From a virus: a DNA stretch of 64,000 nt. Positions 1 through 64,000 of the stretch are shown piece after piece. Under the pieces are notes generated by a model. It ran no database searches. It was not told the DNA's origin and saw only the letters and a list, made by a program, of their open reading frames with translations. How positions within the stretch are numbered: position 1 is the first letter of the stretch; every line of letters begins with the position of its first letter. The position numbers and the translations under genes are program-made. The DNA lies in IMG/VR virus record IMGVR_UViG_3300024346_000017, positions 49,109 through 113,108 of that record. The stretch is one strand, 5' to 3'.

Positions 1-2
1 CA

Positions 3-1142
3 GCAACTGCTAAGTCAGAAGCAATTTCTGCAGCAGCAACAGATGCAACAGACAAGGTAGCTGCAGAAGCTGCCCTCAGAGTATCAGGCGACGCAGCTTC
101 AGTTTCAACTGCAGCAGCTGACGCAACATCAAAGGCTAATGCAGCGCAAACAGCCGCTATCTCTGCAGCAGCAGCAGATGCTACTACAAAGGCAGACGCA
201 GCAAAGGCTGGAGCAGAAGCAACAGCAGCAGCAGCACTAACATCTGCAATCTCAACAGAGGTTTCAAACCGTAATACAGCAATTGGAGCAGCAGTAGATT
301 CATTAGTAGACGGTGCACCAGCACTTCTTAATACATTAAATGAATTGGCAGCAGCAATCAATGATGATGCTAACTACACAACAACACTAACATCAGCACT
401 TGCTCTCAAAGCTAACTCAGCAGATGTTACAACAGCAATTGCAACCGCTAAATCAGAATCAGCTACAGATGCAACAGACAAGGTAGCCGCAGAAGCAGCC
501 CTAAGAGTATCAGGCGATGCAGCTTCAGTTTCAACTGCAGCAGCAGATGCAACATCTAAGGCTAACGCAGCTCAAGCAGCAGCTATTGCAGCAGCAGAAA
601 CTGACGCTACAACCAAAGCAGGCGCAGCTCAAGCAGCAGCTATTGCAGCAGCAGCAACTGACGCTACAACCAAAGCAGGCGCAGCTCAAGCAGCAGCTAT
701 TGCAGCAGCAGCAACTGACGCTACTACAAAGGCTAACGCAGCTCAAGCAGCAGCGGAAGCAACTGCAGCAGCAGCCAATACAGCACAGCAAGCTGGAACA
801 ACATCTTTCACAGCATTAAATGTTAACGACCAGGCTAAGCAAATTGCAGCCTCATCAACATCACTTGGATCAGTTATAGTAACTGCTTATGAGTGGCCAA
901 AGGCAGACTACCGTTCAGGTAAGTTCCTTGTTAAGATTGATAATGCAACACACAATGAAATATCAGAAATTCTAGTAACACTAGACTCATCAGACAACGT
1001 AGCAATTACAGAATATGCAATTGTCGGAACTAATGGATCAAGAGGAACTATTACAGCAGATGTATCAGGATCAAATGTAAGAATAAGAGTAAATCCAGTA
1101 AATGATTCAACAATCAAAGTATCTGGAACACTTGTTAAATAA
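3..1142 (+). CDS. Ala/Thr-rich virion fibre protein, 5' truncated by window edge
   Basis: Frame is open from base 3 (ATAKSEAISAAATDATDK...), so the track start at 345 is internal. Has AAQAAAIAAAATDATTKA repeats, tail-fibre motif GAPALLNTLNELAAAINDDAN and a C-terminal beta domain. Confidence 0.75.
   Translation, partial: ATAKSEAISAAATDATDKVAAEAALRVSGDAASVSTAAADATSKANAAQTAAISAAAADATTKADAAKAGAEATAAAALTSAISTEVSNRNTAIGAAVDSLVDGAPALLNTLNELAAAINDDANYTTTLTSALALKANSADVTTAIATAKSESATDATDKVAAEAALRVSGDAASVSTAAADATSKANAAQAAAIAAAETDATTKAGAAQAAAIAAAATDATTKAGAAQAAAIAAAATDATTKANAAQAAAEATAAAANTAQQAGTTSFTALNVNDQAKQIAASSTSLGSVIVTAYEWPKADYRSGKFLVKIDNATHNEISEILVTLDSSDNVAITEYAIVGTNGSRGTITADVSGSNVRIRVNPVNDSTIKVSGTLVK
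567..752 (+). repeat. 57-bp (19-aa) coding tandem repeat, about 3.3 copies
   Basis: Unit gcagctcaagcagcagctattgcagcagcag(a/c)aactgacgctac...; units start at 567, 624, 681, 738. Confidence 0.9.
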
Positions 1143-1156
1143 TTAAATAAAGGTTT

Positions 1157-1181
1157 TGGGGGATTCCTTAAAAATCCCCCA
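1157..1181 (+). terminator. Hairpin after fibre gene (possible terminator or processing site)
   Basis: tGGGGGATT-ccttaaa-AATCCCCCa; no clear U-tract. Confidence 0.5.
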
Positions 1182-1212
1182 CAATAAACAATTAGGGGAT
1201 ATGTGAACTTAA

Positions 1213-1575
1213 ATGGCAACAGTAGATAAGAACTTTAAAGTAAAGAATGGGTTAAATGTAGCAGGAACTGCAACGTTTGATTCTAATATCGTATTAGGAA
1301 CAGCCCCAATATCTTTTGATACAACAACAAAAAGGCTACAAGTCCAGATTGATGGATCTTGGCAGCCTATAGCTTTGTATTCAGAAATTCCAAATGAAAA
1401 CACTATGCTTTCATTTATGGATGTAGGTTTGGCGATTGATTACAATGGCCAGCCAACATATATTATTCAGGCAAATGGAGTTACACCATCAGGAACAAGC
1501 AAGTATGTTTCTGGAGGAGACGCTTCAACTACTGAGTTTGGAATGACCTTTGATTCAGGAGCATTAGTAGCATGA
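1213..1575 (+). CDS. Small virion/fibre-associated protein
   Basis: N-terminal KNFKVKNGL motif typical of phage structural proteins; lies between fibre genes. Confidence 0.6.
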   Translation: MATVDKNFKVKNGLNVAGTATFDSNIVLGTAPISFDTTTKRLQVQIDGSWQPIALYSEIPNENTMLSFMDVGLAIDYNGQPTYIIQANGVTPSGTSKYVSGGDASTTEFGMTFDSGALVA

Positions 1576-1597
1576 TGCTTAATTGTAATGGTTTAAA

Positions 1598-1606
1598 TGC
1601 TATAAT
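1598..1606 (+). promoter_or_regulatory. Extended -10 promoter TGCTATAAT
   Basis: TGn-TATAAT, intergenic, upstream of SD AGGGGT and ATG 1637. Confidence 0.65.
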
Positions 1607-1636
1607 TTCAATATATCAAATAAAAGGGGTGGCATA

Positions 1637-4117
1637 ATGTCAACAGTAAGAATTCAAGTACGTAGAGGTTTAGCTTCAGAATGGACCGCAGCAAATCCAG
1701 TATTGGCTGCAGGTGAAATGGGTGTTGAAACAAACACTAATTTATTTAAGTTTGGTAACGGGTCTTCTACATGGACTGCCCTTGCATATGCCAACAACTC
1801 AGATGTAGCAATTGGTGAAATTTCCCAAGACGCTATCAACACAGCCCTTACAATGGGTGCAGGTTTAACAAAGACTTATAACGATGGAGCAAATACAATA
1901 ACTATAACTGTTGATACAGATGTAGTTTCAACAAGAGCATTTGCTACAACAGCAGCAGGGACTGCACAGACTGCAGCAGAAGCAACCGCAGCAGCAGATG
2001 CAAGCACAAAGGCTTCAGCAGCACAAGCTGCAGCAATTGCAGCAGCTTCAGCAGATGCAAGCGCAAAGGCTTCAGCAACTCTTGCTTCAGCAACCGCAGC
2101 AGCAGCAGCATATACAGACTCTGCAGTAAATGGAGTAAATAACTCTCTTTCAGATTACCTAGAGGTAACAGAAAGAGGAGCAATGAATGGAGTTGCTTCC
2201 CTAGACGCAAATGTCAAGGTTCCACAAGCACAGCTTCCTTTAAATACTTTAACAACAAATATTAATACATCAGGAACAGTATCTGCAGCAACAGTAATGG
2301 CAGAAGATGTAACTTCAAGCGGTGTAGTAACAGCAAACAATGTAACTATTAGTGGAAACCTAACTGTAAATGGAACAACCACATCAGTAAATTCAACAAG
2401 CGTTACAATTGATGACCCAATGATTTATATTGGCGATGGCAATCAGTCAAACTCACTTGACCTTGGAGTTGTAGCAGCATTTAATGATGGCACATACCAG
2501 CATGCAGGTCTTGTTCGTGATGCTTCAGATCAAGGAATCTGGAAACTATTCTCAGGAGTAACATCAGAGCCTGGCACAACAGTAGATTTCACTACATATA
2601 CAAAAGATAAGCTAGAACTAGGAACTTTGTATGCAGATGCAGCAAGAATTGGATCAGTTACAAATCTAGAAATTCAGCACCTAGGAGGAGTTACTTCACC
2701 AATCCAGGCACAGCTTAATACCAAATTGGCTAGCGTACCTGATGATTCTGTTGGAACAGCTAAGATTCAAGCAGCTTCAGTAACTACTGCAAAAATTGCA
2801 GATGGTGCAATTGATACATCTAAAATTGCAGATGTTGCAGTAAGTACTGCAAAAATTGCAGATGGTGCAATTTTAACTGCAAAGCTTGCAGATGCTTCTG
2901 TAACTTCAGCAAAAATTCCAGCAAACACAATTTCTCAATCACATCTAAATGATGACGCAGTAGGAACTGCAGAAATTGTTGCACTTGCAGTAACTACCGA
3001 AAAGATTGCAGATGCTGCAGTAAGTACTGCAAAAATTGCAAATTCAGCAGTTACTACTTTAAAAATTGAAGATCTAGCAATCACAAATGAAAAGATTGCA
3101 ACAGCAGCAGGAATAGCTCAGTCAAAGATTTCTGGATTAACTGAAGCCCTAGCTACAAAAGCAACAATTGATTCACCAACATTTACTGGTGCAGTTGTTC
3201 TTCCAGCAACAACAACAATCGGTCTAGTTGATGCAACTGAAATGGGATACTTAAATGGTGTTACATCTTCACTTCAAACACAGCTAACAGCCCTTGGAAC
3301 AGCAGATTCAACACACGCAGCATTAACTGAAAATGTTCACGGCATTGCAAATACTGCAGCACTTGCAACAATGGCTTACGCTGATACAGCAGAAGCAGAC
3401 GCAATTACAGCAGCAGGTACAGCAGCAGATTCAAAGATTGCAACTGCAGTAGCAGCACTTACAAAGTCTTCAGTAGGACTTGCAAATGTTGATAATACAG
3501 CAGATGCATCAAAGCCAGTCTCTACAGCACAGGCTTCAGCAATCGCAACTGCTAAGTCAGAAGCAATTGCAGATGCAACTTCACAAGTAAATGCATTACT
3601 AACAGGAGCTCCAGCAGCACTCAATACACTTGATGAGCTTGCAGCAGCACTCGGAGATGATGCAAACTTTGCAAGCACAGTTACTACTAGCTTAGCAGCT
3701 AAAGCACCAATTGCTTCACCAACATTTACTGGAACAGTAACAGTTGCAGCAGCAGGAGTAGCGTTTGCAGATAAGACTCAGACAAAGGCAGGCGTACCTT
3801 CTCTCACATCAATTGCCACAGCAGTTTCAGCAAGCACAACACTAGATGCGCTTGGAACAGATGCAGCAGTAAGAGATTCACTAGTTCCTCTATCAGGAGC
3901 AGTAAACGTCAGCTTTGAAGCAACAGGAAATGCAAAGTATGAAATCGGTTCTTCAATCAGCTTCTACCAGTCAGCAGGAACTGGTGCTAATATAACTGGA
4001 TCTGGAGTTACAATTCTTGCGACACCAGGTGCAACATTAAGAACAACAAGTTCATCAGTAACAGCCACTAAGGTTGCAGCAACAACATGGTTGTTAGCTG
4101 GAGACCTAAGAGCATAA
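1637..4117 (+). CDS. Tail fibre with Mtd_N/hyaluronidase-type N-terminal domain
   Basis: RIQVRRG..SEW...NPVLAAGEMGVETNT..FKFGNG..W..L.Y; decapeptide AKIADxAV repeats; GAPAALNTLDELAAALGDDANF fibre motif. Confidence 0.8.
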   Translation: MSTVRIQVRRGLASEWTAANPVLAAGEMGVETNTNLFKFGNGSSTWTALAYANNSDVAIGEISQDAINTALTMGAGLTKTYNDGANTITITVDTDVVSTRAFATTAAGTAQTAAEATAAADASTKASAAQAAAIAAASADASAKASATLASATAAAAAYTDSAVNGVNNSLSDYLEVTERGAMNGVASLDANVKVPQAQLPLNTLTTNINTSGTVSAATVMAEDVTSSGVVTANNVTISGNLTVNGTTTSVNSTSVTIDDPMIYIGDGNQSNSLDLGVVAAFNDGTYQHAGLVRDASDQGIWKLFSGVTSEPGTTVDFTTYTKDKLELGTLYADAARIGSVTNLEIQHLGGVTSPIQAQLNTKLASVPDDSVGTAKIQAASVTTAKIADGAIDTSKIADVAVSTAKIADGAILTAKLADASVTSAKIPANTISQSHLNDDAVGTAEIVALAVTTEKIADAAVSTAKIANSAVTTLKIEDLAITNEKIATAAGIAQSKISGLTEALATKATIDSPTFTGAVVLPATTTIGLVDATEMGYLNGVTSSLQTQLTALGTADSTHAALTENVHGIANTAALATMAYADTAEADAITAAGTAADSKIATAVAALTKSSVGLANVDNTADASKPVSTAQASAIATAKSEAIADATSQVNALLTGAPAALNTLDELAAALGDDANFASTVTTSLAAKAPIASPTFTGTVTVAAAGVAFADKTQTKAGVPSLTSIATAVSASTTLDALGTDAAVRDSLVPLSGAVNVSFEATGNAKYEIGSSISFYQSAGTGANITGSGVTILATPGATLRTTSSSVTATKVAATTWLLAGDLRA
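2741..3100 (+). repeat. About 12 degenerate 10-aa repeats (D.AV.TAKIA)
   Basis: DDSVGTAKIQ/AASVTTAKIA/DGAIDTSKIA/DVAVSTAKIA... at 30-bp period. Confidence 0.85.
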
Positions 4118-4137
4118 TTGGAAAATAGGAGAATAAA

Positions 4138-4971
4138 ATGTCAAAAAATATAGGTAATAAAGCCGCCGCACAAGACAACTTCATTGGACCAAATGCTCCA
4201 ACTGGCTTAACTGCAACAAATGTTGGAGCTAACAGAGCATTTAACGATGGGCGTATTGATCTAGCATGGGTTGCACCAACTGGAGCAAATACTCCAACAT
4301 CATATAAGATTATGCGTGGTGGAGCAGAAATTGCAACAGTTTCTCACCCTACAGTAACTTATTCAAATACTGGACTAACATCAGCCACACTTTACTCTTA
4401 TACAGTAAGAGCAGCAGATGCTTATGGAACTTCAGCCGATTCAAACGCTGCAACAGCAACAGCAACAACAGTTCCTTCTGCTCCAACAAGTGCATCTGCA
4501 ACAGCAGGAGTTAATGCAAACACAGTTCAGTGGGCAGCGCCAGCAACTGGTGGAACTGCAATCACAAACTACTATGTTGTTGGAAATGATGCAACAACTG
4601 GAAATACTACTGGTTTATCTGTATCAATTGCAGATTCTGCAAATACATCTCAATACTATAACGTATATGCAGACAATGCTAATGGAAGATCAGCTGCATC
4701 AAATAACACTAATACTGTTACTACACTTGCACCTACTTTCTTCGCACCACCGTTTTTCCCACCATTCTTTCCACCAAGCTTCTTCGCCCCACCAGGGTTC
4801 TTTGCCCCACCAAGCTTCTTTGCACCGCCAGTGTTCTTTGCCCCACCAGGGTTCTTTGCACCGCCAGTGTTCTTTGCCCCACCAGGGTTCTTTGCACCGC
4901 CAGTGTTCTTTGCGCCACCAAGCTTCTTTGCGCCACCAACATTTGGCTCACGTTTTATCAGATCGTATTAA
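4138..4971 (+). CDS. Two-FN3-domain protein with C-terminal (x-FFAPP)n Pro/Phe repeat tail
   Basis: FN3 hallmarks (PNAPTGL..IDLAW.AP...SYKI; PSAP..VQWAAP..GG..ITNY; YNVYA.NANG.SA.S); SD AGGAGA; tail with 10 FFAPP and 2 FFPP. Confidence 0.85.
   Translation: MSKNIGNKAAAQDNFIGPNAPTGLTATNVGANRAFNDGRIDLAWVAPTGANTPTSYKIMRGGAEIATVSHPTVTYSNTGLTSATLYSYTVRAADAYGTSADSNAATATATTVPSAPTSASATAGVNANTVQWAAPATGGTAITNYYVVGNDATTGNTTGLSVSIADSANTSQYYNVYADNANGRSAASNNTNTVTTLAPTFFAPPFFPPFFPPSFFAPPGFFAPPSFFAPPVFFAPPGFFAPPVFFAPPGFFAPPVFFAPPSFFAPPTFGSRFIRSY
4738..4941 (+). repeat. 18-bp coding tandem repeat with perfect 36-bp higher-order unit (4816-4913)
   Basis: ttctttgcaccgccagtgttctttgccccaccaggg at 4816 and 4852, partial at 4888. 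Confidence 0.95.
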
Positions 4972-4982
4972 TAATATACAAA

Positions 4983-5012
4983 ACAATAGCAAGGGGCAAC
5001 CCTTGCTATTGT
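4983..5012 (+). terminator. Perfect 13-bp hairpin with GCAA tetraloop
   Basis: acaatagcaaggg-GCAA-cccttgctattgt, just after stop 4971. Confidence 0.75.
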
Positions 5013-5037
5013 GCTATATAAATATAAATGATACAAT
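5009..5037 (+). promoter_or_regulatory. sigma70-type promoter for the oxygenase operon (leaderless)
   Basis: TTGTGC-17-TACAAT with TG extension; ATG 5044 is 6 nt after the -10; no SD. Confidence 0.7.
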
Positions 5038-5043
5038 TTGTAT

Positions 5044-5748
5044 ATGACAAATATAAATGAATCTTTTAGCTTTTCTTCTAAAGAACAGCTTTTCCCAGGC
5101 GTATGGGTTTACAGAAATGTAATTAAGAACGACCTTGATATTATTAATAGGCTCAATGAAATTGGCGAATCTGCCATAAGCGAGAACGATACAAGATACG
5201 CATGGACGTTTGGCTTTGTTGGGTATAGCGAAAAAAGACCATCATACAGAGACTGTGAAGACATTAAAGTCGGAGAAATTAAAAACCCTAGATCTAAAAC
5301 AGAGCAATTAGTTTCTAGTTTGTGGACAGATTTAAAAAAATCACAGTCCCCAGCTGTTGAAGACTATTGCGGAATGTATAATGTAAAAATGGATTACTGG
5401 GAAGTAATGAACTGCATCAAATATGGAAAGGGACAACATTTCCAAGAGCATGCAGACCATGGGTTCTCTTATAGCGCTACAGTTTCATTAGTTGCATACG
5501 TAAACGACGACTATGAAGGCGGAAACTTATATTTCCCTAAGCTTAATCTAGATATTAAGCCAAAAGCTGGAGACCTATATATATTCCCATCAACATATTT
5601 ATTTTCACACAGGGCAATGCCAGTTGATTCTGGAATGAAGGTTTCAATTGTAACTATGCTAGATTATAATGATCATGCTCATAGACAAGAGTTTATGCAG
5701 ATGAGAGCTAACTGGTTAGAGCAAGACGCACAAGCTGGCAAGAACTAA
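5044..5748 (+). CDS. 2OG-Fe(II) dioxygenase, prolyl 4-hydroxylase-like (#1)
   Basis: HAD...YVNDDYEGGNLYF...HRAMPV..GMK (HxD...H triad, Lys as 2OG ligand). Start moved to ATG 5044. Confidence 0.85.
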   Translation: MTNINESFSFSSKEQLFPGVWVYRNVIKNDLDIINRLNEIGESAISENDTRYAWTFGFVGYSEKRPSYRDCEDIKVGEIKNPRSKTEQLVSSLWTDLKKSQSPAVEDYCGMYNVKMDYWEVMNCIKYGKGQHFQEHADHGFSYSATVSLVAYVNDDYEGGNLYFPKLNLDIKPKAGDLYIFPSTYLFSHRAMPVDSGMKVSIVTMLDYNDHAHRQEFMQMRANWLEQDAQAGKN

Positions 5749-5749
5749 A

Positions 5750-6472
5750 ATGTATAATATAGAGGCATACTTTGTTAGAGAAGGGTTTGGCCAAGTTAGC
5801 CCTCTATCAGTAAAGAGAGACTGGATGGATCAAACATTTGACGCACATGCCTATAAGTGTTTCCCAGTCAGCCTAACTAATCAATTGGGTTGGGGTATAT
5901 CTTTTCCAGAAGACATATCATTTATTTGGGATGGAATTACAGATAGCAGTCCAGATCATGTAAAAATATTGTCTGGAGAAAAATATGCATATGCTGGTAG
6001 AGCAAATGCAACAATCAGCTTTAATACTGGAATAATGTTTAAGACTGACGAAAACTCAACTTTAATGTCTATGCCTGTACCCAATCTTTTTATTGATGGC
6101 GCAACCCCTTTTACTACATTAATCAGTACATCTTTTTATAGAGGAGAGCTACCAGCAGCCTGGATGATAACAAAAGCAAATGAAGTTATAACCATTAAAG
6201 CTGGAACCCCAGTAATATCAGTAATGCCAATAAATTTAGATTCAATTAATAACTCAGAGATGCAGTTTAAAGAATTATCATCTCTCCCAGAGCCTTTGTT
6301 TGACTCTACAGAATATTCTAATGTTATATATGACTTAAATAGAACCGCAACATGGTCCAATTTTTATAGAGATGCAGTAGATCATTTAAAGAGAAAAATT
6401 GGATCTCACCAAGTAAAGGCAATAAGACTAAAAACAAATAATGATATAATGAATAAAGGAGGAAGCAAATGA
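5750..6472 (+). CDS. DUF6065-like protein
   Basis: RDWMD.T...HAYKCFPV...NQLGW...P....IWDG signature; ITIKAGTPV..VMPI dUTPase-like strand. Confidence 0.7.
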   Translation: MYNIEAYFVREGFGQVSPLSVKRDWMDQTFDAHAYKCFPVSLTNQLGWGISFPEDISFIWDGITDSSPDHVKILSGEKYAYAGRANATISFNTGIMFKTDENSTLMSMPVPNLFIDGATPFTTLISTSFYRGELPAAWMITKANEVITIKAGTPVISVMPINLDSINNSEMQFKELSSLPEPLFDSTEYSNVIYDLNRTATWSNFYRDAVDHLKRKIGSHQVKAIRLKTNNDIMNKGGSK

Positions 6473-7143
6473 AACCATCAAACGACTGGGGCAATAATGC
6501 TCCTATATCTATAACCCCCTCTGGCTTTTTTGGAAACTCTTCTTCCAATATTATAGAAATTAAAGACTTCCTTTCTTTGGCGGAAAGAGAAAGACTTATG
6601 GACTTTGCTTTAAACAATAAAATTTGGGATATAACAGAAACTCATCGTGATGCAGACGGACTAGTTTTATATGATCATAAAATTTGGGAAGACAGAGTAT
6701 GTACTTATAACTCTCTTATGGCATCCGATCCAGGCATACTTGAGCTTATCTACAGTATGATCGATAGATTAAAAATAGAAGTAGATGCATTTTTTAGTGT
6801 AGATGCAAAAGAAACTGGTCCAGCAATTGTTCGTTGGCCTGTTGGCGCAAGACAAGAACCCCATGCAGATAAAGAATTTCATGCTGGTCCAGAAAAAGGA
6901 AGGGCTAACGATTTCCCATGGTATGATTTAGCTGGATTATTTTATTTTAACGATGACTATGAAGGAGGAGAACTTTATTTCCCTCAGCATGGCATTGAGT
7001 TTAAACCAGTTGCAGGAGCAGCATATTTTTTCCCAGGCGATATGAATTATACGCATGGAGTCCGCCCAGTAAAGTCTGGGAATAGGTTTACATCACCATT
7101 TTTTTGGACTATAAAAAAACATACAGGAGAAAAACAGCCATGA
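6469..7143 (+). CDS. 2OG-Fe(II) dioxygenase, P4H-like (#2)
   Basis: PHAD...YFNDDYEGGELYF...HGVRPV.SG.R; ATGA-coupled. Confidence 0.85.
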   Translation: MKPSNDWGNNAPISITPSGFFGNSSSNIIEIKDFLSLAERERLMDFALNNKIWDITETHRDADGLVLYDHKIWEDRVCTYNSLMASDPGILELIYSMIDRLKIEVDAFFSVDAKETGPAIVRWPVGARQEPHADKEFHAGPEKGRANDFPWYDLAGLFYFNDDYEGGELYFPQHGIEFKPVAGAAYFFPGDMNYTHGVRPVKSGNRFTSPFFWTIKKHTGEKQP

Positions 7144-7958
7144 GTAAATTAGAATATGTAGAGCTTTATCCAAAAGTAGATATCTATAGAAATGTTTTAA
7201 AAGACCCAAACCAGCTATATGCAGTAATGAATGAATCTGAAAAGACATCAGAAGGAAAGTACTTTTTAAAAACATGGGATCCGTGGGCGCACTTTGGAAC
7301 ATACACACAAAAAAAGGACCCAAGAGAAGTTTCTGCTGAAATTCAAAAAGAAGAGATGTTTATTAAAGAAAAACAATTTGTTGAAGAAGTTGAAGAAGCT
7401 TACAACAAGGTTGTATTAGATTATGTAGAAAGACACGGCATTGATTTGCCAGACGGATGGCATTTTAGTGGTTGCTCCTATTCAAAATATCACGCAAACA
7501 TTGATACGCTAAATAATAGCATGACAATGCAATATCATACAGACCATATAACCTCTCAAAAAGATATGCCTGGAGATAAGTTTTCTATAACATGTACCAT
7601 GTACATTAATGATGATTATGAAGGCGGAGACATTGAGTTTTATGTTGATGGAAATCTTATTAATCACAAGCCTCAAGCAGGAGACATTTTGGTTTTTCCA
7701 TCTACAGAGCCATATTTTCATGGAGTAAAAACAATTAACACTAATGAAAAATTCTTTGTCAGAAACTTTATTATGACTCCACACAATGGCACAGAAGAAT
7801 GGCTTGCGAATCAAAGAAAATTTGGTGCTTACAGATGGGCAAAAATGGAACAAGAAAGAATAGACCACGACGATAAAAGAAATATGGTTTATTTTGCAGA
7901 CGGCAAGCCTATATCATACGAAGACTATATGAGCACAAACAAGGGCAAAGGTAAATAA
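7140..7958 (+). CDS. 2OG-Fe(II) dioxygenase, P4H-like (#3)
   Basis: YHTD...YINDDYEGGDIEF...HGVKTI...K; start at ATGA overlap 7140. Confidence 0.85.
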   Translation: MSKLEYVELYPKVDIYRNVLKDPNQLYAVMNESEKTSEGKYFLKTWDPWAHFGTYTQKKDPREVSAEIQKEEMFIKEKQFVEEVEEAYNKVVLDYVERHGIDLPDGWHFSGCSYSKYHANIDTLNNSMTMQYHTDHITSQKDMPGDKFSITCTMYINDDYEGGDIEFYVDGNLINHKPQAGDILVFPSTEPYFHGVKTINTNEKFFVRNFIMTPHNGTEEWLANQRKFGAYRWAKMEQERIDHDDKRNMVYFADGKPISYEDYMSTNKGKGK

Positions 7959-7959
7959 C

Positions 7960-8712
7960 ATGGAAAGAAATATGATTATAACTAGACACAAGCCAGATAT
8001 CGTACAGTATGATAATTTTTTAACTCCAGATGAGTGTAAATCTATCATAGATGTTTTGGCCATCAAAATGGAAAAGGATCAACTTAGATGGATGCCAATT
8101 TCATTTTATGAATCATATTCATCTGGAACCCCAGAGCTAAATGATCCAGATACAATTGCTTCTGGTCTTCCAGGAGATTTTTTTCAAGACTTAAGACAGA
8201 GAGTTATAAACGCAACTGCAGATATGGCTGGTAAATCTCCAGAACAAATGTCTCAAATAAGCTGGCACTCTCAAAGATGGGCACCAGGAGCATTTGCAAA
8301 TATGCATTCTGATAACACATCTAATGATGGTGTATCTGGTGCATTTACTAGAAGCAGATATGCAACATTCCTTTATTTAAATGACGACTTTGAAGATGGT
8401 GTTTTAAACTTTAAACATGGGCTTACAATTGTTCCTAAGACGGGAACCCTTGTAACTTTTGCTGGAGGATTTGATAACATGCATGAGGTTACAACTGTCA
8501 AAAAGTCTATTCGATATACCCTTGGTTCATTTTGGGACGATAGAGAAGAAAGCGATTATCCGCAAGAAGTAAGAGATGCTTGGGCGGAAGAGCTTGCAAA
8601 AGTCAGAGCAATTCAAAAAGATGAGGCAGCAGAATGGGAAGATTATAGAAAAAGAGGAGTAAGAATAACTCCACGAGGAGAACAATACCCAGCTTCTGAA
8701 GTGGAAGGCTAA
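7960..8712 (+). CDS. 2OG-Fe(II) dioxygenase, P4H-like (#4)
   Basis: DNFLTPDEC; MHSD...YLNDDFEDG.L.F...HEVTTV....R. Confidence 0.85.
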   Translation: MERNMIITRHKPDIVQYDNFLTPDECKSIIDVLAIKMEKDQLRWMPISFYESYSSGTPELNDPDTIASGLPGDFFQDLRQRVINATADMAGKSPEQMSQISWHSQRWAPGAFANMHSDNTSNDGVSGAFTRSRYATFLYLNDDFEDGVLNFKHGLTIVPKTGTLVTFAGGFDNMHEVTTVKKSIRYTLGSFWDDREESDYPQEVRDAWAEELAKVRAIQKDEAAEWEDYRKRGVRITPRGEQYPASEVEG

Positions 8713-8713
8713 T

Positions 8714-9364
8714 ATGCAAAACGATGTTGATTTTAAACAATTTACAATGTTTAACGTACACGCACTAGACCCAAATATTTGGTATTGGGAAAATGTTCTT
8801 AGCTATCCAAAAGAATTAAATAGCTTTATAGAAGAAATAGATTCTATTCCAGAATCATATTCAAGAATTTCAAAATGGGAAAACTGGTCTGCAAGTAATG
8901 ATGAGTCTTTAATTTATGGCGCAACAAAAAATATATTTAGATCTAAGCTAAAAGAAACTACTGGCTCTGACGCAGTTGATAAAAAAACATTGTACATTGC
9001 AAACAGCTTTATCATGGCAGCTGAAATGTGCTCAGATAGGTATTTTGCGAGTCACGGATTAGATAAAAATAATTACAATTTAGAAATAAATCAAATTCCA
9101 ATTAAAAAATGGAATCAAGGACAATCAATGGGCCCACACTTTGATGGTCAAGATGGAAATAAAGACTTAGCCTTCTCTCTTGTAACTTATATAAATGACG
9201 ACTACGAAGGTGGAGAAATTCATTTTCCAAATCAAAATGTTACGTTAAAGCCAGCAGCTGGAAGCTTAATAATGTTTCCATCTCAAGAGCCATATATCCA
9301 CGAAGTAAAACCTATTATTTCTGGAACAAGATACATGAGTCCAGCACACGTATATATTAAATAG
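8714..9364 (+). CDS. 2OG-Fe(II) dioxygenase, P4H-like (#5)
   Basis: PHFD...YINDDYEGGEIHF...HEVKPIISGTR. Confidence 0.85.
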   Translation: MQNDVDFKQFTMFNVHALDPNIWYWENVLSYPKELNSFIEEIDSIPESYSRISKWENWSASNDESLIYGATKNIFRSKLKETTGSDAVDKKTLYIANSFIMAAEMCSDRYFASHGLDKNNYNLEINQIPIKKWNQGQSMGPHFDGQDGNKDLAFSLVTYINDDYEGGEIHFPNQNVTLKPAAGSLIMFPSQEPYIHEVKPIISGTRYMSPAHVYIK

Positions 9365-9369
9365 ATAGG

Positions 9370-9378
9370 TGGTATAAT
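9370..9378 (+). promoter_or_regulatory. Extended -10 promoter TGGTATAAT (leaderless)
   Basis: ATG 9385 is 6 nt downstream of the -10. Confidence 0.65.
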
Positions 9379-9384
9379 AAAAAA

Positions 9385-10497
9385 ATGAGCACAACAGGCA
9401 AGGGCTTTAGATACCCAGTATACACAGACACCCCAGACGTACCCAGAGACCTCGGATACCTTGCTGCTGACGTAGATGCCTACCTAGATGCTCATCCAGG
9501 CCCACAAGGGCCTTCAGGAACCCTATCAGTAGGCTCTGTAACTACAGTTAGCGCTTCTACTCCAGCATCTGTTGTTAATGTTGGAACAGCATCAGCAGCT
9601 ATATTAAATCTAACTTTACCAAGAGGTATTGATGGAATTATTGGTGGTCCAGGCCCTTCTAATGTATTAAGCATTGGAACAGTAGAGCAAGGCGGATCTG
9701 CCTCAGCAACAATTACTGGCACATCACCAACACAGACATTAAATTTAGTTTTGCCACAAGGGCCCGCTGGCCCAACTGGACCGCAGGGGCCGCAGGGCCC
9801 AACTACTTTAGCAGTAGGAACTACCACCACTAGTTTGCCTGGAACAAATGCATCAGTAACAAATACTGGAACTTCAACAGCAGCAGTATTTGCATTTACA
9901 ATTCCAAGAGGCGCAACTGGAGCAACTGGAGCAACAGGCCCGCAAGGAATTCCTGGATCAAGCGCAACAATAGATCCAGTACCAACTACAATATCTTTAA
10001 ATATCCCAACTACGGCAGGGTATGGAGTAAATTCAAACTGGTACCCACTTGCAAATAATTTATACTCTATTGGACAACCAATCGATGCTCCATCAGGAGT
10101 AACTTCAAATAGATTTTGGAAAACAATATATTCTAATACTGGAACAATAAATACATCTGATCAAAGATTAAAAACAGATGTTATTAATTCTGCTCTAGGA
10201 CTTGATTTTATAAATAATTTAAATCCAGTAAGCTATAAGTTTATTGAAGGCGGAAAAGAAGTCGTTGATGGAGATTTAGTTTCTATACCTGGATCAAGAA
10301 CGCATTACGGACTTATTGCACAAGAAGTAAAAGAGGTTTTAGATGCATCTGGCGTAGAAGATTTTGCTGGATGGGTTAAGATGGATGTATCACAAGAAGA
10401 TTCTATGCAAGGCCTAAGATACGATCAATTCATTGCACCACTTATTAAAGCAGTACAAGAGCTTACAGCGAGAGTTAAAGCCCTAGAAGAGATTTAA
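9385..10497 (+). CDS. Collagen-like tail fibre with C-terminal peptidase S74 (intramolecular chaperone)
   Basis: Gly-X-Y runs (GPAGPTGPQGPQGP; GATGATGATGPQGIPG) between repeated L.VG.VTT...ASV.N.GT units; TSDQRLKTD...GLIAQEV...LIKAVQEL. Confidence 0.85.
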   Translation: MSTTGKGFRYPVYTDTPDVPRDLGYLAADVDAYLDAHPGPQGPSGTLSVGSVTTVSASTPASVVNVGTASAAILNLTLPRGIDGIIGGPGPSNVLSIGTVEQGGSASATITGTSPTQTLNLVLPQGPAGPTGPQGPQGPTTLAVGTTTTSLPGTNASVTNTGTSTAAVFAFTIPRGATGATGATGPQGIPGSSATIDPVPTTISLNIPTTAGYGVNSNWYPLANNLYSIGQPIDAPSGVTSNRFWKTIYSNTGTINTSDQRLKTDVINSALGLDFINNLNPVSYKFIEGGKEVVDGDLVSIPGSRTHYGLIAQEVKEVLDASGVEDFAGWVKMDVSQEDSMQGLRYDQFIAPLIKAVQELTARVKALEEI

Positions 10498-10500
10498 GAC

Positions 10501-12303
10501 ATGTCATATAAATATACTGTCTTAAAAGATAACCCAGTTGCATTTTTCTTATTGGATGAAGTTCGTTCTGGCGAAGCTGGTGTATACAGTAATTTAACTA
10601 CATTATATCCAACATATCAAGCTTTAAAAGATAACGGTGTTTCATATGCCGCAGTAAGCGGGCTGCCAATAATTGATTACACTGGAAACTCCATGGAGGG
10701 GTATGCAATTAATACTTCAGCCATGGAAGTTCTTCCTATTATTGGGGCGGGGGTAAGAGGAACAGAGATAAATGAAGATGCACAGATAAGCCTAAAAGCC
10801 CTAGGACTTGGTATGAATAGAAATCCAGACGGTCCATTCGCATTTGAAATATGGTTTAGTCCAGCTAAAGATGACAACTCAGAATATCTTATTATGGGAG
10901 ATGCAGAAAATTCAATTGGCCTATTCTATAAAAATGAAAACATTATTTTTAAATGTAGTCCAACACAGATGGTTTGGCATAAGATTACAAAAAATAAAGC
11001 CATGCATGTTGTAGGTATGTTTTCTAAAGATACAATTTCACTTTATGTTGATGGCAAAATTGTTTCTGAAAGTCCAGTTGCCGATAGCTTTAAATTTAAT
11101 AATACAAGCTTAAACCTATCCTTGGGACCAGCCAACGCAGGCAAAAAATTTATTGTTGATTCAGCAGCAATTTATGCCTATGAGCTAGAAGAAGCAAAAA
11201 TATTAAATCATTATCTGTCTGGATACAAAGAGACAAAGTACTCACAAATTGTTTATTCAAATAATGGAATTCTTTTTTCATTAAACTCGGCCTCAGTAAG
11301 ACCAGACATTTCATATAGGTATCCTGGAATAAAAGCACTAGAAGAGCTTGCCTCTGGAGATGCCTATTATAATTCAGAGTATAGCAGAATTGAGTTTGAA
11401 GAAACAGATGCCGTGGAAACAAAAACATTTTCTTTTCAAGAAAGATTGTATGTATCAAATCCAGAAGATATTGTTTCTTCTAGAATTTGCTATGGGCAGG
11501 ATGTAGACAATATTGTGGTTGAAATACAAATCCCAAATCAGCCATGGGTAGTTTGCAAAAATAATTCTCCAATGCCATACTACAACAAAAACCAGAACTC
11601 AGGAAGCCCAATATTAGATATAAGGGTAACAATGACGACACAGGATTCATCCTTCGACCTACCTTACTTTGATAAGCTAGAAATTGATATGTATTCAAAT
11701 AAAGATTTTTATGCAGATAATTCTGGATCAAAAATATACTCAGCATACGACTATGAAGTAGGACAATATAATTACCCAGTAAGAATGCAAAATAAATACA
11801 ACGGACTTTCAATGTATTCTGGCCATGGGTTTTCTGTAGATCTTTCTATTCAGCCAAGAACAATAGAGATGTTTTTTACTCCAAGGGGTGGACAAAATGT
11901 ATTATTTTCTTCAGCATCCTCATCAATTAAATGGGCGGCAAACGGAGTAATAACAAAAGCTGGCATTTCTGCTATATACGTAAATGGTATAAATAGGACA
12001 TCAGAGACTAATGTATCCACATTCTTGCTAAATGATGTTGCCCACCATATTGTAATTGTATTAAGTCAGTCAGCCCTAAATATTAAGTTTAATCAAAATC
12101 AATTAGATACGGAGTATGGAACTTCAAATCTATACAATAATATAGCTTTTTATGAGAAGGCATTTACCTCCGCAGAAGCAATAAATAACTACAGGCTCTA
12201 CTGCTCAGATAACTCAAAGGTTGTTACTGACCCAGGAGTGACTATATCTGAAAGTGCCCAAGGTCAGGACGGAACCTCATACTTCATAAGGTTATTTGAC
12301 TAG
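10501..12303 (+). CDS. LamG/concanavalin-A-like domain virion protein
   Basis: VLKDNPVAFF.LDE, FAFEIWF, HVVG....ISLYVDG, AIY.YEL..I.NHY. Confidence 0.7.
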   Translation: MSYKYTVLKDNPVAFFLLDEVRSGEAGVYSNLTTLYPTYQALKDNGVSYAAVSGLPIIDYTGNSMEGYAINTSAMEVLPIIGAGVRGTEINEDAQISLKALGLGMNRNPDGPFAFEIWFSPAKDDNSEYLIMGDAENSIGLFYKNENIIFKCSPTQMVWHKITKNKAMHVVGMFSKDTISLYVDGKIVSESPVADSFKFNNTSLNLSLGPANAGKKFIVDSAAIYAYELEEAKILNHYLSGYKETKYSQIVYSNNGILFSLNSASVRPDISYRYPGIKALEELASGDAYYNSEYSRIEFEETDAVETKTFSFQERLYVSNPEDIVSSRICYGQDVDNIVVEIQIPNQPWVVCKNNSPMPYYNKNQNSGSPILDIRVTMTTQDSSFDLPYFDKLEIDMYSNKDFYADNSGSKIYSAYDYEVGQYNYPVRMQNKYNGLSMYSGHGFSVDLSIQPRTIEMFFTPRGGQNVLFSSASSSIKWAANGVITKAGISAIYVNGINRTSETNVSTFLLNDVAHHIVIVLSQSALNIKFNQNQLDTEYGTSNLYNNIAFYEKAFTSAEAINNYRLYCSDNSKVVTDPGVTISESAQGQDGTSYFIRLFD

Positions 12304-12350
12304 TAGGTTGCACAATTTTTAAAAAAAGTGCATTGTCGTGGTATCAAGGC

Positions 12351-12379
12351 TGGACTTTTGCTAAGAATAATGATAAACT
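12351..12379 (+). promoter_or_regulatory. sigma70-type promoter
   Basis: TGGACT-17-TAAACT with TG extension; ATG 12389 is 9 nt downstream; no SD. Confidence 0.55.
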
Positions 12380-12388
12380 GTTTTACAT

Positions 12389-12727
12389 ATGGAAATATTA
12401 AACCAAAAAAGCGAAGTTGTTGAAGAAACACGCCTAGGCATATACGTATGGGAAATGCCAGATGGGCGATGGATCGGAGACGATGATGGCAATTTTCTTT
12501 CAATAACATCTGTAAAAGGAAATAGATCTAGAATGAACGTTCTAGCTGATGCCGTAAGACACTATGGAATATATGAAGGAAAACCAAAGTTTCTGTCTGG
12601 AAGAAGAAAGATTGATGACGAAGAGTTTGAGTATCAAAACCAAAGACTTAAATGGGGACTTACACCAGACCCTCTTGATATCGGAGAATATAAAGACCAG
12701 GTTTTACGAGGGGGATCAGTAACATGA
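12389..12727 (+). CDS. Hypothetical protein upstream of portal
   Basis: Coupled to portal (ATGA); GIYVWEMPDG, GLTPDPLD motifs. Confidence 0.7.
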   Translation: MEILNQKSEVVEETRLGIYVWEMPDGRWIGDDDGNFLSITSVKGNRSRMNVLADAVRHYGIYEGKPKFLSGRRKIDDEEFEYQNQRLKWGLTPDPLDIGEYKDQVLRGGSVT

Positions 12728-14307
12728 CACAATTTTTAGAAGACGGAACAGAAGATACATACGAGGTATCTGTTAAAAATAGCTCAGATCTATTTTCATT
12801 TAAAAAAGAAAAAGAGCACACAGACCCATTTGGTATTGGTATAGATGACCTTAAAAAAGTAAGAGGTCTAGGAACAAACTTTAAAAGAAAAGTAAACAGA
12901 GACTTTGCAAAATCATTTACTGGTAAAGATGGTTCTGGAACACAACAGAATCTATTGCAATCTGCGGTTACTGGATATGCAATGTTTGACCTTGTTCAGC
13001 CAGTATATAACCTAGAATACCTATCTCAAATCTATGAGGTTTCAACTTACAACTACGCTGCTATCAATGCAAAAGTTGCAAACATTGTCGGTCTTGGATA
13101 TTCCTTTATGGAAACAAGAAAGACAAACGATGCCCTTGATGCAATATCAGATGATAAGCAATTAGACAGAGCACGTAGAAAGCTAAATAAATTAAAGCAG
13201 GATTTACAAGACTGGCTAGATGCAACGAACGATGAAGATACTTTTACAGAGACTCTTATAAAGGTATATACAGACTTAGAGGCAACAGGCAACGGATATA
13301 TTGAAATTGGAAGAACTACAGGCGGAGACATTGGGTATATAGGACACATCCCAGCTAAGACAATGCGTGTTAGAAGACTAAGAGATGGCTTTATGCAATT
13401 GCTTTACGGCAAGGCTGTTTTCTTTAGAAACTTTGGAGATTCAGAAACCGTAAACCCAATTGGAGAATCAGAAGATAGACCAAATGAGATTATTCATTTG
13501 AAGAAGTATACTCCAATGAATAACTATTACGGTATCCCAGATATTGTTGCAGCTCAAATGTCATTGGCTGGAAACGAATTTGCTGGAAGATATAACCTAG
13601 ATTACTTTGAAAACAAGGCGGTCCCAAGATATATTATTACAGTAAAGGGAGCAAAGCTTTCACCAGAGTCAGAAAGAAAATTGCTTGAATTTTTCCAGGT
13701 TGGATTAAAAGGCAAAAACCACAGATCCCTTTATATACCTTTGCCAGCAGACACACAGGATAATAAAGTTGAATTTAAAATGGAGCCAGTCGAGGCTGGA
13801 GCACAAGAGTCATCATTTAATATTTACAGACAGTCAAATAGAGACGAAATATTGCTTGCCCACAGAGTCCCAATTAATAAAATTGGTGTTCCAGAGGGAG
13901 TATCTTTGGCAAATGCCAGAGACGCAGACAAAACATTTAAAGAGCAGGTTTGTCGTCCAGCACAAATGAGATTAGAGAAAAGAATTAATTCAATTATTGA
14001 AGAAAAGACTGACGCTCTAAAAATTAAATTTGAAGAGCTTACTCTTACAGATGAAGATACTCAATCTCAAATAGATGAAAGATATCTTAGAATGCAGGTA
14101 ATTACCCCTAATGAAGTTAGAATTAGAAAGGGATTAATTCCAGTAGATGGCGGAGACGAAATGGTTGAATTAAAACCTCAGCAAGCCGCTGACCAAAAGG
14201 CTACAGCTGGAAAAACTAGAGCCAGGGATTCTGAAAGATCTGCTGCGTCATCGGATAAAGTCGGAGAAGGCAGAAATGCTAAAGGCGACGGAAGCCGAGT
14301 CGACTAA
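12724..14307 (+). CDS. Portal protein
   Basis: TGNGYIEI.R, EIIHLK...YYGIP, YFEN.AVP, HRVP, ITPNEVR portal motifs; position. Confidence 0.92.
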   Translation: MTQFLEDGTEDTYEVSVKNSSDLFSFKKEKEHTDPFGIGIDDLKKVRGLGTNFKRKVNRDFAKSFTGKDGSGTQQNLLQSAVTGYAMFDLVQPVYNLEYLSQIYEVSTYNYAAINAKVANIVGLGYSFMETRKTNDALDAISDDKQLDRARRKLNKLKQDLQDWLDATNDEDTFTETLIKVYTDLEATGNGYIEIGRTTGGDIGYIGHIPAKTMRVRRLRDGFMQLLYGKAVFFRNFGDSETVNPIGESEDRPNEIIHLKKYTPMNNYYGIPDIVAAQMSLAGNEFAGRYNLDYFENKAVPRYIITVKGAKLSPESERKLLEFFQVGLKGKNHRSLYIPLPADTQDNKVEFKMEPVEAGAQESSFNIYRQSNRDEILLAHRVPINKIGVPEGVSLANARDADKTFKEQVCRPAQMRLEKRINSIIEEKTDALKIKFEELTLTDEDTQSQIDERYLRMQVITPNEVRIRKGLIPVDGGDEMVELKPQQAADQKATAGKTRARDSERSAASSDKVGEGRNAKGDGSRVD

Positions 14308-14324
14308 ATCTAATCAACTACGAT

Positions 14325-14353
14325 TTGCCTTTTTATATGTATAAGTATAAAAT
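14325..14353 (+). promoter_or_regulatory. sigma70-type promoter (leaderless)
   Basis: TTGCCT-17-TAAAAT; ATG 14361 is 7 nt downstream. Confidence 0.7.
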
Positions 14354-14360
14354 TAAGCAT

Positions 14361-15704
14361 ATGAACATAGAAAAAAGCCAGTGGTCCTCTGACGGCCAAA
14401 ACCTTCATTTATCTGTTCCATTTACAAAAGTAAACAGAGAGAATAGAACCGTGTCTGGATTTGCTACATTAGATAATGTGGATCAAACAGGAGACGTTGT
14501 TACTGCTGAAGCAAGCCTAAAAGCATTCGAAGCTTTTAGAGGAAACTTAAGAGAGATGCATCAGCCAATGGCAGTAGGTAAGGTTGTATCATTTAAGCCA
14601 GAGACATACTATGATCAGAAGTCAAAAGAATTTTACAATGGAGTTTATGTTACTTCATATATTTCAAAGGGCGCACAAGATACTTGGGAGAAAGTTCTTG
14701 ACGGAACACTTTCAGGTTTTTCAATCGGCGGAAAGATTAAAGAGTCAGACAACGAAATGAATAAGTCAACAGGAGAGACTGTAAGATTTATTAAGGATTA
14801 TGACCTAGTAGAACTTTCAATTGTAGATTCACCAGCTAACGAAATGTGTAATATAATTTCAATTGAAAAAGCAAATGGTCAGCTTATTTTTAAAGGAATG
14901 GCAACAGAAGTTGTCACAGAAAATATTTTTTATTGTGAAGATAGCGATTCTGTTTTTATCTCAACAGACAAGACATACTCTTCTCCAGTCACTGGAAAAG
15001 AAGCTACGCTAATTGGTTGGGTTGAAAGCTCAGACCACAACAAATCAAAAGAGATAGATAAAGTTCTTGCTTCATTTAAGAAGTCAAGAGTTACGTTGCC
15101 TGCAACACAAACAATAGCAAAACAGGCAAACGCACAAGGAGGTAATGAAGTGGAAAAACTAAACGCACAGGCTGCAGAATCAGTTGTAACTGAAGAAGTA
15201 GTTGTAGTTGAAGAGACCATGGCAGAGACTAATGTCGATGCCGTCGAAGAAGCACCAGCTGCTGTTGATACAGTAGAAGATGCAGACTCTGCTTCTGTAG
15301 ATGTCTTTAAGTCAGCTGATGCTAACGCACCAGTTGCAGTTGAAGTCGAAGAGCCTGATTTTGCAAAAATGTTAGTAGACCTAAAGGGATTCTTTGCAGA
15401 TACTCTTAGCAAGGCTACAGAGGCAAATGCAGTACAGGTTTCAGAAATTAAAGAAACTGTAGAAACTTTTAGCAAGGGCTTAAATGCTCAAATCACAGAA
15501 TTAGCAGAAAAGCACAGCGCACTTAGTGCAGCTGTAACAGAAATAAAGGGCACCATTGATGGTGTTCAAAAGCGTGTAGATGCCGTAGAAGGCGATACAG
15601 CAATTAAGAAGTCCTCAGACCTTGGCGGGTCTGCGGTACAAGCAGTAAACAAATCAAAATGGAACGGTTCTTTCCTCGGTTCCGTAAACGAAATATTTAA
15701 CTAG
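14361..15704 (+). CDS. Prohead protease (HK97-type) fused to acidic coiled-coil scaffold
   Basis: VSGFAT...D..GD, REMH, GFSIGG, ELSIVD.PAN; acidic/Ala-rich C-terminal half. Start revised to 14361. Confidence 0.88.
   Translation: MNIEKSQWSSDGQNLHLSVPFTKVNRENRTVSGFATLDNVDQTGDVVTAEASLKAFEAFRGNLREMHQPMAVGKVVSFKPETYYDQKSKEFYNGVYVTSYISKGAQDTWEKVLDGTLSGFSIGGKIKESDNEMNKSTGETVRFIKDYDLVELSIVDSPANEMCNIISIEKANGQLIFKGMATEVVTENIFYCEDSDSVFISTDKTYSSPVTGKEATLIGWVESSDHNKSKEIDKVLASFKKSRVTLPATQTIAKQANAQGGNEVEKLNAQAAESVVTEEVVVVEETMAETNVDAVEEAPAAVDTVEDADSASVDVFKSADANAPVAVEVEEPDFAKMLVDLKGFFADTLSKATEANAVQVSEIKETVETFSKGLNAQITELAEKHSALSAAVTEIKGTIDGVQKRVDAVEGDTAIKKSSDLGGSAVQAVNKSKWNGSFLGSVNEIFN
15150..15704 (+). CDS. 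Probable nested in-frame scaffold protein
   Basis: AAGGAGGT (15136-15143), 6 nt, then in-frame GTG at 15150. Confidence 0.6.
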   Translation: MEKLNAQAAESVVTEEVVVVEETMAETNVDAVEEAPAAVDTVEDADSASVDVFKSADANAPVAVEVEEPDFAKMLVDLKGFFADTLSKATEANAVQVSEIKETVETFSKGLNAQITELAEKHSALSAAVTEIKGTIDGVQKRVDAVEGDTAIKKSSDLGGSAVQAVNKSKWNGSFLGSVNEIFN

Positions 15705-15718
15705 GGTAGGTGAATTAT

Positions 15719-16765
15719 ATGAGCAATGAATTATTAGAAAAAGCAGCAGCAGCTGGTACAACAGTATCAACTGGCTTCGACTCAAACACTGGAATGTCAG
15801 GAGTACACCGTCAATCAGAAGATGGTAACGGTGGACTTTTAAATCCAGAACAATCAGCTCGCTTCCTAGACTATATGTTCGACGCAACCGTAATTGGTAA
15901 GGTCGCACGTACTGTCAGAATGAAGTCAGACACAACAGAGATTGATCGTATGTCAGTAGGAGAAAAGCTTGTTAAGCTTGCATCCGAAGGAGAAAACACA
16001 GGAGTTAACTCAGGTGTAACTTTCTCAAAGATCTCTCTCACAACAAAGAAGCTACGCCTTGACTGGGAACTCTCAACAGAGTCACTAGAAGACAACATCG
16101 AGGGTGCAGATCTAGAAGATCATATTGCACGTTTGATGGCAACACAGGCTGGAAACGACATTGAAGATCTTCTTCTTAACGGTAACGCCGCAGGAACAGA
16201 TCCACTATACAAGGCCTTTGATGGTGTTGTAAAGAAGGCTAAGACAAGTGCTCACGTAGTAGATGCTGCAGGTGCAGCAATTTCTCGTGAAGTATTTAAC
16301 AAGGCACTTAAGGCACTCCCACGTAAGTACAAGCAACGTCGTACAGACCTACGCTTCCTTGCGGGATCAAACTTGATCCAGGATTACCTATACGCAACAT
16401 CACAAAACATTCAGAACGTTAACCCACAGGATATTGCTTCAGGCATCATCCGCGGTGAGGTTGCACCAGTTTCAGGTCCAGCAGGATATGTAGCTCCATA
16501 CGCATTTGGTATTCCAATCGTTGAAGTTCCATTGCTTCCAGAGACACAAGCAGGAGATTATGCATCACCAACAGGTTCACACGGAGATGTCCACTTGACA
16601 TTCCCTAACAACGTTGTTGTTGGCGTAAAGCGTGACGTAACAGTCTACCGCTTCTTCTGGCCACGTAAGGACTCAATCGAGTACACAATGTATACTCGTG
16701 TTGGTGTTCAAATCGAGCAGGCAGACGCTTGGGTAGTCGTAAAGAACGTTAAGGTTGCTTCCTAA
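15719..16765 (+). CDS. Major capsid protein (HK97 fold)
   Basis: GGLLNPEQ..RF, ESLEDNIEG, LLLNG; position; strong codon bias; SD AGGTGA. Confidence 0.92.
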   Translation: MSNELLEKAAAAGTTVSTGFDSNTGMSGVHRQSEDGNGGLLNPEQSARFLDYMFDATVIGKVARTVRMKSDTTEIDRMSVGEKLVKLASEGENTGVNSGVTFSKISLTTKKLRLDWELSTESLEDNIEGADLEDHIARLMATQAGNDIEDLLLNGNAAGTDPLYKAFDGVVKKAKTSAHVVDAAGAAISREVFNKALKALPRKYKQRRTDLRFLAGSNLIQDYLYATSQNIQNVNPQDIASGIIRGEVAPVSGPAGYVAPYAFGIPIVEVPLLPETQAGDYASPTGSHGDVHLTFPNNVVVGVKRDVTVYRFFWPRKDSIEYTMYTRVGVQIEQADAWVVVKNVKVAS

Positions 16766-16782
16766 TTAGGAATTAATCTCAA

Positions 16783-16819
16783 GAAAGGCCCCCAATTAAT
16801 TTTGGGGGCTTTTCATTTT
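16783..16819 (+). terminator. Intrinsic terminator after capsid gene
   Basis: gaaaggcccccaa-ttaatt-ttgggggcttttc followed by atttt. Confidence 0.85.
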
Positions 16820-16829
16820 AATTATACAA

Positions 16830-16838
16830 TGCTATAAT
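16830..16838 (+). promoter_or_regulatory. Extended -10 TGCTATAAT
   Basis: Directly after terminator, upstream of SD AGGAG. Confidence 0.65.
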
Positions 16839-16865
16839 GGTTTTACCTAGAAAAAGGAGTATTAA

Positions 16866-17261
16866 ATGTCTTTTGACAAATTAAAAGTCGGAGAGCTAAA
16901 AGCAATTGCAGAAGAGTTTGCGGTTGACACAGAAGGACTTAAGAATAAGCAAGATGTAATCGCAGCACTATCAGAAGAGGGAGTGACTTACGAAGTATAC
17001 GAAAAGACACTCAAGGATGTAGAAGATGCAAAAGAAGAGATTGAAATCCTTCCAGTATTTGATCCAAAGTCAGAACGCACAGAGGATACAGTACTAGTTA
17101 TGATGACAAGAGCAAATGTTAGATACGATATTTTGGGACACACTTTTACAAGCACCCATCCATTCGTAGCAATGCATAAAGATGCCGCTCAGCAAATTTT
17201 TGATATAGAGGAGGGTTTTCGTTTAGCGACACCAAAAGAAGTACAGGATTATTACAGCTAA
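16866..17261 (+). CDS. Head-associated protein with N-terminal Rho_N/HeH-like domain
   Basis: LKVGELKAIAEEF......KNKQDVIAAL pattern. Confidence 0.6.
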   Translation: MSFDKLKVGELKAIAEEFAVDTEGLKNKQDVIAALSEEGVTYEVYEKTLKDVEDAKEEIEILPVFDPKSERTEDTVLVMMTRANVRYDILGHTFTSTHPFVAMHKDAAQQIFDIEEGFRLATPKEVQDYYS

Positions 17262-17276
17262 GCTTAAACGTAACAA

Positions 17277-18257
17277 ATGGAAATTATAGTAGGAACGAAC
17301 TCACCAGTAAAACAAAGAGTCTTTTGGAAAGGTGGAATTGCCAAAGCAGATGCACTGCCAACGGTTAAATTCTACGACATAACTGAAGACCCAGCAGTTG
17401 CTCCATCTATAAATCCAGTAACTGTTTTACACACTCAGACTGCAGAAGAGATAGACACAGACTATGGCGTATACAGTGTGTATCCGCCTTTGTCTCTTAC
17501 AGGCAGACCTAGATCATTAAAGCTGGTCTGGGAATATCGGGTTGAAGGACAGTTAGTAACAAAAGAACACAAGATTTTTGTTGTTACTCCATATGCAGAT
17601 TTAACACAGGCAGCGGACGCTCTTGGATTTGGGTTTGACCAATCTGATCCAAACTACAGAACATTTTCAGATTTAGTTGCAGCAGAAAGATATGCTAGAA
17701 AACTAATTGAAAACTACACTGGACAGCAGTTCCATTTGTATGATGACATAAACGTTGTTTATTCAACTGGTGCAGATGTACTTCCTCTGCCACAAAAGAT
17801 TAACCAGCTACACGAGCTTTATTTAAATGACCAGCTTCTAGTTGATACTATTAATAATATAAACAATTTAAGTATGCCAGTATCAATATCTGAAAGCGGA
17901 TTTGGATTAAAAGTTGATAGATCTAATGCTCTGGACAATGTAGTATATTACGCAAACGGAATGATACCTCCAAGCATTAATGACAGTGCAAGAGGAATCT
18001 TTATCAATGGCGGAACCTATAGAGTCGCTGGTAGATATGGTTGGCAGAATGTCCCAGACGAAGTAGAGCTTGCATGTATTGAATTAATGAAAGACTTTTT
18101 CTCTAAAGATAAAGAATGGCGCAATAAATACATTAAGAGCATCCAGACATTTGACTGGCAGTTCCAATATGATACATCAGCATTTAGCGGTACAGGCAAT
18201 AACTATGCCGACCAGCTACTATTGCCATACGTCACAAATAAAATGGTAGTTATTTAA
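17277..18257 (+). CDS. Head-tail adaptor
   Basis: LIENYTGQ.F, YGW..VP.EV..A..EL, ADQLL.PY; position. Confidence 0.75.
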   Translation: MEIIVGTNSPVKQRVFWKGGIAKADALPTVKFYDITEDPAVAPSINPVTVLHTQTAEEIDTDYGVYSVYPPLSLTGRPRSLKLVWEYRVEGQLVTKEHKIFVVTPYADLTQAADALGFGFDQSDPNYRTFSDLVAAERYARKLIENYTGQQFHLYDDINVVYSTGADVLPLPQKINQLHELYLNDQLLVDTINNINNLSMPVSISESGFGLKVDRSNALDNVVYYANGMIPPSINDSARGIFINGGTYRVAGRYGWQNVPDEVELACIELMKDFFSKDKEWRNKYIKSIQTFDWQFQYDTSAFSGTGNNYADQLLLPYVTNKMVVI

Positions 18258-18258
18258 T

Positions 18259-18687
18259 ATGAATAACCTAGTCGATTCTATTTTCAACATGAAAGTAGAT
18301 GTATATCTGCAAGAAGATTATCAGGACCAGAATACTGGTGCTATTAAAAAGTCTTGGGTATATGCAAAGACTGTTCCGTGTTTTGCAAAAGGAATGATAT
18401 CTAATTCATCCACTGCAAGAAGCGGAGATAACAGGGCCATATCAACTAAATATGAGAATACTCAAACTATAGAAATTAGAACTCAAACACCAATTACATA
18501 TAGGCAAAAAATAACTAATATTAGAGATTCATCAAACAACGTTATATGGTTTGAATTAAATTATCCAAACGATACACCAACAGTATTTGAGATAGTAAGC
18601 TCAACTCCAATCACAGATCCTTTTGGAACACTCATGGCATACAACTCAATTGCCAAGAGGTCGGAGAACCAGATAATTGGAGACTAG
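18259..18687 (+). CDS. Head closure/stopper protein
   Basis: Size, position, TGAI.KSW beta-rich pattern. Confidence 0.65.
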   Translation: MNNLVDSIFNMKVDVYLQEDYQDQNTGAIKKSWVYAKTVPCFAKGMISNSSTARSGDNRAISTKYENTQTIEIRTQTPITYRQKITNIRDSSNNVIWFELNYPNDTPTVFEIVSSTPITDPFGTLMAYNSIAKRSENQIIGD

Positions 18688-19471
18688 TGGAGTAGCTTTA
18701 TTACATGCATCATCTGGTCTAGAAAGATTAATGGTGGGATCAGCAGCAGCTGGTGTTCTTAAAGACAGCAATGTTGCACAGATATCTGCTTTCTTATATT
18801 ACCAAGCAAATGTCGCAGCAAGACTAGAGTCAAATAAAGCATTTCAAAGATTATTTAAGACAACAATATTTAACCAGATAGAAAAAGATTTTGGTTTATT
18901 TATTGATTCACAGGCTAGAACAAAGCCAAAGTCCCTGCACCATGTTTATGAATGGAATAAGACTGGGCAATCAGCAAGTCGTCTTTTTAAGCTAAATCAG
19001 CTAGATGGCATAGGGCTATCATTTAAAATTAACTATGAGTTTAAGCTTTCAAAATCTTCAGTGCCATCAAGGAGCAGAGAGCAAAAAAGCAGATATGTAT
19101 TTGAAAGAAAAGCTGCTGTTATGGAAAAGGGAATGCCGATAGTTATTAGACCAAAGTCAGCAGAAAGATTAGTTTTTGAAATTGATGGAGAAAAGGTTTT
19201 TATGCCCAAAGGGAAGTCAGTTACTGTAAAGAGCCCTGGAGGAAGACTATCCACAAATCAGTTTGACTTAACATATAGCAGATATTTTAGCGGACCACTA
19301 GTAAGCAATTCAATAAAGATGTCTGGATTCCAAAATCTATTTGGAGCCAAGTTCGAAAGAGCCATGAGAGTTCCTTCATCTATTGCCAAGGTGCGTTATT
19401 CATTCAGTCCAGGTACAATTAGATTGCAAGCTGAGGCGGCATTAACAGAAAAATTCGGAGGAGTATTCTAA
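18677..19471 (+). CDS. Neck/tail-completion protein
   Basis: LHHVYEW, FERKAAVME.G.P..I.PK motifs; position. Confidence 0.55.
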   Translation: METSGVALLHASSGLERLMVGSAAAGVLKDSNVAQISAFLYYQANVAARLESNKAFQRLFKTTIFNQIEKDFGLFIDSQARTKPKSLHHVYEWNKTGQSASRLFKLNQLDGIGLSFKINYEFKLSKSSVPSRSREQKSRYVFERKAAVMEKGMPIVIRPKSAERLVFEIDGEKVFMPKGKSVTVKSPGGRLSTNQFDLTYSRYFSGPLVSNSIKMSGFQNLFGAKFERAMRVPSSIAKVRYSFSPGTIRLQAEAALTEKFGGVF

Positions 19472-19977
19472 TGACAGATTATAGTATAGACGCAATGTAT
19501 GAAGTGAGAAAACACCTATGGAGTCAGCTTGTATTAAATAATATAATTGATCCAAATGATTATTACAGCGATAATCTTGGAGAGACTATTATTCCAATAA
19601 TACCAGTTCAACAATCTCCAGAAATGAATCAATTTTTGAGCGGCAAGACCCATATAGTCTATGACAAGATGGGTAGCACCTATGAAGAAAACTGGATGAT
19701 ATGCTGCGAGAAGATATCATTTACTATATACTCAGTAGACTTTGCAGAGATCAATATAATCAGAAATATGATGATAGACGTATTTAGAAGAATGGATGAA
19801 TCAGCCAGAGACCTAAATCAGTCTAAGTCAACAAGCAAGATAATATTTCACAATACAATGATCCTAGAGATGTCTCCAACAGAGCCTTCTACAGAGCTGG
19901 CAGGATTCCTGGCAGCAGATGTCATTCTAGAGGTCAAATATTCTAGGACAGTAGGGGCAAAAGGCCGATTTGATTAG
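19471..19977 (+). CDS. Tail terminator protein
   Basis: Position before major tail protein; IIPVQQ.PE, FTIYS motifs. Confidence 0.6.
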   Translation: MTDYSIDAMYEVRKHLWSQLVLNNIIDPNDYYSDNLGETIIPIIPVQQSPEMNQFLSGKTHIVYDKMGSTYEENWMICCEKISFTIYSVDFAEINIIRNMMIDVFRRMDESARDLNQSKSTSKIIFHNTMILEMSPTEPSTELAGFLAADVILEVKYSRTVGAKGRFD

Positions 19978-19978
19978 T

Positions 19979-20007
19979 TTGCCTTTTGGTTGATTGTAAG
20001 ATAAAAT
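19979..20007 (+). promoter_or_regulatory. sigma70-type promoter for major tail gene
   Basis: TTGCCT-17-TAAAAT, same hexamers as at 14325. Confidence 0.7.
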
Positions 20008-20098
20008 TGTACCAAGAGGAAAAGAGCCTAGCCAGCTTAATTTAAAGTTTTACAGCAAGTCAATATATATATATATTTATTTAATGGAGGTTTTACAC

Positions 20099-20854
20099 AT
20101 GGCAACACAAGTCGCAGGTAACGCTAAGAATATTCTAGTTGGTGCTTCACCACTATTTATTTCTAACATTGACGTTACAACAACAGGATACCAGGACAAT
20201 GCAGAAGCAGGAGTACTGTTCCCAGCATTAGCAACAGGAGCAGCAATTCAGGTACCACTATTTAAGGCACCAACTTCATCAGCAGAAGGTGAGTCTTATA
20301 CAGATACACTTAACGCAATTGATGCAGAAGCATTTGCAGCTGGAGATCCAAAGAAATTCGCATATCGTAACGTAGGTTACACAAACAATGGTCTTCAGGT
20401 AACATACAACCCATCATACGGTTCAGTTACAGTAGATCAGCTTCTTGATACAGCAAAGCTATTCAAGGAGTCAATGGAAGTTATGATCGCAACAGAAATG
20501 GCTGAAGGTACACTTCAGAACATTCTTACAGTATTCGGTCAATCAGCAGGCACACTTACAGATGGAGCAACAACAGACAAGCTTGGTCTTGCTGGTGGTG
20601 CTCTAGGTGAGGCTCCAACAGAGCGTCAGCTAATCGCAGTAGGTCAGGCACCAACTTCTGGTTCAGGAGTAACAAAGGCAGAGCGTGTATACTATGCACG
20701 TCGTGTTCTTTCTGTACAACAGTCACAGTTCTCTTTGGCTCGTAACGCAGCATCAACATTCCCAGTCACATTCCGTTTGCTTCCAGACGGTTCTAAGCAG
20801 GGTCAGGAATATGGTTTTATTGTAGATCGTGTTCTTTCAAAGCTATCAGCATAA
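20099..20854 (+). CDS. Major tail (tube) protein
   Basis: NILVGA, VGYT..G....Y.P....V.VDQ, FPVTFRLLP; SD GGAGG before ATG 20099. Confidence 0.88.
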   Translation: MATQVAGNAKNILVGASPLFISNIDVTTTGYQDNAEAGVLFPALATGAAIQVPLFKAPTSSAEGESYTDTLNAIDAEAFAAGDPKKFAYRNVGYTNNGLQVTYNPSYGSVTVDQLLDTAKLFKESMEVMIATEMAEGTLQNILTVFGQSAGTLTDGATTDKLGLAGGALGEAPTERQLIAVGQAPTSGSGVTKAERVYYARRVLSVQQSQFSLARNAASTFPVTFRLLPDGSKQGQEYGFIVDRVLSKLSA

Positions 20855-20872
20855 TTAATACAATTAATTAAT

Positions 20873-20906
20873 AGAAGCCCCCCAAGAAATTGGGGGGTTT
20901 CTTATT
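20873..20906 (+). terminator. Intrinsic terminator after major tail gene
   Basis: agaagccccccaa-GAAA-ttggggggtttct-tatt. Confidence 0.85.
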
Positions 20907-20933
20907 GCCATTATATTTTACATATGATACAAT
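20905..20933 (+). promoter_or_regulatory. sigma70-type promoter
   Basis: TTGCCA-17-TACAAT with TG extension. Confidence 0.75.
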
Positions 20934-20963
20934 AATTAAGACGAGATCCTAGGAGGATTTAAA

Positions 20964-21296
20964 TTGGCAACAACAGTATATGATGTAGAAGAAATTCAGC
21001 TACAAAATGGCGCAACCGTAAAGCTAAAGCCTTTAACAATTAAAGAGCTTAGAAAGTTTATGTCAGCTATTGCAAAGACAGCAGAAGTTACTACAGAAGA
21101 TGAAACCCTAACAATTCTTATTGACGCTTGTGCAGTAGCACTAGAAAAGCAGCTACCAGAATTAGTAGCAGACAGAGACGCATTTGAAGACGTATTAGAT
21201 GTACCAACAATTAATCGTATCCTTGAAGTTTGCGGTGGCATTAAGATGGACGATCCAAATTTGCTAGCAGCAGCGGTTCTAGCTGGTCAGAACTAG
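20964..21296 (+). CDS. Tail assembly chaperone (G)
   Basis: SD AGGAGG plus TTG; between major tail and tape measure genes. Confidence 0.85.
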   Translation: MATTVYDVEEIQLQNGATVKLKPLTIKELRKFMSAIAKTAEVTTEDETLTILIDACAVALEKQLPELVADRDAFEDVLDVPTINRILEVCGGIKMDDPNLLAAAVLAGQN

Positions 21297-21622
21297 ATCT
21301 AGCTGCGTTAGAAGGAGAAGTATTTCTAATAGGAAACTATAAGAATTACGAGGAATTGGAAGACAATCTTTCAATGCCAGAATTGATTCAAACTTTTACA
21401 TCTATGCAAAAGTCAGAGTCAGAAAAAAGAAAATTCTTAGCTGCAATACAAGGTGTAGATCTTGAAGGTGGCCAAGAAGAAGAAACAAGTAGCTTTGAAG
21501 ATGTAAGAAGAAGAGCTCTTGGAATTACTGCAGACGCAACAGATGTTGTTTCACTACAGGGTCAGTTTGCATCAGAAGCAGGGTTTGGTATCGGAGCTGG
21601 CCTCGGATACAAAAAGGAGTAG
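21257..21622 (+). CDS. Tail assembly chaperone -1 frameshift extension (T part of GT)
   Basis: -1 frame open from 21245 to 21622; slippery A-AAT-TTG at 21257-21263; reads ...SWSELDLAALEGEVFLIGNYKNYEELEDNLSMPEL... Confidence 0.8.
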   Translation, partial: KFASSSGSSWSELDLAALEGEVFLIGNYKNYEELEDNLSMPELIQTFTSMQKSESEKRKFLAAIQGVDLEGGQEEETSSFEDVRRRALGITADATDVVSLQGQFASEAGFGIGAGLGYKKE

Positions 21623-21626
21623 GTAG

Positions 21627-24600
21627 TTGGCAGATCAAAATATAGTTACCAACATAACTGCGACGGCTAATTTTTCTAGCCTAACAGCGCAGTTACAAGC
21701 GGTGACCTCCCAACTTCTTAAGCTTCAAGCAACAACGATTGGTTTAAATAAAAATCTAACTAGCCAAGTTGGAGTCATGAATCGTCAGTTTGACGAAACC
21801 ATGCGCTCCACTGGCCAGTTTGCTAGACACTTTGTAACACTAACTTCAGACGTATCTAAGTTCGGTCAGAACCTAGATAGCGGAAGAATGAAGCTAAGCC
21901 AATATTTTCAAACATGGCAGGGACATACAAGAAAAACTAGCTCATTAGTTAAAGAGCTAGCCAAGCAGCAGGTAATGCTTGAGAACGCAGTAGTTCAGCC
22001 TCTCGGCAAAAATGCTCAAGGATTAATGCAATACAACGTTATGGTTCAATCTGGACTAGACGTTACAAAAAACAAATCAGCATTACTAAGACAAGAACTA
22101 GCCATCATGAACAAGGTGATGATGGATGGATCAAATCAACTTATTAACTGGGGTAAGAATACTCAGTGGGCTGGTAGACAGCTCACAGTAGGATTAACTG
22201 TCCCACTTGCTGCATTTGGAATGGCGGCAGCAAAAGCATTTAGAGAAGCAGATCAAGAGTTAGTAAGACTAACAAAAGTTTATGGCGGATTAACAGCAAC
22301 ATCAAGTGCTGATCTATTGCAGGTTAGAAAAGATGTAATTGCTGTATCAAGAGAATTAGCTTCTGGCTTAGGAGCAAACTTTAAAGAAACTATCGGTGTA
22401 GCAGCAGACATTGCTGCAACTGGAAAACAAGGCGCCGAACTTATAGATTCTACAAGACAGACTACAAGACTTGCTATACTCGGTGAAGTAGATAGACAAG
22501 ATGCCATGAAGGCTACATTAGCAATTCAAACAGCATTTAGTCAAAACACAATGGAGCTTGCTGAGTCTATTGACTTCCTCAACGCCGTTGAAAACCAGAC
22601 ATCTACAACACTAGAAGATTTAGTAACAGCAATTCCAAAAGCAGGACCAGTAGTAAAAGCTTTGGGTGGAGATGTACAAGATCTTGCACTTTATTTAACA
22701 GCAATGCGTGAAGGTGGAATTAATGCTTCAGAAGGAGCTAACGCACTTAAGTCTGCATTAGCATCTGTCATTAACCCAACAAAGGTTGCAAAAGAAATGT
22801 TTATGGGTCTTGGAATAGACTTAGCAGGAATTGTAGATAAAAATGCTGGAAACTTAACTGGCACAATTATGGCACTAAAGGACTCATTAGATTCGCTTGA
22901 GCCACTACAAAGAGCAAGAGCTATTGAGCAGCTATTTGGAAAGTTCCAGTTTGCTAGAATTAATGCATTGTTTGAAAACCTAGGTAAGCAGGGTAGCCAG
23001 ACACTTCAAGTTTTAGATTTGATGAAAGCTAGCACACAAGACTTAGCATCTATTTCTGAAAGGGAATTAAATGCTCTTACTGAATCTGCTTCTGGTAAAT
23101 ATAGAAGAGCACTTGAGTCAGTAAAAGCAGAGCTTGCTATTGTTGGAGAGCAATTCTTAAAAGTAGGAGCATTTGTATTAAATGCTATTGATGGAATTTT
23201 AAAGTTTATTGGAAACCTTCCAGGACCAATTAAAGCTGTACTAGGATTTATTGGCAGCCTTACGGCTATTGCTGGTCCTATAATCATGCTTACTGGTGTT
23301 CTGGCCAACTTCTTTGGATATATTATAAAGGGAGTATTAGCACTAAAAAATATTGGAAAGGGCGGAACAGGGTTTAAGTTATTAACCCCAGAATTAATGG
23401 CAGCAGCATCTGCTGCTGAAACCGTAGAACAATCATTCTATAGCGACACAAAAGCAGCGGCTACATTCTCTGATGCAGTTTTAACTCTAGCAGCATCATT
23501 TGAAAAACTAAAGCAAAGCGCAATGAGCTCTACAATTGCTACATCTAATAGCATGTCTACTGTTGCAGGAAACCCAGTTATGGGAGTTGGCGGAAGAATT
23601 GTAGATAAGAGCCACCCACTTGTAGGGCGGGCATACTCAAGAGATATGTCTCACCTTACACCAACAGGATCACTTACTCCAGAGCAAAGAGCAAGAGAAA
23701 CAATCTTTTCAACAGTTCCTGGACCTAAGCCAGTAAATCAAAGAATTTCAAATTCTCCACAGGTATATATGGATGGAGATCTTCCAAAGATACCAGGAAT
23801 AACATCTGTAAATGGAGTTTCAACTGGTGTAGTTGCAGCTGAAGCAGCCAAGTGGCACTCAATGACCGCAGCAATTGCTATGCAGTCAAAGGCTGAATTA
23901 GCAGTACTTAAAACTGAAATAGCAGCAACTGGAACAATTACAGCATCACTAGCAGATTCATATCAAGCACTTCTTCCTCAAATGACAAAGGTGACAACTT
24001 TAGCTGCACAAGAAACTGCAATGATAGTTCAACAACTACAGGCTGGCAAAATTACTGTTGAAGCAGCAAGAGCAAAGATATTTGCACTAAATGCTCAAGT
24101 TGAGGCTATGATAGCTCAGACAGCTACAGGCGTTGCAACTGCACAAGCAAGAACTTTAAGTTTAACTACAGTACCTTTAACAACTCAACCAGTAGTAAAT
24201 GCAGCTGGAAGATCAAATATGAAAGAGCTTTTCCATAAATCAGAAACCTCAAAGATGGTTGATGTAATTGCAAGAGCTTTGGGAGTTAGAACTTCTGGTG
24301 CTGGTTACAGTATAGAAACAACAAAACCTAGATTTAATACTGGTGGACAAATTGAATCTTTCGGAGCAAATAAAACACGGGTAAGTGGACCTGCATCAAT
24401 TTCATATGACGACAGAATGGGTAGCGTTCCACTAAATGGATATGTTCTTAATCAGCCAGCATCGTTGGATCCAAGAAATGCTCCACTAGTACAGGCCGCA
24501 GCCTCTACTCATCAAAATTCTGGCGGAAATATAACTGCTCTTCTTACACCACAAGAGACAGTGTTTGGTCCAGGAATACAAGAAAACCCAGAACTTTTTG

Positions 24601-27600
24601 CTGCAGTTGATGCAGCAAATAATGGAATTCCTTTTTCATCATTTATGGGTGGAGGAAATATTACATTATCAAGATCAAATTACGGCGCTATAAACCCAGC
24701 AGTAATGGCAAGAATTTTAGGCCAACTGTTTAGACGAAATCCAAAACTTTCAAAAGAAATTTTAAAGGGAAGAGATTTAAGACTTACTGGTGCAGAGGCA
24801 AGAGCATACCAAGAAGGAGTATTTGGTTCTGCACTTAAATCTTCATCCAGAGCATTAGGCAGAGAGTATTATTTTGTAGGAAATTGGGGAGGAAGACTAA
24901 GATCAAGTGTTAACTCTGCACTTGCACATGGTGCTGCTAGAAGATCTGATATTGTGAGCGATTTAATGCACAGTACATCGCAACAAGCACTTCCATCACT
25001 TACTAGATTCCTACAGGTCAATAAAGTTTCGCCAGATAAAATACAGCTAATCACAGATAGAGCTAGAGCAAATATCGTTTCTAGCTTATCTGGTACTGGA
25101 AAAATTGGAGAAGCTGAATGGTCAAGAATCCAACACAGAGAGTACCTTGCTGCAGCAAAAGAGCTTCGTTTAAGAAAAGAATATTTAGAGAGTCTAAATG
25201 TTCCAGGACAAAGAAGAGGACACTCAACAGATCCAGCAGCTAGAGGAATTCAAGCAGAAACTGCTTTAAATCCTTATGGCACAACAGACCTAGGAAAGCT
25301 TATATCTGCAAACGACCAAAATGGCACAAGGTTCATGGGTTCATATCGTACCTATGGAATAGAAAGAATTAATGGAGAGCCAACCGCATTAGCTCACATG
25401 ATGCCTAAATTTAATTCTGGTGGACGAATTGGCGGGATGATAAGGTCTGGTAAGTACAACTACGGAGTTATGGGCAATGTACTAAAGTCTTTAGCCATGA
25501 GAAGAATAGGCGCTGGCTTTGGACCAACAGGTGCACCAAAGCCTAGTACGTATGAGTCAGCCCCATGGGGAGTAAGCTCTCTATCAATTAAAGCAGCAGA
25601 CACACTATTTGCTGACACGGGTCTAAGAAAGAATTCACAAAAACTTCTATACGATAAGTTTGCTGCGGCACTAGCCCAAGAAAAACCTTACGGATATGTT
25701 AAGGGTGTTAATGGAGAATTAAGAAACGCCCTTGAGCCAGCATCATTAGATTCTGTTATAAGAAAAGCCGCAAGCGACCTTATGTCTGATAGAAGAGCTT
25801 ACATGCAGCTTTCTCCAATTGACAGAGACATACTTAGAAAGAAATATTTAAACTGGGAATCTAAAAAAGATACACCTATTACTGAATCTTTAAAACAAAG
25901 AATTTTTGGAAGTAGCACTCCAGGATTTATGGGTGGCGGTATTATTCGTCGTGGTAAAAATGCATACGGAGTAAAGGGTAACCCAGCTGCTCGTGCAGCT
26001 CAAGAAGCGGCAAAAAGAGCAAGAAGAGAAGCATTTGAACAACGTACAGGATCTGATCCAGAATATAGAGAAGGACCACTAACTGGTTCAAAAACAACAG
26101 TAGTTGGCAATGGTGGAGTAAGAACAAACGTTTATGGACTACAAGGATCACTTCCTTATGCTCCAGGATTAGGTTTACCATTCCAAAGAGCAAACATAGC
26201 AATAGACTCAATGTTTTCTTCTATTGGCAATTCACTTAAGACTGCATCCGACAGACTAATTGTTAAAGCTAGAATGTTGCCAGACCAAATTAAATCATCA
26301 ATGATGGCAGTTACTGGAAGTATTCAGCAATTAGGCACATCAATTAAAACAGTAGCTACAGGAGCTTCAGCTGCAATTGCTTCATCAGTAAGAAGTTTTG
26401 CATCTTCTTACAAGCCTGGTGGATCTGAAATATTAAAGTATGGCGCTCCTGGAGCATTTATTGGCACAAGAGAAGATCGTGGAGCAAGAATTACTGGATC
26501 ATTTAAGGCCAACGCTGCTTATTCAACTGCAGCAATGATGCATCCAATTCAATACTTAAAGACTAAGGGTATTGGAGCAGATCCAAACACACCTCTTGGC
26601 TCAGGCAACATGGGTAACATGGTTGGAATGATGGGCGGAATGGCAGCAGGAACTGCCATAGGAGGAAAGCTAGGTGGACAAAACGGTGCCATGATGGGCA
26701 GTATGGTTGGAATGATGGCTGGCCAATCTGTTATTAAGGGCGTAGGCGGAATGATTGCAAAACGTGCTGCAGCAAGTGCAGCAACAGCAGGATTAGCTTC
26801 CGCAGGATTTGGCGCAACAGCAGCAGCTGCTGCAGGCTTGGTTGCACCATTAGCAGCAGTAACAGCAGCAGGATATGCTGGATACAAAATGTGGAAGCAC
26901 TATAAAGAAGGACAAACCCTTAATATATCTACTTTTGGAATGACTGCAGAAGCAGCTAAAAAGGCTAACTTAAGATTTACAGACTTTGGCTCAAAGATAA
27001 AAGACACTATTCAAGATTCAAAAGACATGGCGGCTGCAAATAAACTCGTTTATGAAAGCATGAAGGATGGCGGAACTCCATTCCAAATGAGTATTGCGGA
27101 ATATAAAAAGCTTAAGAAGGAAGTCAAAGAAACTTTTGGAGAGCAGATAAAAGCTTTAGATAGACAGCCTTCAAATAAGGTACCAGATGCAGTTCGTAGA
27201 ATTAAAGAGCAGCTAATTGCTGCTGGCATGTCTGCAGACGAAGCAACTAAAAAGGTATTTACAATGCTTCAACTTTCAAATAAAAAAGATCAATCAATTA
27301 CTGCAACAATGGGTAACAATAGCTTTAAAAATATTACAGACCCACAAAGTGCTGCAGTTTCTGCAGTAACAAGTTTTGGCGCAGATACAAAAGATCAAGG
27401 AAACAAAGAAAAGGCAGCATCACTAAACACAGCTTTAATGGCAACTGAAACTGGAATAAATGATTTAATAGCTAAGAGAGAACGCCTTGTAGCAAAAGAT
27501 TTATCTGGAAAGACAAAGTCACTTACATACGCAGAAGCCGAAAAGATAATGATAGACAAGATCAACAAGTCTAAAGAGGCTGGCACAGTTATTACTCAGG

Positions 27601-30600
27601 GAACAATCGATGAGATGGCCAAAACAAATCCAGAAGTAAGAAAGATGATTAATGGATCTGATACTGTAGTAAGCGTATGGCAAAAGATTAGGTTAGAAGC
27701 ACAAGGATTTGAAGGCGACCTTTCTCAACTAAATGCTGCACAAACAAAACTTATTGCAGACTCGTTTGCAGCAATATCTGATGCTGTAGTTGCAAAAAAC
27801 AGAGGTGGAATATTAAAAGATCAGTACGCATCACTTGATAAACTAGAAAAGCAAATTAAGAATTATACAAAAGCTCTTAAGGGACAATCAGTTGCGGAAC
27901 AAATATCTGATAGAGATAGACTGAAAGCACTTAATAAACAAATAGAGGCTATAAATAAACTGGCGGAGTCAAGAAAGAAAGCTCTTGCTGCCGCACAAGA
28001 AGATGCAAACCTTGGAAGACAAATTGAAAAGGTTAGACTTGAGATACAAAATGCAGTTTCAGTCGGAGATACCGAAAAGGCACAAAGCTTAAGAATTGAT
28101 TTAGAGTCACTTACTTCACAGCAGCAAACAGATGCCCAGATGAAGGCAATAGATACTGCTGCGGAAGCCGCAACTAAGCCTTTAAAGGCTGCCATGGATG
28201 CTATTACAAATAAGCAAGAAAAGCTTGGTGACGCAGCTGCACTAGCAGGAGAAAGTTTAGATAAGTTAAAAGATAGATACGATAAGCAACAAGCAGCAAT
28301 TAAAAAAGTAAATGATTCTATGACTGCTTTATATGGAAATGCTGCAGCAGCAGGATTAACGGTTGAGGCTTACGCAAAGAAAAATAAAGAGGCATCTGCG
28401 GGATTTGTAGCCGCAATGGAAGCTGCCACAGGCGCAGCAATGCCAAAGTATAAAGAAAAAACATACTATAACGGCAGTATGTTGGTTACAGAAAAGGTTC
28501 CAATTGCTCCATATGAAAACGCACTAGAGCTTCTAGCAAAATCTGGTGCCGCTACAGGAGTAAACGAAGCACTTGCAAATAGCATTAAAGGTGGAGCAAC
28601 TCTAAAAGATGTTGTTGATGCAGTCAATGGTAAAAACGGCAAGCCTGCATTAAGAAAAGATATTGTAGTAAAAGGTGATTACTCTAACAGTAAAGAAGAT
28701 AAAGAGTTTGATGGCAAAAAAGTTAAAGTTCTAAATGCAGAAGCTCGTGATGCTATTAGAAAGAGACTTAAACTTGAGCCAGGAGAAACATTTATAGTTG
28801 ATGGACAAAAGTATAAGCAGAACACTACTGGTGGAACTCCAATTTGGGTGGGGCCAGCTCCACAAACACCTGCTTTACATGAAGGCGGAAAAATATCTGG
28901 TCCAGGTACCTCAACATCAGATTCAATTCCAGCAATGCTTTCAGATGGAGAATATGTATTTAGTGCAAAGGCTGTAGATGCAGCTGGTGGACCAGACGCC
29001 GTAGATTCTTTGCACAAAGCACTTAGAAGAGCAGATGGAGGACCAATTGGAAAACAGAAGCCTCAAAAACAACAGCTTCCATTTTTCCCATGGCGTCATG
29101 ATCTTCCAGATTACTGGAGTAATGGTGCACCAACGGGAAATCCACGTACTGGAAGATGGGGAGAATTAAGATACAATCCGTCTAAGGGTAAAGATATTTG
29201 GGGCGGAACAGAAATTCCAGGACTTAAGTTTACTGGAAAGACACCACAGCAATCAGACTACTGGCATCAGATGACTGAGCAGCCAAGTAAATCTCGTGGT
29301 CCAGGAATGGGTATAGACAAAGATCCAATGAGACTTGCAGGCTCTGGAGCATCTATGGGATTTTCTGGAAACGGAGCATATGGGTTCGGCCCACTATTGT
29401 TTGCAGAGGGTGGATCAGTAAAGAAACAAAATTGGTTCCAGAGATACGTTGCAAGCTTAACTAAATCAAGTGACTCATTGCCAGCATGGGCCAGAGACCC
29501 ACTTGGAGTTCAAGCCCTTTTAAGAAATATTGCAGGGCAAGGCAGAAAGGGAGATAATCTTTCATCTGCATTAATGCCGCTAAACTTTATGGGCGTAGGT
29601 AAACTTGGAAAAACAGCAGCATCTTCAGTGCCTAAAGTAGTAGGTTCAGTTTCCCATCTTACTCCAGAGATGAAATCCTTTAGCATGGCAGACATTGATG
29701 CTAAGGCAATTCAGGCTTTATCAAAGTTAGATCCTTCTTCAATAAAAATTCCAGAGACAGGAATTACTTTTAGCCCAAGCTCAGCAAGAGCTGCTCTTGA
29801 AGGATGGAAACAAACAGGAGATGCAGCTGGAGCCTCTCTTTGGGAAATTGTTCAGGCGCAAAGAGAAACATTACTAAAAGCTAAATATCCAAAAATTGAT
29901 TTTTCTGATGTAGCAAAATTTAACGAATACTATGCAAAAGAATTTTACGACTTGCTTCCAGACGAGGCTATTAAGTTATTTAAGGGTGTAAGAAGCACAG
30001 CAGGAGATGCATGGAGAACTGGTCAAAAAGATCTAGGTACTTATTTTTCAACTAATCCACATGTAGCCGCACTTTATAGCGCAATGATAGGAAAGGCAAA
30101 AATTGGCGAAGAGCTGCCAATGTTCAGTATTGATAAAAGAATATCCGAACTTAAAAATTTTCTAGGTGAAGGAGCAATAAGAAATGGCTCTGCACAAGGG
30201 AGCATGGAGTTCCCACAAGTATTGGGCGGCGAAGATCTATCAAGGATTTTGCCTAACATATATTCATTACCAGGACAAGTTTACGGACAGATGTTTGGTG
30301 CTACAGCAAAGTCATTAAAAGAGATAAAGAATTTATGGCCTTCTGGTTTTGCTCAAGGAGGCTACGTACCTAAATTTAAAAATGGAATTAACGTAGTCCC
30401 ACAGGATATGTTAGCAATGATTCACAAAAATGAATCTATAGTTCCAGCCAGTATGAACCCATTTAATCCAGATGCAGCAATGCCAAAATACAATTTTAAT
30501 AGGTCTTCATTTAATGTAAGAGGAGACGGAGCAATTGGAGCATCTTATACTGTTAATCAAAACATATACGCATCTGATGGAATGGATGTAGAGGCCCTAT

Positions 30601-30689
30601 CTAATATGATTGTTAAAAAGGCTGAAGTTGTTATTGGACAAAAGGCTAAGGTTAATGTTAAAATGGTTGGACAGGGGAAGAATATATAA
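21627..30689 (+). CDS. Tape measure protein (3020 aa) with accessory modules
   Basis: TP901-type minor-tail domain near N-terminus, hydrophobic segments, coiled coils, GPGTSTSDSIPAMLSDGEYV module; follows chaperone genes. Confidence 0.93.
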   Translation: MADQNIVTNITATANFSSLTAQLQAVTSQLLKLQATTIGLNKNLTSQVGVMNRQFDETMRSTGQFARHFVTLTSDVSKFGQNLDSGRMKLSQYFQTWQGHTRKTSSLVKELAKQQVMLENAVVQPLGKNAQGLMQYNVMVQSGLDVTKNKSALLRQELAIMNKVMMDGSNQLINWGKNTQWAGRQLTVGLTVPLAAFGMAAAKAFREADQELVRLTKVYGGLTATSSADLLQVRKDVIAVSRELASGLGANFKETIGVAADIAATGKQGAELIDSTRQTTRLAILGEVDRQDAMKATLAIQTAFSQNTMELAESIDFLNAVENQTSTTLEDLVTAIPKAGPVVKALGGDVQDLALYLTAMREGGINASEGANALKSALASVINPTKVAKEMFMGLGIDLAGIVDKNAGNLTGTIMALKDSLDSLEPLQRARAIEQLFGKFQFARINALFENLGKQGSQTLQVLDLMKASTQDLASISERELNALTESASGKYRRALESVKAELAIVGEQFLKVGAFVLNAIDGILKFIGNLPGPIKAVLGFIGSLTAIAGPIIMLTGVLANFFGYIIKGVLALKNIGKGGTGFKLLTPELMAAASAAETVEQSFYSDTKAAATFSDAVLTLAASFEKLKQSAMSSTIATSNSMSTVAGNPVMGVGGRIVDKSHPLVGRAYSRDMSHLTPTGSLTPEQRARETIFSTVPGPKPVNQRISNSPQVYMDGDLPKIPGITSVNGVSTGVVAAEAAKWHSMTAAIAMQSKAELAVLKTEIAATGTITASLADSYQALLPQMTKVTTLAAQETAMIVQQLQAGKITVEAARAKIFALNAQVEAMIAQTATGVATAQARTLSLTTVPLTTQPVVNAAGRSNMKELFHKSETSKMVDVIARALGVRTSGAGYSIETTKPRFNTGGQIESFGANKTRVSGPASISYDDRMGSVPLNGYVLNQPASLDPRNAPLVQAAASTHQNSGGNITALLTPQETVFGPGIQENPELFAAVDAANNGIPFSSFMGGGNITLSRSNYGAINPAVMARILGQLFRRNPKLSKEILKGRDLRLTGAEARAYQEGVFGSALKSSSRALGREYYFVGNWGGRLRSSVNSALAHGAARRSDIVSDLMHSTSQQALPSLTRFLQVNKVSPDKIQLITDRARANIVSSLSGTGKIGEAEWSRIQHREYLAAAKELRLRKEYLESLNVPGQRRGHSTDPAARGIQAETALNPYGTTDLGKLISANDQNGTRFMGSYRTYGIERINGEPTALAHMMPKFNSGGRIGGMIRSGKYNYGVMGNVLKSLAMRRIGAGFGPTGAPKPSTYESAPWGVSSLSIKAADTLFADTGLRKNSQKLLYDKFAAALAQEKPYGYVKGVNGELRNALEPASLDSVIRKAASDLMSDRRAYMQLSPIDRDILRKKYLNWESKKDTPITESLKQRIFGSSTPGFMGGGIIRRGKNAYGVKGNPAARAAQEAAKRARREAFEQRTGSDPEYREGPLTGSKTTVVGNGGVRTNVYGLQGSLPYAPGLGLPFQRANIAIDSMFSSIGNSLKTASDRLIVKARMLPDQIKSSMMAVTGSIQQLGTSIKTVATGASAAIASSVRSFASSYKPGGSEILKYGAPGAFIGTREDRGARITGSFKANAAYSTAAMMHPIQYLKTKGIGADPNTPLGSGNMGNMVGMMGGMAAGTAIGGKLGGQNGAMMGSMVGMMAGQSVIKGVGGMIAKRAAASAATAGLASAGFGATAAAAAGLVAPLAAVTAAGYAGYKMWKHYKEGQTLNISTFGMTAEAAKKANLRFTDFGSKIKDTIQDSKDMAAANKLVYESMKDGGTPFQMSIAEYKKLKKEVKETFGEQIKALDRQPSNKVPDAVRRIKEQLIAAGMSADEATKKVFTMLQLSNKKDQSITATMGNNSFKNITDPQSAAVSAVTSFGADTKDQGNKEKAASLNTALMATETGINDLIAKRERLVAKDLSGKTKSLTYAEAEKIMIDKINKSKEAGTVITQGTIDEMAKTNPEVRKMINGSDTVVSVWQKIRLEAQGFEGDLSQLNAAQTKLIADSFAAISDAVVAKNRGGILKDQYASLDKLEKQIKNYTKALKGQSVAEQISDRDRLKALNKQIEAINKLAESRKKALAAAQEDANLGRQIEKVRLEIQNAVSVGDTEKAQSLRIDLESLTSQQQTDAQMKAIDTAAEAATKPLKAAMDAITNKQEKLGDAAALAGESLDKLKDRYDKQQAAIKKVNDSMTALYGNAAAAGLTVEAYAKKNKEASAGFVAAMEAATGAAMPKYKEKTYYNGSMLVTEKVPIAPYENALELLAKSGAATGVNEALANSIKGGATLKDVVDAVNGKNGKPALRKDIVVKGDYSNSKEDKEFDGKKVKVLNAEARDAIRKRLKLEPGETFIVDGQKYKQNTTGGTPIWVGPAPQTPALHEGGKISGPGTSTSDSIPAMLSDGEYVFSAKAVDAAGGPDAVDSLHKALRRADGGPIGKQKPQKQQLPFFPWRHDLPDYWSNGAPTGNPRTGRWGELRYNPSKGKDIWGGTEIPGLKFTGKTPQQSDYWHQMTEQPSKSRGPGMGIDKDPMRLAGSGASMGFSGNGAYGFGPLLFAEGGSVKKQNWFQRYVASLTKSSDSLPAWARDPLGVQALLRNIAGQGRKGDNLSSALMPLNFMGVGKLGKTAASSVPKVVGSVSHLTPEMKSFSMADIDAKAIQALSKLDPSSIKIPETGITFSPSSARAALEGWKQTGDAAGASLWEIVQAQRETLLKAKYPKIDFSDVAKFNEYYAKEFYDLLPDEAIKLFKGVRSTAGDAWRTGQKDLGTYFSTNPHVAALYSAMIGKAKIGEELPMFSIDKRISELKNFLGEGAIRNGSAQGSMEFPQVLGGEDLSRILPNIYSLPGQVYGQMFGATAKSLKEIKNLWPSGFAQGGYVPKFKNGINVVPQDMLAMIHKNESIVPASMNPFNPDAAMPKYNFNRSSFNVRGDGAIGASYTVNQNIYASDGMDVEALSNMIVKKAEVVIGQKAKVNVKMVGQGKNI

Positions 30690-31141
30690 TGGCAACAGCT
30701 TTAATTTTACCAGCAGGAGCAGCTTTGTCTCTACAAGACGATGCTGGTGTTTTCCATTCATTAACTGAACATAACAGAAGTCCCATAACAGTAGAAACAC
30801 AAAGGTTCGAGAAGACTTCTAGAATGGCCAATGGAAGCCTTAGAAAGCTGTTTATAGCCGATAAGAAGACAGTCTCTACCTCCTGGAGCATGGTTCCCTC
30901 ATACAATAGTATGACCGTAGACGGATACTGGGGAGCAGAAGATATAAAAAACTTTTATTTAAGCACTCATGGACAAGGCACATTTAATGTAAAAATTGCA
31001 TATAATTCTACAAGAACAGAAACCTTCCTTGCCTCATTTACTTCATGTTCAGCAACTATGGTAAGAAGAAATGTAAAAGAAAAAGCGGCGGACACAGCAC
31101 AAGTATTTTGGGATTTATCTATTTCACTGGAAGAAGTATAA
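30689..31141 (+). CDS. Distal tail (Dit)-like protein
   Basis: RMANG.LRK..IA.K, WDLSISLEEV; directly after tape measure gene. Confidence 0.65.
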   Translation: MATALILPAGAALSLQDDAGVFHSLTEHNRSPITVETQRFEKTSRMANGSLRKLFIADKKTVSTSWSMVPSYNSMTVDGYWGAEDIKNFYLSTHGQGTFNVKIAYNSTRTETFLASFTSCSATMVRRNVKEKAADTAQVFWDLSISLEEV

Positions 31142-34100
31142 TGCAATACGTAAGCCCATCAACCTTAAGTTTAATTAATGAGTCTGCATCTTATTCAATG
31201 TCGGGCGGATGCTGGCTAGAATATAATATGAACGATTTGATTTTAGGCGCTAAAGTAAGAGGGCCAAATGGAACTGATGAAAATCCAGAAGGCACTCTTC
31301 AAATAACACAAACTGTTAATGGTAAAACATACTACCCATATAAAAAACTATTCCCCTTAACAAATATAATAGATCCAAGAAGACCTTCTTCTGCGGGCAT
31401 AAGCTATTTTTTATTAAACAAAATGGCACCAGTTGCTATACCAAAATATAATGTTTCAAAAGAACTTCCCTCCAGACTTTATTTTGCCAGTGCAAAGAAT
31501 CAGTATAAGTATTTCTTGGCTGGACCAGCAGAAAATCTTTCTCTGCCTAACTGTAATATTAATGTAGAGTACCCAGTATTAAAAACAGCTGTAGCAAATG
31601 TTATAGTTGTTAAATTTGAAACTTCATACTCAAAGCCAGTCAGCTGGTCAATTAAAATAAAAAACCATCAGGACGTAGAGGCGACTATATTTACAAATAC
31701 AGTTGTATCAAGTAGCAACACAGGAGTATTTGAACTTTATTACAATGGTGGTCTTTGGTCAAGTCCTTCCTCATGGTCAACTACAAAATTTACAACACCA
31801 TCAATTCCAGTAGATATTAAAAACATTACTGTAACAGTAAGCACAATTAATAAAGCAAACTCATACCTAGGCGTTATTGAAATAGGAGCAAAATATATAC
31901 AAGATGTTTCTGACAGAGTAATTTCTTTTCAGGCTTCAAAAATGTCTTCAGATAGTTCATCTGGAATTGTTCCAGTAGGATCAGTAACATCAAACGCATT
32001 ATCCTTATCCTTAGAAGGATTTGATAAAAAGGGAATAGAGTACGATAAAACTTACGCATTTAATAAGAACAATATTAATTTATATAAAAACGTTAAGATG
32101 ATTCCATTTAATAAAATAGGATCAGATATGATTTTTCAAGGAGTATTTTATATAGATTCTTTTAGTATATCTGAGTTTGGAGATATTGATATTCAGGGAC
32201 TAGACGGAGCCAAATTTTTACAAGAAATATTAGCTCCAGATATTGTAATTCAAAATGCTCCATCACAGGCAATCATTAGAAGGCTATTGGACGGCATAGG
32301 ATTTACTTCCTATAACTTTAATACATATGCAAAAGACAGTACAGACTTAACCGATACAGCTACCATAGTCCCGCTATTTTGGTATACAGAAGATACAAAG
32401 ACAGTCTGGGAACATATACAGGATTTATGTAGAGACACACAAATGATAGCTACATTTGATAACAACGACATACTTCAATTCTATCCTAGAGACTATCTGT
32501 TTGATAAAACAAGAGGAACTAACTTTAAGTTTAGAAGCGAAAAAAAATTATTAAATCTACCCAATATAATGTCTATGAGTAAAGAAACAGTGCCTTCAGT
32601 TAAGGCAGTTAAAGTGATTTATTCTCCAATAATAAGCACAAACTATTCTGGTTCTTCAGACAACCTTTACGTTTCTCCACCATCAGCAATTGGTGCAGCC
32701 GCCTTACAATCTACTTTATTAGCAACACCACCTGTTACAGTAGACGCCCCATTAGGAGTGGTTACTCTTGCACCAATAAGCGTGTACAGTTCTTTGGCCG
32801 ACACATCTTTTTATAATAAGTCTGGATATTTTTTAATAAATAATGAAATAATTAAATATGATGCAATTGAATTTCAATACGAGCCTGTTTCTGCACCGAA
32901 CACTCTTGTAAAAAAATGGATTACTTCTGACTCAGATATAGCAAAGTGGCTGGGAGAAAGTAAAATAGGTTCTTTTAAGTCAACGCTAAGGTATAGAATT
33001 AAAGAAAGAAATTCATTTAATGCTACTGGTAAAGGGGTTGGTGTTGGAGAAGAGCACAAGGTAGAGATTAATAAGTTAAAGGAGGAATGGTTTGGATCTA
33101 GGCTAAATCTTTCTGCAAAAACAAATGTTGGAGATCAATCAGTATTTACATTAAAGCAGACGGAAAAGCAGTCAGAGGGTCCAGTAGTAAAAGAAGTAGA
33201 AGTATCAAGATCACTACTTCACATTGTTACTCCCCCAGCATCTAAAGAATATTATTGTGCATCAATTACTCCAGATACCGTTAACATATCTACAGAAGAA
33301 TATTTTTCTGTAGGAACGGCATTGTTTTTTAAACTTGCAAAAGATAAGTTTGGAAGAGTAACTGGAGAGCAGGCAGTATCTGCTGCATTAGGAATAGGGC
33401 TTGACTCTAATAATTTAAATGGTTACATATTAAAAATTTCAACTTCACAAAATGTTGCAACCAAAGGACTAGAGTCTAAAGACGTTCAGCTGTGGAAGAT
33501 TGTAGACGGTAAAGAAACAAAAATTACGGATACGCAAAAGACTGAAGATAATTCAATTACTGGAGTATCTGGCGGAAAGTTTTATAGAATAGATGTAAAA
33601 GTATCTAAGGCCACAACTGGTAAAAAAATATTTAAAATTAAATTTAATAATCAACTCATTACGGCAACTGATGAATCCCCTATAGCAATAAACTCAAAGA
33701 TCTCACTTATTGGAATTGAAGGAGAGGCAGCCTTTGACTATGCATACTGCTCTTCTTTAACTAAAAATGAATTTAACTCTTCTACCTCATACGACAACTA
33801 CGGCTCATATATTTCAGCATCAAACGCCCTACAGAATTTGTTTGGAGATTTTGTTTTTACTGGATCTAATTCTTCTTCTAAGGCTCCATGGATAAAAGAG
33901 TTTGGGCCAGTAGCAAGAGAAATAAAAAAAATATCAACTAAATATTCAACAAGGCCAGGGCTTGTTAAATATCCTCAGATAATATTAAATCCAAACGTTA
34001 CCCTTATAGGGTATAACGCAAACTCTTTTGGAATAGAGGCCTACATACTAAATAACACTGGCGCATTTGTTGACATAGCAGATGGCGGAGAAAAAAGCTT

Positions 34101-34470
34101 TATTGTTGTTGGAGAAACAATAACAACGTTAGACCCATTTGAGTATATAGACCCATTACTTTCTTCAACTAAAAATGAAGAGCAGGTTGCCTTTGAGTCC
34201 ACATGGATACAAAAAGAAGAAGAGGCAAAAAAATTATCTGAATGGATGAGAACTCAGTGGTCAAATCAACAGATTGTTTTGACCCTTGATATTTTCCCTA
34301 ACCCGATACTTGAAATAGGAGATATTGTAGAAATATCTTATCCTAATAACTCAGTGTATTCTACAGAGGATACAGGCAAAACGGCAGGCAAATATATAGT
34401 TTTGGACATAGAGCAGGCCTATAGCTCTGACCCATCTACAAGAATAACATGTAGGTCGATTTATGTTTAA
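31141..34470 (+). CDS. Baseplate hub / tail tip protein
   Basis: TAATG coupling at 31139-31143 gives start 31141; WEHIQDLC....ATFDNNDILQF and C-terminal PNP.LEIGDIV.I hub motifs. Confidence 0.75.
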   Translation: MQYVSPSTLSLINESASYSMSGGCWLEYNMNDLILGAKVRGPNGTDENPEGTLQITQTVNGKTYYPYKKLFPLTNIIDPRRPSSAGISYFLLNKMAPVAIPKYNVSKELPSRLYFASAKNQYKYFLAGPAENLSLPNCNINVEYPVLKTAVANVIVVKFETSYSKPVSWSIKIKNHQDVEATIFTNTVVSSSNTGVFELYYNGGLWSSPSSWSTTKFTTPSIPVDIKNITVTVSTINKANSYLGVIEIGAKYIQDVSDRVISFQASKMSSDSSSGIVPVGSVTSNALSLSLEGFDKKGIEYDKTYAFNKNNINLYKNVKMIPFNKIGSDMIFQGVFYIDSFSISEFGDIDIQGLDGAKFLQEILAPDIVIQNAPSQAIIRRLLDGIGFTSYNFNTYAKDSTDLTDTATIVPLFWYTEDTKTVWEHIQDLCRDTQMIATFDNNDILQFYPRDYLFDKTRGTNFKFRSEKKLLNLPNIMSMSKETVPSVKAVKVIYSPIISTNYSGSSDNLYVSPPSAIGAAALQSTLLATPPVTVDAPLGVVTLAPISVYSSLADTSFYNKSGYFLINNEIIKYDAIEFQYEPVSAPNTLVKKWITSDSDIAKWLGESKIGSFKSTLRYRIKERNSFNATGKGVGVGEEHKVEINKLKEEWFGSRLNLSAKTNVGDQSVFTLKQTEKQSEGPVVKEVEVSRSLLHIVTPPASKEYYCASITPDTVNISTEEYFSVGTALFFKLAKDKFGRVTGEQAVSAALGIGLDSNNLNGYILKISTSQNVATKGLESKDVQLWKIVDGKETKITDTQKTEDNSITGVSGGKFYRIDVKVSKATTGKKIFKIKFNNQLITATDESPIAINSKISLIGIEGEAAFDYAYCSSLTKNEFNSSTSYDNYGSYISASNALQNLFGDFVFTGSNSSSKAPWIKEFGPVAREIKKISTKYSTRPGLVKYPQIILNPNVTLIGYNANSFGIEAYILNNTGAFVDIADGGEKSFIVVGETITTLDPFEYIDPLLSSTKNEEQVAFESTWIQKEEEAKKLSEWMRTQWSNQQIVLTLDIFPNPILEIGDIVEISYPNNSVYSTEDTGKTAGKYIVLDIEQAYSSDPSTRITCRSIYV

Positions 34471-34475
34471 TGAAA

Positions 34476-34484
34476 TGGTAGAAT
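34476..34484 (+). promoter_or_regulatory. Extended -10 TGGTAGAAT (leaderless)
   Basis: ATG 34491 is 6 nt downstream; no SD. Confidence 0.6.
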
Positions 34485-34490
34485 CTTTAT

Positions 34491-34871
34491 ATGGTTAGAA
34501 AAAATCCTAAAATAGGAAAATCTCAAATAGCTGGTGGAATCAAAGTCCAACTGCCACTAGACTCACCCCTAATTGGTATATTAAAAACAGATCAATACGA
34601 TGTTGTAAATCTATATACAAACGAGGTAGATAAGACTTATGTTCCAGGAGAAGGCTCTGATGGACCTCCAGAACCGCCGCCAGAACCAGCTCTAGCTCCA
34701 AACCTAGAAGACATTACTCTTATAGGGAAAACAGGCAAAAGATATTCTTCTGGAGCAATAATTACTGATCCAGAAATATACTATGACTCAAACAACAATA
34801 GGTTTCTCAGGGTTACCTTTGAAGTAAAAAACAGCGTAGGAGATATCGTAAAAGGGGCCATTGTAATATGA
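34491..34871 (+). CDS. Hypothetical tail protein with Pro-rich linker
   Basis: GPPEPPPEPALAP; tail module context. Confidence 0.6.
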   Translation: MVRKNPKIGKSQIAGGIKVQLPLDSPLIGILKTDQYDVVNLYTNEVDKTYVPGEGSDGPPEPPPEPALAPNLEDITLIGKTGKRYSSGAIITDPEIYYDSNNNRFLRVTFEVKNSVGDIVKGAIVI

Positions 34872-35755
34872 TAACAAAATTTGGTAAAAGATTTATTACT
34901 TCTTATTTAGCGAATGGGCTTAACTTTAATCAAAAAGATATTGCAATAGGAATAGGCTCAACAGCAGCAACCGTAAACGACACAGACTTAGAATTTGAAT
35001 TTTATAGAACTGGAGTAAGTTTAGGAAGCATAGACATACAAACAAATACATCTACTGGACAAACAACTTATGCTGTAGTGTATAAAGCTACTCTGCCAAC
35101 AGATGCAGAAGGCATTATTTCAGAAATTGGAATTTTTCCTACAGCTTTTGCTCAAAATACAGACTACTCTTCAAAGTATATATCTTCATTTGAGAATACA
35201 TCTTCTTGGCTTGACAGTGCTGGTAACCAGCCAATAGCAGTTTCAACTCCAACTCCAAAAATAGGATCTTCATTTTTTACCGTATCTGCTGTTAGCGGTG
35301 GATCTAAATCGTATAGCCTAGATACTATATTTGATATTTCTGGATACGGTGTAGATGACAGCATAAGTTTTGCATTTTACCAATCTGATTTAAACTTAGA
35401 TTATGTTTACGCAAGATTTTATAGCTCTGCCTCTAATTACAAAGAGGTTAGATTTTCTGGATCCACGTCTATTGGGCATAAGGTATTAACCACTAAGTTG
35501 TCAAATCTTTTCAACTCAGCATTTACTTCAGCTGGAGCAACAGACTTTGCCAATATAATGAAGATCGAGGTTGGCGCAAAAGCAAAAACTTCTTTATCTA
35601 CAACAGTGCTTTTAGATGGATTAAGGCTAAATGATGACGATAGATATAATCCTCAGTATGGACTTATAAGTAGATCAGTCCTATCCAGCCCAATAGTAAA
35701 GACACTTGGCGTAGAGATGGACATAGAATATAAAATTAATCTAGGGTTCTTATAA
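34868..35755 (+). CDS. Minor tail / fibre adaptor protein
   Basis: MITKFGKR, IAIGIG....DT.L.FEF.R, ISEIGIF motifs. Confidence 0.65.
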   Translation: MITKFGKRFITSYLANGLNFNQKDIAIGIGSTAATVNDTDLEFEFYRTGVSLGSIDIQTNTSTGQTTYAVVYKATLPTDAEGIISEIGIFPTAFAQNTDYSSKYISSFENTSSWLDSAGNQPIAVSTPTPKIGSSFFTVSAVSGGSKSYSLDTIFDISGYGVDDSISFAFYQSDLNLDYVYARFYSSASNYKEVRFSGSTSIGHKVLTTKLSNLFNSAFTSAGATDFANIMKIEVGAKAKTSLSTTVLLDGLRLNDDDRYNPQYGLISRSVLSSPIVKTLGVEMDIEYKINLGFL

Positions 35756-38499
35756 TGAGATGGATTCAGGTTCACGATGGCGGCGGAGAGACTATACCAG
35801 CAGACCAAGAGAGATCAGATGCGGATGCAGCAGCAAATGCAAATAAAAAAACTCCAGGCTCATTCACAGTACAAAAATCAGGATTCAATGTTGTCCAAGG
35901 TGGGGTCTATAAGATGGCCTTTGCGTACTTGTATGAAGATCCAGATAATCCTTCCGAAACAATAGTCGGTCCTAGTTCTCCAAATTTTACATTTACTTTA
36001 GACACACCAGATTTAACTAGAGCAGTTACGGGCTTAGTTGTTACTCCTGGACTATTATCTTATGGCGTTAAATGGGATTTAATTGATAAATCATTGCCTG
36101 AAAACAAATGGCTGATCGATATACAAATATATGAAAGCTTAACTGGAGCATTTGCAGGAGAAGAGTATTTAGTTTGGAATGGAAATGGTAACTCTGCAAC
36201 AATTTTAGTTTCTGATACAAACAATAGATGGATTCGTGTTTATACTAGAGATGCAGATTTTCATAAAAAAGGTGTTACCGCTGGTCCATTTAAAGCAACC
36301 GACCCTATTGTAGTAGATGTAACTGGTCCAGGAAATGTTGATTCTGTAACTACATCTGGCGGACTAGACACCACAGGAGTTGTAGGGTTTAACGGGTATG
36401 CACAAATATCGTGGCCAGCAGTTACTGGAGGTGGAATACGTGGATATAGAATAAGATTTAGACCAGTGACTACTCCAGAGTCAAGCTATTCCTATGCAGA
36501 CTCTCCTGGAACTGGAACTTCGTACAGACTTGCGGGACTAGGTGCAGGCTTAGTTTACGATATAGCGGTTGCAACATATGATGAATATAACAATACATCT
36601 TCTAGCTATGTTCCTGGAACAAATGTTACTGTTGGTGGAACTCCTTATATTGCAAGTACAGTAGATGTTTCTGGATATTTTAGAGCAAAAGCAAATTCTA
36701 CTGATGCAGATTCAACTGCATTTAAATTTGGATACGGAATAGAGACTGGCAAACGAGGACTATTATTTAATGCAAGTAACTATTGGCATATAGATTCTAA
36801 CCAATCTGCTTTATTTAAAGTTGGAGGACCAACTGCAAACTACCTTTTGTGGAATGGCACTAAGCTAACTATAGATGGAGATATTAACGCAAAGGGTGGA
36901 TCCTTTAGTGGTAACATTTTTATGTCAACAACTGGAGCATCTATATATAGTGGAACAATTGACACTGCTACTGGTAACCTAACTGGCAACGGATTTGCAT
37001 TAAACTCAACTGGATTAAAAGTTGCTAATGGAGTTAACTCAGTAACCTTATCCGCTGCAACTGGAACAATTACAGCAAATGCAGGTTCTATTGCTGGATG
37101 GAATTTAAGCGGAACAACTTTATCAAAAAACAATGTAATACTTGACAGCGCTGGACAAATACAAGTTGGATCAACAGCAGCTCAAAGTGTTTATCTGAAA
37201 TCTTCTGGAAGTTTTGTTATGTGGGCTGGAAACAACACTCCAGATGCAAATGCTAAGTTTAGAGTAGGAGTAGATGGAACGCTATATGCAGCTGGTGCCG
37301 TACTTGGATCGAATACAACTGTAGACGGATATGCAACCACCGCAACAACAACTGGAATAAATACAAGGCTTACTACAGCAGAAGGTACTGTTTCTACATT
37401 GGGTACAAACGTCACAACATTATCTAATAGCGTTGGAACTATATCTACTGGCTTAGCTACAAAGAACACAACTTTTGTTGGAGGCACCGCACCTACTGCC
37501 AATAGAGCTGGAGACATCTGGATAGACACTAATAGCGGAAACGAATTAAAGACATGGACAGGATCTGCATGGACAAGCAGAAGAGACACGACCTTTGCAA
37601 AAACAACGGATTTAGGCACTAAATTAAATGCCACAACTTCTATAATTCAAAGCACGGTAGATAATAAAATTACAGCTAATGCAGCAGGACTTGAAATATT
37701 TAGTGGTTCTGCAAATAGCGGATTAAAATTTACAGGTACTGGATTTTTTGGATACAAGAACAGCGTACCAACATTCTCAATTTTATCAGATGGAACCGCG
37801 ACATTTGCTGGTACACTAAGCGCAGCAACAGGATCATTTACTGGAGCCGTAACTGCTACCTCTGGAGTCATTGGTGGATTTACTTTAACTGGCGGTACAG
37901 ACTTTACTGCAAAACTAGATGTCAATCCAAGAATTATTTTTGGCAATAAGATTTTAATTGGCTCAATTGATTTAGGAGGCACTAGCGGAGATTATGGATT
38001 AAGAATAGGTAATCCATATGGAACTGCAGGTGCATCTTTTAGAATCAACACAGCAGACGACGTAAATAGATTTTCTGCAGATAGCGCTACAAGAACCTAT
38101 GCTGGAGAAGTAAGAAATGCTCTTAGAGCAGCACCAATTAGATCTATCGGCGCTGTTGTTACTGAATCATCTTCTAGAAGATTCAAAGAAAATATAGTTT
38201 CAGCACCTAAAAGATATTACGACAGAATATTAAATGTTGATCCAATGTTTTATACCTACAAGACAGATAGCGAAGAAGTTCTTCCAGAATTGCGTGGACA
38301 CCACAGATTTGGTATGATAGCTGAAGATTTAGAAGAAGCTGGTCTTGGATACTTTGTTGAAAGAGACCTGCAGGGTAGACCAACTAATCTAAATGACATG
38401 ATGTCATTCCCTTTGCTTTTAATTCCAATTATTAAAGAATTAAAACAAGAGGTACAATCACTTAAAGATTCAATAATAGCAATGGGGGGAACTGTATGA
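35755..38499 (+). CDS. Tail fibre/spike with FN3 domain and C-terminal S74 chaperone
   Basis: ISW.....IRGYRIR.R FN3; AG.IAGW/SG.IGGF repeats; SSRRFKENI...FGMIAEDL. Confidence 0.8.
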   Translation: MRWIQVHDGGGETIPADQERSDADAAANANKKTPGSFTVQKSGFNVVQGGVYKMAFAYLYEDPDNPSETIVGPSSPNFTFTLDTPDLTRAVTGLVVTPGLLSYGVKWDLIDKSLPENKWLIDIQIYESLTGAFAGEEYLVWNGNGNSATILVSDTNNRWIRVYTRDADFHKKGVTAGPFKATDPIVVDVTGPGNVDSVTTSGGLDTTGVVGFNGYAQISWPAVTGGGIRGYRIRFRPVTTPESSYSYADSPGTGTSYRLAGLGAGLVYDIAVATYDEYNNTSSSYVPGTNVTVGGTPYIASTVDVSGYFRAKANSTDADSTAFKFGYGIETGKRGLLFNASNYWHIDSNQSALFKVGGPTANYLLWNGTKLTIDGDINAKGGSFSGNIFMSTTGASIYSGTIDTATGNLTGNGFALNSTGLKVANGVNSVTLSAATGTITANAGSIAGWNLSGTTLSKNNVILDSAGQIQVGSTAAQSVYLKSSGSFVMWAGNNTPDANAKFRVGVDGTLYAAGAVLGSNTTVDGYATTATTTGINTRLTTAEGTVSTLGTNVTTLSNSVGTISTGLATKNTTFVGGTAPTANRAGDIWIDTNSGNELKTWTGSAWTSRRDTTFAKTTDLGTKLNATTSIIQSTVDNKITANAAGLEIFSGSANSGLKFTGTGFFGYKNSVPTFSILSDGTATFAGTLSAATGSFTGAVTATSGVIGGFTLTGGTDFTAKLDVNPRIIFGNKILIGSIDLGGTSGDYGLRIGNPYGTAGASFRINTADDVNRFSADSATRTYAGEVRNALRAAPIRSIGAVVTESSSRRFKENIVSAPKRYYDRILNVDPMFYTYKTDSEEVLPELRGHHRFGMIAEDLEEAGLGYFVERDLQGRPTNLNDMMSFPLLLIPIIKELKQEVQSLKDSIIAMGGTV

Positions 38500-38699
38500 T
38501 AAGATTTTTTTGCTCAATATGCATAGACGACATAGACCTAGATCCAACAGACATGTGCCTGACTTGCTGCGAGGCAACTTGCCCAGAATGCGGAACTGTT
38601 CTTAGAAGCCTATATGCTAGACCAGAAAACCCAACAGAGGATATGTTGGGTCTTGCCGCATACAATCAAATTAATGCTATAGACACAAATACACCATAA
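38496..38699 (+). CDS. Small Cys-rich metal-binding protein
   Basis: CSIC...CLTCC...CPEC; ATGA-coupled. Confidence 0.6.
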   Translation: MIRFFCSICIDDIDLDPTDMCLTCCEATCPECGTVLRSLYARPENPTEDMLGLAAYNQINAIDTNTP

Positions 38700-38708
38700 T
38701 GGTATACT
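38680..38708 (+). promoter_or_regulatory. sigma70-type promoter
   Basis: TAGACA-17-TATACT with TG extension. Confidence 0.7.
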
Positions 38709-38730
38709 GTAAATCTATCAAGGAGATATA

Positions 38731-38877
38731 ATGGATAAAGCAGAATTAGTAATTAGCGCACTGCAGCAAAGAATTGGCGAGCTTGTCTCAAATTATGAGA
38801 CGCACATTGCTATTCTTCGTGCAGAAATAACACAGCTTCAGCAGGCACAAATGTCTGAGGAGCCAGAGGAGAAATAA
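38731..38877 (+). CDS. 48-aa coiled-coil protein (absent from ORF track)
   Basis: SD AGGAG; MDKAELVISALQQRIGELVSNYETHIAILRAEITQLQQAQMSEEPEEK. Confidence 0.75.
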   Translation: MDKAELVISALQQRIGELVSNYETHIAILRAEITQLQQAQMSEEPEEK

Positions 38878-38878
38878 A

Positions 38879-39292
38879 ATGGCAGAACAATTAAAGTCTA
38901 TGCAGGTTAATGAAGGAGATCCAATTACTTCAGAGCTACTATCTAACATGGTATCAAACATTAATCTAATTAATGCTATGGCAAGTAGCACTACTGGAAC
39001 TCCTGCAACCCCTGGAGTACCTGGAGCAGTTCAGGTAATTGATAGTGGTAGACCTTCAGTTCCCTGTAATACAGCAGGCACTGGAGAACTCACAATTCCT
39101 TTTAAAAAGACTTTTTCTGTAAGGCCTAATATAGTATGTACAGTATGGCAAACAAGCGGGAAAAACTTTTTAACACATAAATATATACCAGTTGTAACAA
39201 CAGCAAGCGCAACAGAGTTTACTGTAAGAATGATGCCAGTAGGCGCAACAGCAAACGGAAACGTTTATGTTCAATGGATTGCTACTATCTAA
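38879..39292 (+). CDS. Small tail-fibre protein with H-type-lectin/gp53-like C-terminal domain
   Basis: IPFKKTFS..P.IV, TEFTV, VQWIA; SD GGAG. Confidence 0.6.
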   Translation: MAEQLKSMQVNEGDPITSELLSNMVSNINLINAMASSTTGTPATPGVPGAVQVIDSGRPSVPCNTAGTGELTIPFKKTFSVRPNIVCTVWQTSGKNFLTHKYIPVVTTASATEFTVRMMPVGATANGNVYVQWIATI

Positions 39293-39302
39293 CAAATAAG
39301 TA

Positions 39303-39330
39303 TTGACAATATAGCACATAATGCTACAAT
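39303..39330 (+). promoter_or_regulatory. Near-consensus promoter opening the replication block
   Basis: TTGACA-16-TACAAT with TG extension. Confidence 0.8.
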
Positions 39331-39344
39331 TTGATGTAGCGCTA

Positions 39345-39366
39345 AGGCCATGAATATTCATGGCCT
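39345..39366. promoter_or_regulatory. Perfect 22-bp palindrome (operator or 5'UTR hairpin)
   Basis: AGGCCATGAAT|ATTCATGGCCT. Confidence 0.55.
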
Positions 39367-39385
39367 ATTAACATTAGGGTAAATA

Positions 39386-40186
39386 ATGACAAACGATTTA
39401 AAGTGGATGCTATCTTCGGACCAGCAATTCCCTTATCAAGATGACAAGATGATCGAGCTTTGGTTTAAAGTAATGAAGTGGTTTAAGCCAGATGTCGTTG
39501 ACTACCTTGGTGATACAGATGATCAGGCATGCTATAGTAAGTATACAGAAGGCCGTTCAGCAGAATTTATGCAGCTTCACAAAAATGATAGCAGAGATTT
39601 AATAGTTCCAATGATGAGACATGAAGCAAAGGGCGCTAGAGATTTTTACGCAAAGACAAGAGAGATGCTTCCTAATGCACAATTATTTTCTGCTTTGGGT
39701 AACCACGACATTCGTATCTTTAACTATGTTGATGCCAAGCTCCCAGATTATATCAATGAAGTAACACCAGAAGCCTTGTGGTCCTTAGACTCACTTGGCT
39801 ACGAATATATTTATTATGACGAGCTTCCTAAGCGCCGTTTTGGAGACATTCACGTGCACCACGGACTTTCTATTGCAGCAACAGGATCGGCAAGAAAAGA
39901 CATGGAAGACATGCAGATCTCATTAATTCGTGGGCACTCTCACAGAATTGCTTCGCATATGGTAACATATGAACTTAGAAATAATGGAGAGGGAGAAACT
40001 CTTCGTGGATATGAGATTGGTCACATGTGTGACGAAAAGGGTCCAGGAATGAAGTATACTCAACACCATGATTGGCAAAAAGGATTTGCCGTTGCACATA
40101 TTGTTAATGATTATCCTCACATTCAAATGATCCATGTTTCACCAGACTACTCATGTGTCGTGGATGGAAAGTTCTTTCAAGTATGA
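39386..40186 (+). CDS. Calcineurin-like metallophosphoesterase
   Basis: SDQQ, LGD.DD, GNHD, HHG, GHSHR. Confidence 0.85.
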   Translation: MTNDLKWMLSSDQQFPYQDDKMIELWFKVMKWFKPDVVDYLGDTDDQACYSKYTEGRSAEFMQLHKNDSRDLIVPMMRHEAKGARDFYAKTREMLPNAQLFSALGNHDIRIFNYVDAKLPDYINEVTPEALWSLDSLGYEYIYYDELPKRRFGDIHVHHGLSIAATGSARKDMEDMQISLIRGHSHRIASHMVTYELRNNGEGETLRGYEIGHMCDEKGPGMKYTQHHDWQKGFAVAHIVNDYPHIQMIHVSPDYSCVVDGKFFQV

Positions 40187-40371
40187 TAAAGTGTAATAAA
40201 TGCGGAGGAAGAGTATTCATAGATAGAGTATTCTCTCAAAAAATGCATATGGAATTGTTTTGCATCATGTGCGGTAAGCGCTGGATGATGAATAAGAATA
40301 CAAATAAGTTGGGGAAATGGCTAGAGACACTAGAGGAAAATCACTCAAAGAAATACGGTATTTCTTCTTAA
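40183..40371 (+). CDS. Zn-ribbon protein
   Basis: CNKCGG...FCIMCG; ATGA overlap start at 40183. Confidence 0.7.
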   Translation: MIKCNKCGGRVFIDRVFSQKMHMELFCIMCGKRWMMNKNTNKLGKWLETLEENHSKKYGISS

Positions 40372-40799
40372 ACGGAAAAATACATAAGACTCTTAGTTTA
40401 TCTAGAGCTAAGGATCAGGTAATTGCTTGGTCTTATATAGATAAAAAAAGAATGCTGTATCCATACTCAGAAGTAAATAAAAGTATGGGTAACGCATATA
40501 GTATTGTTGAAGTGGCCTCCATGCTTAATAAGCATAGGGTTACAATACAGGATTATATTCTAGAGGAAAAAATTAAGTGTCCACAAAAGATTTATCCAAT
40601 AGGCAGTGGCTCAGAAGACAAATGGTATAAATATATGTTTAGCGACAAAGACGTACTTGACCTACACGAGTATATCCTTGAATCTGGACATTCAAAAAAT
40701 GTTCCGTCTAAGGCGGAACTAATAGCTCTTCTCAAACACAGTTTTATATTGTATACTAAGACAGACAGTGGCTTTGTCCCAGTATGGAAGGCGGAGTAA
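40317..40799 (+). CDS. HTH DNA-binding protein
   Basis: YSIVEVASMLNKHRVTIQDYI. Confidence 0.7.
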   Translation: MARDTRGKSLKEIRYFFLNGKIHKTLSLSRAKDQVIAWSYIDKKRMLYPYSEVNKSMGNAYSIVEVASMLNKHRVTIQDYILEEKIKCPQKIYPIGSGSEDKWYKYMFSDKDVLDLHEYILESGHSKNVPSKAELIALLKHSFILYTKTDSGFVPVWKAE

Positions 40800-40912
40800 T
40801 GGAAAAGAGTAGAGTTGTTACTTGCGATATTTGTAAAAGAGACATAGAAGTTCGCTGGGGCATATTCGCCAGCGATACATTAAACAGACACAAGAAGGCG
40901 GAGCACAAATGA
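40799..40912 (+). CDS. 37-aa C2H2/BED-like zinc-finger microprotein (absent from ORF track)
   Basis: MEKSRVVTCDICKRDIEVRWGIFASDTLNRHKKAEHK; TAATG and ATGA coupling at the two ends. Confidence 0.7.
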   Translation: MEKSRVVTCDICKRDIEVRWGIFASDTLNRHKKAEHK

Positions 40913-41112
40913 CAACAAGAGTTAAGGTAGATCTTTCTTTTACTAGAAATCTTGGTAACTATGAAAGCATTAGAATTAATGTTGGCGTGGAAGATGATGT
41001 GCGTTCTGGTGAGACTGTTGATGCTGCTACCGAAAGAGTATACGCATTTGTGGAAAGCAAGCTTGTTCAAAAAACAAGTGAGGTAGAGGAAGAGCTTAAG
41101 AGTGGCAAATAA
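40909..41112 (+). CDS. Hypothetical protein
   Basis: FTRNLGNYESIRI; SD GGAG. Confidence 0.7.
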   Translation: MTTRVKVDLSFTRNLGNYESIRINVGVEDDVRSGETVDAATERVYAFVESKLVQKTSEVEEELKSGK

Positions 41113-41422
41113 TAAAGAGCCATATATTCTTATGACTAATTACCAGAATCTCTACAAGGAGAAATACGGGAAGATGCCTACTCTAAATAAGTTTAGGGAG
41201 AAGTGGGCTATGCAAGATGTAATTGATAGCGTGGGATTTCAAAAAGCTAACGACCTACTGTCTTATTATTTCAGCCTAGAAAAAACAGGGCACCCACTGC
41301 AATTCTTTTATTATAACTTTGATAAAATGGAAAATGCTAGAATAGAGTTACAAAAAGATATTGAGACACGCCGACTATTGCGAGAGTCTACTAAGAAGAT
41401 GGTGGAAGAAGGCGGGCTATGA
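41102..41422 (+). CDS. Hypothetical protein before helicase
   Basis: Overlapping operon gene. Confidence 0.65.
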   Translation: MANNKEPYILMTNYQNLYKEKYGKMPTLNKFREKWAMQDVIDSVGFQKANDLLSYYFSLEKTGHPLQFFYYNFDKMENARIELQKDIETRRLLRESTKKMVEEGGL

Positions 41423-42666
41423 ATACAGAAGCAACATTAATCTCGGCTATATGTAAGAATAAAGACATTAGCACTGTTATGGCAGAGAATGTAGATGAGC
41501 TGTTTACTTCCCATGGAGATGTTTGGAATGGCCTTAAGTCATACTATAATCAATTCAAGGCTATCCCAGAAGTTGGAATCCTACAAGAAAAGTTTAAAGA
41601 CTTTGAGCCAGATTTAAATGCAACAGCAGAGACTGCTTATTATTTAGATAATCTAAAGAATGAGTTTTTGTCTAGCAGACTAAAGAGCATTTTAATTCGT
41701 GGCGGATCAATGCTAAAAGAAGATGCTGCCTCCAGAGTAATTGGAGAACTTCAGTCACAGCTTTCTAGTTTAAATAAATATACTAATAATGTACGTGACT
41801 TAGATGTTACAGACTCAGACAACGCCATTAAGCATTTAGAGGCTCTGAAGGTCCGTACAGCCGAGATGGGTGGCTCCCCAGGCATTAAGACTGGCTTCCA
41901 GTCAATTGACCTTGCATACCCCACTGGAATGGCTCCAGGGCACCTTATAGTCGCTATTGGCTGGCCAGGTAGGGGTAAGACATGGTTTACCTCATATCTA
42001 GCCTGCAAGGCTTGGGAGCAGGGATTTAAGCCTATGATCGTTTCTCTTGAAATGACTCCAGAGAATATGCGTGACCGTATTTACACCATGCTTGGCTCTG
42101 GGCTATTTAAGGCTAGTGATTTTGCAAAGGGCGATATTAATATTGATGACTTTAGAAGTTGGTCTAGCAAAAAGTTTGCTGACAAGAATAAGTTTATCTT
42201 GGTATCTAATGAAGGTTCTGGAAATGTAACTCCAAATGCAATCCAAGCTAAGATAGATCAGCACAAACCAGACATTGTTATTTTGGATTATCACCAGTTA
42301 TTTACAGATAACAATAACTCTAAGGCACCAACAGAACGAAACATGAATATTTCTCGTGAGTTTAAAAACTTGGCGGTCAGAAATAATATTCCTATTATCG
42401 ACATTACTGCTGCAACTGCAGATGATATTACAGACCAAGACAATCCTCCAATGATGAGTCAGGTTGCATGGTCAAAGGCTATTGAATATGATGCTGATAT
42501 GGCTATGGCAATCCATAAGTACAAGGGAACAGACATGATTGAAATTGTTTCTCGAAAGAATAGACACGGACATGACTTTGGAGTATTCTTAGACTGGGAT
42601 ATCAACAGGGGTATCGTCAAAGAGATTTACGAAAACCCGTTTGCTGATGACACACAAAAGAATTAA
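41419..42666 (+). CDS. dnaB: DnaB-like replicative helicase
   Basis: Walker A GWPGRGKT, SLEM, ILDY.QL, IEYDAD, KNRHG. Confidence 0.93.
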   Translation: MNTEATLISAICKNKDISTVMAENVDELFTSHGDVWNGLKSYYNQFKAIPEVGILQEKFKDFEPDLNATAETAYYLDNLKNEFLSSRLKSILIRGGSMLKEDAASRVIGELQSQLSSLNKYTNNVRDLDVTDSDNAIKHLEALKVRTAEMGGSPGIKTGFQSIDLAYPTGMAPGHLIVAIGWPGRGKTWFTSYLACKAWEQGFKPMIVSLEMTPENMRDRIYTMLGSGLFKASDFAKGDINIDDFRSWSSKKFADKNKFILVSNEGSGNVTPNAIQAKIDQHKPDIVILDYHQLFTDNNNSKAPTERNMNISREFKNLAVRNNIPIIDITAATADDITDQDNPPMMSQVAWSKAIEYDADMAMAIHKYKGTDMIEIVSRKNRHGHDFGVFLDWDINRGIVKEIYENPFADDTQKN

Positions 42667-42949
42667 AAGATTTCAAATTGATGTACAGTTTCATGATAAC
42701 GCACAGCTCATAAGCTTAAGGCCTCAGTATGAAAACTTGCTGGTGCAAGACATGCGTGGCAAAGGTTATGTCAGAGTGCTAGATATTGATCCAGCTTTCT
42801 CGATAGAGTTTACTGGAGAGACATGGAGATTCTTAATGACTCTTCATGGGATATATGTGGGAAAGAAGAAGGCATGGCAATTCGAGGGTACAACTCAAAA
42901 CAGATTGATACCAAGGAATACGCCCCAAGCCACATTAAGTCAGTCCTAA
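42647..42949 (+). CDS. Hypothetical protein between helicase and primase
   Basis: Overlaps both neighbours; DMRGKGYVRVLDID. Confidence 0.6.
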   Translation: MTHKRIKRFQIDVQFHDNAQLISLRPQYENLLVQDMRGKGYVRVLDIDPAFSIEFTGETWRFLMTLHGIYVGKKKAWQFEGTTQNRLIPRNTPQATLSQS

Positions 42950-43869
42950 AAGAAATTGGATTGAATATTGTTGGTGAGACAGGCAATGACTTCCTATGCT
43001 ACTGCCCATTTCACTCTAACAGACATACATCTAGCTTTAGCGTAAGCCAAACATCTGGAGCATTTATTTGCTTTAATCCTGCATGTGGAGAAACTGGCAC
43101 ACTAATAGATTTAATTAAACGCACTATGCATAAGAATGATTTTCAATCATTAAGATTAATTGCAGCCAAAGAAACAGAAGTCCTAAATAACTTTGATGAG
43201 ATAATGGAAGAGATGCTTGAAGACAAGCCTACCTTCGAAGAGTTTTCTCAAGACACCATAGATAGACTACACGCAGATCTTGCTGGCAATGGTAGCGCCA
43301 GATCTTATCTTGAGTCTAGAGGAATTAATATAGAGTCTATGAAACACTTTAATCTTGGGTATTCTCCAGCAATGAACATGGTAGTTACTCCAGTGCATAG
43401 TCCAGACGGAATACCAATTGGTATAGTTGGCAGATCAATTGAAGGAAAAACTTTTAAGAATAGCACCAGTTTGCCAAAAAGCAAAACGTTATTTAATATA
43501 CATAGGGCTAAAAAGATTGGCGACCAAGTAATAGTTTGTGAGTCTAATTTTGATGCAATAAGAATTCATCAGGCTGGCTTCCCAAATGTTGTTGCTACAC
43601 TTGGCGGCTTTCTGTCTAATGAGCAGCAGTCTTTATTAAATAGACATTTTAATAAGATAATTATTATGACAGATGCAGATGAAGCTGGCAGAGAACTAGG
43701 AAGATCTATTTCTAGCAAGCTACGCAACAAAGATATTTCTTGGGCTTCTTCTGGATATCGTGAGATATATCCAAATAAAGCTAAAGATGCTGGTGATTTA
43801 ACTGAAGAAGAAATAAAGACATGCATAAAAAAGTCCGTATCAGATATTGAATATCGCTCATGGATATGA
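42874..43869 (+). CDS. dnaG: DNA primase (CHC2 Zn finger plus TOPRIM)
   Basis: CPFH...CFNPAC, VCESNFDA, DADEAG, KDAGD; start estimated. Confidence 0.9.
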   Translation: MAIRGYNSKQIDTKEYAPSHIKSVLKEIGLNIVGETGNDFLCYCPFHSNRHTSSFSVSQTSGAFICFNPACGETGTLIDLIKRTMHKNDFQSLRLIAAKETEVLNNFDEIMEEMLEDKPTFEEFSQDTIDRLHADLAGNGSARSYLESRGINIESMKHFNLGYSPAMNMVVTPVHSPDGIPIGIVGRSIEGKTFKNSTSLPKSKTLFNIHRAKKIGDQVIVCESNFDAIRIHQAGFPNVVATLGGFLSNEQQSLLNRHFNKIIIMTDADEAGRELGRSISSKLRNKDISWASSGYREIYPNKAKDAGDLTEEEIKTCIKKSVSDIEYRSWI

Positions 43870-43875
43870 TATACT
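43867..43875 (+). promoter_or_regulatory. Extended -10 TGATATACT using the primase stop codon
   Basis: Upstream of small hairpin gatgg-atttaca-ccatc and SD AGGAG. Confidence 0.55.
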
Positions 43876-43923
43876 AAAACAACAGATGGATTTACACCAT
43901 CAACTATATAAAAAGGAGATACA

Positions 43924-44601
43924 ATGGGTATCGTTAAAGGCCTAAAGGGCTTAAATCAAGTAATGGACAAGCCTTCATACAGCGAAGGTGACGGAACAAA
44001 AGCACGTTGGGCAAAGCTAGAAGATGCGGAGAGCGTTAAAGTTCGCTTCCTGCAGGAACTAGATCCAGACTCACCGATGTACAACGAAAAAAATGGTTTG
44101 GGTTTTATTGCCGTAGAGCATACTAACCCTAAAGACTATAAGCGCAAGGCACTATGTTCAATGGAAGATCAAGGCAAGTGCTATGGTTGCGAACAACACC
44201 GTAAGGATTACAAGGCGGGATGGAAGGGTCGTTCACGACTTTACATGAACGTACTTATTGATGATGGTAAAGAAGAGCCATACGTAGCAATTCTTTCTCA
44301 AGGTTCAAGCGGAAAGACTATCACTCCAACACTAATTGAGTATGCAGGTGAAATGGGAAGCATTAGCAATCTAATGTGGCGCATTAAGCGTACTGGCACA
44401 AAGACAGACACAAGCTATACAATCATTCCTTTGGCTAAGGATGAAGCACCATTTGATTCATCAGCACTTGAGCTGTATGACTTAGAAACAACAGCAATCC
44501 GTGACTTGCCTTACACAGAGCAAGAAGCATTCTTTAATGGAGAAGGCGGATCTCAAGAGAGTGCCGCATCTTCAGACTCAGACAGCAGCCTAGTCTGGTA
44601 A
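43924..44601 (+). CDS. Single-stranded DNA-binding protein (gp32-like)
   Basis: VRFL, H...C...C..C Zn site, IKRTG...DTSY, acidic/Ser tail ending in W. Confidence 0.8.
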   Translation: MGIVKGLKGLNQVMDKPSYSEGDGTKARWAKLEDAESVKVRFLQELDPDSPMYNEKNGLGFIAVEHTNPKDYKRKALCSMEDQGKCYGCEQHRKDYKAGWKGRSRLYMNVLIDDGKEEPYVAILSQGSSGKTITPTLIEYAGEMGSISNLMWRIKRTGTKTDTSYTIIPLAKDEAPFDSSALELYDLETTAIRDLPYTEQEAFFNGEGGSQESAASSDSDSSLVW

Positions 44602-44611
44602 CTAATTATAT

Positions 44612-44646
44612 ACAGGGGCAGTCTATTGACTGCCCCTGTGTTATTT
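44612..44646 (+). terminator. Perfect 12-bp hairpin overlapping the next -35
   Basis: acaggggcagtc-tatt-gactgcccctgt-gttattt. Confidence 0.8.
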
Positions 44647-44654
44647 AGTAGAAT
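44626..44654 (+). promoter_or_regulatory. sigma70-type promoter (leaderless)
   Basis: TTGACT-17-TAGAAT; ATG 44661 is 6 nt downstream. Confidence 0.75.
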
Positions 44655-44660
44655 AACATA

Positions 44661-44867
44661 ATGATCTCATACGAAATACCAGATCCGTTTGATACTTTTG
44701 TATCTAATAAGTATCGAGACTATAAAGGCATGCTATACGATTTTTTTGCCAGGGAGTGGCACATAAAATGTGGATGCTGCAAAGAAGATTTATATGCACC
44801 AAACAAAAAAACAATGATAAAGATTAGACTTTATCATACTCGAAATGAATGCATGGGCGGATACTAA
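44661..44867 (+). CDS. Small Cys/His protein
   Basis: CGCC...H....C; TAATG-coupled to dnaE. Confidence 0.65.
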   Translation: MISYEIPDPFDTFVSNKYRDYKGMLYDFFAREWHIKCGCCKEDLYAPNKKTMIKIRLYHTRNECMGGY

Positions 44868-47800
44868 TGAGCTTCACACACTTACACGTTCATTCCTATT
44901 ATTCATTAATGGATGGGTTAAATTCACCTAAAGAATTATGTCAGGCAGCCTTGGATGCTGGCCAAACAGCAATTGCAATTACAGATCATGGAACCCTTTC
45001 TTCCCATAGAGATATGCAAATTGCAGCAAAAGAAGTTGGTATAAAGCCAATCCTTGGTGTAGAGGCTTACATTTCTCCAACAGATAGATTTGATAGATCT
45101 TCTAAAACAGATAAATCTATTCAAGCATACAATCATATTATTTTATTAGCTAAGAATAAAAAAGGGCTGGAGAACATTAATGCTCTTCAGGAGCTTGCAT
45201 GGAATGAAGGATTTTATCACAAACCAAGAATTGACAGAGAGGTTTTAAATGATTATAGCGAAGGTATTATCGTTCTCAGCGGATGTCTTAATGGACTCAT
45301 TAGTAAGGCTATCGATAAAGGTAACATGGAGGAAGCAGAACTTCTTCTCAAAGGCTTTAAACAAACTTTCGGACAAGATTTTTACGTGGAAGTGCAATCA
45401 CATAACCCTGTGGAGATCAACTCTGCCCTTTTAGAATTAGCAGACAAGCTTGGAATTAAGTCGGTAGCAACAGGCGATGCCCACTTTGCTAAAGAAGAAG
45501 ATAGAATTTTAGAAGAAGCATTACTTATTCTTTCAACATCACCTAAGATTGACAAGGACTCAGACTTTGAGATGTCTCGTAATATAAAAGACATGATGGA
45601 AAGATTTAACTATCTGTACCCAGATCGTAGAATTTCTTTTCAAGATTATAACCTTTTCATTCAGTCCAGAGAAGAGATTGAAGCAGACTTTAATAAAGCT
45701 GGAATCACTCGCACAGACATATATGAAAACACAATGGAGATTGCAGATAAGATTAAGGAATATGATTTTCATCAAGGACTAGATCTTCTACCAGTTCCAA
45801 AAACAGATGCGGATGACAAGCTTCGTGAAATGGCATATGCTGGACTAGAAAAACTTGGATTTGCAGATAACAAAGTTTACACAGATAGAGTTGAAGAAGA
45901 GCTTTCTGTAATTGCATCCAAGAGCTTTGCATCTTACTTTTTAGTTATTGCAGACATGATTGATTGGGCAAAGACTAATGACATTCGCGTTGGTCCAGGC
46001 CGCGGATCAGCAGCAGGCTCCCTAGTATGTTACTCCTTGGGTATAACAGATGTTGATCCAATTAAATATGACTTGTTGTTCTTTAGATTCATTAACCCAG
46101 AACGTAATGACTTCCCAGATATCGATACTGACTTTGAAGACCGCCGTCGTAAGGAAGTAAAAGAATACTTAAAGAAAAAGTTTAAGCACGTAGCATCTAT
46201 TTCAACGTACACTTACTTTAAAGATAAGGGTGTAATCCGTGATGCTGCAAGAATTTTTATGGTTCCATTACAAGAAGTTAATCGTGCAATGAAATCAATT
46301 GACACGTTTGAAGACTTTATTTCTTCTCCCAATACAAAAGAGTTTAGGGCCAAGTACCCAGAAGTAGTTTGGCTTGCAGACAGATTGCGTGGAAGAATTA
46401 GATCGGTTGGAGTACATGCCGCTGGAGTTGTTGTAGCCAAGGATGATTTAAGAAAGTTTGCCCCAGTTGAATCAAGAGAAGATGCACAAGATAAGGTATC
46501 AGGAAGAATTCCAGTCGTCGCATACGACATGGATACGGTTGCGGATATAGGTCTTATTAAACTAGATGCACTAGGACTTAAGACCTTATCTGTAATTTCT
46601 GATACGCTTAAATCAATTAAGTCTAGAACAGGCAAAGACATTGTTTTGTCAGACATGCCCTTGGATGATCCACAAGTTTATAAAATGCTTAGCGAAGGAT
46701 ATACTAAAGGTGTGTTCCAGGCAGAAGCAACCCCATACACAAACCTTCTCATTAAGATGGGAACAGATAAGTTTGAAGACTTAGTTGCATCCAATGCTCT
46801 TGTTCGACCAGGAGCTATGAATACAGTTGGTGCTGCGTACATTAAGCGTAAGAATGGTAATGAGGCTGTAGATTACACCCATGCAATCATGAAGCCCTTT
46901 ACCGAGAATACATATGGTGTTATTATATATCAAGAGCAAGTTATGCAGGCATGCGTACACTTGGGTGGTATGACTTGGGCAGAGGCTGATAAGGTCCGCA
47001 AGATTATTGGAAAGAAAAAAGATGCAAAAGAGTTTGACCAGTTCAAAGATAGGTTTGTTACTGGGGCTTCAGAACACATTACTAAGAAAAAAGCAGAAGC
47101 GCTATGGCATGATTTTGAAGCGCATGCTGGTTATTCTTTTAACCGTTCCCATGCTGTTGCTTACTCTATGCTTAGTTACTATACTGCTTGGCTTAAGTTT
47201 TATTATCCACTTGAGTTCATGTTTTCGATTCTTAAAAATGAAAATGATAAAGATGCTAGGACTGAGTACTTAATTGAATCCAAGAGACTAGGACTAAAGG
47301 TTTTATTGCCACACATTAATGAATCTGGACTATACTTCTCTCTTCAAAAGGATGCAATTAGATTTGGATTAGCTGAGATTAAATTTATATCAGACAACAT
47401 TGCAAATAAGATTATTGATAATAGGCCCTATGACAGTTATCAAAACTTTGTTTCAATAGCATCTGCCAAGGGCAGTGGAATAAATAGTAGAGCCATAAGC
47501 TCACTCAATGCAATCGGTGCAGCTGCGTTTAAAGACAATTTAAGAAGCGGTAATGAAAAGGATAACTACTACGAGTATCTTGGTATTCCAACATTTAATC
47601 TAGAAGGAATTCCACCTAGGGTTAAGGCACAGGCTAGGCCGATTGAAGACTTTGATGATCTAGGATCATTTGTTATGTTTGGAATGGTTAAGGGAATTAA
47701 ACGTGGAACTGGCTGGGCAAGAGTTGAGATTGTAGATGAGACTGGATCAATAGGTCTTTTCCATAATGAGCAAACACAAATTGAAGTTGGTCAGATGTAT

Positions 47801-48136
47801 TTTATTCTTGTTGGAGACAACAGAATTGCCAGGTACATAAAGGTTTCCGATATCGATCCTTCATCAAATGATATGTTTGTTGACTACCTATATCGAAAAG
47901 AATATGACCTTGAAGATGATGAGTATATGGTTGTAAACTTTACTCCATATGTAACAAAGGCTGGTAAGACTATGAGCCACATAGTTCTATCAAATAAAAA
48001 TAAGGAGCTCACAAGAGCTATTGCTTTCCCAACAATGTACAAGATGACGCTTGCAAAAATGCGTGAGGGAATGAAGTGTAAGGTTGTTCTATCAAAACTA
48101 GATGATGGAACTATGAATGTAAAGGAAATAAAATGA
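44867..48136 (+). CDS. dnaE: DNA polymerase III alpha subunit
   Basis: PHP motifs HLHVHS/TDHG/DAH, GRGSAAGSL, PDIDTDF, YSFNRSHA; start revised to 44867. Confidence 0.97.
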   Translation: MSFTHLHVHSYYSLMDGLNSPKELCQAALDAGQTAIAITDHGTLSSHRDMQIAAKEVGIKPILGVEAYISPTDRFDRSSKTDKSIQAYNHIILLAKNKKGLENINALQELAWNEGFYHKPRIDREVLNDYSEGIIVLSGCLNGLISKAIDKGNMEEAELLLKGFKQTFGQDFYVEVQSHNPVEINSALLELADKLGIKSVATGDAHFAKEEDRILEEALLILSTSPKIDKDSDFEMSRNIKDMMERFNYLYPDRRISFQDYNLFIQSREEIEADFNKAGITRTDIYENTMEIADKIKEYDFHQGLDLLPVPKTDADDKLREMAYAGLEKLGFADNKVYTDRVEEELSVIASKSFASYFLVIADMIDWAKTNDIRVGPGRGSAAGSLVCYSLGITDVDPIKYDLLFFRFINPERNDFPDIDTDFEDRRRKEVKEYLKKKFKHVASISTYTYFKDKGVIRDAARIFMVPLQEVNRAMKSIDTFEDFISSPNTKEFRAKYPEVVWLADRLRGRIRSVGVHAAGVVVAKDDLRKFAPVESREDAQDKVSGRIPVVAYDMDTVADIGLIKLDALGLKTLSVISDTLKSIKSRTGKDIVLSDMPLDDPQVYKMLSEGYTKGVFQAEATPYTNLLIKMGTDKFEDLVASNALVRPGAMNTVGAAYIKRKNGNEAVDYTHAIMKPFTENTYGVIIYQEQVMQACVHLGGMTWAEADKVRKIIGKKKDAKEFDQFKDRFVTGASEHITKKKAEALWHDFEAHAGYSFNRSHAVAYSMLSYYTAWLKFYYPLEFMFSILKNENDKDARTEYLIESKRLGLKVLLPHINESGLYFSLQKDAIRFGLAEIKFISDNIANKIIDNRPYDSYQNFVSIASAKGSGINSRAISSLNAIGAAAFKDNLRSGNEKDNYYEYLGIPTFNLEGIPPRVKAQARPIEDFDDLGSFVMFGMVKGIKRGTGWARVEIVDETGSIGLFHNEQTQIEVGQMYFILVGDNRIARYIKVSDIDPSSNDMFVDYLYRKEYDLEDDEYMVVNFTPYVTKAGKTMSHIVLSNKNKELTRAIAFPTMYKMTLAKMREGMKCKVVLSKLDDGTMNVKEIK

Positions 48137-48330
48137 GCGATACAAATATTCAAGATGTTTATGCACAGCTAAATATTGCTAAAATTTTAATTGCAGTAAT
48201 TGAAAGCCTTGGAGAAATTGCCGTACCAGTTGACAAGTTTATAAATGTAAACAATGAAGACAAGGAATTGCAAGTAGATTATAATGAGGCCGACAACACA
48301 TTTGCATTTAAGCTTAAGCAAAAGGATTAA
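48133..48330 (+). CDS. Hypothetical protein
   Basis: ATGA-coupled; SD AAGGA. Confidence 0.65.
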   Translation: MSDTNIQDVYAQLNIAKILIAVIESLGEIAVPVDKFINVNNEDKELQVDYNEADNTFAFKLKQKD

Positions 48331-48339
48331 TATAAACGC

Positions 48340-48368
48340 TTCACAACAATTTATTTAAATGGTATACT
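48340..48368 (+). promoter_or_regulatory. sigma70-type promoter
   Basis: TTCACA-17-TATACT with TG extension. Confidence 0.7.
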
Positions 48369-48391
48369 AGTAGAGAGAAGAAAGAATATAA

Positions 48392-49396
48392 ATGACTATT
48401 TCATTAGAAGACATAATGGCAAAGCTGGATCCAAAAACACGTGCAAGAGTTCAGTCGGCACAAAATGTGCAGGTACATAAACAATTAACTCCTAGTATAG
48501 GATTAAATGTTGCACTAAAGGGTGGATTAGGATATGGCAGACAGGTCTTGGTATGGGGAAATAAGTCTGCTGGTAAATCTTCTTTCTGTTTACAGATGAT
48601 AGCCTTGGCTCAACAAGAGGGCAAAACATGTGCCTGGATTGATGCAGAAGCTTCATATGATCAACAATGGGCAGAGCAGCTGGGAGTAGATTCATCTTCT
48701 CTTATTTATTCTCAGGCTAAAACAGTTAATGATATGGTTGACGTTGGCGTTAAACTAATGGAGGCTGGCGTTGATGTAATTGTAGTTGATTCTATTTCTG
48801 CCCTACTTCCAGGAATATATTTTGAAAAAGACGGAAATGAAATGAAAGATTTGCAAGACACCAAGCAAATCGGCGCAGAAGCAAAGGATATGACTCATGC
48901 AGTCAAAATGTTAAACTATGCAAACAAAAACACACTACTTGTTCTTATCTCCCAACAAAGAAATCAATTTGGGTCAATGCATGCTTCACACATCCCAACA
49001 GGAGGAATGGCAGTTAAATTTTTCTCTAGTACCGTTATCAAGCTCTGGTCTTCAGAAGCTGAAGCTAATGCTATCAAAGCTGGCGTTCAAGTTGGGGACA
49101 AAATTATTGAACAGCGTGTCGGGAGACCAGTCAATTGGATTATTGATTACAACAAACTCGGCCCCCCTAACCTTTCAGGACAATACGACTTCTACTATCA
49201 AGGAGAATCTCTAGGAGTTGATCGTATTGGTGAGACACTCGACGTTGCAGAGATGTACGGTTTAATTGAAAAGGGCGGTGCATGGTATACAATTAATGGT
49301 GAGCGTTTTCAGGGTAGAGCAAAAGCTGTAGCGTACCTAAGAGAAAACCCAGAAGTTTCTGGAAAGCTAATAGGAGAAATTAATGCCAAATCTTAA
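48392..49396 (+). CDS. recA: RecA-like recombinase
   Basis: GNKSAGKSS, WIDAE, VVDSI.AL, TGG.A.KFFSS, KGGAWY. Confidence 0.95.
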   Translation: MTISLEDIMAKLDPKTRARVQSAQNVQVHKQLTPSIGLNVALKGGLGYGRQVLVWGNKSAGKSSFCLQMIALAQQEGKTCAWIDAEASYDQQWAEQLGVDSSSLIYSQAKTVNDMVDVGVKLMEAGVDVIVVDSISALLPGIYFEKDGNEMKDLQDTKQIGAEAKDMTHAVKMLNYANKNTLLVLISQQRNQFGSMHASHIPTGGMAVKFFSSTVIKLWSSEAEANAIKAGVQVGDKIIEQRVGRPVNWIIDYNKLGPPNLSGQYDFYYQGESLGVDRIGETLDVAEMYGLIEKGGAWYTINGERFQGRAKAVAYLRENPEVSGKLIGEINAKS

Positions 49397-49571
49397 TGAG
49401 TTTATTAATAATCCAAGTGTTGTTAGTAAAAAAAACTTAGAGTCAATACATGGAATTAAGCCATGCTCTAAATGTGATAAGGATGCAGAAGAAGCCTTTT
49501 GGGATCCAGAGTCTATGACGCTTGCATGGGAGTGTCCAGACGGACATCCTAACGAAATCAAGGTGCAGTAA
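49383..49571 (+). CDS. Zn-ribbon protein
   Basis: CSKC...W.CPDGH. Confidence 0.7.
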   Translation: MPNLNEFINNPSVVSKKNLESIHGIKPCSKCDKDAEEAFWDPESMTLAWECPDGHPNEIKVQ

Positions 49572-49572
49572 A

Positions 49573-50412
49573 ATGTCATATGCAGATATAGAAAAAATAG
49601 TAATTGCCCCTCAAATAGTTGTATACAAAAACATATTTAAGTTTAGTCAAGAGCTAATTGATTTGGTAGAAGAAGATATACCAGATTCAATTTTAGATCC
49701 ATGGAGAGAGTGGTACCATCAAGGCAAAAGAAAAGGAATGTTTTTTAATAGCAAGATGGATTTACATTCAGGAAATGAATTAGAAATTAAAGAAAAAAAA
49801 TACTTAAAAGAAATCTATGACATAACTAGGTTTATTAATAAAGATTATTTTAATGACTTTAAAGATATTGGCATATGGCCAAATTTTATTTTAGACTGGG
49901 ATAAACTAGAAGATATAGAAGATGAAATATACATAGACTACTTTAAGTATGAGTACGAAAAGCAAAAAGAAATTATTAGGGCTGAGGGCGAGCCTTTAAT
50001 GGATTACCACATTGATGAGTTACCAATACCAAATGAAATTAAGCATAGAAGACACGTTGCAACAATTAATTTTTATTTAAATAATAATTATTCTGGTGGA
50101 GATATATGCGTGTATGATGACGTTTCTAAAAAAAGCTATAGGTACAAGCCTATGCCAGGAGATGCAGTTATAATGCCGTCAACAGAGCCATTCTACCATG
50201 CAGTAAAACAATATTTTAATGCAGATAGATATTTTGCAAGAACTTTTTTAGATTATTTTTCTGACAAAAACATACCTTGGGAAAGCAAATACGTAGTCTC
50301 CAATCATAATAATTCTAATATGTCAGAATTTGATTATGTAGATAAAGATTTGCAAATAATAAAAATAGATGCAAATGAAATTATTATAGGAGAGGACTAT
50401 GATAGTGTCTGA
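49573..50412 (+). CDS. 2OG-Fe(II) dioxygenase, P4H-like (#6)
   Basis: YHID...YLNNNYSGGDI...PSTEPFYHAV.....R; resembles #3. Start revised to 49573. Confidence 0.8.
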   Translation: MSYADIEKIVIAPQIVVYKNIFKFSQELIDLVEEDIPDSILDPWREWYHQGKRKGMFFNSKMDLHSGNELEIKEKKYLKEIYDITRFINKDYFNDFKDIGIWPNFILDWDKLEDIEDEIYIDYFKYEYEKQKEIIRAEGEPLMDYHIDELPIPNEIKHRRHVATINFYLNNNYSGGDICVYDDVSKKSYRYKPMPGDAVIMPSTEPFYHAVKQYFNADRYFARTFLDYFSDKNIPWESKYVVSNHNNSNMSEFDYVDKDLQIIKIDANEIIIGEDYDSV

Positions 50413-50710
50413 AAGAGCAGAAGTAAAAAGAGATGGCGCAAAGGCTCAAAAAAATTCTGGAAGAGGAGACTATCAAAAAGGTGATGCACAATGGAATCAA
50501 TTTTTAGTTGATTATAAAGAGGCTGGATCAACATTTACTCTTAATAAAGACATATGGGCAAAAATATGCACTGACACTTTTAAGGTTAACAGAGATATGC
50601 ATCCAGCCTTAAAAATAATTATAGGTAAAGAAAACAAGGTCAGGCTTGGTATAATAGAGTGGGCAGTTTTAGAAGATCTAATAGAATTTTGGGAGAAAAA
50701 TAATGTATAA
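50399..50710 (+). CDS. PD-(D/E)XK Holliday-junction-resolvase-like nuclease
   Basis: NSGRG..QKGD......VDYKE. Confidence 0.7.
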   Translation: MIVSERAEVKRDGAKAQKNSGRGDYQKGDAQWNQFLVDYKEAGSTFTLNKDIWAKICTDTFKVNRDMHPALKIIIGKENKVRLGIIEWAVLEDLIEFWEKNNV

Positions 50711-51407
50711 GCTAGATGTGTATATAGATAATAAAGAAGCACCAACTGCAAAAATAAGACCACTTGTAATGCAAAGAGAGTGGATGCACGATACCACTTA
50801 TAATTGTGATCCAGTCGGAATGGCTAACACACTTGGATACGGAATCTATTTTGATGAGGATATTTCATTTATATGGAATGGAGTCAGAGCTGATCCAGCA
50901 ACTGCTATAACTGGAGGGGAACATATCTGGGTTGGCAGAGGAGAAGGAACTGTAAGCTTTATAACTAATCTACTTTTTAGAACAGATGAAAATACAAGTA
51001 TTTTAACTATGCCTGTACCAAATGAAAAAATAGAAGGAGCACAAGTTGTAAGCACAATACTATCAACCTCTGTTTTTACTGGAACTTTTTCTGTGGTATG
51101 GAAGCTCGATACACCAAACAAAGAATACTTTGTACCAGCTGGCACAAACATTGCCTGTATACTACCAATTTCATTAGGAGCCATACAAGATTCTGTTGTT
51201 ACAATTAAGAATACTCCCGCTACATTTGAAAGAATACATGACAATATAGATTATATAACATATTTAAAGGGTTTAAATGCAAAAGGGATAAGGCCAAGAA
51301 TGTATAAAAAGGCTATAGACCACACTGGAAGAATAATCGGCAAACATGAAGTTGCTAAAATTAAGCTTCATGTAAATTATGAAGAGGAAACTAAAGATGG
51401 AAGATAA
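50703..51407 (+). CDS. DUF6065-like protein (paralogue of 5750-6472)
   Basis: REWM...YNC.PV..ANTLGYGI.F.EDISFIWNG; FRTDEN.S.L.MPVPN shared. Confidence 0.75.
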   Translation: MYKLDVYIDNKEAPTAKIRPLVMQREWMHDTTYNCDPVGMANTLGYGIYFDEDISFIWNGVRADPATAITGGEHIWVGRGEGTVSFITNLLFRTDENTSILTMPVPNEKIEGAQVVSTILSTSVFTGTFSVVWKLDTPNKEYFVPAGTNIACILPISLGAIQDSVVTIKNTPATFERIHDNIDYITYLKGLNAKGIRPRMYKKAIDHTGRIIGKHEVAKIKLHVNYEEETKDGR

Positions 51408-51732
51408 AAATACACTGCAGCTTATTAGTGACATTACTGAGTTTAATGACCTTCATGAATTTATGAAGGATGAGCACTTAGACAAGGCACTTGCTATTGT
51501 AGTAAAGCTTTTAATGAACCCAGATGTTCCATCTGCCAAGGCACCACATTTAATTATGGAGCTTCAAGCCATGTCAACCAAGTTTGCAGTACTTGCTTCA
51601 GTCTATTCAACGATTGCTAAAGACAAGGCTGGAACAGAAAATAACAATAAGAAAAATATTTACTATTCAGTAAAGGAGTCCATAGACAAACTCGTAGATG
51701 CACTTAAGTATGTCGTTAGGTACAACTCATAA
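51397..51732 (+). CDS. Helical hypothetical protein
   Basis: SD GAGG; start revised to 51397. Confidence 0.7.
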   Translation: MEDKNTLQLISDITEFNDLHEFMKDEHLDKALAIVVKLLMNPDVPSAKAPHLIMELQAMSTKFAVLASVYSTIAKDKAGTENNNKKNIYYSVKESIDKLVDALKYVVRYNS

Positions 51733-52521
51733 ATGGCTAGAGATATTGTAAAGAACCTTAAATTTAAAAAGCATACTGGCAACTTTTTCGACCCAGAAAA
51801 GTTTGCACAGTTACTTGACGAATCTTATAGAAACACCAAGCGTCCAGATGGAGATACCACTAAGAAATCATTCAGCCCCAGCTCACTTGGATATGGTCAC
51901 GGAACATGCCCAAGATATTGGTATATGGCATTTACTGGTGCGGTATTCATTGATGATAACGATGCAGTTGCTGTAGCCAACATGGCTCAGGGAACACAGG
52001 CACACGAGAGACTTCAAAACCTTATTAAGACTATGCCTGAGTGGAGAGCAGAAGAAGAAGAAATTATTAATGAGTACCCACCAATTCGTGGCTTTATAGA
52101 CTTGATCATGGAGTATGATGGCGAAACTGTAATTGGAGAAATTAAAACGGCTAAGCAAGAAGTTTGGGATACTAGACAAGCAGAGATGAAGTCTTCTCCA
52201 AATCATATGCTACAGTTACTTACATACATGAAATTAAAGAACGCAAAAGAAGGATTCTTCCTGTATGAAAATAAGAATACCCAAGAGGTTTTAATTATTC
52301 CTATCTCTATGAGCGATAAGAATAAGGCTATTATTGAAGATGCATTTCAATGGATGAGGGAGGTTTGGGATAATTTTAAAGAAGGAGATCTACCTAAGCG
52401 TCCAGAAGGTGCAACTAAGTACAAGCTGCCTTGCACGTATTGTCCAGTTAAAAAAGAATGTTGGGCAAAAGGATCTAATCCTGGAACAGTAGAGATTGAT
52501 TTAATGAAGGTTGTAAAATAA
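51733..52521 (+). CDS. Cas4-like PD-(D/E)XK exonuclease
   Basis: CPRYW, G...H, G.ID.I, EIKT, Q...Y, C..CP....C. Confidence 0.88.
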   Translation: MARDIVKNLKFKKHTGNFFDPEKFAQLLDESYRNTKRPDGDTTKKSFSPSSLGYGHGTCPRYWYMAFTGAVFIDDNDAVAVANMAQGTQAHERLQNLIKTMPEWRAEEEEIINEYPPIRGFIDLIMEYDGETVIGEIKTAKQEVWDTRQAEMKSSPNHMLQLLTYMKLKNAKEGFFLYENKNTQEVLIIPISMSDKNKAIIEDAFQWMREVWDNFKEGDLPKRPEGATKYKLPCTYCPVKKECWAKGSNPGTVEIDLMKVVK

Positions 52522-52799
52522 TGGTATGCTTAAACTCAGAGTGTAGCATAAAGTTTGAGCCCAAAACACATAATCAAAAATACTGCTCTGATGAATGCTG
52601 CAGGGTTGCAACTAACAAAAGAATAATGGAAAAATATTACGAAAAAAAAGCTATTAAAAATGGTGCTCCAAGAAAATGTAAAGGCTGCCCAGGCTTATTA
52701 AGCAGATATAATTCTGATGCTTATTGCGCTAAATGCATAAAGTCTAATACATCGAAGGTAAAAAAATACTTAATGGGGATACTAGATGACATTGGCTAG
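52521..52799 (+). CDS. Cys-rich Zn-binding protein
   Basis: C....C...F.P....QKYCS.EC; CKGC...CAKC. Confidence 0.7.
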   Translation: MVCLNSECSIKFEPKTHNQKYCSDECCRVATNKRIMEKYYEKKAIKNGAPRKCKGCPGLLSRYNSDAYCAKCIKSNTSKVKKYLMGILDDIG

Positions 52800-53352
52800 C
52801 CTAGTCAAATCAAAAGCATCCAGAGTTTTGGGCATAGACGCTTCAACAAACTCTATAGCTTTTTGTTTAATGGAAGACGACAAGCCGCTTAAGTGGGGAA
52901 AAATAAATTTATCTGGCACAGACATCTACGAAAAAATATATGACGCTAAAGTAAAAATGAGTGTTATGCTAGAAGAATTAAAGGCAGACTATATTGCAAT
53001 TGAAGGTGCAGTTCTTGTAAGGTCTCCAGATGCTGTAATTAAACTATCTTATGTTTATGGGGTGGTTATAGCAGAGCTTATGTCAACTGGCGCCAAAGTA
53101 ATAACTATATCCCCAACCTCTTGGCAATCTTATATTGGAAATAAAAATCCCACTAAAGAAGAAAAGCAGGCAGTTAGAATAGCATATCCAGGACACGTAG
53201 ACTCATGGTACAAGAATTACATAAGGAATATGAGAAAGCAAAGAACTGCAGACTATTTTAATTTAAAGTATAATCTATTATTAAATGATTTTGACGTAGC
53301 AGATTCATTTGGTATTGCACACTATGCCAATAAGGAGTTAACAAAGAGATGA
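52786..53352 (+). CDS. ruvC: RuvC-like Holliday junction resolvase
   Basis: VLGIDAST, IAIE, P..W...IG, D.ADSFGIA. Confidence 0.85.
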   Translation: MTLASLVKSKASRVLGIDASTNSIAFCLMEDDKPLKWGKINLSGTDIYEKIYDAKVKMSVMLEELKADYIAIEGAVLVRSPDAVIKLSYVYGVVIAELMSTGAKVITISPTSWQSYIGNKNPTKEEKQAVRIAYPGHVDSWYKNYIRNMRKQRTADYFNLKYNLLLNDFDVADSFGIAHYANKELTKR

Positions 53353-53495
53353 AATTATATCAAGATAAGGGCTGGCTATACAATAGATACGTTATTCAAA
53401 AAAAGAATATAGTAGAAATAGCAAAAGAATGTAACGTTTCAGCAATGACAATACAAAGATATATAGACAAGTTTGGAATGAAGATCAAGCGCTAA
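53349..53495 (+). CDS. 48-aa HTH protein (absent from ORF track)
   Basis: MKLYQDKGWLYNRYVIQKKNIVEIAKECNVSAMTIQRYIDKFGMKIKR; ATGA overlap; SD AAGGAG. Confidence 0.8.
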   Translation: MKLYQDKGWLYNRYVIQKKNIVEIAKECNVSAMTIQRYIDKFGMKIKR

Positions 53496-53524
53496 TTGAC
53501 TTTTTAGTTGACTAGAAGTATAAT
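53496..53524 (+). promoter_or_regulatory. sigma70-type promoter (leaderless)
   Basis: TTGACT-17-TATAAT; ATG 53531 is 6 nt downstream. Confidence 0.8.
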
Positions 53525-53530
53525 GATTTA

Positions 53531-54070
53531 ATGACAGAAATAGAGCCATCAATACATTTTGATAAGATGAATAAGGTTGTTTCCGAATTATTAAAGGGAA
53601 ACTCCGCCACTCAGATTGCCACAATAACTGGAATGACTAGAAAAGATGTCTTAGAGTATATTGATGAGTGGAAGTCCGTAGTCCACAATGATACCAACGT
53701 CCGAGATCGTGCTAGAGAAGCCTTAATGGGGGCAGACCAGCACTATGACATATTGATTAAAGAAGCGTGGAAAACAGTAGAAGATGCTGATACTCAAGGG
53801 CAACTCAACGTTAAATCTGGAACACTTAAGCTAATAGCAGACATAGAAACTAAAAGAATAGCCATGCTTCAGTCTGTTGGAATATTAGAAAATAATGAAA
53901 TGGCATCTCAAATATTGGAAACAGAAAGAAAGCAAGAGATGCTTGTAGGAATATTAAAAGAGGTTACTTCCAGCTGCAACCATTGTAAAATAGAAGTTGC
54001 AAAAAGGCTTTCTCAAATAACTGGTTTAGTTGAGCCAATAATAATTTCTCAAGAGGCTTCAGATGCTTAA
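53531..54070 (+). CDS. Probable terminase small subunit
   Basis: N-terminal HTH plus coiled coil, upstream of TerL. Confidence 0.6.
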   Translation: MTEIEPSIHFDKMNKVVSELLKGNSATQIATITGMTRKDVLEYIDEWKSVVHNDTNVRDRAREALMGADQHYDILIKEAWKTVEDADTQGQLNVKSGTLKLIADIETKRIAMLQSVGILENNEMASQILETERKQEMLVGILKEVTSSCNHCKIEVAKRLSQITGLVEPIIISQEASDA

Positions 54071-54662
54071 ACTTGAGGGATCAATAAAATTAGGCGAGGA
54101 CATACATGTATTCCCAAACTTTATATCACCCGAAGAATGCCAAGAGATAGTTGGCTTTATTGAATCAATACCCGAAAATATTTGGGAAGAGCACCTTAAT
54201 GAAGGTGGCCAAGGCTACGAGATAGCCTTTGTTGATGTAATTCAATTAAAAAAAATAAACAAAAAACTACAAGAACTTTTAGATAGCGATGTGTATTTAA
54301 ACACTTCTCTTTCTCCAACTAGAATGAAAAGGGGATTAATAGGAACGCACCACTCAGATGATTTTCAATTTTTAAACATAATAGAGGCAAATAAAAATCT
54401 TAAAGAAGAAGAAGAGTTTGAATTAGTAAGAAATAATATAGCTGGGTTAATTATGTACTTTAACGATTTTGAGGGAGGAGAGTTACATTATTCAAATCAA
54501 AATATAACTTACGCTCCAAAAGCTGGCGACCTACTAATACATAGCTCTAGTAATCATTGCAAGCATCAAGTACAAAAAATAAAAAGTGAAGTTAGATACT
54601 CTCACTCAGACAACCTATTTAGATATATTAAAGTCCCCAAAGGATTTAAAAATGTCATATGA
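54063..54662 (+). CDS. 2OG-Fe(II) dioxygenase, P4H-like (#7)
   Basis: NFISPEEC, HSD...YFNDFEGGELHY...KHQV......RYS. Confidence 0.8.
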   Translation: MLKLEGSIKLGEDIHVFPNFISPEECQEIVGFIESIPENIWEEHLNEGGQGYEIAFVDVIQLKKINKKLQELLDSDVYLNTSLSPTRMKRGLIGTHHSDDFQFLNIIEANKNLKEEEEFELVRNNIAGLIMYFNDFEGGELHYSNQNITYAPKAGDLLIHSSSNHCKHQVQKIKSEVRYSHSDNLFRYIKVPKGFKNVI

Positions 54663-56457
54663 TTTTTCTGAATTTATAGAGATTTTAGACGGAGAAGAGT
54701 TTGAAGAAAGGCCAGTAGACTTACAAACATTTGTTACTAGCCCAGACTATTTAGGTCTGCCACCTCTTTCAGAAAATCAATACACTCTTATAGCAAGAAG
54801 CTCTCAAATATATAAAGAATCTACTTTAATAAAGTTGTATGGAGAAGAGCTAGGCAAAAAAATGTCTAAGCAGACTTGCGTTGAAGTTATTGCACAGCTA
54901 GGCAAAGGTTCTGGAAAAGACTACTCATCAACAATAGCAGTTGCATATATAGTATATTTACTATTGTGCTTAAAAGATCCAGCAGCATATTATGGCAAAC
55001 CTCCAAGAGACGCAATTGATATTTTAAATATTGCTATAAACTCTCAGCAAGCAAACAATGTTTTTTTCAAGGGGTTCAAGATGAGAATTGAGGTTTCTCC
55101 ATGGTTTGCTGGTAAGTACACAGACAAGGCATCAGAAATTAAATTTGACAAGTCAATAACAGTTCACTCTGGTCACTCTGAAAGAGAAGCGTGGGAAGGC
55201 TATAACGTTTTAGTTGTTATTCTTGATGAGATATCTGGCTTTGCTACAGAAAATACAAGCGGACATGATCAAGCTAAGACTGCAGATGCCATATATGATA
55301 TGTATCGTGCATCAGTAGACTCACGCTTTCCAGATTTTGGTAAGGTCATACTCTTGTCTTTTCCAAGATTTAAAAACGATCCAATTCAAAAATTTTATGA
55401 GTCCGTGATAGCAGAAAAAGAAACGGTAATTAGAACACAAACATTAAAGCTAGATCAAGATCTACCAGATAACACAGAAGGAAATGAGTTTGAGGTTTCT
55501 TGGGAAGAGGACCATATAGTTTCTTATGTATACCCAAAAGTCTTTGCTTTAAAAAGACCAACATGGGAAGTAAACCCTACTAAAAAAATAACAGACTTTA
55601 CTGTGGCCTTTCATAAGAATCCACAGGACGCTTTAGGAAGATTTGCTTGTATGCCAACAGATGCTGTAGATGCATTCTTTAAGTCCAGGGAAAAAATTGA
55701 AAAGGCTTTTAATAAAGGAAATATAGCTGTAGACAAATTTGGCAGACTAGAAGAATGGTTTGTGCCAGAGCCAGATAAAGACTACTTTATTCATGTTGAC
55801 TTAGCACAAAAACATGACCATTGTGCGGTTGCCATGGGCCATGTTAAAAAATGGGTGGACATAAAGGTCACAGATACATATTCTCAGCCAGCACCAATTG
55901 TAGAAATTGATGCGGTTAGATTTTGGACGCCTACTCCAGATAAGTCAGTAGACTTTACAGAGGTAAAAGACTATATATTATCCTTGAGAACTAGAGGGTT
56001 TAATATAAAGATGTGCACATTTGATAGATGGAATTCTCACGACATGATGCAGCAGCTTAAAACATATGGCATTAATACAGAAATTTTGTCGGTTGCAAAA
56101 AAACACTACGACGATATGGCCATGGTTGTACTAGAAGAAAGATTGTCTGGACCCCACATACCATTACTTATAGATGAATTACTACAGCTTAGAATCATGA
56201 GGGATAAAGTTGATCACCCAAGAAAAGGCTCTAAGGACTTGGCGGATGCTGTATGCGGAGCAGTATATAATTCAATAAGTAGAACAAGGTTATCAAGGAA
56301 TGAAGAGATAAGAATTCATGACTATGAGTCAATGAGCTATGACAACGACTTTGCAAATAATTCAGATGCTGAAGTTGAGTATGTGCAAAATATGATTAGA
56401 GCACCAAGAATGCCAGAAAGCTTAGCAAGATCAATAGAAAACATGGAGATAATATGA
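54652..56457 (+). CDS. terL: Terminase large subunit
   Basis: Walker A GKGSGKD, Walker B VVILDE, nuclease HVDLA...D, FDRWNS, DH....SKDLADA; start revised to 54652. Confidence 0.93.
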   Translation: MSYDFSEFIEILDGEEFEERPVDLQTFVTSPDYLGLPPLSENQYTLIARSSQIYKESTLIKLYGEELGKKMSKQTCVEVIAQLGKGSGKDYSSTIAVAYIVYLLLCLKDPAAYYGKPPRDAIDILNIAINSQQANNVFFKGFKMRIEVSPWFAGKYTDKASEIKFDKSITVHSGHSEREAWEGYNVLVVILDEISGFATENTSGHDQAKTADAIYDMYRASVDSRFPDFGKVILLSFPRFKNDPIQKFYESVIAEKETVIRTQTLKLDQDLPDNTEGNEFEVSWEEDHIVSYVYPKVFALKRPTWEVNPTKKITDFTVAFHKNPQDALGRFACMPTDAVDAFFKSREKIEKAFNKGNIAVDKFGRLEEWFVPEPDKDYFIHVDLAQKHDHCAVAMGHVKKWVDIKVTDTYSQPAPIVEIDAVRFWTPTPDKSVDFTEVKDYILSLRTRGFNIKMCTFDRWNSHDMMQQLKTYGINTEILSVAKKHYDDMAMVVLEERLSGPHIPLLIDELLQLRIMRDKVDHPRKGSKDLADAVCGAVYNSISRTRLSRNEEIRIHDYESMSYDNDFANNSDAEVEYVQNMIRAPRMPESLARSIENMEII

Positions 56458-56690
56458 GCGAGTATCAAGAAAGAGCAAAAGAATGTAAGTGCTGCACAAA
56501 GCATGTTCCACTTCCAACTACATTAAAAAACTACAGCGGAATAACGTTGTGTCCAACTACATACTACAATGTAGTAGAGTATAAAAGAATATGGGATTCT
56601 TATGGTTCAAGGCCGATGGGATCTATAAGAAAACATTTTTCTGAATATGTACAGCAGATAGTTGAGGCAGAAATACATGACAAAGAATAA
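56454..56690 (+). CDS. Small Cys-containing protein
   Basis: CKCC..H...LCP. Confidence 0.6.
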   Translation: MSEYQERAKECKCCTKHVPLPTTLKNYSGITLCPTTYYNVVEYKRIWDSYGSRPMGSIRKHFSEYVQQIVEAEIHDKE

Positions 56691-57684
56691 ATTAGATTTT
56701 TTTGAAAATCCTGATAATTGGCTTGAAGCACATCCTGGACTTAATCATTCTTCAAATTTAGGGTTTATGAATTCTAGAATACGTTGGTTTCCAGACGAAG
56801 ATAGAGACCCATATACAGTAAATAAATATGCCTACAGATCAAAAGAGTTTGAAAAAAATGCCGATTTGCTTTTCGCTGGCTGCTCAATAACTTATGGAGA
56901 AGGTGTAGCTGAATCAGCAATCTGGGGAAATGTTGTGGCATCAAAATTAAATCTTAAAGCTTTTAATTTAGGAATGCCTGGAGCATCAGTTCATTTTATA
57001 GTAAATAATTTATTTAATTATTTTCAAGAATTTGGAAATCCCAAAAATTTGTTTTGTATATTTCCAGATTTTTTAAGAATGGAAATGTATTCTGATTATA
57101 GTCACATGCGCTCTGACCTAGATATTACAAAAGACAAAGAGCTGTCTGGGTACCAAAACTATCATTTATTATTATTTCCAAATAATCCATATGCCAAAAT
57201 ATCAAAACAGCCACATGTTGCAAGTGAGGTTATACCTAAAGAGCTTGCTCTCTCATTGTCTATCCAGCACATAAAATATCTAGAAATGTATTGCGCTGAA
57301 GCAGGAATTAATTTTTTGTGGGGAACATGGCACGAAGATCAAGAGAATTATATTATAAAAAATAATTTATTGTCTAAAAATTTTGTAGATTTAAAAAATA
57401 ATCTATGGCATAAAGAAAGCAAGGACTCTAAAAAATCTTTGGTTCATAAAAATGTTGAGGATAGGTATGCATGCCGTAAAGACCTAAAGGAATGCAAAAA
57501 CTTAGAAGCATGTCACGAAACTGAAAAAAATATATATGGCAAAAACTTTGATTTAGCTTTTGATACAGACCTTGAAGATTTTGATTCAATGCCTGGACAT
57601 GTTGGAGCACACACACATATTCATTGGGCAGAAGAATTTATTAAGAAAATTGGCACACTTAAACAAGAAAAGGATATGGTTTAA
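56677..57684 (+). CDS. SGNH/GDSL-like hydrolase or acyltransferase (paralogue A)
   Basis: N.Y.YRS.EF, FAGCSITYG.G, NLG.PGAS, C-terminal PGHVG..TH. Confidence 0.65.
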   Translation: MTKNKLDFFENPDNWLEAHPGLNHSSNLGFMNSRIRWFPDEDRDPYTVNKYAYRSKEFEKNADLLFAGCSITYGEGVAESAIWGNVVASKLNLKAFNLGMPGASVHFIVNNLFNYFQEFGNPKNLFCIFPDFLRMEMYSDYSHMRSDLDITKDKELSGYQNYHLLLFPNNPYAKISKQPHVASEVIPKELALSLSIQHIKYLEMYCAEAGINFLWGTWHEDQENYIIKNNLLSKNFVDLKNNLWHKESKDSKKSLVHKNVEDRYACRKDLKECKNLEACHETEKNIYGKNFDLAFDTDLEDFDSMPGHVGAHTHIHWAEEFIKKIGTLKQEKDMV

Positions 57685-57693
57685 AAGTAAAAT

Positions 57694-57786
57694 ATGAATA
57701 AAATATTAGTTGTCAGGTATTACTTATACAAGATTTTTCGTAAAAGAAAAAAGAAGAATCCAAATGAAAATAGGTACATATACTAA
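57694..57786 (+). CDS. 30-aa basic peptide coupled to carbamoyltransferase
   Basis: MNKILVVRYYLYKIFRKRKKKNPNENRYIY; TAATG overlap. Confidence 0.55.
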   Translation: MNKILVVRYYLYKIFRKRKKKNPNENRYIY

Positions 57787-59234
57787 TGTCACTGATACTA
57801 GGAATTAATGAAACATCTCATGACGCATCAGTATCTTTAATTAAAGATGGCGAGATATTATTTGCTGGTCATGCAGAAAGATATAGCAAGCAAAAAAATG
57901 ACTGGTATGTAAATGATTCTTTAATACAGGACGCCCTGTCTTACGGGACACCTGATCATATAGCTTATTATGAGAAGCCTCTTCTAAAGGCCTCTAGGCT
58001 ATTTATAAGGGGTGGTGCAGGAGACTGGAAGCCAAAGTTTAATATACCAGGAGTCCCTAGAAAATCTTTTAGCCACCATTACTCTCATGCATGTGCAGGA
58101 TATTATACTAGTTCTTTTAATGATGCCGCTATCGTAGTTCTTGACGCAATAGGAGAATACAACACTTCAACTATTTGGGTTGGAGAAGGAGAAAAGATTA
58201 GTCTTAAGTATAAGCAAAACTATCCAGTAAGCTTTGGTTTATTTTATTCTGCTTTTACTAAATTAATAGGCCTAATGCCAAATCAAGAAGAATATATTAT
58301 GATGGGGATGGCAGCTTATGGAGACTGGACAAGATACTATAAAGAGGTGGATAGCTATTTCCCACAATACGATCAACAAAAATATAATTTCCATAAAGGA
58401 ATATATGATTGGCAAACTATAATTACAGAGCAAGACAGGTTTGATATTGCAGCAGCAGTTCAAATGGTATACGAGCAAAGACTAAATCAATTTATGCGTA
58501 TGGCAAAGCATCTAACTGGCAAAAATAATTTAGTGTTTATGGGAGGATGTGCTCTTAACTCTTCAGCCAACACTTTGCTTTGGGATATTTTTGATATGAT
58601 TTGGATTATGCCAAACCCAGGAGATGCTGGAAGCTCATTGGGTGCCGCTGCAGCACTATACGGTAAGCATTTAGAATGGAAAGGCCCTTACCTAGGATAT
58701 GATATGGGGGGCAAGTATCCAGTTCAAGAAATTGTGGACGGCATACTAAAGGATGGCATTGTTGCTGTAGCATCAGGAAGGGCTGAGTATGGACCAAGAG
58801 CATTAGGCAATAGAAGTATTTTAGCTGATCCAAGAGATCCATTAATTAAAGACAAGGTTAATTTAATTAAACAAAGAGAATTATTTAGACCGTTTGCCCC
58901 AGTGGTTATGGCAGAGCATGCATCTAAATGGTTTGATATGGATTTTGAAAGCCCATACATGCAATACACAGTAAAGTGTTTACAGCCAGATAAGATACCA
59001 TCTGTTGTGCATGAAGATGGAACATCCAGAGTTCAGACAGTAACAATTAAAGAACACAGGGGTTTGTATATGGCATTAAATAAATTTTACTTACAAACTG
59101 GAGTTCCTATATTTTTAAATACTAGCTTAAATATAAAAGGTCAGCCTCTTTTAAATGACGAGCAAGACGCTATTGACTGGCAGGCTCATTACAAGTATAA
59201 TATAGTAATGAGTCCCAATAGCTCAGTTGGTTAG
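57786..59234 (+). CDS. Carbamoyltransferase (NodU/CmcH/TobZ family)
   Basis: ILGI...SHDAS, ERY..QKND, HHYSHA, MGMAAYG, GGCALN, GDAG...GAA, EYGPRALGNRSIL, FRPFAP, DGTSR.QTV, LNTSLN. Confidence 0.95.
   Translation: MSLILGINETSHDASVSLIKDGEILFAGHAERYSKQKNDWYVNDSLIQDALSYGTPDHIAYYEKPLLKASRLFIRGGAGDWKPKFNIPGVPRKSFSHHYSHACAGYYTSSFNDAAIVVLDAIGEYNTSTIWVGEGEKISLKYKQNYPVSFGLFYSAFTKLIGLMPNQEEYIMMGMAAYGDWTRYYKEVDSYFPQYDQQKYNFHKGIYDWQTIITEQDRFDIAAAVQMVYEQRLNQFMRMAKHLTGKNNLVFMGGCALNSSANTLLWDIFDMIWIMPNPGDAGSSLGAAAALYGKHLEWKGPYLGYDMGGKYPVQEIVDGILKDGIVAVASGRAEYGPRALGNRSILADPRDPLIKDKVNLIKQRELFRPFAPVVMAEHASKWFDMDFESPYMQYTVKCLQPDKIPSVVHEDGTSRVQTVTIKEHRGLYMALNKFYLQTGVPIFLNTSLNIKGQPLLNDEQDAIDWQAHYKYNIVMSPNSSVG
59173..59201 (+). 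promoter_or_regulatory. Promoter for tRNA pair, inside the carbamoyltransferase 3' end
   Basis: TTGACT-17-TATAAT, 10 nt before the first tRNA. Confidence 0.75.
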
Positions 59235-59285
59235 AGCCCCGAACTCATAATTCGGTAGTCGTAGGTTCGAGTCCTACTTGGGACA
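59212..59285 (+). tRNA. tRNA with CAT anticodon (Ile2-lysidine type or elongator Met); CCA not encoded
   Basis: Acceptor GTCCCAA/TTGGGAC, D arm GCTC/GAGC, anticodon arm CCGAA-CTCATAA-TTCGG, T arm GTAGG-TTCGAGT-CCTAC. Confidence 0.9.
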
Positions 59286-59289
59286 CGAA

Positions 59290-59365
59290 GCCTTTGTAGC
59301 TCAGTGGATAGAGCAGCAGGTTTCTACCCTGCGTGTCGGAGGTTCGATTCCTTTCAGGGGCACCA
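59290..59365 (+). tRNA. tRNA-Arg(TCT) with encoded CCA
   Basis: GCCTTTG/CAGGGGC, GCAGG-TTTCTAC-CCTGC, GGAGG-TTCGATT-CCTTT, ACCA end. Confidence 0.9.
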
Positions 59366-59378
59366 TCTTTTTGATAAG

Positions 59379-59387
59379 TGCTATAAT
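59379..59387 (+). promoter_or_regulatory. Extended -10 TGCTATAAT
   Basis: Intergenic, upstream of 59416. Confidence 0.6.
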
Positions 59388-59415
59388 GTATAAATAGAAT
59401 AGAAAGAAGAGTCAA

Positions 59416-60354
59416 ATGATTGAATCAGAAATTAATAAACCCCATCAAAACTATTTAGAGGGATGGGAAAATCTTTTATTACAAGACATAAGACTTGCTG
59501 GTTATGGAAATTTTAGCGAAGACATTATCCCAATTGAATACTTTAAAAATGATCTTGGGTATAGAAGCCAAGCATTTGAAAATAAAGCCGACATTTTGTT
59601 TTTAGGAGATTCATTTACTAGGGGAGATGGCTTACCAATAGAAAAAGTTTATACACACATGCTGTCAGAAAAATTAAATCTTAGTTTTTCTTGTCTGGCA
59701 ACTGGTGGGGAATCTGTAGCAATGCAAATAGCTAAATGCTTTTTTTATTTTAAAAAGTATGGCCACCCAAAAAAAATTGTAGCTTTATTTCCAATGCATC
59801 GATTTTCATACCCGTATATTTTTGGAGAAATGGAAAATCCTAAAGAAAATATTAAGCAGGCAAAAGTATTTAACTCCCCTGGGGTAGAAGAAAGATATGT
59901 ATTGACTTCAGATTTATATGAATTTAAAGTAGAGGACTATGCAAAAAGGCCTTATCTACCAAGACAAGTTATATCTAATCAACTTGCTTTTTTCTATGAC
60001 AGAATTATGCTAGACATGCTAGAGCAATATTGTGAGTCTAATGGCATTGATTTTATATGGAGCTGCTGGAATCAAGGTTACCAAGCAGCGCTTTACGAGG
60101 CAATTGAAGAAAAATATCCTGGGTACCACAAAAATTATTGCTGGATAGAGGCAAATAGCTGGTACTCAAATGGAGAAGTTGTCCTCCCCCCTGGTCAAAA
60201 AGAGGTTGATTGCCATTTAGAGTTTAGCGACGATTTTCTGTTTCATATAGCCGCAGATAGGGTAAAAAATAATGGAAGAGGGGCACACAACGGATCCCAC
60301 TGGCATATGCATGCCTCAGAAGATTTCTATAACTTTATTGTTAATAAAAAATAA
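59416..60354 (+). CDS. SGNH/GDSL-like protein (paralogue B)
   Basis: NDLGYRS, FLGDSFT.G.G, LA.GG.S, C-terminal AHNG..WH. Confidence 0.65.
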   Translation: MIESEINKPHQNYLEGWENLLLQDIRLAGYGNFSEDIIPIEYFKNDLGYRSQAFENKADILFLGDSFTRGDGLPIEKVYTHMLSEKLNLSFSCLATGGESVAMQIAKCFFYFKKYGHPKKIVALFPMHRFSYPYIFGEMENPKENIKQAKVFNSPGVEERYVLTSDLYEFKVEDYAKRPYLPRQVISNQLAFFYDRIMLDMLEQYCESNGIDFIWSCWNQGYQAALYEAIEEKYPGYHKNYCWIEANSWYSNGEVVLPPGQKEVDCHLEFSDDFLFHIAADRVKNNGRGAHNGSHWHMHASEDFYNFIVNKK

Positions 60355-60357
60355 AAA

Positions 60358-60366
60358 TGATATAAT
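60358..60366 (+). promoter_or_regulatory. Extended -10 TGATATAAT
   Basis: Upstream of SD AGGAG of the lysin gene. Confidence 0.6.
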
Positions 60367-60405
60367 TCTTATATCGAGTGTTTAAACTAAAATAGGAGAA
60401 ATAAA

Positions 60406-61020
60406 ATGGCAGCAAAAGGAAGTTTAGAAGCAATAATTGAAGTTGCAAAAAAAGAAGTTGGAACTATTGAAGGCCCAAAAGATAATGAAACAAAGTACGG
60501 CGCATGGATGAAGGTAAACTTTCAACCATGGTGCCAGTCATTCGTTTCTTGGTGTGCATACACAGCTGGCGTAGCAAAATTTCCAAAGTCTGCGTCAACT
60601 GTAGCAGCATCAGATCAGTTTAAAAAAGAAGGACGATGGTCAGATGCACGTAACGATGATCCACAAGCAGGAGACTGGATCTATTTTGATTTCCCAGATG
60701 ATGGGGTAAATCGTATTTCACATGTTGGTCTTTGCATTAAGAATAATGGCGATGGAACAATTCAGGTTATCGAAGGAAATACATCTGGAACTGCAAAGGG
60801 AGATCAGCGCAATGGTGGAATGTGTGTTGAAAAAACTCGTGCCTATGTAAAAGATAATAAGAAGAAGTTGCTCAATGCAGTAGTTGGCTGGGGACGACCA
60901 GTATATTCTGGAGAAGAGAATGCTCCACTTTTAAATAAGTTGGCATCAGCTCCAGCAAAGAAAACAACACCAGCAAAGACAGCAAAAGGCGGCGGCGGAA
61001 AGCCAGCTGTAGCAAAGTAA
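60406..61020 (+). CDS. CHAP-domain peptidoglycan hydrolase (endolysin)
   Basis: PWCQSFVSW, P.AGD.I.F, HVG, IEGNT. Confidence 0.88.
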   Translation: MAAKGSLEAIIEVAKKEVGTIEGPKDNETKYGAWMKVNFQPWCQSFVSWCAYTAGVAKFPKSASTVAASDQFKKEGRWSDARNDDPQAGDWIYFDFPDDGVNRISHVGLCIKNNGDGTIQVIEGNTSGTAKGDQRNGGMCVEKTRAYVKDNKKKLLNAVVGWGRPVYSGEENAPLLNKLASAPAKKTTPAKTAKGGGGKPAVAK

Positions 61021-61439
61021 TGTTTGAGTACTATGTAAAAAAAGTATCAAAGGTTGTAGATGGAGACACCATTGATGTTGATATCGACCTTGGTTTTGAT
61101 ATATCATTTACGTCTAGAGTTAGATTAGCTGGAATAGATACTCCAGAATCCAGAACTACAGATAAGATGGAGAAAGCTCTTGGCCTAGAGGCTAAATCTT
61201 TTTTAAAGAATGCAATAGATTCTGCTAAAACCGTTGTAATCAAAACAGAAAAAATGGATTCATCGGAAAAGTATGGAAGAATTTTAGGATGGGTATTCCT
61301 AGACGGATCTGATAAATCTATTAATGAAGAAATGATTGCTGCTGGACATGCTTGGGGATACCTTGGAGACACCAAGGTTAAAGATTTTAATGCACTTGCA
61401 AAAGCTAGAGCATCTTACAATGGAAAGTATAAAAAATGA
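61020..61439 (+). CDS. Thermonuclease (SNase-like)
   Basis: VVDGDT, RVRLAGIDTPE, KYGRILG, N..MI..G.A. Confidence 0.92.
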   Translation: MFEYYVKKVSKVVDGDTIDVDIDLGFDISFTSRVRLAGIDTPESRTTDKMEKALGLEAKSFLKNAIDSAKTVVIKTEKMDSSEKYGRILGWVFLDGSDKSINEEMIAAGHAWGYLGDTKVKDFNALAKARASYNGKYKK

Positions 61440-62197
61440 TTATTCAAATTATGGGCCTACCAGGCTCTGGCAAAACAGAGCTGGCAAAGGCTTTGAAGGA
61501 ACGCATAAATGCTATCCATCTTAATGCAGATGAAGTACGTGCAACAGTAAACTCTGATCTAAGCTTTACTCCAGAAGACAGAATTGAGCAAGCAAGACGC
61601 ATGGGGGAGATGGCTCGCTTAATTGCTAAGCAAGGAGTTGCGCCAGTTATTGTAGACTTTGTATGCCCAACTGACATAACTCGTGCAGCATTTGGTAAGC
61701 CAGATATATTTGTATTTATGGACACTCTTGCGGAAGGTCGTTTTGAAGACACAAACAAAATGTTTGAGCGCCCAACAGAGTTTGATGTATCATTTATTAG
61801 TCACAACTTAGATGCTGAAGCAAAGGCATCTCACATCATTGATAAGTTTAAATTGCACGATTGGTCAGCTCCAACAACTTTAATGTTAGGTAGATATCAG
61901 CCATGGCATGAGGGCCATCACGCACTATATAAAGAGGCGGGCCAAAGAACAGATCAAGTTCTTCTTGGAGTACGCAATACATATAATACAAGCGAGAAAG
62001 ATCCTCTCAAGTTTGATCAGGTAAAAGAGTACATTGCTAAAGATGAATTTATGGATGGCGCATTAGTGCTAAGACTTCCTAACATTACTAACATTGTATA
62101 TGGTCGTGATGTAGGATACAAGATTGAACAAGTGGATTTGGGGGCAGACATTCATGCTATATCGGCTACGCAAAAACGTAAAGAAATGGGCCTCTAA
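61436..62197 (+). CDS. cysC: Adenylyl-sulfate kinase fused to HIGH-family nucleotidyltransferase
   Basis: GLPGSGKT, NADEVR, DL.F..EDR.EQARR, FVCP, FE.P; then GRYQPWHEGH, YGRD, ISAT..R. Confidence 0.8.
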   Translation: MIIQIMGLPGSGKTELAKALKERINAIHLNADEVRATVNSDLSFTPEDRIEQARRMGEMARLIAKQGVAPVIVDFVCPTDITRAAFGKPDIFVFMDTLAEGRFEDTNKMFERPTEFDVSFISHNLDAEAKASHIIDKFKLHDWSAPTTLMLGRYQPWHEGHHALYKEAGQRTDQVLLGVRNTYNTSEKDPLKFDQVKEYIAKDEFMDGALVLRLPNITNIVYGRDVGYKIEQVDLGADIHAISATQKRKEMGL

Positions 62198-62246
62198 AAT
62201 TTGGGACTTTGTAACAAAGGACAATAATATTGGGTGGCCATCATGA
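62154..62246 (+). CDS. Possible 30-aa overlapping basic peptide
   Basis: MLYRLRKNVKKWASKIWDFVTKDNNIGWPS; its TGA overlaps the DUF2061 ATG. Confidence 0.4.
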   Translation: MLYRLRKNVKKWASKIWDFVTKDNNIGWPS

Positions 62247-62446
62247 ATGTATCTAAACAAAGATCAGCACTAAAGGCAATTACATGGCGTGTTATTGGCA
62301 CAGCAGACACCTTTGTGATATCTTGGGTTATAACTAAAGAGCCAGTTACGGCAGGAGCAATCGCAAGCTTTGAGGTATTTACAAAAACTATTCTTTATTA
62401 TTTTCATGAGCGCGGGTGGAATAAAGTTAAGTGGGGTAGAAAGTAA
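62243..62446 (+). CDS. DUF2061 membrane protein
   Basis: RSALKAITWRVIGT.DT...K..LYYFHER.W..V.WG. Confidence 0.85.
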   Translation: MNVSKQRSALKAITWRVIGTADTFVISWVITKEPVTAGAIASFEVFTKTILYYFHERGWNKVKWGRK

Positions 62447-62634
62447 TGCCAGTATATGAATATAAATGCTCGTATGATGAAGCTCACCCACTAATGTCAA
62501 TCAATAGATCTATTACGGATACTGATCCAGGGTATACATGCGTAGAATGTGAATCAGATATGATGAGGCACTTCACCCCATTTGGAATTCAATTTAAAGG
62601 CAATGGCTTTTATAAGACTGATAATCCAAAATAA
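62446..62634 (+). CDS. FmdB-family Zn-ribbon protein
   Basis: MPVYEYKC...C..C...M.R.....I.FKG.GFY.TD. Confidence 0.85.
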   Translation: MPVYEYKCSYDEAHPLMSINRSITDTDPGYTCVECESDMMRHFTPFGIQFKGNGFYKTDNPK

Positions 62635-63560
62635 TGGAAGACATTAAAAGACTTTTTATAAATGAGCTAATTGAGTTTCCCAATGGCGCTCAGCTAAATC
62701 ATGCAAGAACAGATATACATAAAATAGATTACACTCTCAATAGCTTGGGGTATAGAAGCGAGGAGTTTGATGGTAAATCAGAAATTCTTTTTCTTGGTTG
62801 TTCTCATACATATGGACAGGGTCTACCAAAAGAAGATGCGTGGACACATATTCTATCTAAAAAATTAAATTTAAGTTCGTCTAGCCTAGCTGCACGTGGC
62901 GATTCTGTTATGGGACAAGTATCAAAAGCTTTTTATTATTTTGAAAAATTTGGCAATCCAAAAATTGTAGTAGCCTTATTCCCATTTTCTAGAATAATGA
63001 CTCCTTATACAAAGGGTAAGATGGAAACCAAAAATGAGTTTAAGAGACACAAGTTTACGGAATATGATTATATGCCTTTAGTTGAATACTCAGAGACTTG
63101 GGGCTCGTTTGCTAAATATGCAAAAGCTCCATACGATCCCCAAGATATACTAACAGAAGAGTTTGTATTCTTTTATGAGAATATTTTTATTGATATGCTG
63201 AGACAATATTGTAAGTCAAACAACATAAAGTTTGTTTGGAGTAATTGGGACCCCATGTATCAGGAAGATATATACAACGAAGTAAATTCATTTTACCCCC
63301 AGCACCATGAAGGCTATTGTTATATTGAAGCATTTGATTGGAAAATTCCCAATCACGAACCAACCCAGTCTGGTGCACGTGGAGAAGCAGATAACTATGG
63401 AGAATTTAATGCCTTAGACTGTCACTCAGAACACGATAGAGACCATGAACTATTTTATCGTAGTTCAGACAGAGCAAATGAACATATACCTCATTGGGGT
63501 ACACACAAACAATTACATATAGCAGAAGATTTCTACAACTTTATTGTTGACAAACTTTAG
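62634..63560 (+). CDS. SGNH/GDSL-like protein (paralogue C)
   Basis: NSLGYRS.EF, FLGCSHTYGQG, LA.RGDS, C-terminal PHWG.H.Q.H.AE.F. Confidence 0.65.
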   Translation: MEDIKRLFINELIEFPNGAQLNHARTDIHKIDYTLNSLGYRSEEFDGKSEILFLGCSHTYGQGLPKEDAWTHILSKKLNLSSSSLAARGDSVMGQVSKAFYYFEKFGNPKIVVALFPFSRIMTPYTKGKMETKNEFKRHKFTEYDYMPLVEYSETWGSFAKYAKAPYDPQDILTEEFVFFYENIFIDMLRQYCKSNNIKFVWSNWDPMYQEDIYNEVNSFYPQHHEGYCYIEAFDWKIPNHEPTQSGARGEADNYGEFNALDCHSEHDRDHELFYRSSDRANEHIPHWGTHKQLHIAEDFYNFIVDKL

Positions 63561-63575
63561 TTTAAACTAACATTC

Positions 63576-63584
63576 TGCTATAAT
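63576..63584 (+). promoter_or_regulatory. Extended -10 TGCTATAAT
   Basis: Upstream of SD AGGAGA. Confidence 0.6.
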
Positions 63585-63627
63585 TACTAAGTAAGCAAAA
63601 ATATTGCATTACTTAGGAGATCCCTAG

Positions 63628-64000
63628 TTGACTAGAAAGATTAAGTATTTTTTAACCAGCCTTTTTATAATCGGCTGGCTTTTCCTTTTTAGTCCTAACT
63701 TTGCTAATGCTAATGAGCCACCCGCTCCCTCAGAGCAAGTTGTTGTAAGCCCAGCACAACAAGCGGTCAATACAGCAATCGCAACTGCAACTACAGAAGT
63801 TGCACAAGCCGCAGCTGCATCAGATACAGCAACAGTGACTATAGCCACTGCGGTTGAATCAGTAACAGCGTCTAACACTGCTGTAGCAGCAGCAAATACA
63901 GCGGTAGCAGCAGCAACGGCTGCGGTAGCAGAAGTATCAAATGTATCCTCAGCCGTAGAAACAGCAACAACAGTTGTTCAAACAGTTACATCAACAATAG
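63628..64000 (+). CDS. Secreted Ala/Thr/Val-rich protein, 3' truncated (absent from ORF track)
   Basis: SD AGGAGA plus TTG; MTRKIKYFLTSLFIIGWLFLFSPNFANA signal peptide, then an open frame to the window end. Confidence 0.75.
   Translation, partial: MTRKIKYFLTSLFIIGWLFLFSPNFANANEPPAPSEQVVVSPAQQAVNTAIATATTEVAQAAAASDTATVTIATAVESVTASNTAVAAANTAVAAATAAVAEVSNVSSAVETATTVVQTVTSTI

Follow-up and report, generated by a model that had tools for sequence, protein, structure and literature searches.

In their tail-fibre module, phages of a large uncultured lineage keep a conserved cassette that combines FF-tail proteins, which bear tandem x-F-F-z-P-P repeats, with oxygenases of the prolyl 4-hydroxylase (P4H) type and DUF6065. 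We put at about one in two the probability that this is a two-component cassette, FF-tail proteins on one side and P4H-type oxygenases with DUF6065 on the other, in which the oxygenases hydroxylate the FF tails. Because relatives possess either both the FF tails and the P4H-like cluster or neither, the phage probably hydroxylates its own virion proteins. An original prediction, made from the DNA, had proposed such a tailoring system. Genomic linkage, co-absence and likeness to P4Hs speak for this idea, whereas the presence of oxygenases elsewhere in the genome speaks against it. A collagen-like fibre, placed by that prediction at the other end of the oxygenase battery, is not a constant part of the cassette.

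Results

Organization of the cassette

The copy analysed lies in a stretch of 64,000 nucleotides (the window) of IMG/VR record IMGVR_UViG_3300024346_000017. The lineage consists of WhiB-encoding siphophages of about 105-120 kb, and its host is presumably actinobacterial. Coordinates are collected in Table 1.

Table 1. Features of the cassette and its surroundings in the window.
Feature	Position	Strand	Basis or remark
Tail-fibre protein, 826 aa, Mtd_N N-terminus, Ala-rich repeats	1637..4117	+	Pfam Mtd_N 1.2e-13; PHROG tail-fibre families
FF-tail protein, 277 aa, proposed substrate	4138..4971	+	FN3 region, repeat, C-terminal peptide
Perfect 13-bp-stem hairpin	4983..5012		Between FF gene and oxygenase operon
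O1, P4H-like 2OG/Fe(II) oxygenase	5038..5748	+	PF13640 4.5e-13; H138-x-D140, H191, K201
DUF6065 protein	5750..6472	+	PF19541 E 1.6e-28
O2, P4H-like oxygenase	6469..7143	+	PF13640; H132-x-D134, H196, R206
O3, P4H-like oxygenase, long C-terminal extension	7140..7958	+	PF13640; counted from ATG 7140
O4, P4H-like oxygenase	7960..8712	+	PF13640; H116-x-D118, H175, R185
O5, P4H-like oxygenase	8714..9364	+	PF13640; H142-x-D144, H196, R206
Collagen-like fibre with C-terminal self-cleaving Peptidase_S74 chaperone	9385..10497	+	Pfam Peptidase_S74 6.8e-15; Gly-Pro-X runs
LamG/ConA-like protein, 600 aa, conserved downstream border of cassette	10501..12303	+	Pfam Laminin_G_3 1e-12; synteny
Second oxygenase (49522-50412) and second DUF6065 gene (50703-51407)	49522..51407	+	Distant from any FF gene
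Further PF13640 oxygenase	54063..54662	+	Outside cassette

The sequence-level statements of the original prediction on positions 4138-10497 all hold apart from a promoter. They comprise an FN3 protein ending in 10 FFAPP and 2 FFPP units (Pfam fn3 and an exact unit count), a hairpin behind it, a tightly packed operon of five 2OG-Fe(II) dioxygenases with HxD...H and YxNDDxExG, two using Lys and three Arg (PF13640 and motif check), a DUF6065 gene inside that operon, and a Gly-Pro-X collagen-like fibre as the next gene. Gaps and overlaps between the genes from O1 through the LamG gene range from -4 to +20 nt. The LamG gene is followed by a 112-aa gene and then by the portal gene (12724-14307). At the other border, orthologues of the tail-fibre gene precede the FF gene in related loci.

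The hairpin has no U-tract on the + strand; it could serve as a terminator or as an attenuator. A promoter had been placed ahead of O1. However, the 23 sigma-70-like matches found in the region are at chance level (21.9 expected from shuffling), and none lies on the + strand at 4972-5037, so this element is not upheld.

Five diverged oxygenases of the prolyl-hydroxylase type

PF13640 scores of O1-O5 (33-50 bits) are all above the gathering cut-off of 27 bits, and HxD, Y[IVFL]NDD[YF]E[GD]G and H-x9-[K/R] are present in each of the five proteins. As basic 2OG ligand, 10 residues past the distal His, O1 and O3 have Lys, whereas O2, O4 and O5 have Arg. The iron triad and the 2OG-ligand residues are invariant in the orthologue alignments, as are H, D, H and K within the O3 orthogroup. 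An alternative start of O3 is the TTG at 7104. The paralogues share 25-40% pairwise identity, and each has its own orthologues across loci (24-100% identity, medians 47-74% per orthogroup). Judged from their sequences, O1-O5 are five anciently diverged orthogroups of prolyl-hydroxylase type.

Comparison with solved P4Hs covered O1 and O2 by sequence and, among the five, O1 by fold. The nearest solved protein to O1 by sequence is the Bacillus anthracis P4H (BaP4H; 3e-7), which is also the best match of the O2 orthologue profile (2e-11), followed by human P3H1 (2.7e-9) and C-P4H alpha-2 (8.7e-4). In the case of the O1 AF2 model (pLDDT 92.8), the top Foldseek matches are all P4H or PHD enzymes (E about 2e-10, TM 0.5-0.66), the nearest folds being CrP4H, BaP4H, PHD2, PBCV-1 vCPH and C-P4H-II. 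The predicted kinship with prolyl hydroxylases is thus supported by sequence for O1 and O2 and by predicted fold for O1.

The original prediction saw an oxygenase battery at one spot. A cassette of five does exist there, but the enzymes are not confined to it: the genome encodes 12 oxygenases of the P4H type spread across four regions, 7 of them outside the cassette and far from any FF gene. The same is true of two of the three DUF6065 genes.

The FF-tail proteins and their repeat

FF-tail proteins consist of binding-type N-terminal domains, a run of x-Phe-Phe-(Ala/Ser/Gly)-Pro-Pro units and a C-terminus that is either a short aromatic/basic peptide, as in the window, or a Hint domain, as in most relatives. 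In the window's protein the FN3 region (Pfam fn3, E 2.3e-7) precedes the repeat, (x-F-F-A-P-P)x10 with two FFPP units (DNA 4735-4938), and the peptide TFGSRFIRSY (4939-4968); an 18/36-nt tandem array was detected at 4771-4938 (TRF). A second FF-tail protein of 794 aa, encoded just upstream of the window, bears the same tail behind Ig- or PASTA-like N-terminal modules. The final 15 residues of the two proteins are identical, and the DNA encoding them differs by seven synonymous changes and the stop codon.

Across relatives, position 1 of the repeat hexamers (n=1136) is Gly in 48% and G/S/A in 73%, and at position 4 the shares are 69% Ala, 20% Ser and 8% Gly. Tetramer units (n=107) break the hexamer register. 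A collagen-like triple helix was considered for the FF repeat and rejected, as these 1136 hexamers and 107 tetramers fail the test of Gly at every third residue.

Linkage of repeat and oxygenases in related phages

At least 117 IMG/VR loci contain the FFxPP repeat, and among relatives there are at least 107 distinct carriers. P4H-like oxygenases were present in the fetched flank of 102 of the 117 loci and DUF6065 in 90. The linkage proposed as a check, that FFxPP-tailed genes adjoin P4H-like and DUF6065 clusters, is therefore seen in about 100 related loci, most of these data deriving from one phage lineage with conserved synteny. Gene order is fixed (fibre, FF gene, O D O O O O, with O for oxygenase and D for DUF6065), and there are one to three DUF6065 proteins per cassette. 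Additional members of some cassettes are a sulfotransferase, a protein of the Asp/Asn-hydroxylase family or a short-chain dehydrogenase; AurF-like genes occur among the variants too. The repeat is restricted to viruses: 596 Gb of prokaryote DNA gave only 5 chance-like matches to the FFxPP pattern, in high-GC genomes. Neither FFxPP proteins nor DUF6065 were found in cultured phages.

Co-absence was assessed among phages with portals at least 76% identical. All 16 related records without the cassette, some of them 60-91 kb long, have no FFxPP anywhere and 0-1 PF13640 gene. Counts of 5-10 oxygenases were obtained for the 9 records whose FF gene is resolved and matches the FFxPP pattern, and likewise for three more cassette records (G026, with an FFPP/HFPP/YFPP variant, and the fragments G027 and G028). 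The cassette label cannot be fitted to the portal tree with fewer than 3 changes, 2 of which are forced by well supported branches. Gain, loss or exchange has affected the cassette on at least 2-3 occasions, each time as a whole, and such co-transfer is partly automatic because recombination swaps adjacent genes together. The pairing is also kept in the rearranged genomes L101, L046 and L097, with minimal FF proteins of 116-138 aa.

These data bear on a reading in which the oxygenase/DUF6065 cluster is accessory cargo of a hypervariable fibre module, paired with FF genes by block inheritance only and acting on host proteins (EF-Tu or ribosomal-type prolyl hydroxylation), envelope components or small molecules. 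The 12 oxygenases in four genome regions are consistent with it, as are the many 2OG oxygenases of cyanomyoviruses (PMC3037559), the presence among structures matching O1 of a prolyl hydroxylase-EF-Tu complex (4iw3) and of an enzyme reported to modify EF-Tu (5v7y), and the sulfotransferase, short-chain dehydrogenase and AurF-like genes, which would fit chemistry on small molecules or glycans too. However, the count of 0-1 oxygenase in close relatives lacking FF tails applies to the entire record and not just to this site, the pairing survives rearrangement, the order from FF gene to O1 is fixed in an operon tightly packed with fibre genes, and the five orthogroups are kept down to about 30-50% identity. 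We consider accessory cargo somewhat unlikely.

The collagen-like fibre might instead be the main substrate, as in collagen P4H systems, with the FF tail unrelated. Its gene begins 20 nt after O5, it contains Gly-Pro-X runs and a clear Peptidase_S74 domain (55.6 bits against a cut-off of 22), and BaP4H, which O1 and O2 match best in sequence, is a procollagen-proline dioxygenase according to its deposited entry. However, the collagen-like gene is missing in about half of fully bounded cassettes whereas an FF gene precedes all of them, cassette-less relatives bear several collagen-like fibres and no oxygenases, and the runs are short (18 residues) with Pro in the X position, not Y. This makes the fibre improbable as main target, although it may serve as a second substrate. 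Since about half of the cassettes do without the fibre, the constant partner is the FF-tail protein, and the position of the oxygenases "between Pro-rich substrates", on which the original prediction had dwelt, appears incidental.

Co-variation of repeat type with oxygenase set, also suggested earlier, is hinted at. FGFTP repeats accompany only 1-2 oxygenases, FFPP/HFPP/YFPP repeats accompany about 7 cassette oxygenases, and a doubled O1 goes with FFSPP-rich tails (24/25 vs 13/55). However, this link between O1 number and Ser content is inseparable from shared ancestry: the tree shows only about 4 changes, and a sign test gives p = 1.

DUF6065 adopts a dUTPase-like fold

The AF2 model of DUF6065 (pLDDT 93.8) has a dUTPase-like fold at residues 1-170 and a helical C-terminus. 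When this single chain was compared with solved structures, the top 13 matches were dUTPases (VIA Z 10-10.8); sequence searches gave no significant match to dUTPases. A dUTPase assignment was rejected, the catalytic motifs (the Asp of motif III and others) being absent among 53 DUF6065 sequences, in which only P39, G47 and N112 are invariant. DUF6065-like genes also occur in the fibre modules of relatives without oxygenases. The fold could point to a nucleotide- or DNA-modification pathway, with DUF6065 binding nucleotide and the oxygenases oxidizing bases, but this is very improbable given the lack of conserved dUTPase motifs, the P4H type of the oxygenases, which gave no score against TET/JBP or AlkB families, and the location of the genes in the late structural operon, not the replication module.

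A Hint domain follows the repeat in most relatives

A Hint domain directly follows the repeat in 71 of 114 relatives; its N-terminal residue is Cys or Ser, and many of these domains have a C-terminal His-Asn. This nucleophile and the His-Asn are shared with bacterial intein-like (BIL/Hint) domains, and a profile of the relatives matches the BIL domain 2lwy at 5.6e-7, in addition to many inteins. The domain is predicted to be a self-removing C-terminal module, comparable to the intramolecular Peptidase_S74 chaperone of the neighbouring fibre. In contrast to BIL/Hint systems, the window's FF-tail protein lacks the domain and ends in its 10-residue peptide; it has lost, or never had, a Hint domain.

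The original prediction offered as its alternative a RiPP-like pathway with the tail as a multi-core precursor; in such a pathway the tail would be cut out and released. Tandem identical cores beside tailoring enzymes and the self-cleaving domain predicted in relatives would suit this, but it is highly doubtful: the N-terminus is a folded FN3 or Ig-type domain typical of virion decoration and not a leader, the Hint domain would cut once only, at the repeat end, which is a different kind of processing, and no leader-core precursor, protease, cyclase or exporter was recognized in the cassettes examined, several genes of which have no family.

Discussion

Under the two-component reading, the oxygenases would hydroxylate prolines, and perhaps other residues, in the tails of both FF-tail proteins late in infection. 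Before the proteins are built into the virion, hydroxylation would stiffen or stabilize a Pro-rich stalk, or provide sites to which further modifications can be attached. The paralogues may differ in the sequence context that they accept or in the position, for which the original prediction had named the first or second Pro, Phe and the variable residue, and the collagen-like fibre would be at most a secondary substrate. A more far-reaching version is possible but tentative: phages of Actinobacteria would run a multi-enzyme pathway on virion adhesins, in which FFxPP, a repeat not described before, is both recognition tag and substrate, the five paralogues hydroxylate it at several positions, in some phages the repeat is then sulfated or further oxidized, and the end is trimmed or anchored through a Hint thioester, giving a hydroxyproline-rich stalk resembling extensin or mussel adhesive.

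To our knowledge, structural proteins with hydroxylated prolines have been described only from eukaryotes and from a few giant viruses. Our literature search found no report of it for bacteriophage structural proteins. In Mimivirus, a 2OG oxygenase of the lysyl hydroxylase/glycosyltransferase kind modifies the virus's own collagen-like surface fibres; that system differs in that the virus is a giant eukaryotic one, lysine is modified, the collagen is true Gly-X-Y and a single bifunctional enzyme acts. We know of no proof of the in vivo substrate of the chlorovirus P4H either.

The chlorovirus enzyme, PBCV-1 vCPH (5c5t), is likewise a virus-encoded, monomer-sized P4H-type 2OG oxygenase with the fold of O1. 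Both vCPH and the algal CrP4H (2jig/3gze) use Lys as 2OG ligand, as do O1 and O3 but not O2, O4 and O5. Algal and plant P4Hs such as CrP4H act on Pro-rich repeats, and the phage genome also encodes Pro-rich tandem repeats. In contrast to these systems, the phage has a bacterial host and carries five diverged paralogues in one operon together with DUF6065 and one repeat family. BaP4H (3itq, 5hv0) and Pseudomonas PPHD (4iw3) resemble the phage oxygenases in being small, stand-alone and bacterial-type, but are single-copy cellular genes without linkage to a repeat-protein gene. T4-like cyanophages also carry many 2OG-Fe(II) oxygenase paralogues per genome, which are the only matches among cultured phages (about 29% identity). 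These have been treated as host-like genes with roles in DNA repair or 2OG metabolism, with no identified substrate (PMC3037559).

For prolyl hydroxylation of phage virion proteins, the cassette is a concrete candidate that is both abundant and easy to test. It delimits one family of substrates, the x-F-F-z-P-P tails, along with five orthogroups of enzymes and DUF6065, a Pfam family not yet characterised. Multi-copy 2OG oxygenases are a puzzle in aquatic phages, and the cassette would give them a first hypothetical substrate; it also points toward new chemistry in phage adhesins and fibres. As a natural set of paralogous hydroxylases, possibly differing in site specificity, it could also serve protein engineering.

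Organization of the cassette and its genome

The window comprises bases 49109-113108 of a 113,108-bp IMG/VR record that CheckV rates complete. All large genes of the window lie on the + strand, among them those for the portal, an HK97-type capsid protein (~58% identical to its Streptomyces phage counterpart) and a tape-measure protein of 3020 residues. An actinobacterial host is indicated by the WhiB protein that the genome encodes. Adjacent genes for tRNA-Met(CAT) and tRNA-Arg(TCT) are also present. A megablast search with the entire window as query returned no match.

The gene arrangement described in the original prediction was recovered, except for a promoter ahead of the operon, where promoter-like matches occur at no more than chance level. 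The FN3 open reading frame ends in 10 FFAPP and 2 FFPP units and a last peptide, TFGSRFIRSY, and is followed by a perfect 13-bp hairpin. The operon behind it consists of five PF13640 oxygenases (O1-O5) and one DUF6065 gene, tightly packed at spacings of -4 to +2 nt. Catalytic motifs are present in all five oxygenases (HxD, a YxNDDxExG-type strand and H-x9-K/R), the 2OG ligand being Lys in O1 and O3 and Arg in the other three. The next gene encodes the collagen-like fibre, which bears a Peptidase_S74 chaperone.

Coordinates of the cassette and of associated features (L numbers, related IMG/VR loci)
Feature	Coordinates	Remarks
FF-tail protein gene	window 4138-4971	277 aa
Hairpin 3' of FF-tail gene	window 4983-5012	
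O1-O5	window 5038-9364	
DUF6065 gene	window 5750-6472	between O1 and O2
Collagen-like S74 fibre	window 9385-10497	
LamG protein, then portal gene		downstream of collagen-like fibre
Tape-measure protein	window 21627-30689	
tRNA-Met and tRNA-Arg genes	window 59212-59365	
Second FF-tail protein	genome 45437-47821	794 aa; 1.3-3.7 kb before window start; orthologue L041:8933-11323
Zinc-ribbon-like protein	genome 47832-48029	65 aa; just after second FF-tail gene
Seven PF13640 and two DUF6065-like genes outside the fibre module	window 49522-51407, 54063-54662; genome 14718-19322, 36367-37215	
Sulfotransfer_2 and Asp/Asn beta-hydroxylase-family pair	L020:1508-2212, L020:958-1533	Hint-bearing relatives; also L036, L042, L048-L050, L092, L104, L128
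FF-tail orthologues of record G029	L212:1665-3023, L212:7223-10057	
FN3-rich frame with FFAPP repeat	L083:1-1009	cut by contig end

Identity of the oxygenases and of DUF6065

The best sequence match of O1 and of the O2 profile is the B. anthracis P4H (3e-7 and 2e-11, respectively), followed for the O2 profile by human prolyl 3-hydroxylase 1, PiuC and C-P4H alpha-2; matches of the O3 sequence are weaker. The top structural matches of the O1 model (pLDDT 92.8) are exclusively protein prolyl hydroxylases: CrP4H, BaP4H, PHD2, Dictyostelium PHD, PBCV-1 vCPH, Pseudomonas PPHD and human C-P4H-II.

In the DUF6065 model (pLDDT 93.8), residues 1-170 adopt a fold like that of dUTPases (Z 10-10.8), but the dUTPase motifs are missing. 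Searches of PDB sequences, with the sequence and with a profile, gave nothing significant, and the profile matched 2405 of 5.8 billion proteins, the best 120 of these 2405 all being unnamed and metagenome-derived. Relatives of the g037 type also occur in the fibre modules of oxygenase-free phages, so DUF6065 may be tied to fibres rather than to the oxygenases. A complex prediction for O1 and DUF6065, both supplied as alignments, scored 0.00, which counts neither for nor against an association. In three close cassette-less relatives (loci L213, L214 and L215 of records G012, G013 and G010), g037-type DUF6065-like genes adjoin fibre genes, and these fibre modules contain many Gly-rich and collagen-like proteins.

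Linkage of the repeat and the oxygenases

FF-tail genes had been expected to lie beside P4H-like and DUF6065 clusters in related phages, and they do. At least 117 loci were found. HMMs derived from the paralogues of this genome, applied to the fetched flanking DNA, detected at least one oxygenase in 102/117 and DUF6065 in 90/117. The gene order is fixed (fibre, FF-tail gene, oxygenase, DUF6065 and four oxygenases) and is often continued by a collagen-like fibre, LamG, a 112-aa gene and the portal. The window's paralogues share only 25-40% identity with each other; each is 24-100% identical to its own orthologues across loci, with orthogroup medians of 47-74%. As most of the loci share synteny with this genome, adjacency alone is largely inheritance.

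Three observations exceed plain adjacency: co-absence, changes on the portal tree, and pairing in a rearranged background. Portal relatives number 574 in IMG/VR, of which 80 were fetched, and the 9-10 kb upstream of portals at least 76% identical were inspected. These loci are of two kinds, 12 with FF-tail gene, oxygenases and DUF6065 together and 13 with none of the three within that distance. The whole records of the cassette-less relatives (16/16, several of them 60-91 kb) contain zero FFxPP repeats and 0-1 PF13640 genes. Each of nine records in which a resolved FF-tail gene matches the FFxPP pattern has 5-10 PF13640 genes, and so does each of three further cassette records (G026, which has a variant repeat, and the fragments G027 and G028). 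On the portal tree the cassette label requires at least three changes, of which well supported branches force two; one clade with both FF-tail gene and oxygenases branches within cassette-less phages, from which portal distances of ~0.03-0.05 separate it. In the rearranged background (L101, L046 and L097), which has a capsid of ~51% identity and head genes immediately upstream, the FF proteins are minimal (116-138 aa, without FN3) and still adjoin oxygenase and DUF6065 genes.

The main rival explanation is that the oxygenases act on other targets and travel with the fibre block. The genome carries 12 PF13640 genes spread over four regions, along with three DUF6065-like genes, and the oxygenases are therefore not restricted to the fibre module. 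Near the seven oxygenases and two DUF6065-like genes outside it, no Pro-rich repeat protein was seen.

The FFxPP repeat family

A degenerate DNA pattern of three FFAPP units identified the repeat in at least 117 IMG/VR loci. The same pattern gave only five matches in 596 Gb of prokaryote genomes, all out-of-frame-looking, in high-GC genomes and with no oxygenase nearby. The FFAPP repeat is a widespread, virus-restricted module. In tblastn searches of 50,697 cultured phage records, the FF-tail protein had FN3 matches only and DUF6065 had no match, while a search of cultured phages with O2 returned only cyanomyovirus oxygenases at ~29% identity. Multi-copy 2OG oxygenases are known from cyanomyoviruses and are unexplained (PMC3037559).

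A census of 107 distinct proteins yielded 1136 hexamers of the form x-F-F-z-P-P and 107 FFPP tetramers. Both Phe residues are essentially invariant; z is Ala (69%), Ser (20%) or Gly (8%), and x is Gly (48%), Ser (17%) or Ala (8%), the remainder being V/N/L/R/Q. The repeat is akin to the collagen triplet register yet fails to meet it. The idea of a disguised collagen triple helix (small-F-F-small-P-P) does not hold generally, given this census and the FFPP/HFPP and FGFTP variants.

The second FF-tail protein of the genome has Ig-like modules and two others that weakly resemble PASTA (sub-threshold Pfam PASTA match, 5e-4); its C-terminus consists of eight VFFAPP units and the decapeptide that also closes the window's FF-tail protein. 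The last 15 residues of the two proteins are identical despite seven synonymous changes and a different stop codon, which argues that the FF tail is a selected, shared C-terminal module. The small Cys-rich zinc-ribbon-like protein (CxxC...CxxC...C) encoded next to it is conserved both at this position and within fibre modules of relatives; L211 and L214 contain orthologues. The repeat is not always C-terminal: in L083 it is located close to the N-terminus of a long FN3-rich frame and is preceded by Pro5 runs.

In 71/114 relatives the repeat is directly followed by a Hint-type domain of ~165 residues, which starts with C(I/L)xxDT or Ser and in many copies ends in His-Asn. Its profile matches many inteins as well as 2lwy, a bacterial intein-like domain (5.6e-7); L021:3179-4774 is one example of a Hint-bearing relative. 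Judged from these matches, most family members would be made with a self-cleaving Hint domain, and the repeat would become the new C-terminus. The window's FF-tail protein differs in having a 10-residue aromatic/basic peptide in place of Hint.

Variation among cassettes and the candidate substrate

In some cassettes the FF-tail gene and O1 are separated by genes for a member of the Sulfotransfer_2 family (27 bits) and one of the Asp/Asn beta-hydroxylase family (4e-11), a pair whose family assignments suggest further modification steps. Others carry a short-chain dehydrogenase, an HD-domain protein or a weak AurF-like protein. With these variable extra enzymes, the locus behaves like a variable tailoring battery.

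The proposed co-variation of repeat type with oxygenase set is hinted at in three cases. In G026, a complete genome without the strict pattern, the orthologues of both FF-tail proteins have tails of FFPP/HFPP/YFPP tetramers, and the adjoining cassette has ~7 oxygenases. In another complete genome, G029, both orthologues carry (FGFTP)9 and then a Hint-like domain starting with Ser; P4H-like genes number only 1-2 in its cassette, which otherwise contains a short-chain dehydrogenase and unassigned genes. FFSPP-rich tails occur in 24/25 cassettes with two O1 copies as compared to 13/55 with one, a link that is indistinguishable from ancestry because the tree permits only ~4 changes.

The battery was also predicted to lie between two Pro-rich genes. 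This holds in the window, but of the fully bounded cassettes roughly half lack the collagen-like S74 fibre. Cassette-less relatives have several collagen-like fibres and no oxygenases. As the constant neighbour, the FF-tail protein is taken as the primary candidate substrate. The best reading, to which we give about an even chance (probability near 0.5), is that the P4H-type oxygenases serve to modify the FF tails of adhesin-like proteins associated with the virion. In the paper library searched, queries on DUF6065, phage virion hydroxyproline and phage proteins combining Hint and FN3 returned nothing relevant to the arrangement. As a kind, the cassette would be a variation on viral P4H enzymes that modify Pro-rich repeats of the virus itself, and it is amenable to direct testing.

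Follow-up and report, generated by a model that had tools for sequence, protein, structure and literature searches.

Conserved Gly-Gly connectors are joints of cassette exchange in a 3020-residue tape measure protein of an uncultured lake siphovirus

The tape measure gene and its surroundings

The window (the whole 64,000-nucleotide stretch of viral DNA analysed here) encodes a 3020-residue protein in a single forward-strand ORF with a TTG start (Table 1). On sequence grounds we identify it as a real tape measure protein (TMP) of an uncultured lake siphovirus, because it contains a PhageMin_Tail/TIGR01760 core and because its gene order is that of Streptomyces BE-cluster phages. Specifically, it matches PF10145 (PhageMin_Tail; E = 1.5e-25, 90.7 bits, cut-off 33.2) and TIGR01760 (E = 2.2e-26, 92.8 bits, cut-off 28.8), and PHROG TMP families cover only residues 1-870. 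Among the Pfam and NCBIfam families listed for the TMP with E values up to 1, none was of the lambda C-terminal type (Tape_meas_lam_C, PF09718/TIGR01541). The gene sits between tail-chaperone ORFs and distal tail/hub genes, as annotated in the Streptomyces phages Tomas and CeilingFan, whose TMPs (gp63 and gp60, respectively) share this structural gene order and, like other BE-cluster TMPs, are ~35% identical to residues 1-890. The virus appears to be a siphovirus distantly related to the BE-cluster phages (Stanwilliamsviridae).

Hydrophobic segments and tape-like stretches each occur twice in the protein, as might be expected if the ORF were an assembly or gene-calling artefact, i.e. a chimeric contig or two fused TMP genes. 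This is hardly credible, given that 27 uncultured relatives, on independent contigs from different metagenomes, all have uninterrupted TMP ORFs (2367-3820 residues) with the core parts in the same order, and that cultured BE phages have TMPs of 2094-2099 residues.

Table 1. Features of the TMP and neighbouring tail genes in the window, with changes seen in relatives (breakpoints are given as TMP residues)
Feature	Residues	Nucleotides	Strand	Description	In relatives
Major tail protein with Ig domain		20084-20854	+	Upstream of TMP	
Two small chaperone-position ORFs		20964-21296, 21356-21622	+	Upstream of TMP	
TMP ORF		21627-30689	+	3020 aa; TTG start; family-model matches	
Canonical TMP N-terminal region	1-890	21627-24296	+	Family models; BE-cluster identity	
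PhageMin_Tail core		22353-22940	+	Within N-terminal region	
Hydrophobic segment	503-573	23133-23345	+	Within N-terminal region	
Connector J1	903-960	24333-24506	+	FNTGG and GE-type hairpin variant (NGYV)	Breakpoint 909 (L019, L027, L028)
Connector J1b	962-985	24510-24581	+	NSGG...TPQETV mini-module; ninth motif	Breakpoint 980 (L021, L023)
Connector J2 (type B)	1006-1020	24642-24686	+	FMGGG...SRSNYG	Breakpoints 1020-1028 (five relatives)
Cassette C1	1021-1261	24687-25409	+		Swapped for unrelated 530-640-aa blocks (L007, L009, L012)
Connector J3 (type B)	1262-1281	25410-25469	+	FNSGG...GKYNYG	Breakpoints 1263-1286 (ten relatives); 340-aa insertion exactly behind YG (L005)
Cassette C2	1282-1433	25470-25925	+		Stands alone (L021, L023, L025); other sequence in its place (L012, L015)
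Connector J4 (type B)	1434-1451	25926-25979	+	FMGGG...GKNAYG	
Cassette C3	1452-2416	25980-28874	+	Second tape-like stretch	Kept in all, identity decaying
Hydrophobic segment of C3		26547-26882	+	Gly/Ala/Met-rich; followed by a charged ~660-aa segment, putative coiled coil	
Connector J5/J6 (type A, lambda-like)	2417-2472	28875-29042	+	LHEGG...SDGEYV...RADGG; RADGG at 2468	Breakpoints 2411-2420 and 2471-2477
Cassette C4	2473-2591	29043-29399	+	Pro/Trp/Gly-rich; ~106-aa core	Duplicated (L028)
Connector J7	2592-2596	29400-29414	+	FAEGG	Breakpoints 2589-2598; unrelated 263 aa in place of downstream cassette (L018)
Cassette C5	2597-2907	29415-30347	+	Predicted ART-like core at ~29904-30341	
Connector J8	2908-2950	30348-30476	+	FAQGG...HKNESIV; terminal GE-type module	Breakpoints 2900-2917 and 2950
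C-terminal 70 aa		30477-30686	+	Conserved	Kept in nearly all
Small tail ORF		30689-31141	+	Downstream of TMP	
1141-aa minor tail/hub-like protein		31045-34470	+	Downstream of TMP	

Connectors are joints of cassette exchange

An earlier sequence-only reading had listed eight FxxGG-like pentapeptides in this protein. All eight lie in frame 0 of the one ORF at the positions it gave (Table 1), and three of them have the (R/K)xxYG continuation it described (SRSNYG, GKYNYG, and GKNAYG). The GE-type endings that it reported are also present, but LLTPQETV had been assigned to the wrong motif: this element comes after a ninth motif, missing from that list (NSGG, aa 964-968), and FNTGG leads to a GE-type version of its own (NGYV). 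Likewise, the FxxGG motif is real but was drawn too narrowly; its truer form is approximately [F/Y/L/R]-x-x-G-G-x-[V/I], with V or I found two residues past the GG in 135 of 224 contexts. The window's TMP has at least nine such connectors. What comes after the motif divides connectors into those with a GE-type hairpin, types A and A', and those with a short K..YG extension, type B.

The positions of these motifs coincide with changes in the TMPs of relatives. Against 18 relatives, 52 of 82 homology breakpoints fall within -10 to +25 aa of the eight pre-specified motifs, and 12 of 31 distinct breakpoint clusters lie near them (4.2 expected, P ~ 7e-4). Aligning the relatives also places 44 of the 64 boundaries of relative-specific inserts next to [FYLMHRWIV]xxGG, compared with an expectation of 12.8 ± 3.2; no trial out of 5000 exceeded 25. 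It is at the motifs that cassettes have been added, lost, exchanged, or duplicated, and the connectors are therefore joints of a modular exchange system, in agreement with the "swap points" of the earlier reading. Even a 33-aa T5-like GE module (A') is itself gained or lost, directly upstream of the FMGGG/YE[IV]GG motif; relatives have it directly upstream of J4, where the window's TMP lacks it.

Could the motifs be mere Gly-rich linkers, at which indels between domains are tolerated and whose resemblance to T5 and lambda is coincidental? The motif is short and Gly-rich in a protein with 9.6% Gly, only some of the 31 xxGG present are junctions, and linkers are the best place for indels anyway. 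We nevertheless find this explanation improbable, as F..GG occurs 6 times, whereas 300 composition-preserving shuffles averaged 0.90 and never exceeded 5, and the flanks are conserved (aromatic or Arg at -3, V/I at +2).

Connectors in other phages and their possible cleavage

The connector is an ancient and widespread TMP element, present in lambda gpH, T5 pb2, and mycobacteriophage Douge, where the type A module occurs twice (PDB 8zdo). The type A module is found in the TMPs of 169 GenBank phages, and its conservation across phages of Actinobacteria, Proteobacteria, and other hosts also argues against mere linkers. The J8 element recurs in Streptomyces phage Tomas (MNVGG...HKNEAV), and the C-terminal plan of BE-cluster TMPs is that of the window (type A module, ~315-aa insert, and terminal HKNE module). 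These shorter TMPs have three connectors compared with at least nine in the 3020-residue protein, and tblastn at E 1e-5 detects no BE-cluster similarity past residue 880.

In T5, cleavage of pb2 was mapped after R1127 by mass spectrometry, with pb2* and pb2C as maturation products; the released C-terminal piece is retained in the tail tip, and its expulsion into the host envelope has been proposed (Linares et al. 2023, PMC10038345). R1127 is the first residue of a RAEGG copy of the connector. Residues 1127-1159 of pb2 align without gaps to the A' modules of the relatives (39-42% identity, E 5e-4 to 7e-3 as computed in a 20-TMP set), and all of these alignments begin at R1127, which is again difficult to reconcile with a chance likeness among linkers. 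The T5-type pattern (R/aromatic-x-x-G-G, then Y-x-V/M-G-E-x-G-x-E) is present in relatives but absent from the orthologous site of the window's TMP, which retains the xxGG portions together with other GE variants but not the T5-type A' core. Both pb2 and the window's TMP have an xxGG and GE-type connector near the C-terminus; however, pb2 has one connector and one cut, as opposed to nine or more connectors in the window's TMP, with many interchangeable cassettes between them.

The likeness to lambda gpH noted in the earlier reading holds at the motif level only, because BLAST returns E = 1.2: FATGG (733)...HRGEFV...YATGG (778), within gpH 733-782, lines up in the same order with LHEGG...SDGEYV...RADGG at window residues 2417-2472, and lambda is without cassettes. 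Lambda gpH is processed to gpH* and gpHC (Hendrix and Casjens 1974; PMC12617516) by a cut within a Gly-rich region ~12-14 kDa from the C-terminus, the exact site and the protease being unknown (PMC12617516). A hypothetical cut between F733 and ATGG would give computed products of 79.8 and 12.5 kDa, which fits the ~14 kDa C-terminal cut.

Because the T5 cut falls after R1127 and the lambda cut lies in the same neighbourhood, we infer by analogy that the connectors are likely cleavage sites or hinges, although each of these phages is known for one C-terminal cut and not for serial processing. As the T5 cut falls on this very connector, cargo in phage tails may be cleaved at this motif more generally. 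A search for a dedicated protease near the tail genes found none, and MPTase-PolyVal has zero matches in the genome.

Cassette contents and tail length

The earlier proposal that the cassettes are several effectors stands in part. C5 is weakly ADP-ribosyltransferase (ART)-like and is the only candidate enzyme in the window's cassette chain, and one relative (L019) carries CHAP (2438-2519) and LysM (2584-2632) domains enclosed by FANGG 2388 and FAQGG 2635. By contrast, the AF2 models of C1 and C2 are helical and of low confidence (C1 mean pLDDT 42), and both look like helical tape. No stand-alone homologues of C1 were found, the protein atlas gave nothing informative for C4, and the window's own cassettes contain no cell-wall hydrolase signature. 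An HExxH peptidase-like cassette is seen, at the motif level, only in relatives L027 and L028.

For C5, weak but converging lines suggest an ART-like fold. The predicted structure has a pLDDT of ~80 in the core; the best Foldseek matches are ART toxins (E 0.19-5) in a list dominated by ART toxins and PARPs; in VIA, Z is at most 4.1 and nearly all matches covering the domain are ARTs; and the atlas score is 0.84, with the ten best named clusters all in the ART clan. One of 16 C5 homologues scores E = 0.072 against ART-PolyVal (PF18760), while the window copy is without a Pfam match at E values up to 10 and a PF18760 search of the genome found nothing. The residues that may be catalytic are K2786 (in LFKG), Y2806/Y2817 (a Y-x10-Y pair in the window copy), and E2861. 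Among homologues, K2786 and Y2806 are conserved in at least 90% and E2861 is invariant; K2786 occupies the place where ARTs have His or Arg.

Enzymatic domains inside TMPs have precedents. Mycobacteriophage TM4 (PMC1796659) and T5 pb2 have embedded cell-wall hydrolase motifs that, as in L019, lie within the TMP and are active during infection, but these are one or two fixed motifs for which neither conserved flanking connectors nor cassette exchange is described. The polyvalent proteins of phages and conjugative elements combine many effector-type domains in one virion-delivered polypeptide, with a repertoire that includes ART and zincin peptidase domains, often an MPTase, and with proteolytic release proposed (PMC5512222). 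Tape measure proteins are unmentioned in that study (Iyer et al. 2017, PMC5512222). Here, a TMP serves as the chassis and a defined motif forms its joints, and the ART-PolyVal and MPTase-PolyVal models lack a genome match.

The sequence-only reading had also argued, from a tail near 450 nm at about 0.15 nm per residue, that part of the protein is probably cargo, which is not supported: CeilingFan has a tail of 346-365 nm with a TMP of 2099 residues, i.e. about 0.165-0.17 nm per residue, so in this cultured kin the whole TMP is needed. Since tails of cultured kin are at least as long as the full TMP predicts, the cassettes may simply measure length. This leads to a purely structural alternative, in which the connectors act as hinges or small beta-hairpins that the TMP needs to pack, to bind chaperones, or to keep register in the tail tube. 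All 3020 residues would then measure a tail of ~450-520 nm, the cassettes would mostly be extra tape by which tail length is tuned, and no more than one cut of the lambda/T5 kind would be made near the C-terminus. Besides the CeilingFan tail, the helical or tape-like character of C1, C2, and C3, the failure to find a protease, and solved tails that show order only in the extreme TMP C-termini are in line with it. We regard it as possible but rather unlikely, as globular enzyme cassettes (CHAP and LysM in L019, and the ART-like C5) cannot be a linear ruler, the sole mapped TMP cleavage falls on a connector, and TMPs of close relatives differ by hundreds of residues, which would mean at least 75 nm between near-identical phages.

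We consider it fairly probable, instead, that this is a cassette-chain TMP whose conserved connectors serve exchange and likely also cleavage or hinge roles. A canonical 890-residue core is followed by a string of cassettes joined by [F/Y/L/R]-x-x-G-G-x-[V/I], and these connectors are most likely either exposed hinges or sites of maturation cleavage. Once the tail is assembled, they would allow one or several C-terminal cassettes to part from the ruler and leave the tail before the DNA does. Some cassettes may be enzymes (ART-like here; CHAP and LysM, or the peptidase-like type, in relatives), and others are probably no more than helical tape, making the tail longer. The C-terminal 70 residues, in turn, would be expected to anchor the protein to the tail-tip hub, by analogy with the TMP C-termini resolved in lambda, T5, and Douge.

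Identity of the tape measure protein and its motifs

The long ORF in the tail region of the window, which is part of a 113-kb IMG/VR virus record, encodes a genuine tail tape measure protein (TMP). It carries a PhageMin_Tail core (Pfam scan, E 1.5e-25) and matches TIGR01760 (NCBIfam scan, E 2.2e-26), and PHROG TMP families cover aa 1–870 only; across its whole length, Pfam, NCBIfam and PHROGs annotate nothing outside this N-terminal core. The gene order in the window (portal, head protease, capsid protein, adaptor, Ig-bearing major tail protein, two ORFs in chaperone position, TMP, a small ORF, and a 1141-aa minor tail protein) is identical to that annotated in the Streptomyces phages Tomas and CeilingFan (Stanwilliamsviridae, cluster BE), whose TMP cores share ~35% identity with aa 4–613. 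Cultured relatives exist for the N-terminal core only: tblastn of aa 880–3020 against GenBank phages (E 1e-5) finds no similar cultured phage, and megablast with the TMP gene against the same set finds no match. A self-BLAST for internal repeats gave no output, and a PDB sequence search with the C-terminal 620 aa returned chance matches only. One hydrophobic stretch covers aa 503–573 and another, rich in Gly, Ala, and Met, extends to aa 1752. Charged residues (29% K/R/D/E) mark aa 1751–2410, a region we take from its sequence to be a coiled coil.

Two other genes of the window are of note. A metallo-phosphoesterase gene (39386–40186, +; phrog_221, E 9e-54) lies directly past the tail gene block, and a 370-aa protein with C-terminal similarity to tail fibres or tail spikes (9385–10497, +) is encoded upstream of the portal, apart from the other tail genes.

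The sequence-only reading had named eight pentapeptides in the TMP (FNTGG, FMGGG, FNSGG, FMGGG, LHEGG, RADGG, FAEGG, and FAQGG), and all are in frame at the nucleotides it assigned to them (aa 903, 1006, 1262, 1434, 2417, 2468, 2592, and 2908). F..GG occurs 6 times in the protein, compared with a mean of 0.9 and a maximum of five in shuffles of the same composition. The (R/K)xxYG continuations reported for some motifs are present, as are the GE-type endings, although TPQETV had been misplaced: it follows a ninth motif, NSGG at aa 964, that had been missed. The same reading estimated that 3020 residues would imply a tail of ~450 nm and argued from this that part of the protein is probably cargo. 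In CeilingFan, from the nearest cultured family, a TMP of 2099 aa accompanies a tail of 346–365 nm (PMC13191466), or 0.165–0.17 nm per residue, so its entire TMP is needed for its tail. Tails of great length are the rule in this group. The tail-length argument fails as evidence of cargo, though globular cassettes may still be such.

Features of the window TMP, and the four continuations found behind its xxGG connectors and those of its relatives
Feature	Position	Strand	Description
TMP ORF	21627..30689	+	single ORF, 3020 aa
C1	aa 1021–1261		cassette
C2	aa 1282–1433		cassette
C3	aa 1452–2416		cassette
C4	aa 2473–2591		cassette
C5	aa 2597–2907		cassette
Type A			GPG..SDSIPA.LS.GE[YF]V; lambda-like
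Type A'			P...Y.VGE.GPE.F.P
Type B			short stretch, K..YG at end
His-rich type			G-H-x-H

Exchange of cassettes at xxGG connectors

A scan of IMG/VR yielded related loci (n = 27) whose TMP ORFs run without interruption for 2367–3820 aa. Breakpoints were taken from the collinear blocks of pairwise BLASTP alignments between the window TMP and 18 nonredundant relatives, and were called motif-adjacent when located within −10 to +25 aa of one of the eight motifs, all of which had been set before any comparison. Internal block ends cluster at aa 909, 1020–1028, 1280–1286, 1427–1441, 2411–2420, 2471–2485, 2589–2598, and 2900–2917, and 52 of 82 breakpoints are motif-adjacent. When breakpoints are collapsed into distinct clusters (n = 31), 12 lie near a motif vs 4.2 expected (P about 7e-4); extra clusters at aa 980 and 2950 correspond to the ends of GE-type modules. 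Segments of the relatives that are missing from the window TMP tell a similar story, as 44 of their 64 boundaries adjoin [FYLMHRWIV]xxGG (expected 12.8 ± 3.2, maximum 25 in 5000 trials).

Individual exchanges were also found at these connectors—i.e. the short xxGG motifs between cassettes. For example, C1 is swapped for 530–640 unrelated residues in three relatives (L007, L009, and L012, the last replacing C1 and C2 together), while in L018 an unrelated 263 aa stand in place of C5 between FAEGG and LANGG. The entire LHEGG-to-FAQGG stretch is deleted in L002, C4 is duplicated in L028, and a 340-aa insert directly follows "...GKSNYG" in L005. A 33-aa GE module directly upstream of FMGGG/YE[IV]GG is present in L002 and L005 and absent from the window TMP and L018. 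In L019, the sole Pfam-recognizable domains, CHAP (aa 2438–2519) and LysM (aa 2584–2632), are bracketed by FANGG 2388 and FAQGG 2635. Together, these exchanges and the enrichment of boundaries at connectors directly support the proposal that the motifs are swap points. Separately, the TMP open frame of one relative (L015:8249–15349) starts at the equivalent of aa 309, which points to gene truncation, a frameshift or an error in sequencing.

Connector types and tape measure processing

The family-wide connector consensus is approximately [F/Y/L/R]-x-x-G-G-x-[V/I]. The type A module is not confined to this lineage. By tblastn, 169 GenBank phages carry it, their hosts including Burkholderia, Gordonia, Mycobacterium, Pseudomonas, Arthrobacter, and Pelagibacter, and wherever a listed match has an annotated feature, this is a tape measure gene or a tail gene. 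It is present twice in the 1699-aa TMP of mycobacteriophage Douge (PDB 8zdo), of which residues 1658–1699 alone are ordered, and in Tomas it is followed by ~315 aa and a terminal HKNE module. Connectors in Streptomyces BE phages such as Tomas or CeilingFan read HHEGG, FGTGG, and MNVGG. In six relatives (L021, L023, L024, L025, L027, and L028), many connectors read F-H-x-G-G-x-V-G-H-x-H (e.g. L025 TMP aa 1538–1552), a His-rich pattern that resembles a metal site.

The maturation cleavage of pb2, the T5 TMP, has been localized "after R1127" by LC-ESI-TOF-MS (Linares et al., PMC10038345). This cut splits pb2* from pb2C, which remains with the tip and whose expulsion into the periplasm has been proposed (PMC10038345). 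We find that pb2 (NC_005859) reads ...FVPR-AEGG-MMYPGVSYQMGEHGTEVVTP... at this point, with R at position 1127, and that RADGG, FAEGG, and FAQGG of the window TMP have the same [R/F]-A-x-G-G form. Stretch 1127–1159 of pb2 aligns without gaps to the A' modules of relatives (39–42% identity, E 5e-4 to 7e-3 in a set of 20 TMPs), and every one of these alignments starts at R1127. The sole experimentally mapped TMP cleavage therefore sits on the first residue of the connector. The published "metallopeptidase motif" of pb2C appears to lie in this same stretch (aa 1127–1159; pb2 at T5 locus L030:17122–20781, minus strand), together with the GE-type connector module that is widespread in TMPs, and the muralytic assignment of this motif may merit a second look.

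Processing of lambda gpH has been known since 1974. It removes ~14 kDa by a cut in the Gly-rich region, while the exact site and the protease are still unknown (PMC12617516). The similarity to gpH (NC_001416) previously pointed out holds for the order of motifs, FATGG(733)...GEFV...YATGG(778) being collinear with LHEGG...GEYV...RADGG in the window TMP, but it stays at motif level (BLAST E 1.2). A hypothetical T5-like cut at F733|A734 would produce computed fragments of 79.8 and 12.5 kDa, which agrees with PMC12617516 and is not proof of the site.

These observations support the inference that connectors are processing points. T5 and lambda each show a single cut, however, and the T5 site that was mapped belongs to type A', a module that the window TMP lacks at the corresponding position. 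The neighbourhood of the tail genes in the window yielded no candidate protease, the MPTase-PolyVal model had no match in the phage genome, and the literature, searched for further TMPs with a mapped cleavage site, offered nothing useful. Two cleavage mechanisms were considered and rejected. S24/LexA-like self-cleavage of "SDSIPAMLSDGEYV" was dropped, as the module is of insufficient length and its lambda copy has no Ser, and adenain/ULP-like "xGG|x" cleavage was set aside, as the mapped T5 cut precedes the GG and is not behind it.

Lytic motifs in TMPs (TM4 and T5) and a single C-terminal processing event (lambda and T5) were already known, as were injected multidomain "polyvalent" proteins, in an account where TMPs are unmentioned (Iyer et al. 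2017, PMC5512222). What appears to be new is a defined connector that delimits exchangeable TMP cassettes, its coincidence with the mapped cleavage residue of T5 and the unmapped cut region of lambda, and a lineage in which it is multiplied at least ninefold. Linking the mapped T5 site with the lambda copy of this motif, and both with its cassette-delimiting place here, yields a concrete prediction of the lambda site and suggests a general rule for placing foreign domains within TMPs.

Cassette content and possible delivery

C5 is probably a domain with an ADP-ribosyltransferase (ART) fold, and any enzymatic activity is only putative. A search of 1.84 billion representative proteins found just 32 relatives, many of them within long, TMP-sized proteins. 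In its AF2 model (16-row alignment), the core reaches a pLDDT of ~80, and Foldseek against the PDB places ART toxins and PARPs on top (TreX, ExoS, PARP16, and pertussis and diphtheria toxins), at E of only 0.19–5. A VIA search, which is independent of Foldseek, gives diphtheria toxin as the best match (Z 4.1), and ARTs make up nearly every row that covers the domain; in the protein atlas C5 is closest to ART-PolyVal, PARP, and exotoxin A clusters (score 0.84; the ten best named belong to one clan). In C5, LFKG lies on a strand, YFSTN...Y shows Y-x10-Y spacing, and Lys is found at the position of the ART His or Arg. K2786, Y2806, and E2861 are conserved across homologues; Y2817 is the second Tyr of Y-x10-Y in the window copy. 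One homologue matches ART-PolyVal weakly (E 0.072). Family models did not match the window copy, and the ART-PolyVal model had no match in the phage genome. BFVD gave no match to C5 at E ≤ 0.001, with a few ART or polyvalent rows amid noise, and the C5 profile against PDB sequences recovered only the Douge TMP connector.

The claim that the inserts represent several effectors receives mixed support, with the ART-like C5 and the CHAP/LysM domains of L019 speaking for it. Stand-alone homologues of C1 and C2 were not found beyond contig fragments, their low-confidence AF2 model is helical (mean pLDDT 42), and both could be no more than tape. For C4, a Pro/Trp-rich stretch of ~106 aa, the protein atlas returned nothing informative.

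We regard it as possible, though rather unlikely, that [F/Y/L/R]-x-x-G-G is a general, as yet unrecognized maturation cleavage signal of siphovirus TMPs. Cleavage would follow the first residue of the connector, as in T5, and would fall at F733|A734 in gpH. Multiplied, the signal would make the TMP of this lineage an injected polyprotein, whose interchangeable effectors would be set free into the host before the DNA arrives, including ART-like and peptidoglycan hydrolase domains, and possibly peptidase- and kinase-like ones known from motifs only. Were cassettes released, phage effectors such as an ART would have a second delivery route in the tail lumen, beside the capsid, and cargo could be engineered into siphovirus tails with the connector as a natural site of insertion or cleavage.

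Other cassettes of the relatives are recorded here in their own right. L019:12287–13180 (TMP aa 2338–2635; CHAP E 7.7e-6, LysM E 5e-12) is a clear peptidoglycan-hydrolase cassette between two xxGG connectors, with no counterpart in the window TMP; it was the sole addition from a Pfam search of nine relatives. A cassette of 309–380 aa (L027:14723–15649 and its match in L028) contains HEFGH, a zincin-type HExxH, with weak similarity to Peptidase_M3 (Pfam, E 0.022) and Dcp (PDB, E 0.25); it may act in processing, as a peptidase, or as an effector. The 340-aa cassette (L005:11189–12208), common to eight relatives (L005, L007, L009, L020, L021, L023, L024, and L025), has a Gly-rich loop, the Lys of "FVKP", "GDKDLGAGNL", and "ADVG", in an order that recalls protein-kinase-like folds; Pfam and PDB sequence searches with it found nothing. 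A second ART-like cassette, distinct from C5, is found at L024:13689–15089 and in homologous C-terminal cassettes (L019, L020, L027, and L028), with a canonical-looking "LFHGG" and "YGGQMFAAEDY"; its comparison with PDB sequences was uninformative. Lastly, one C5 homologue (a member of alignment A1, attributed to P0013 by sequence) weakly matches a GNAT acetyltransferase (Pfam, E 0.0025) and may be a further enzymatic cassette.
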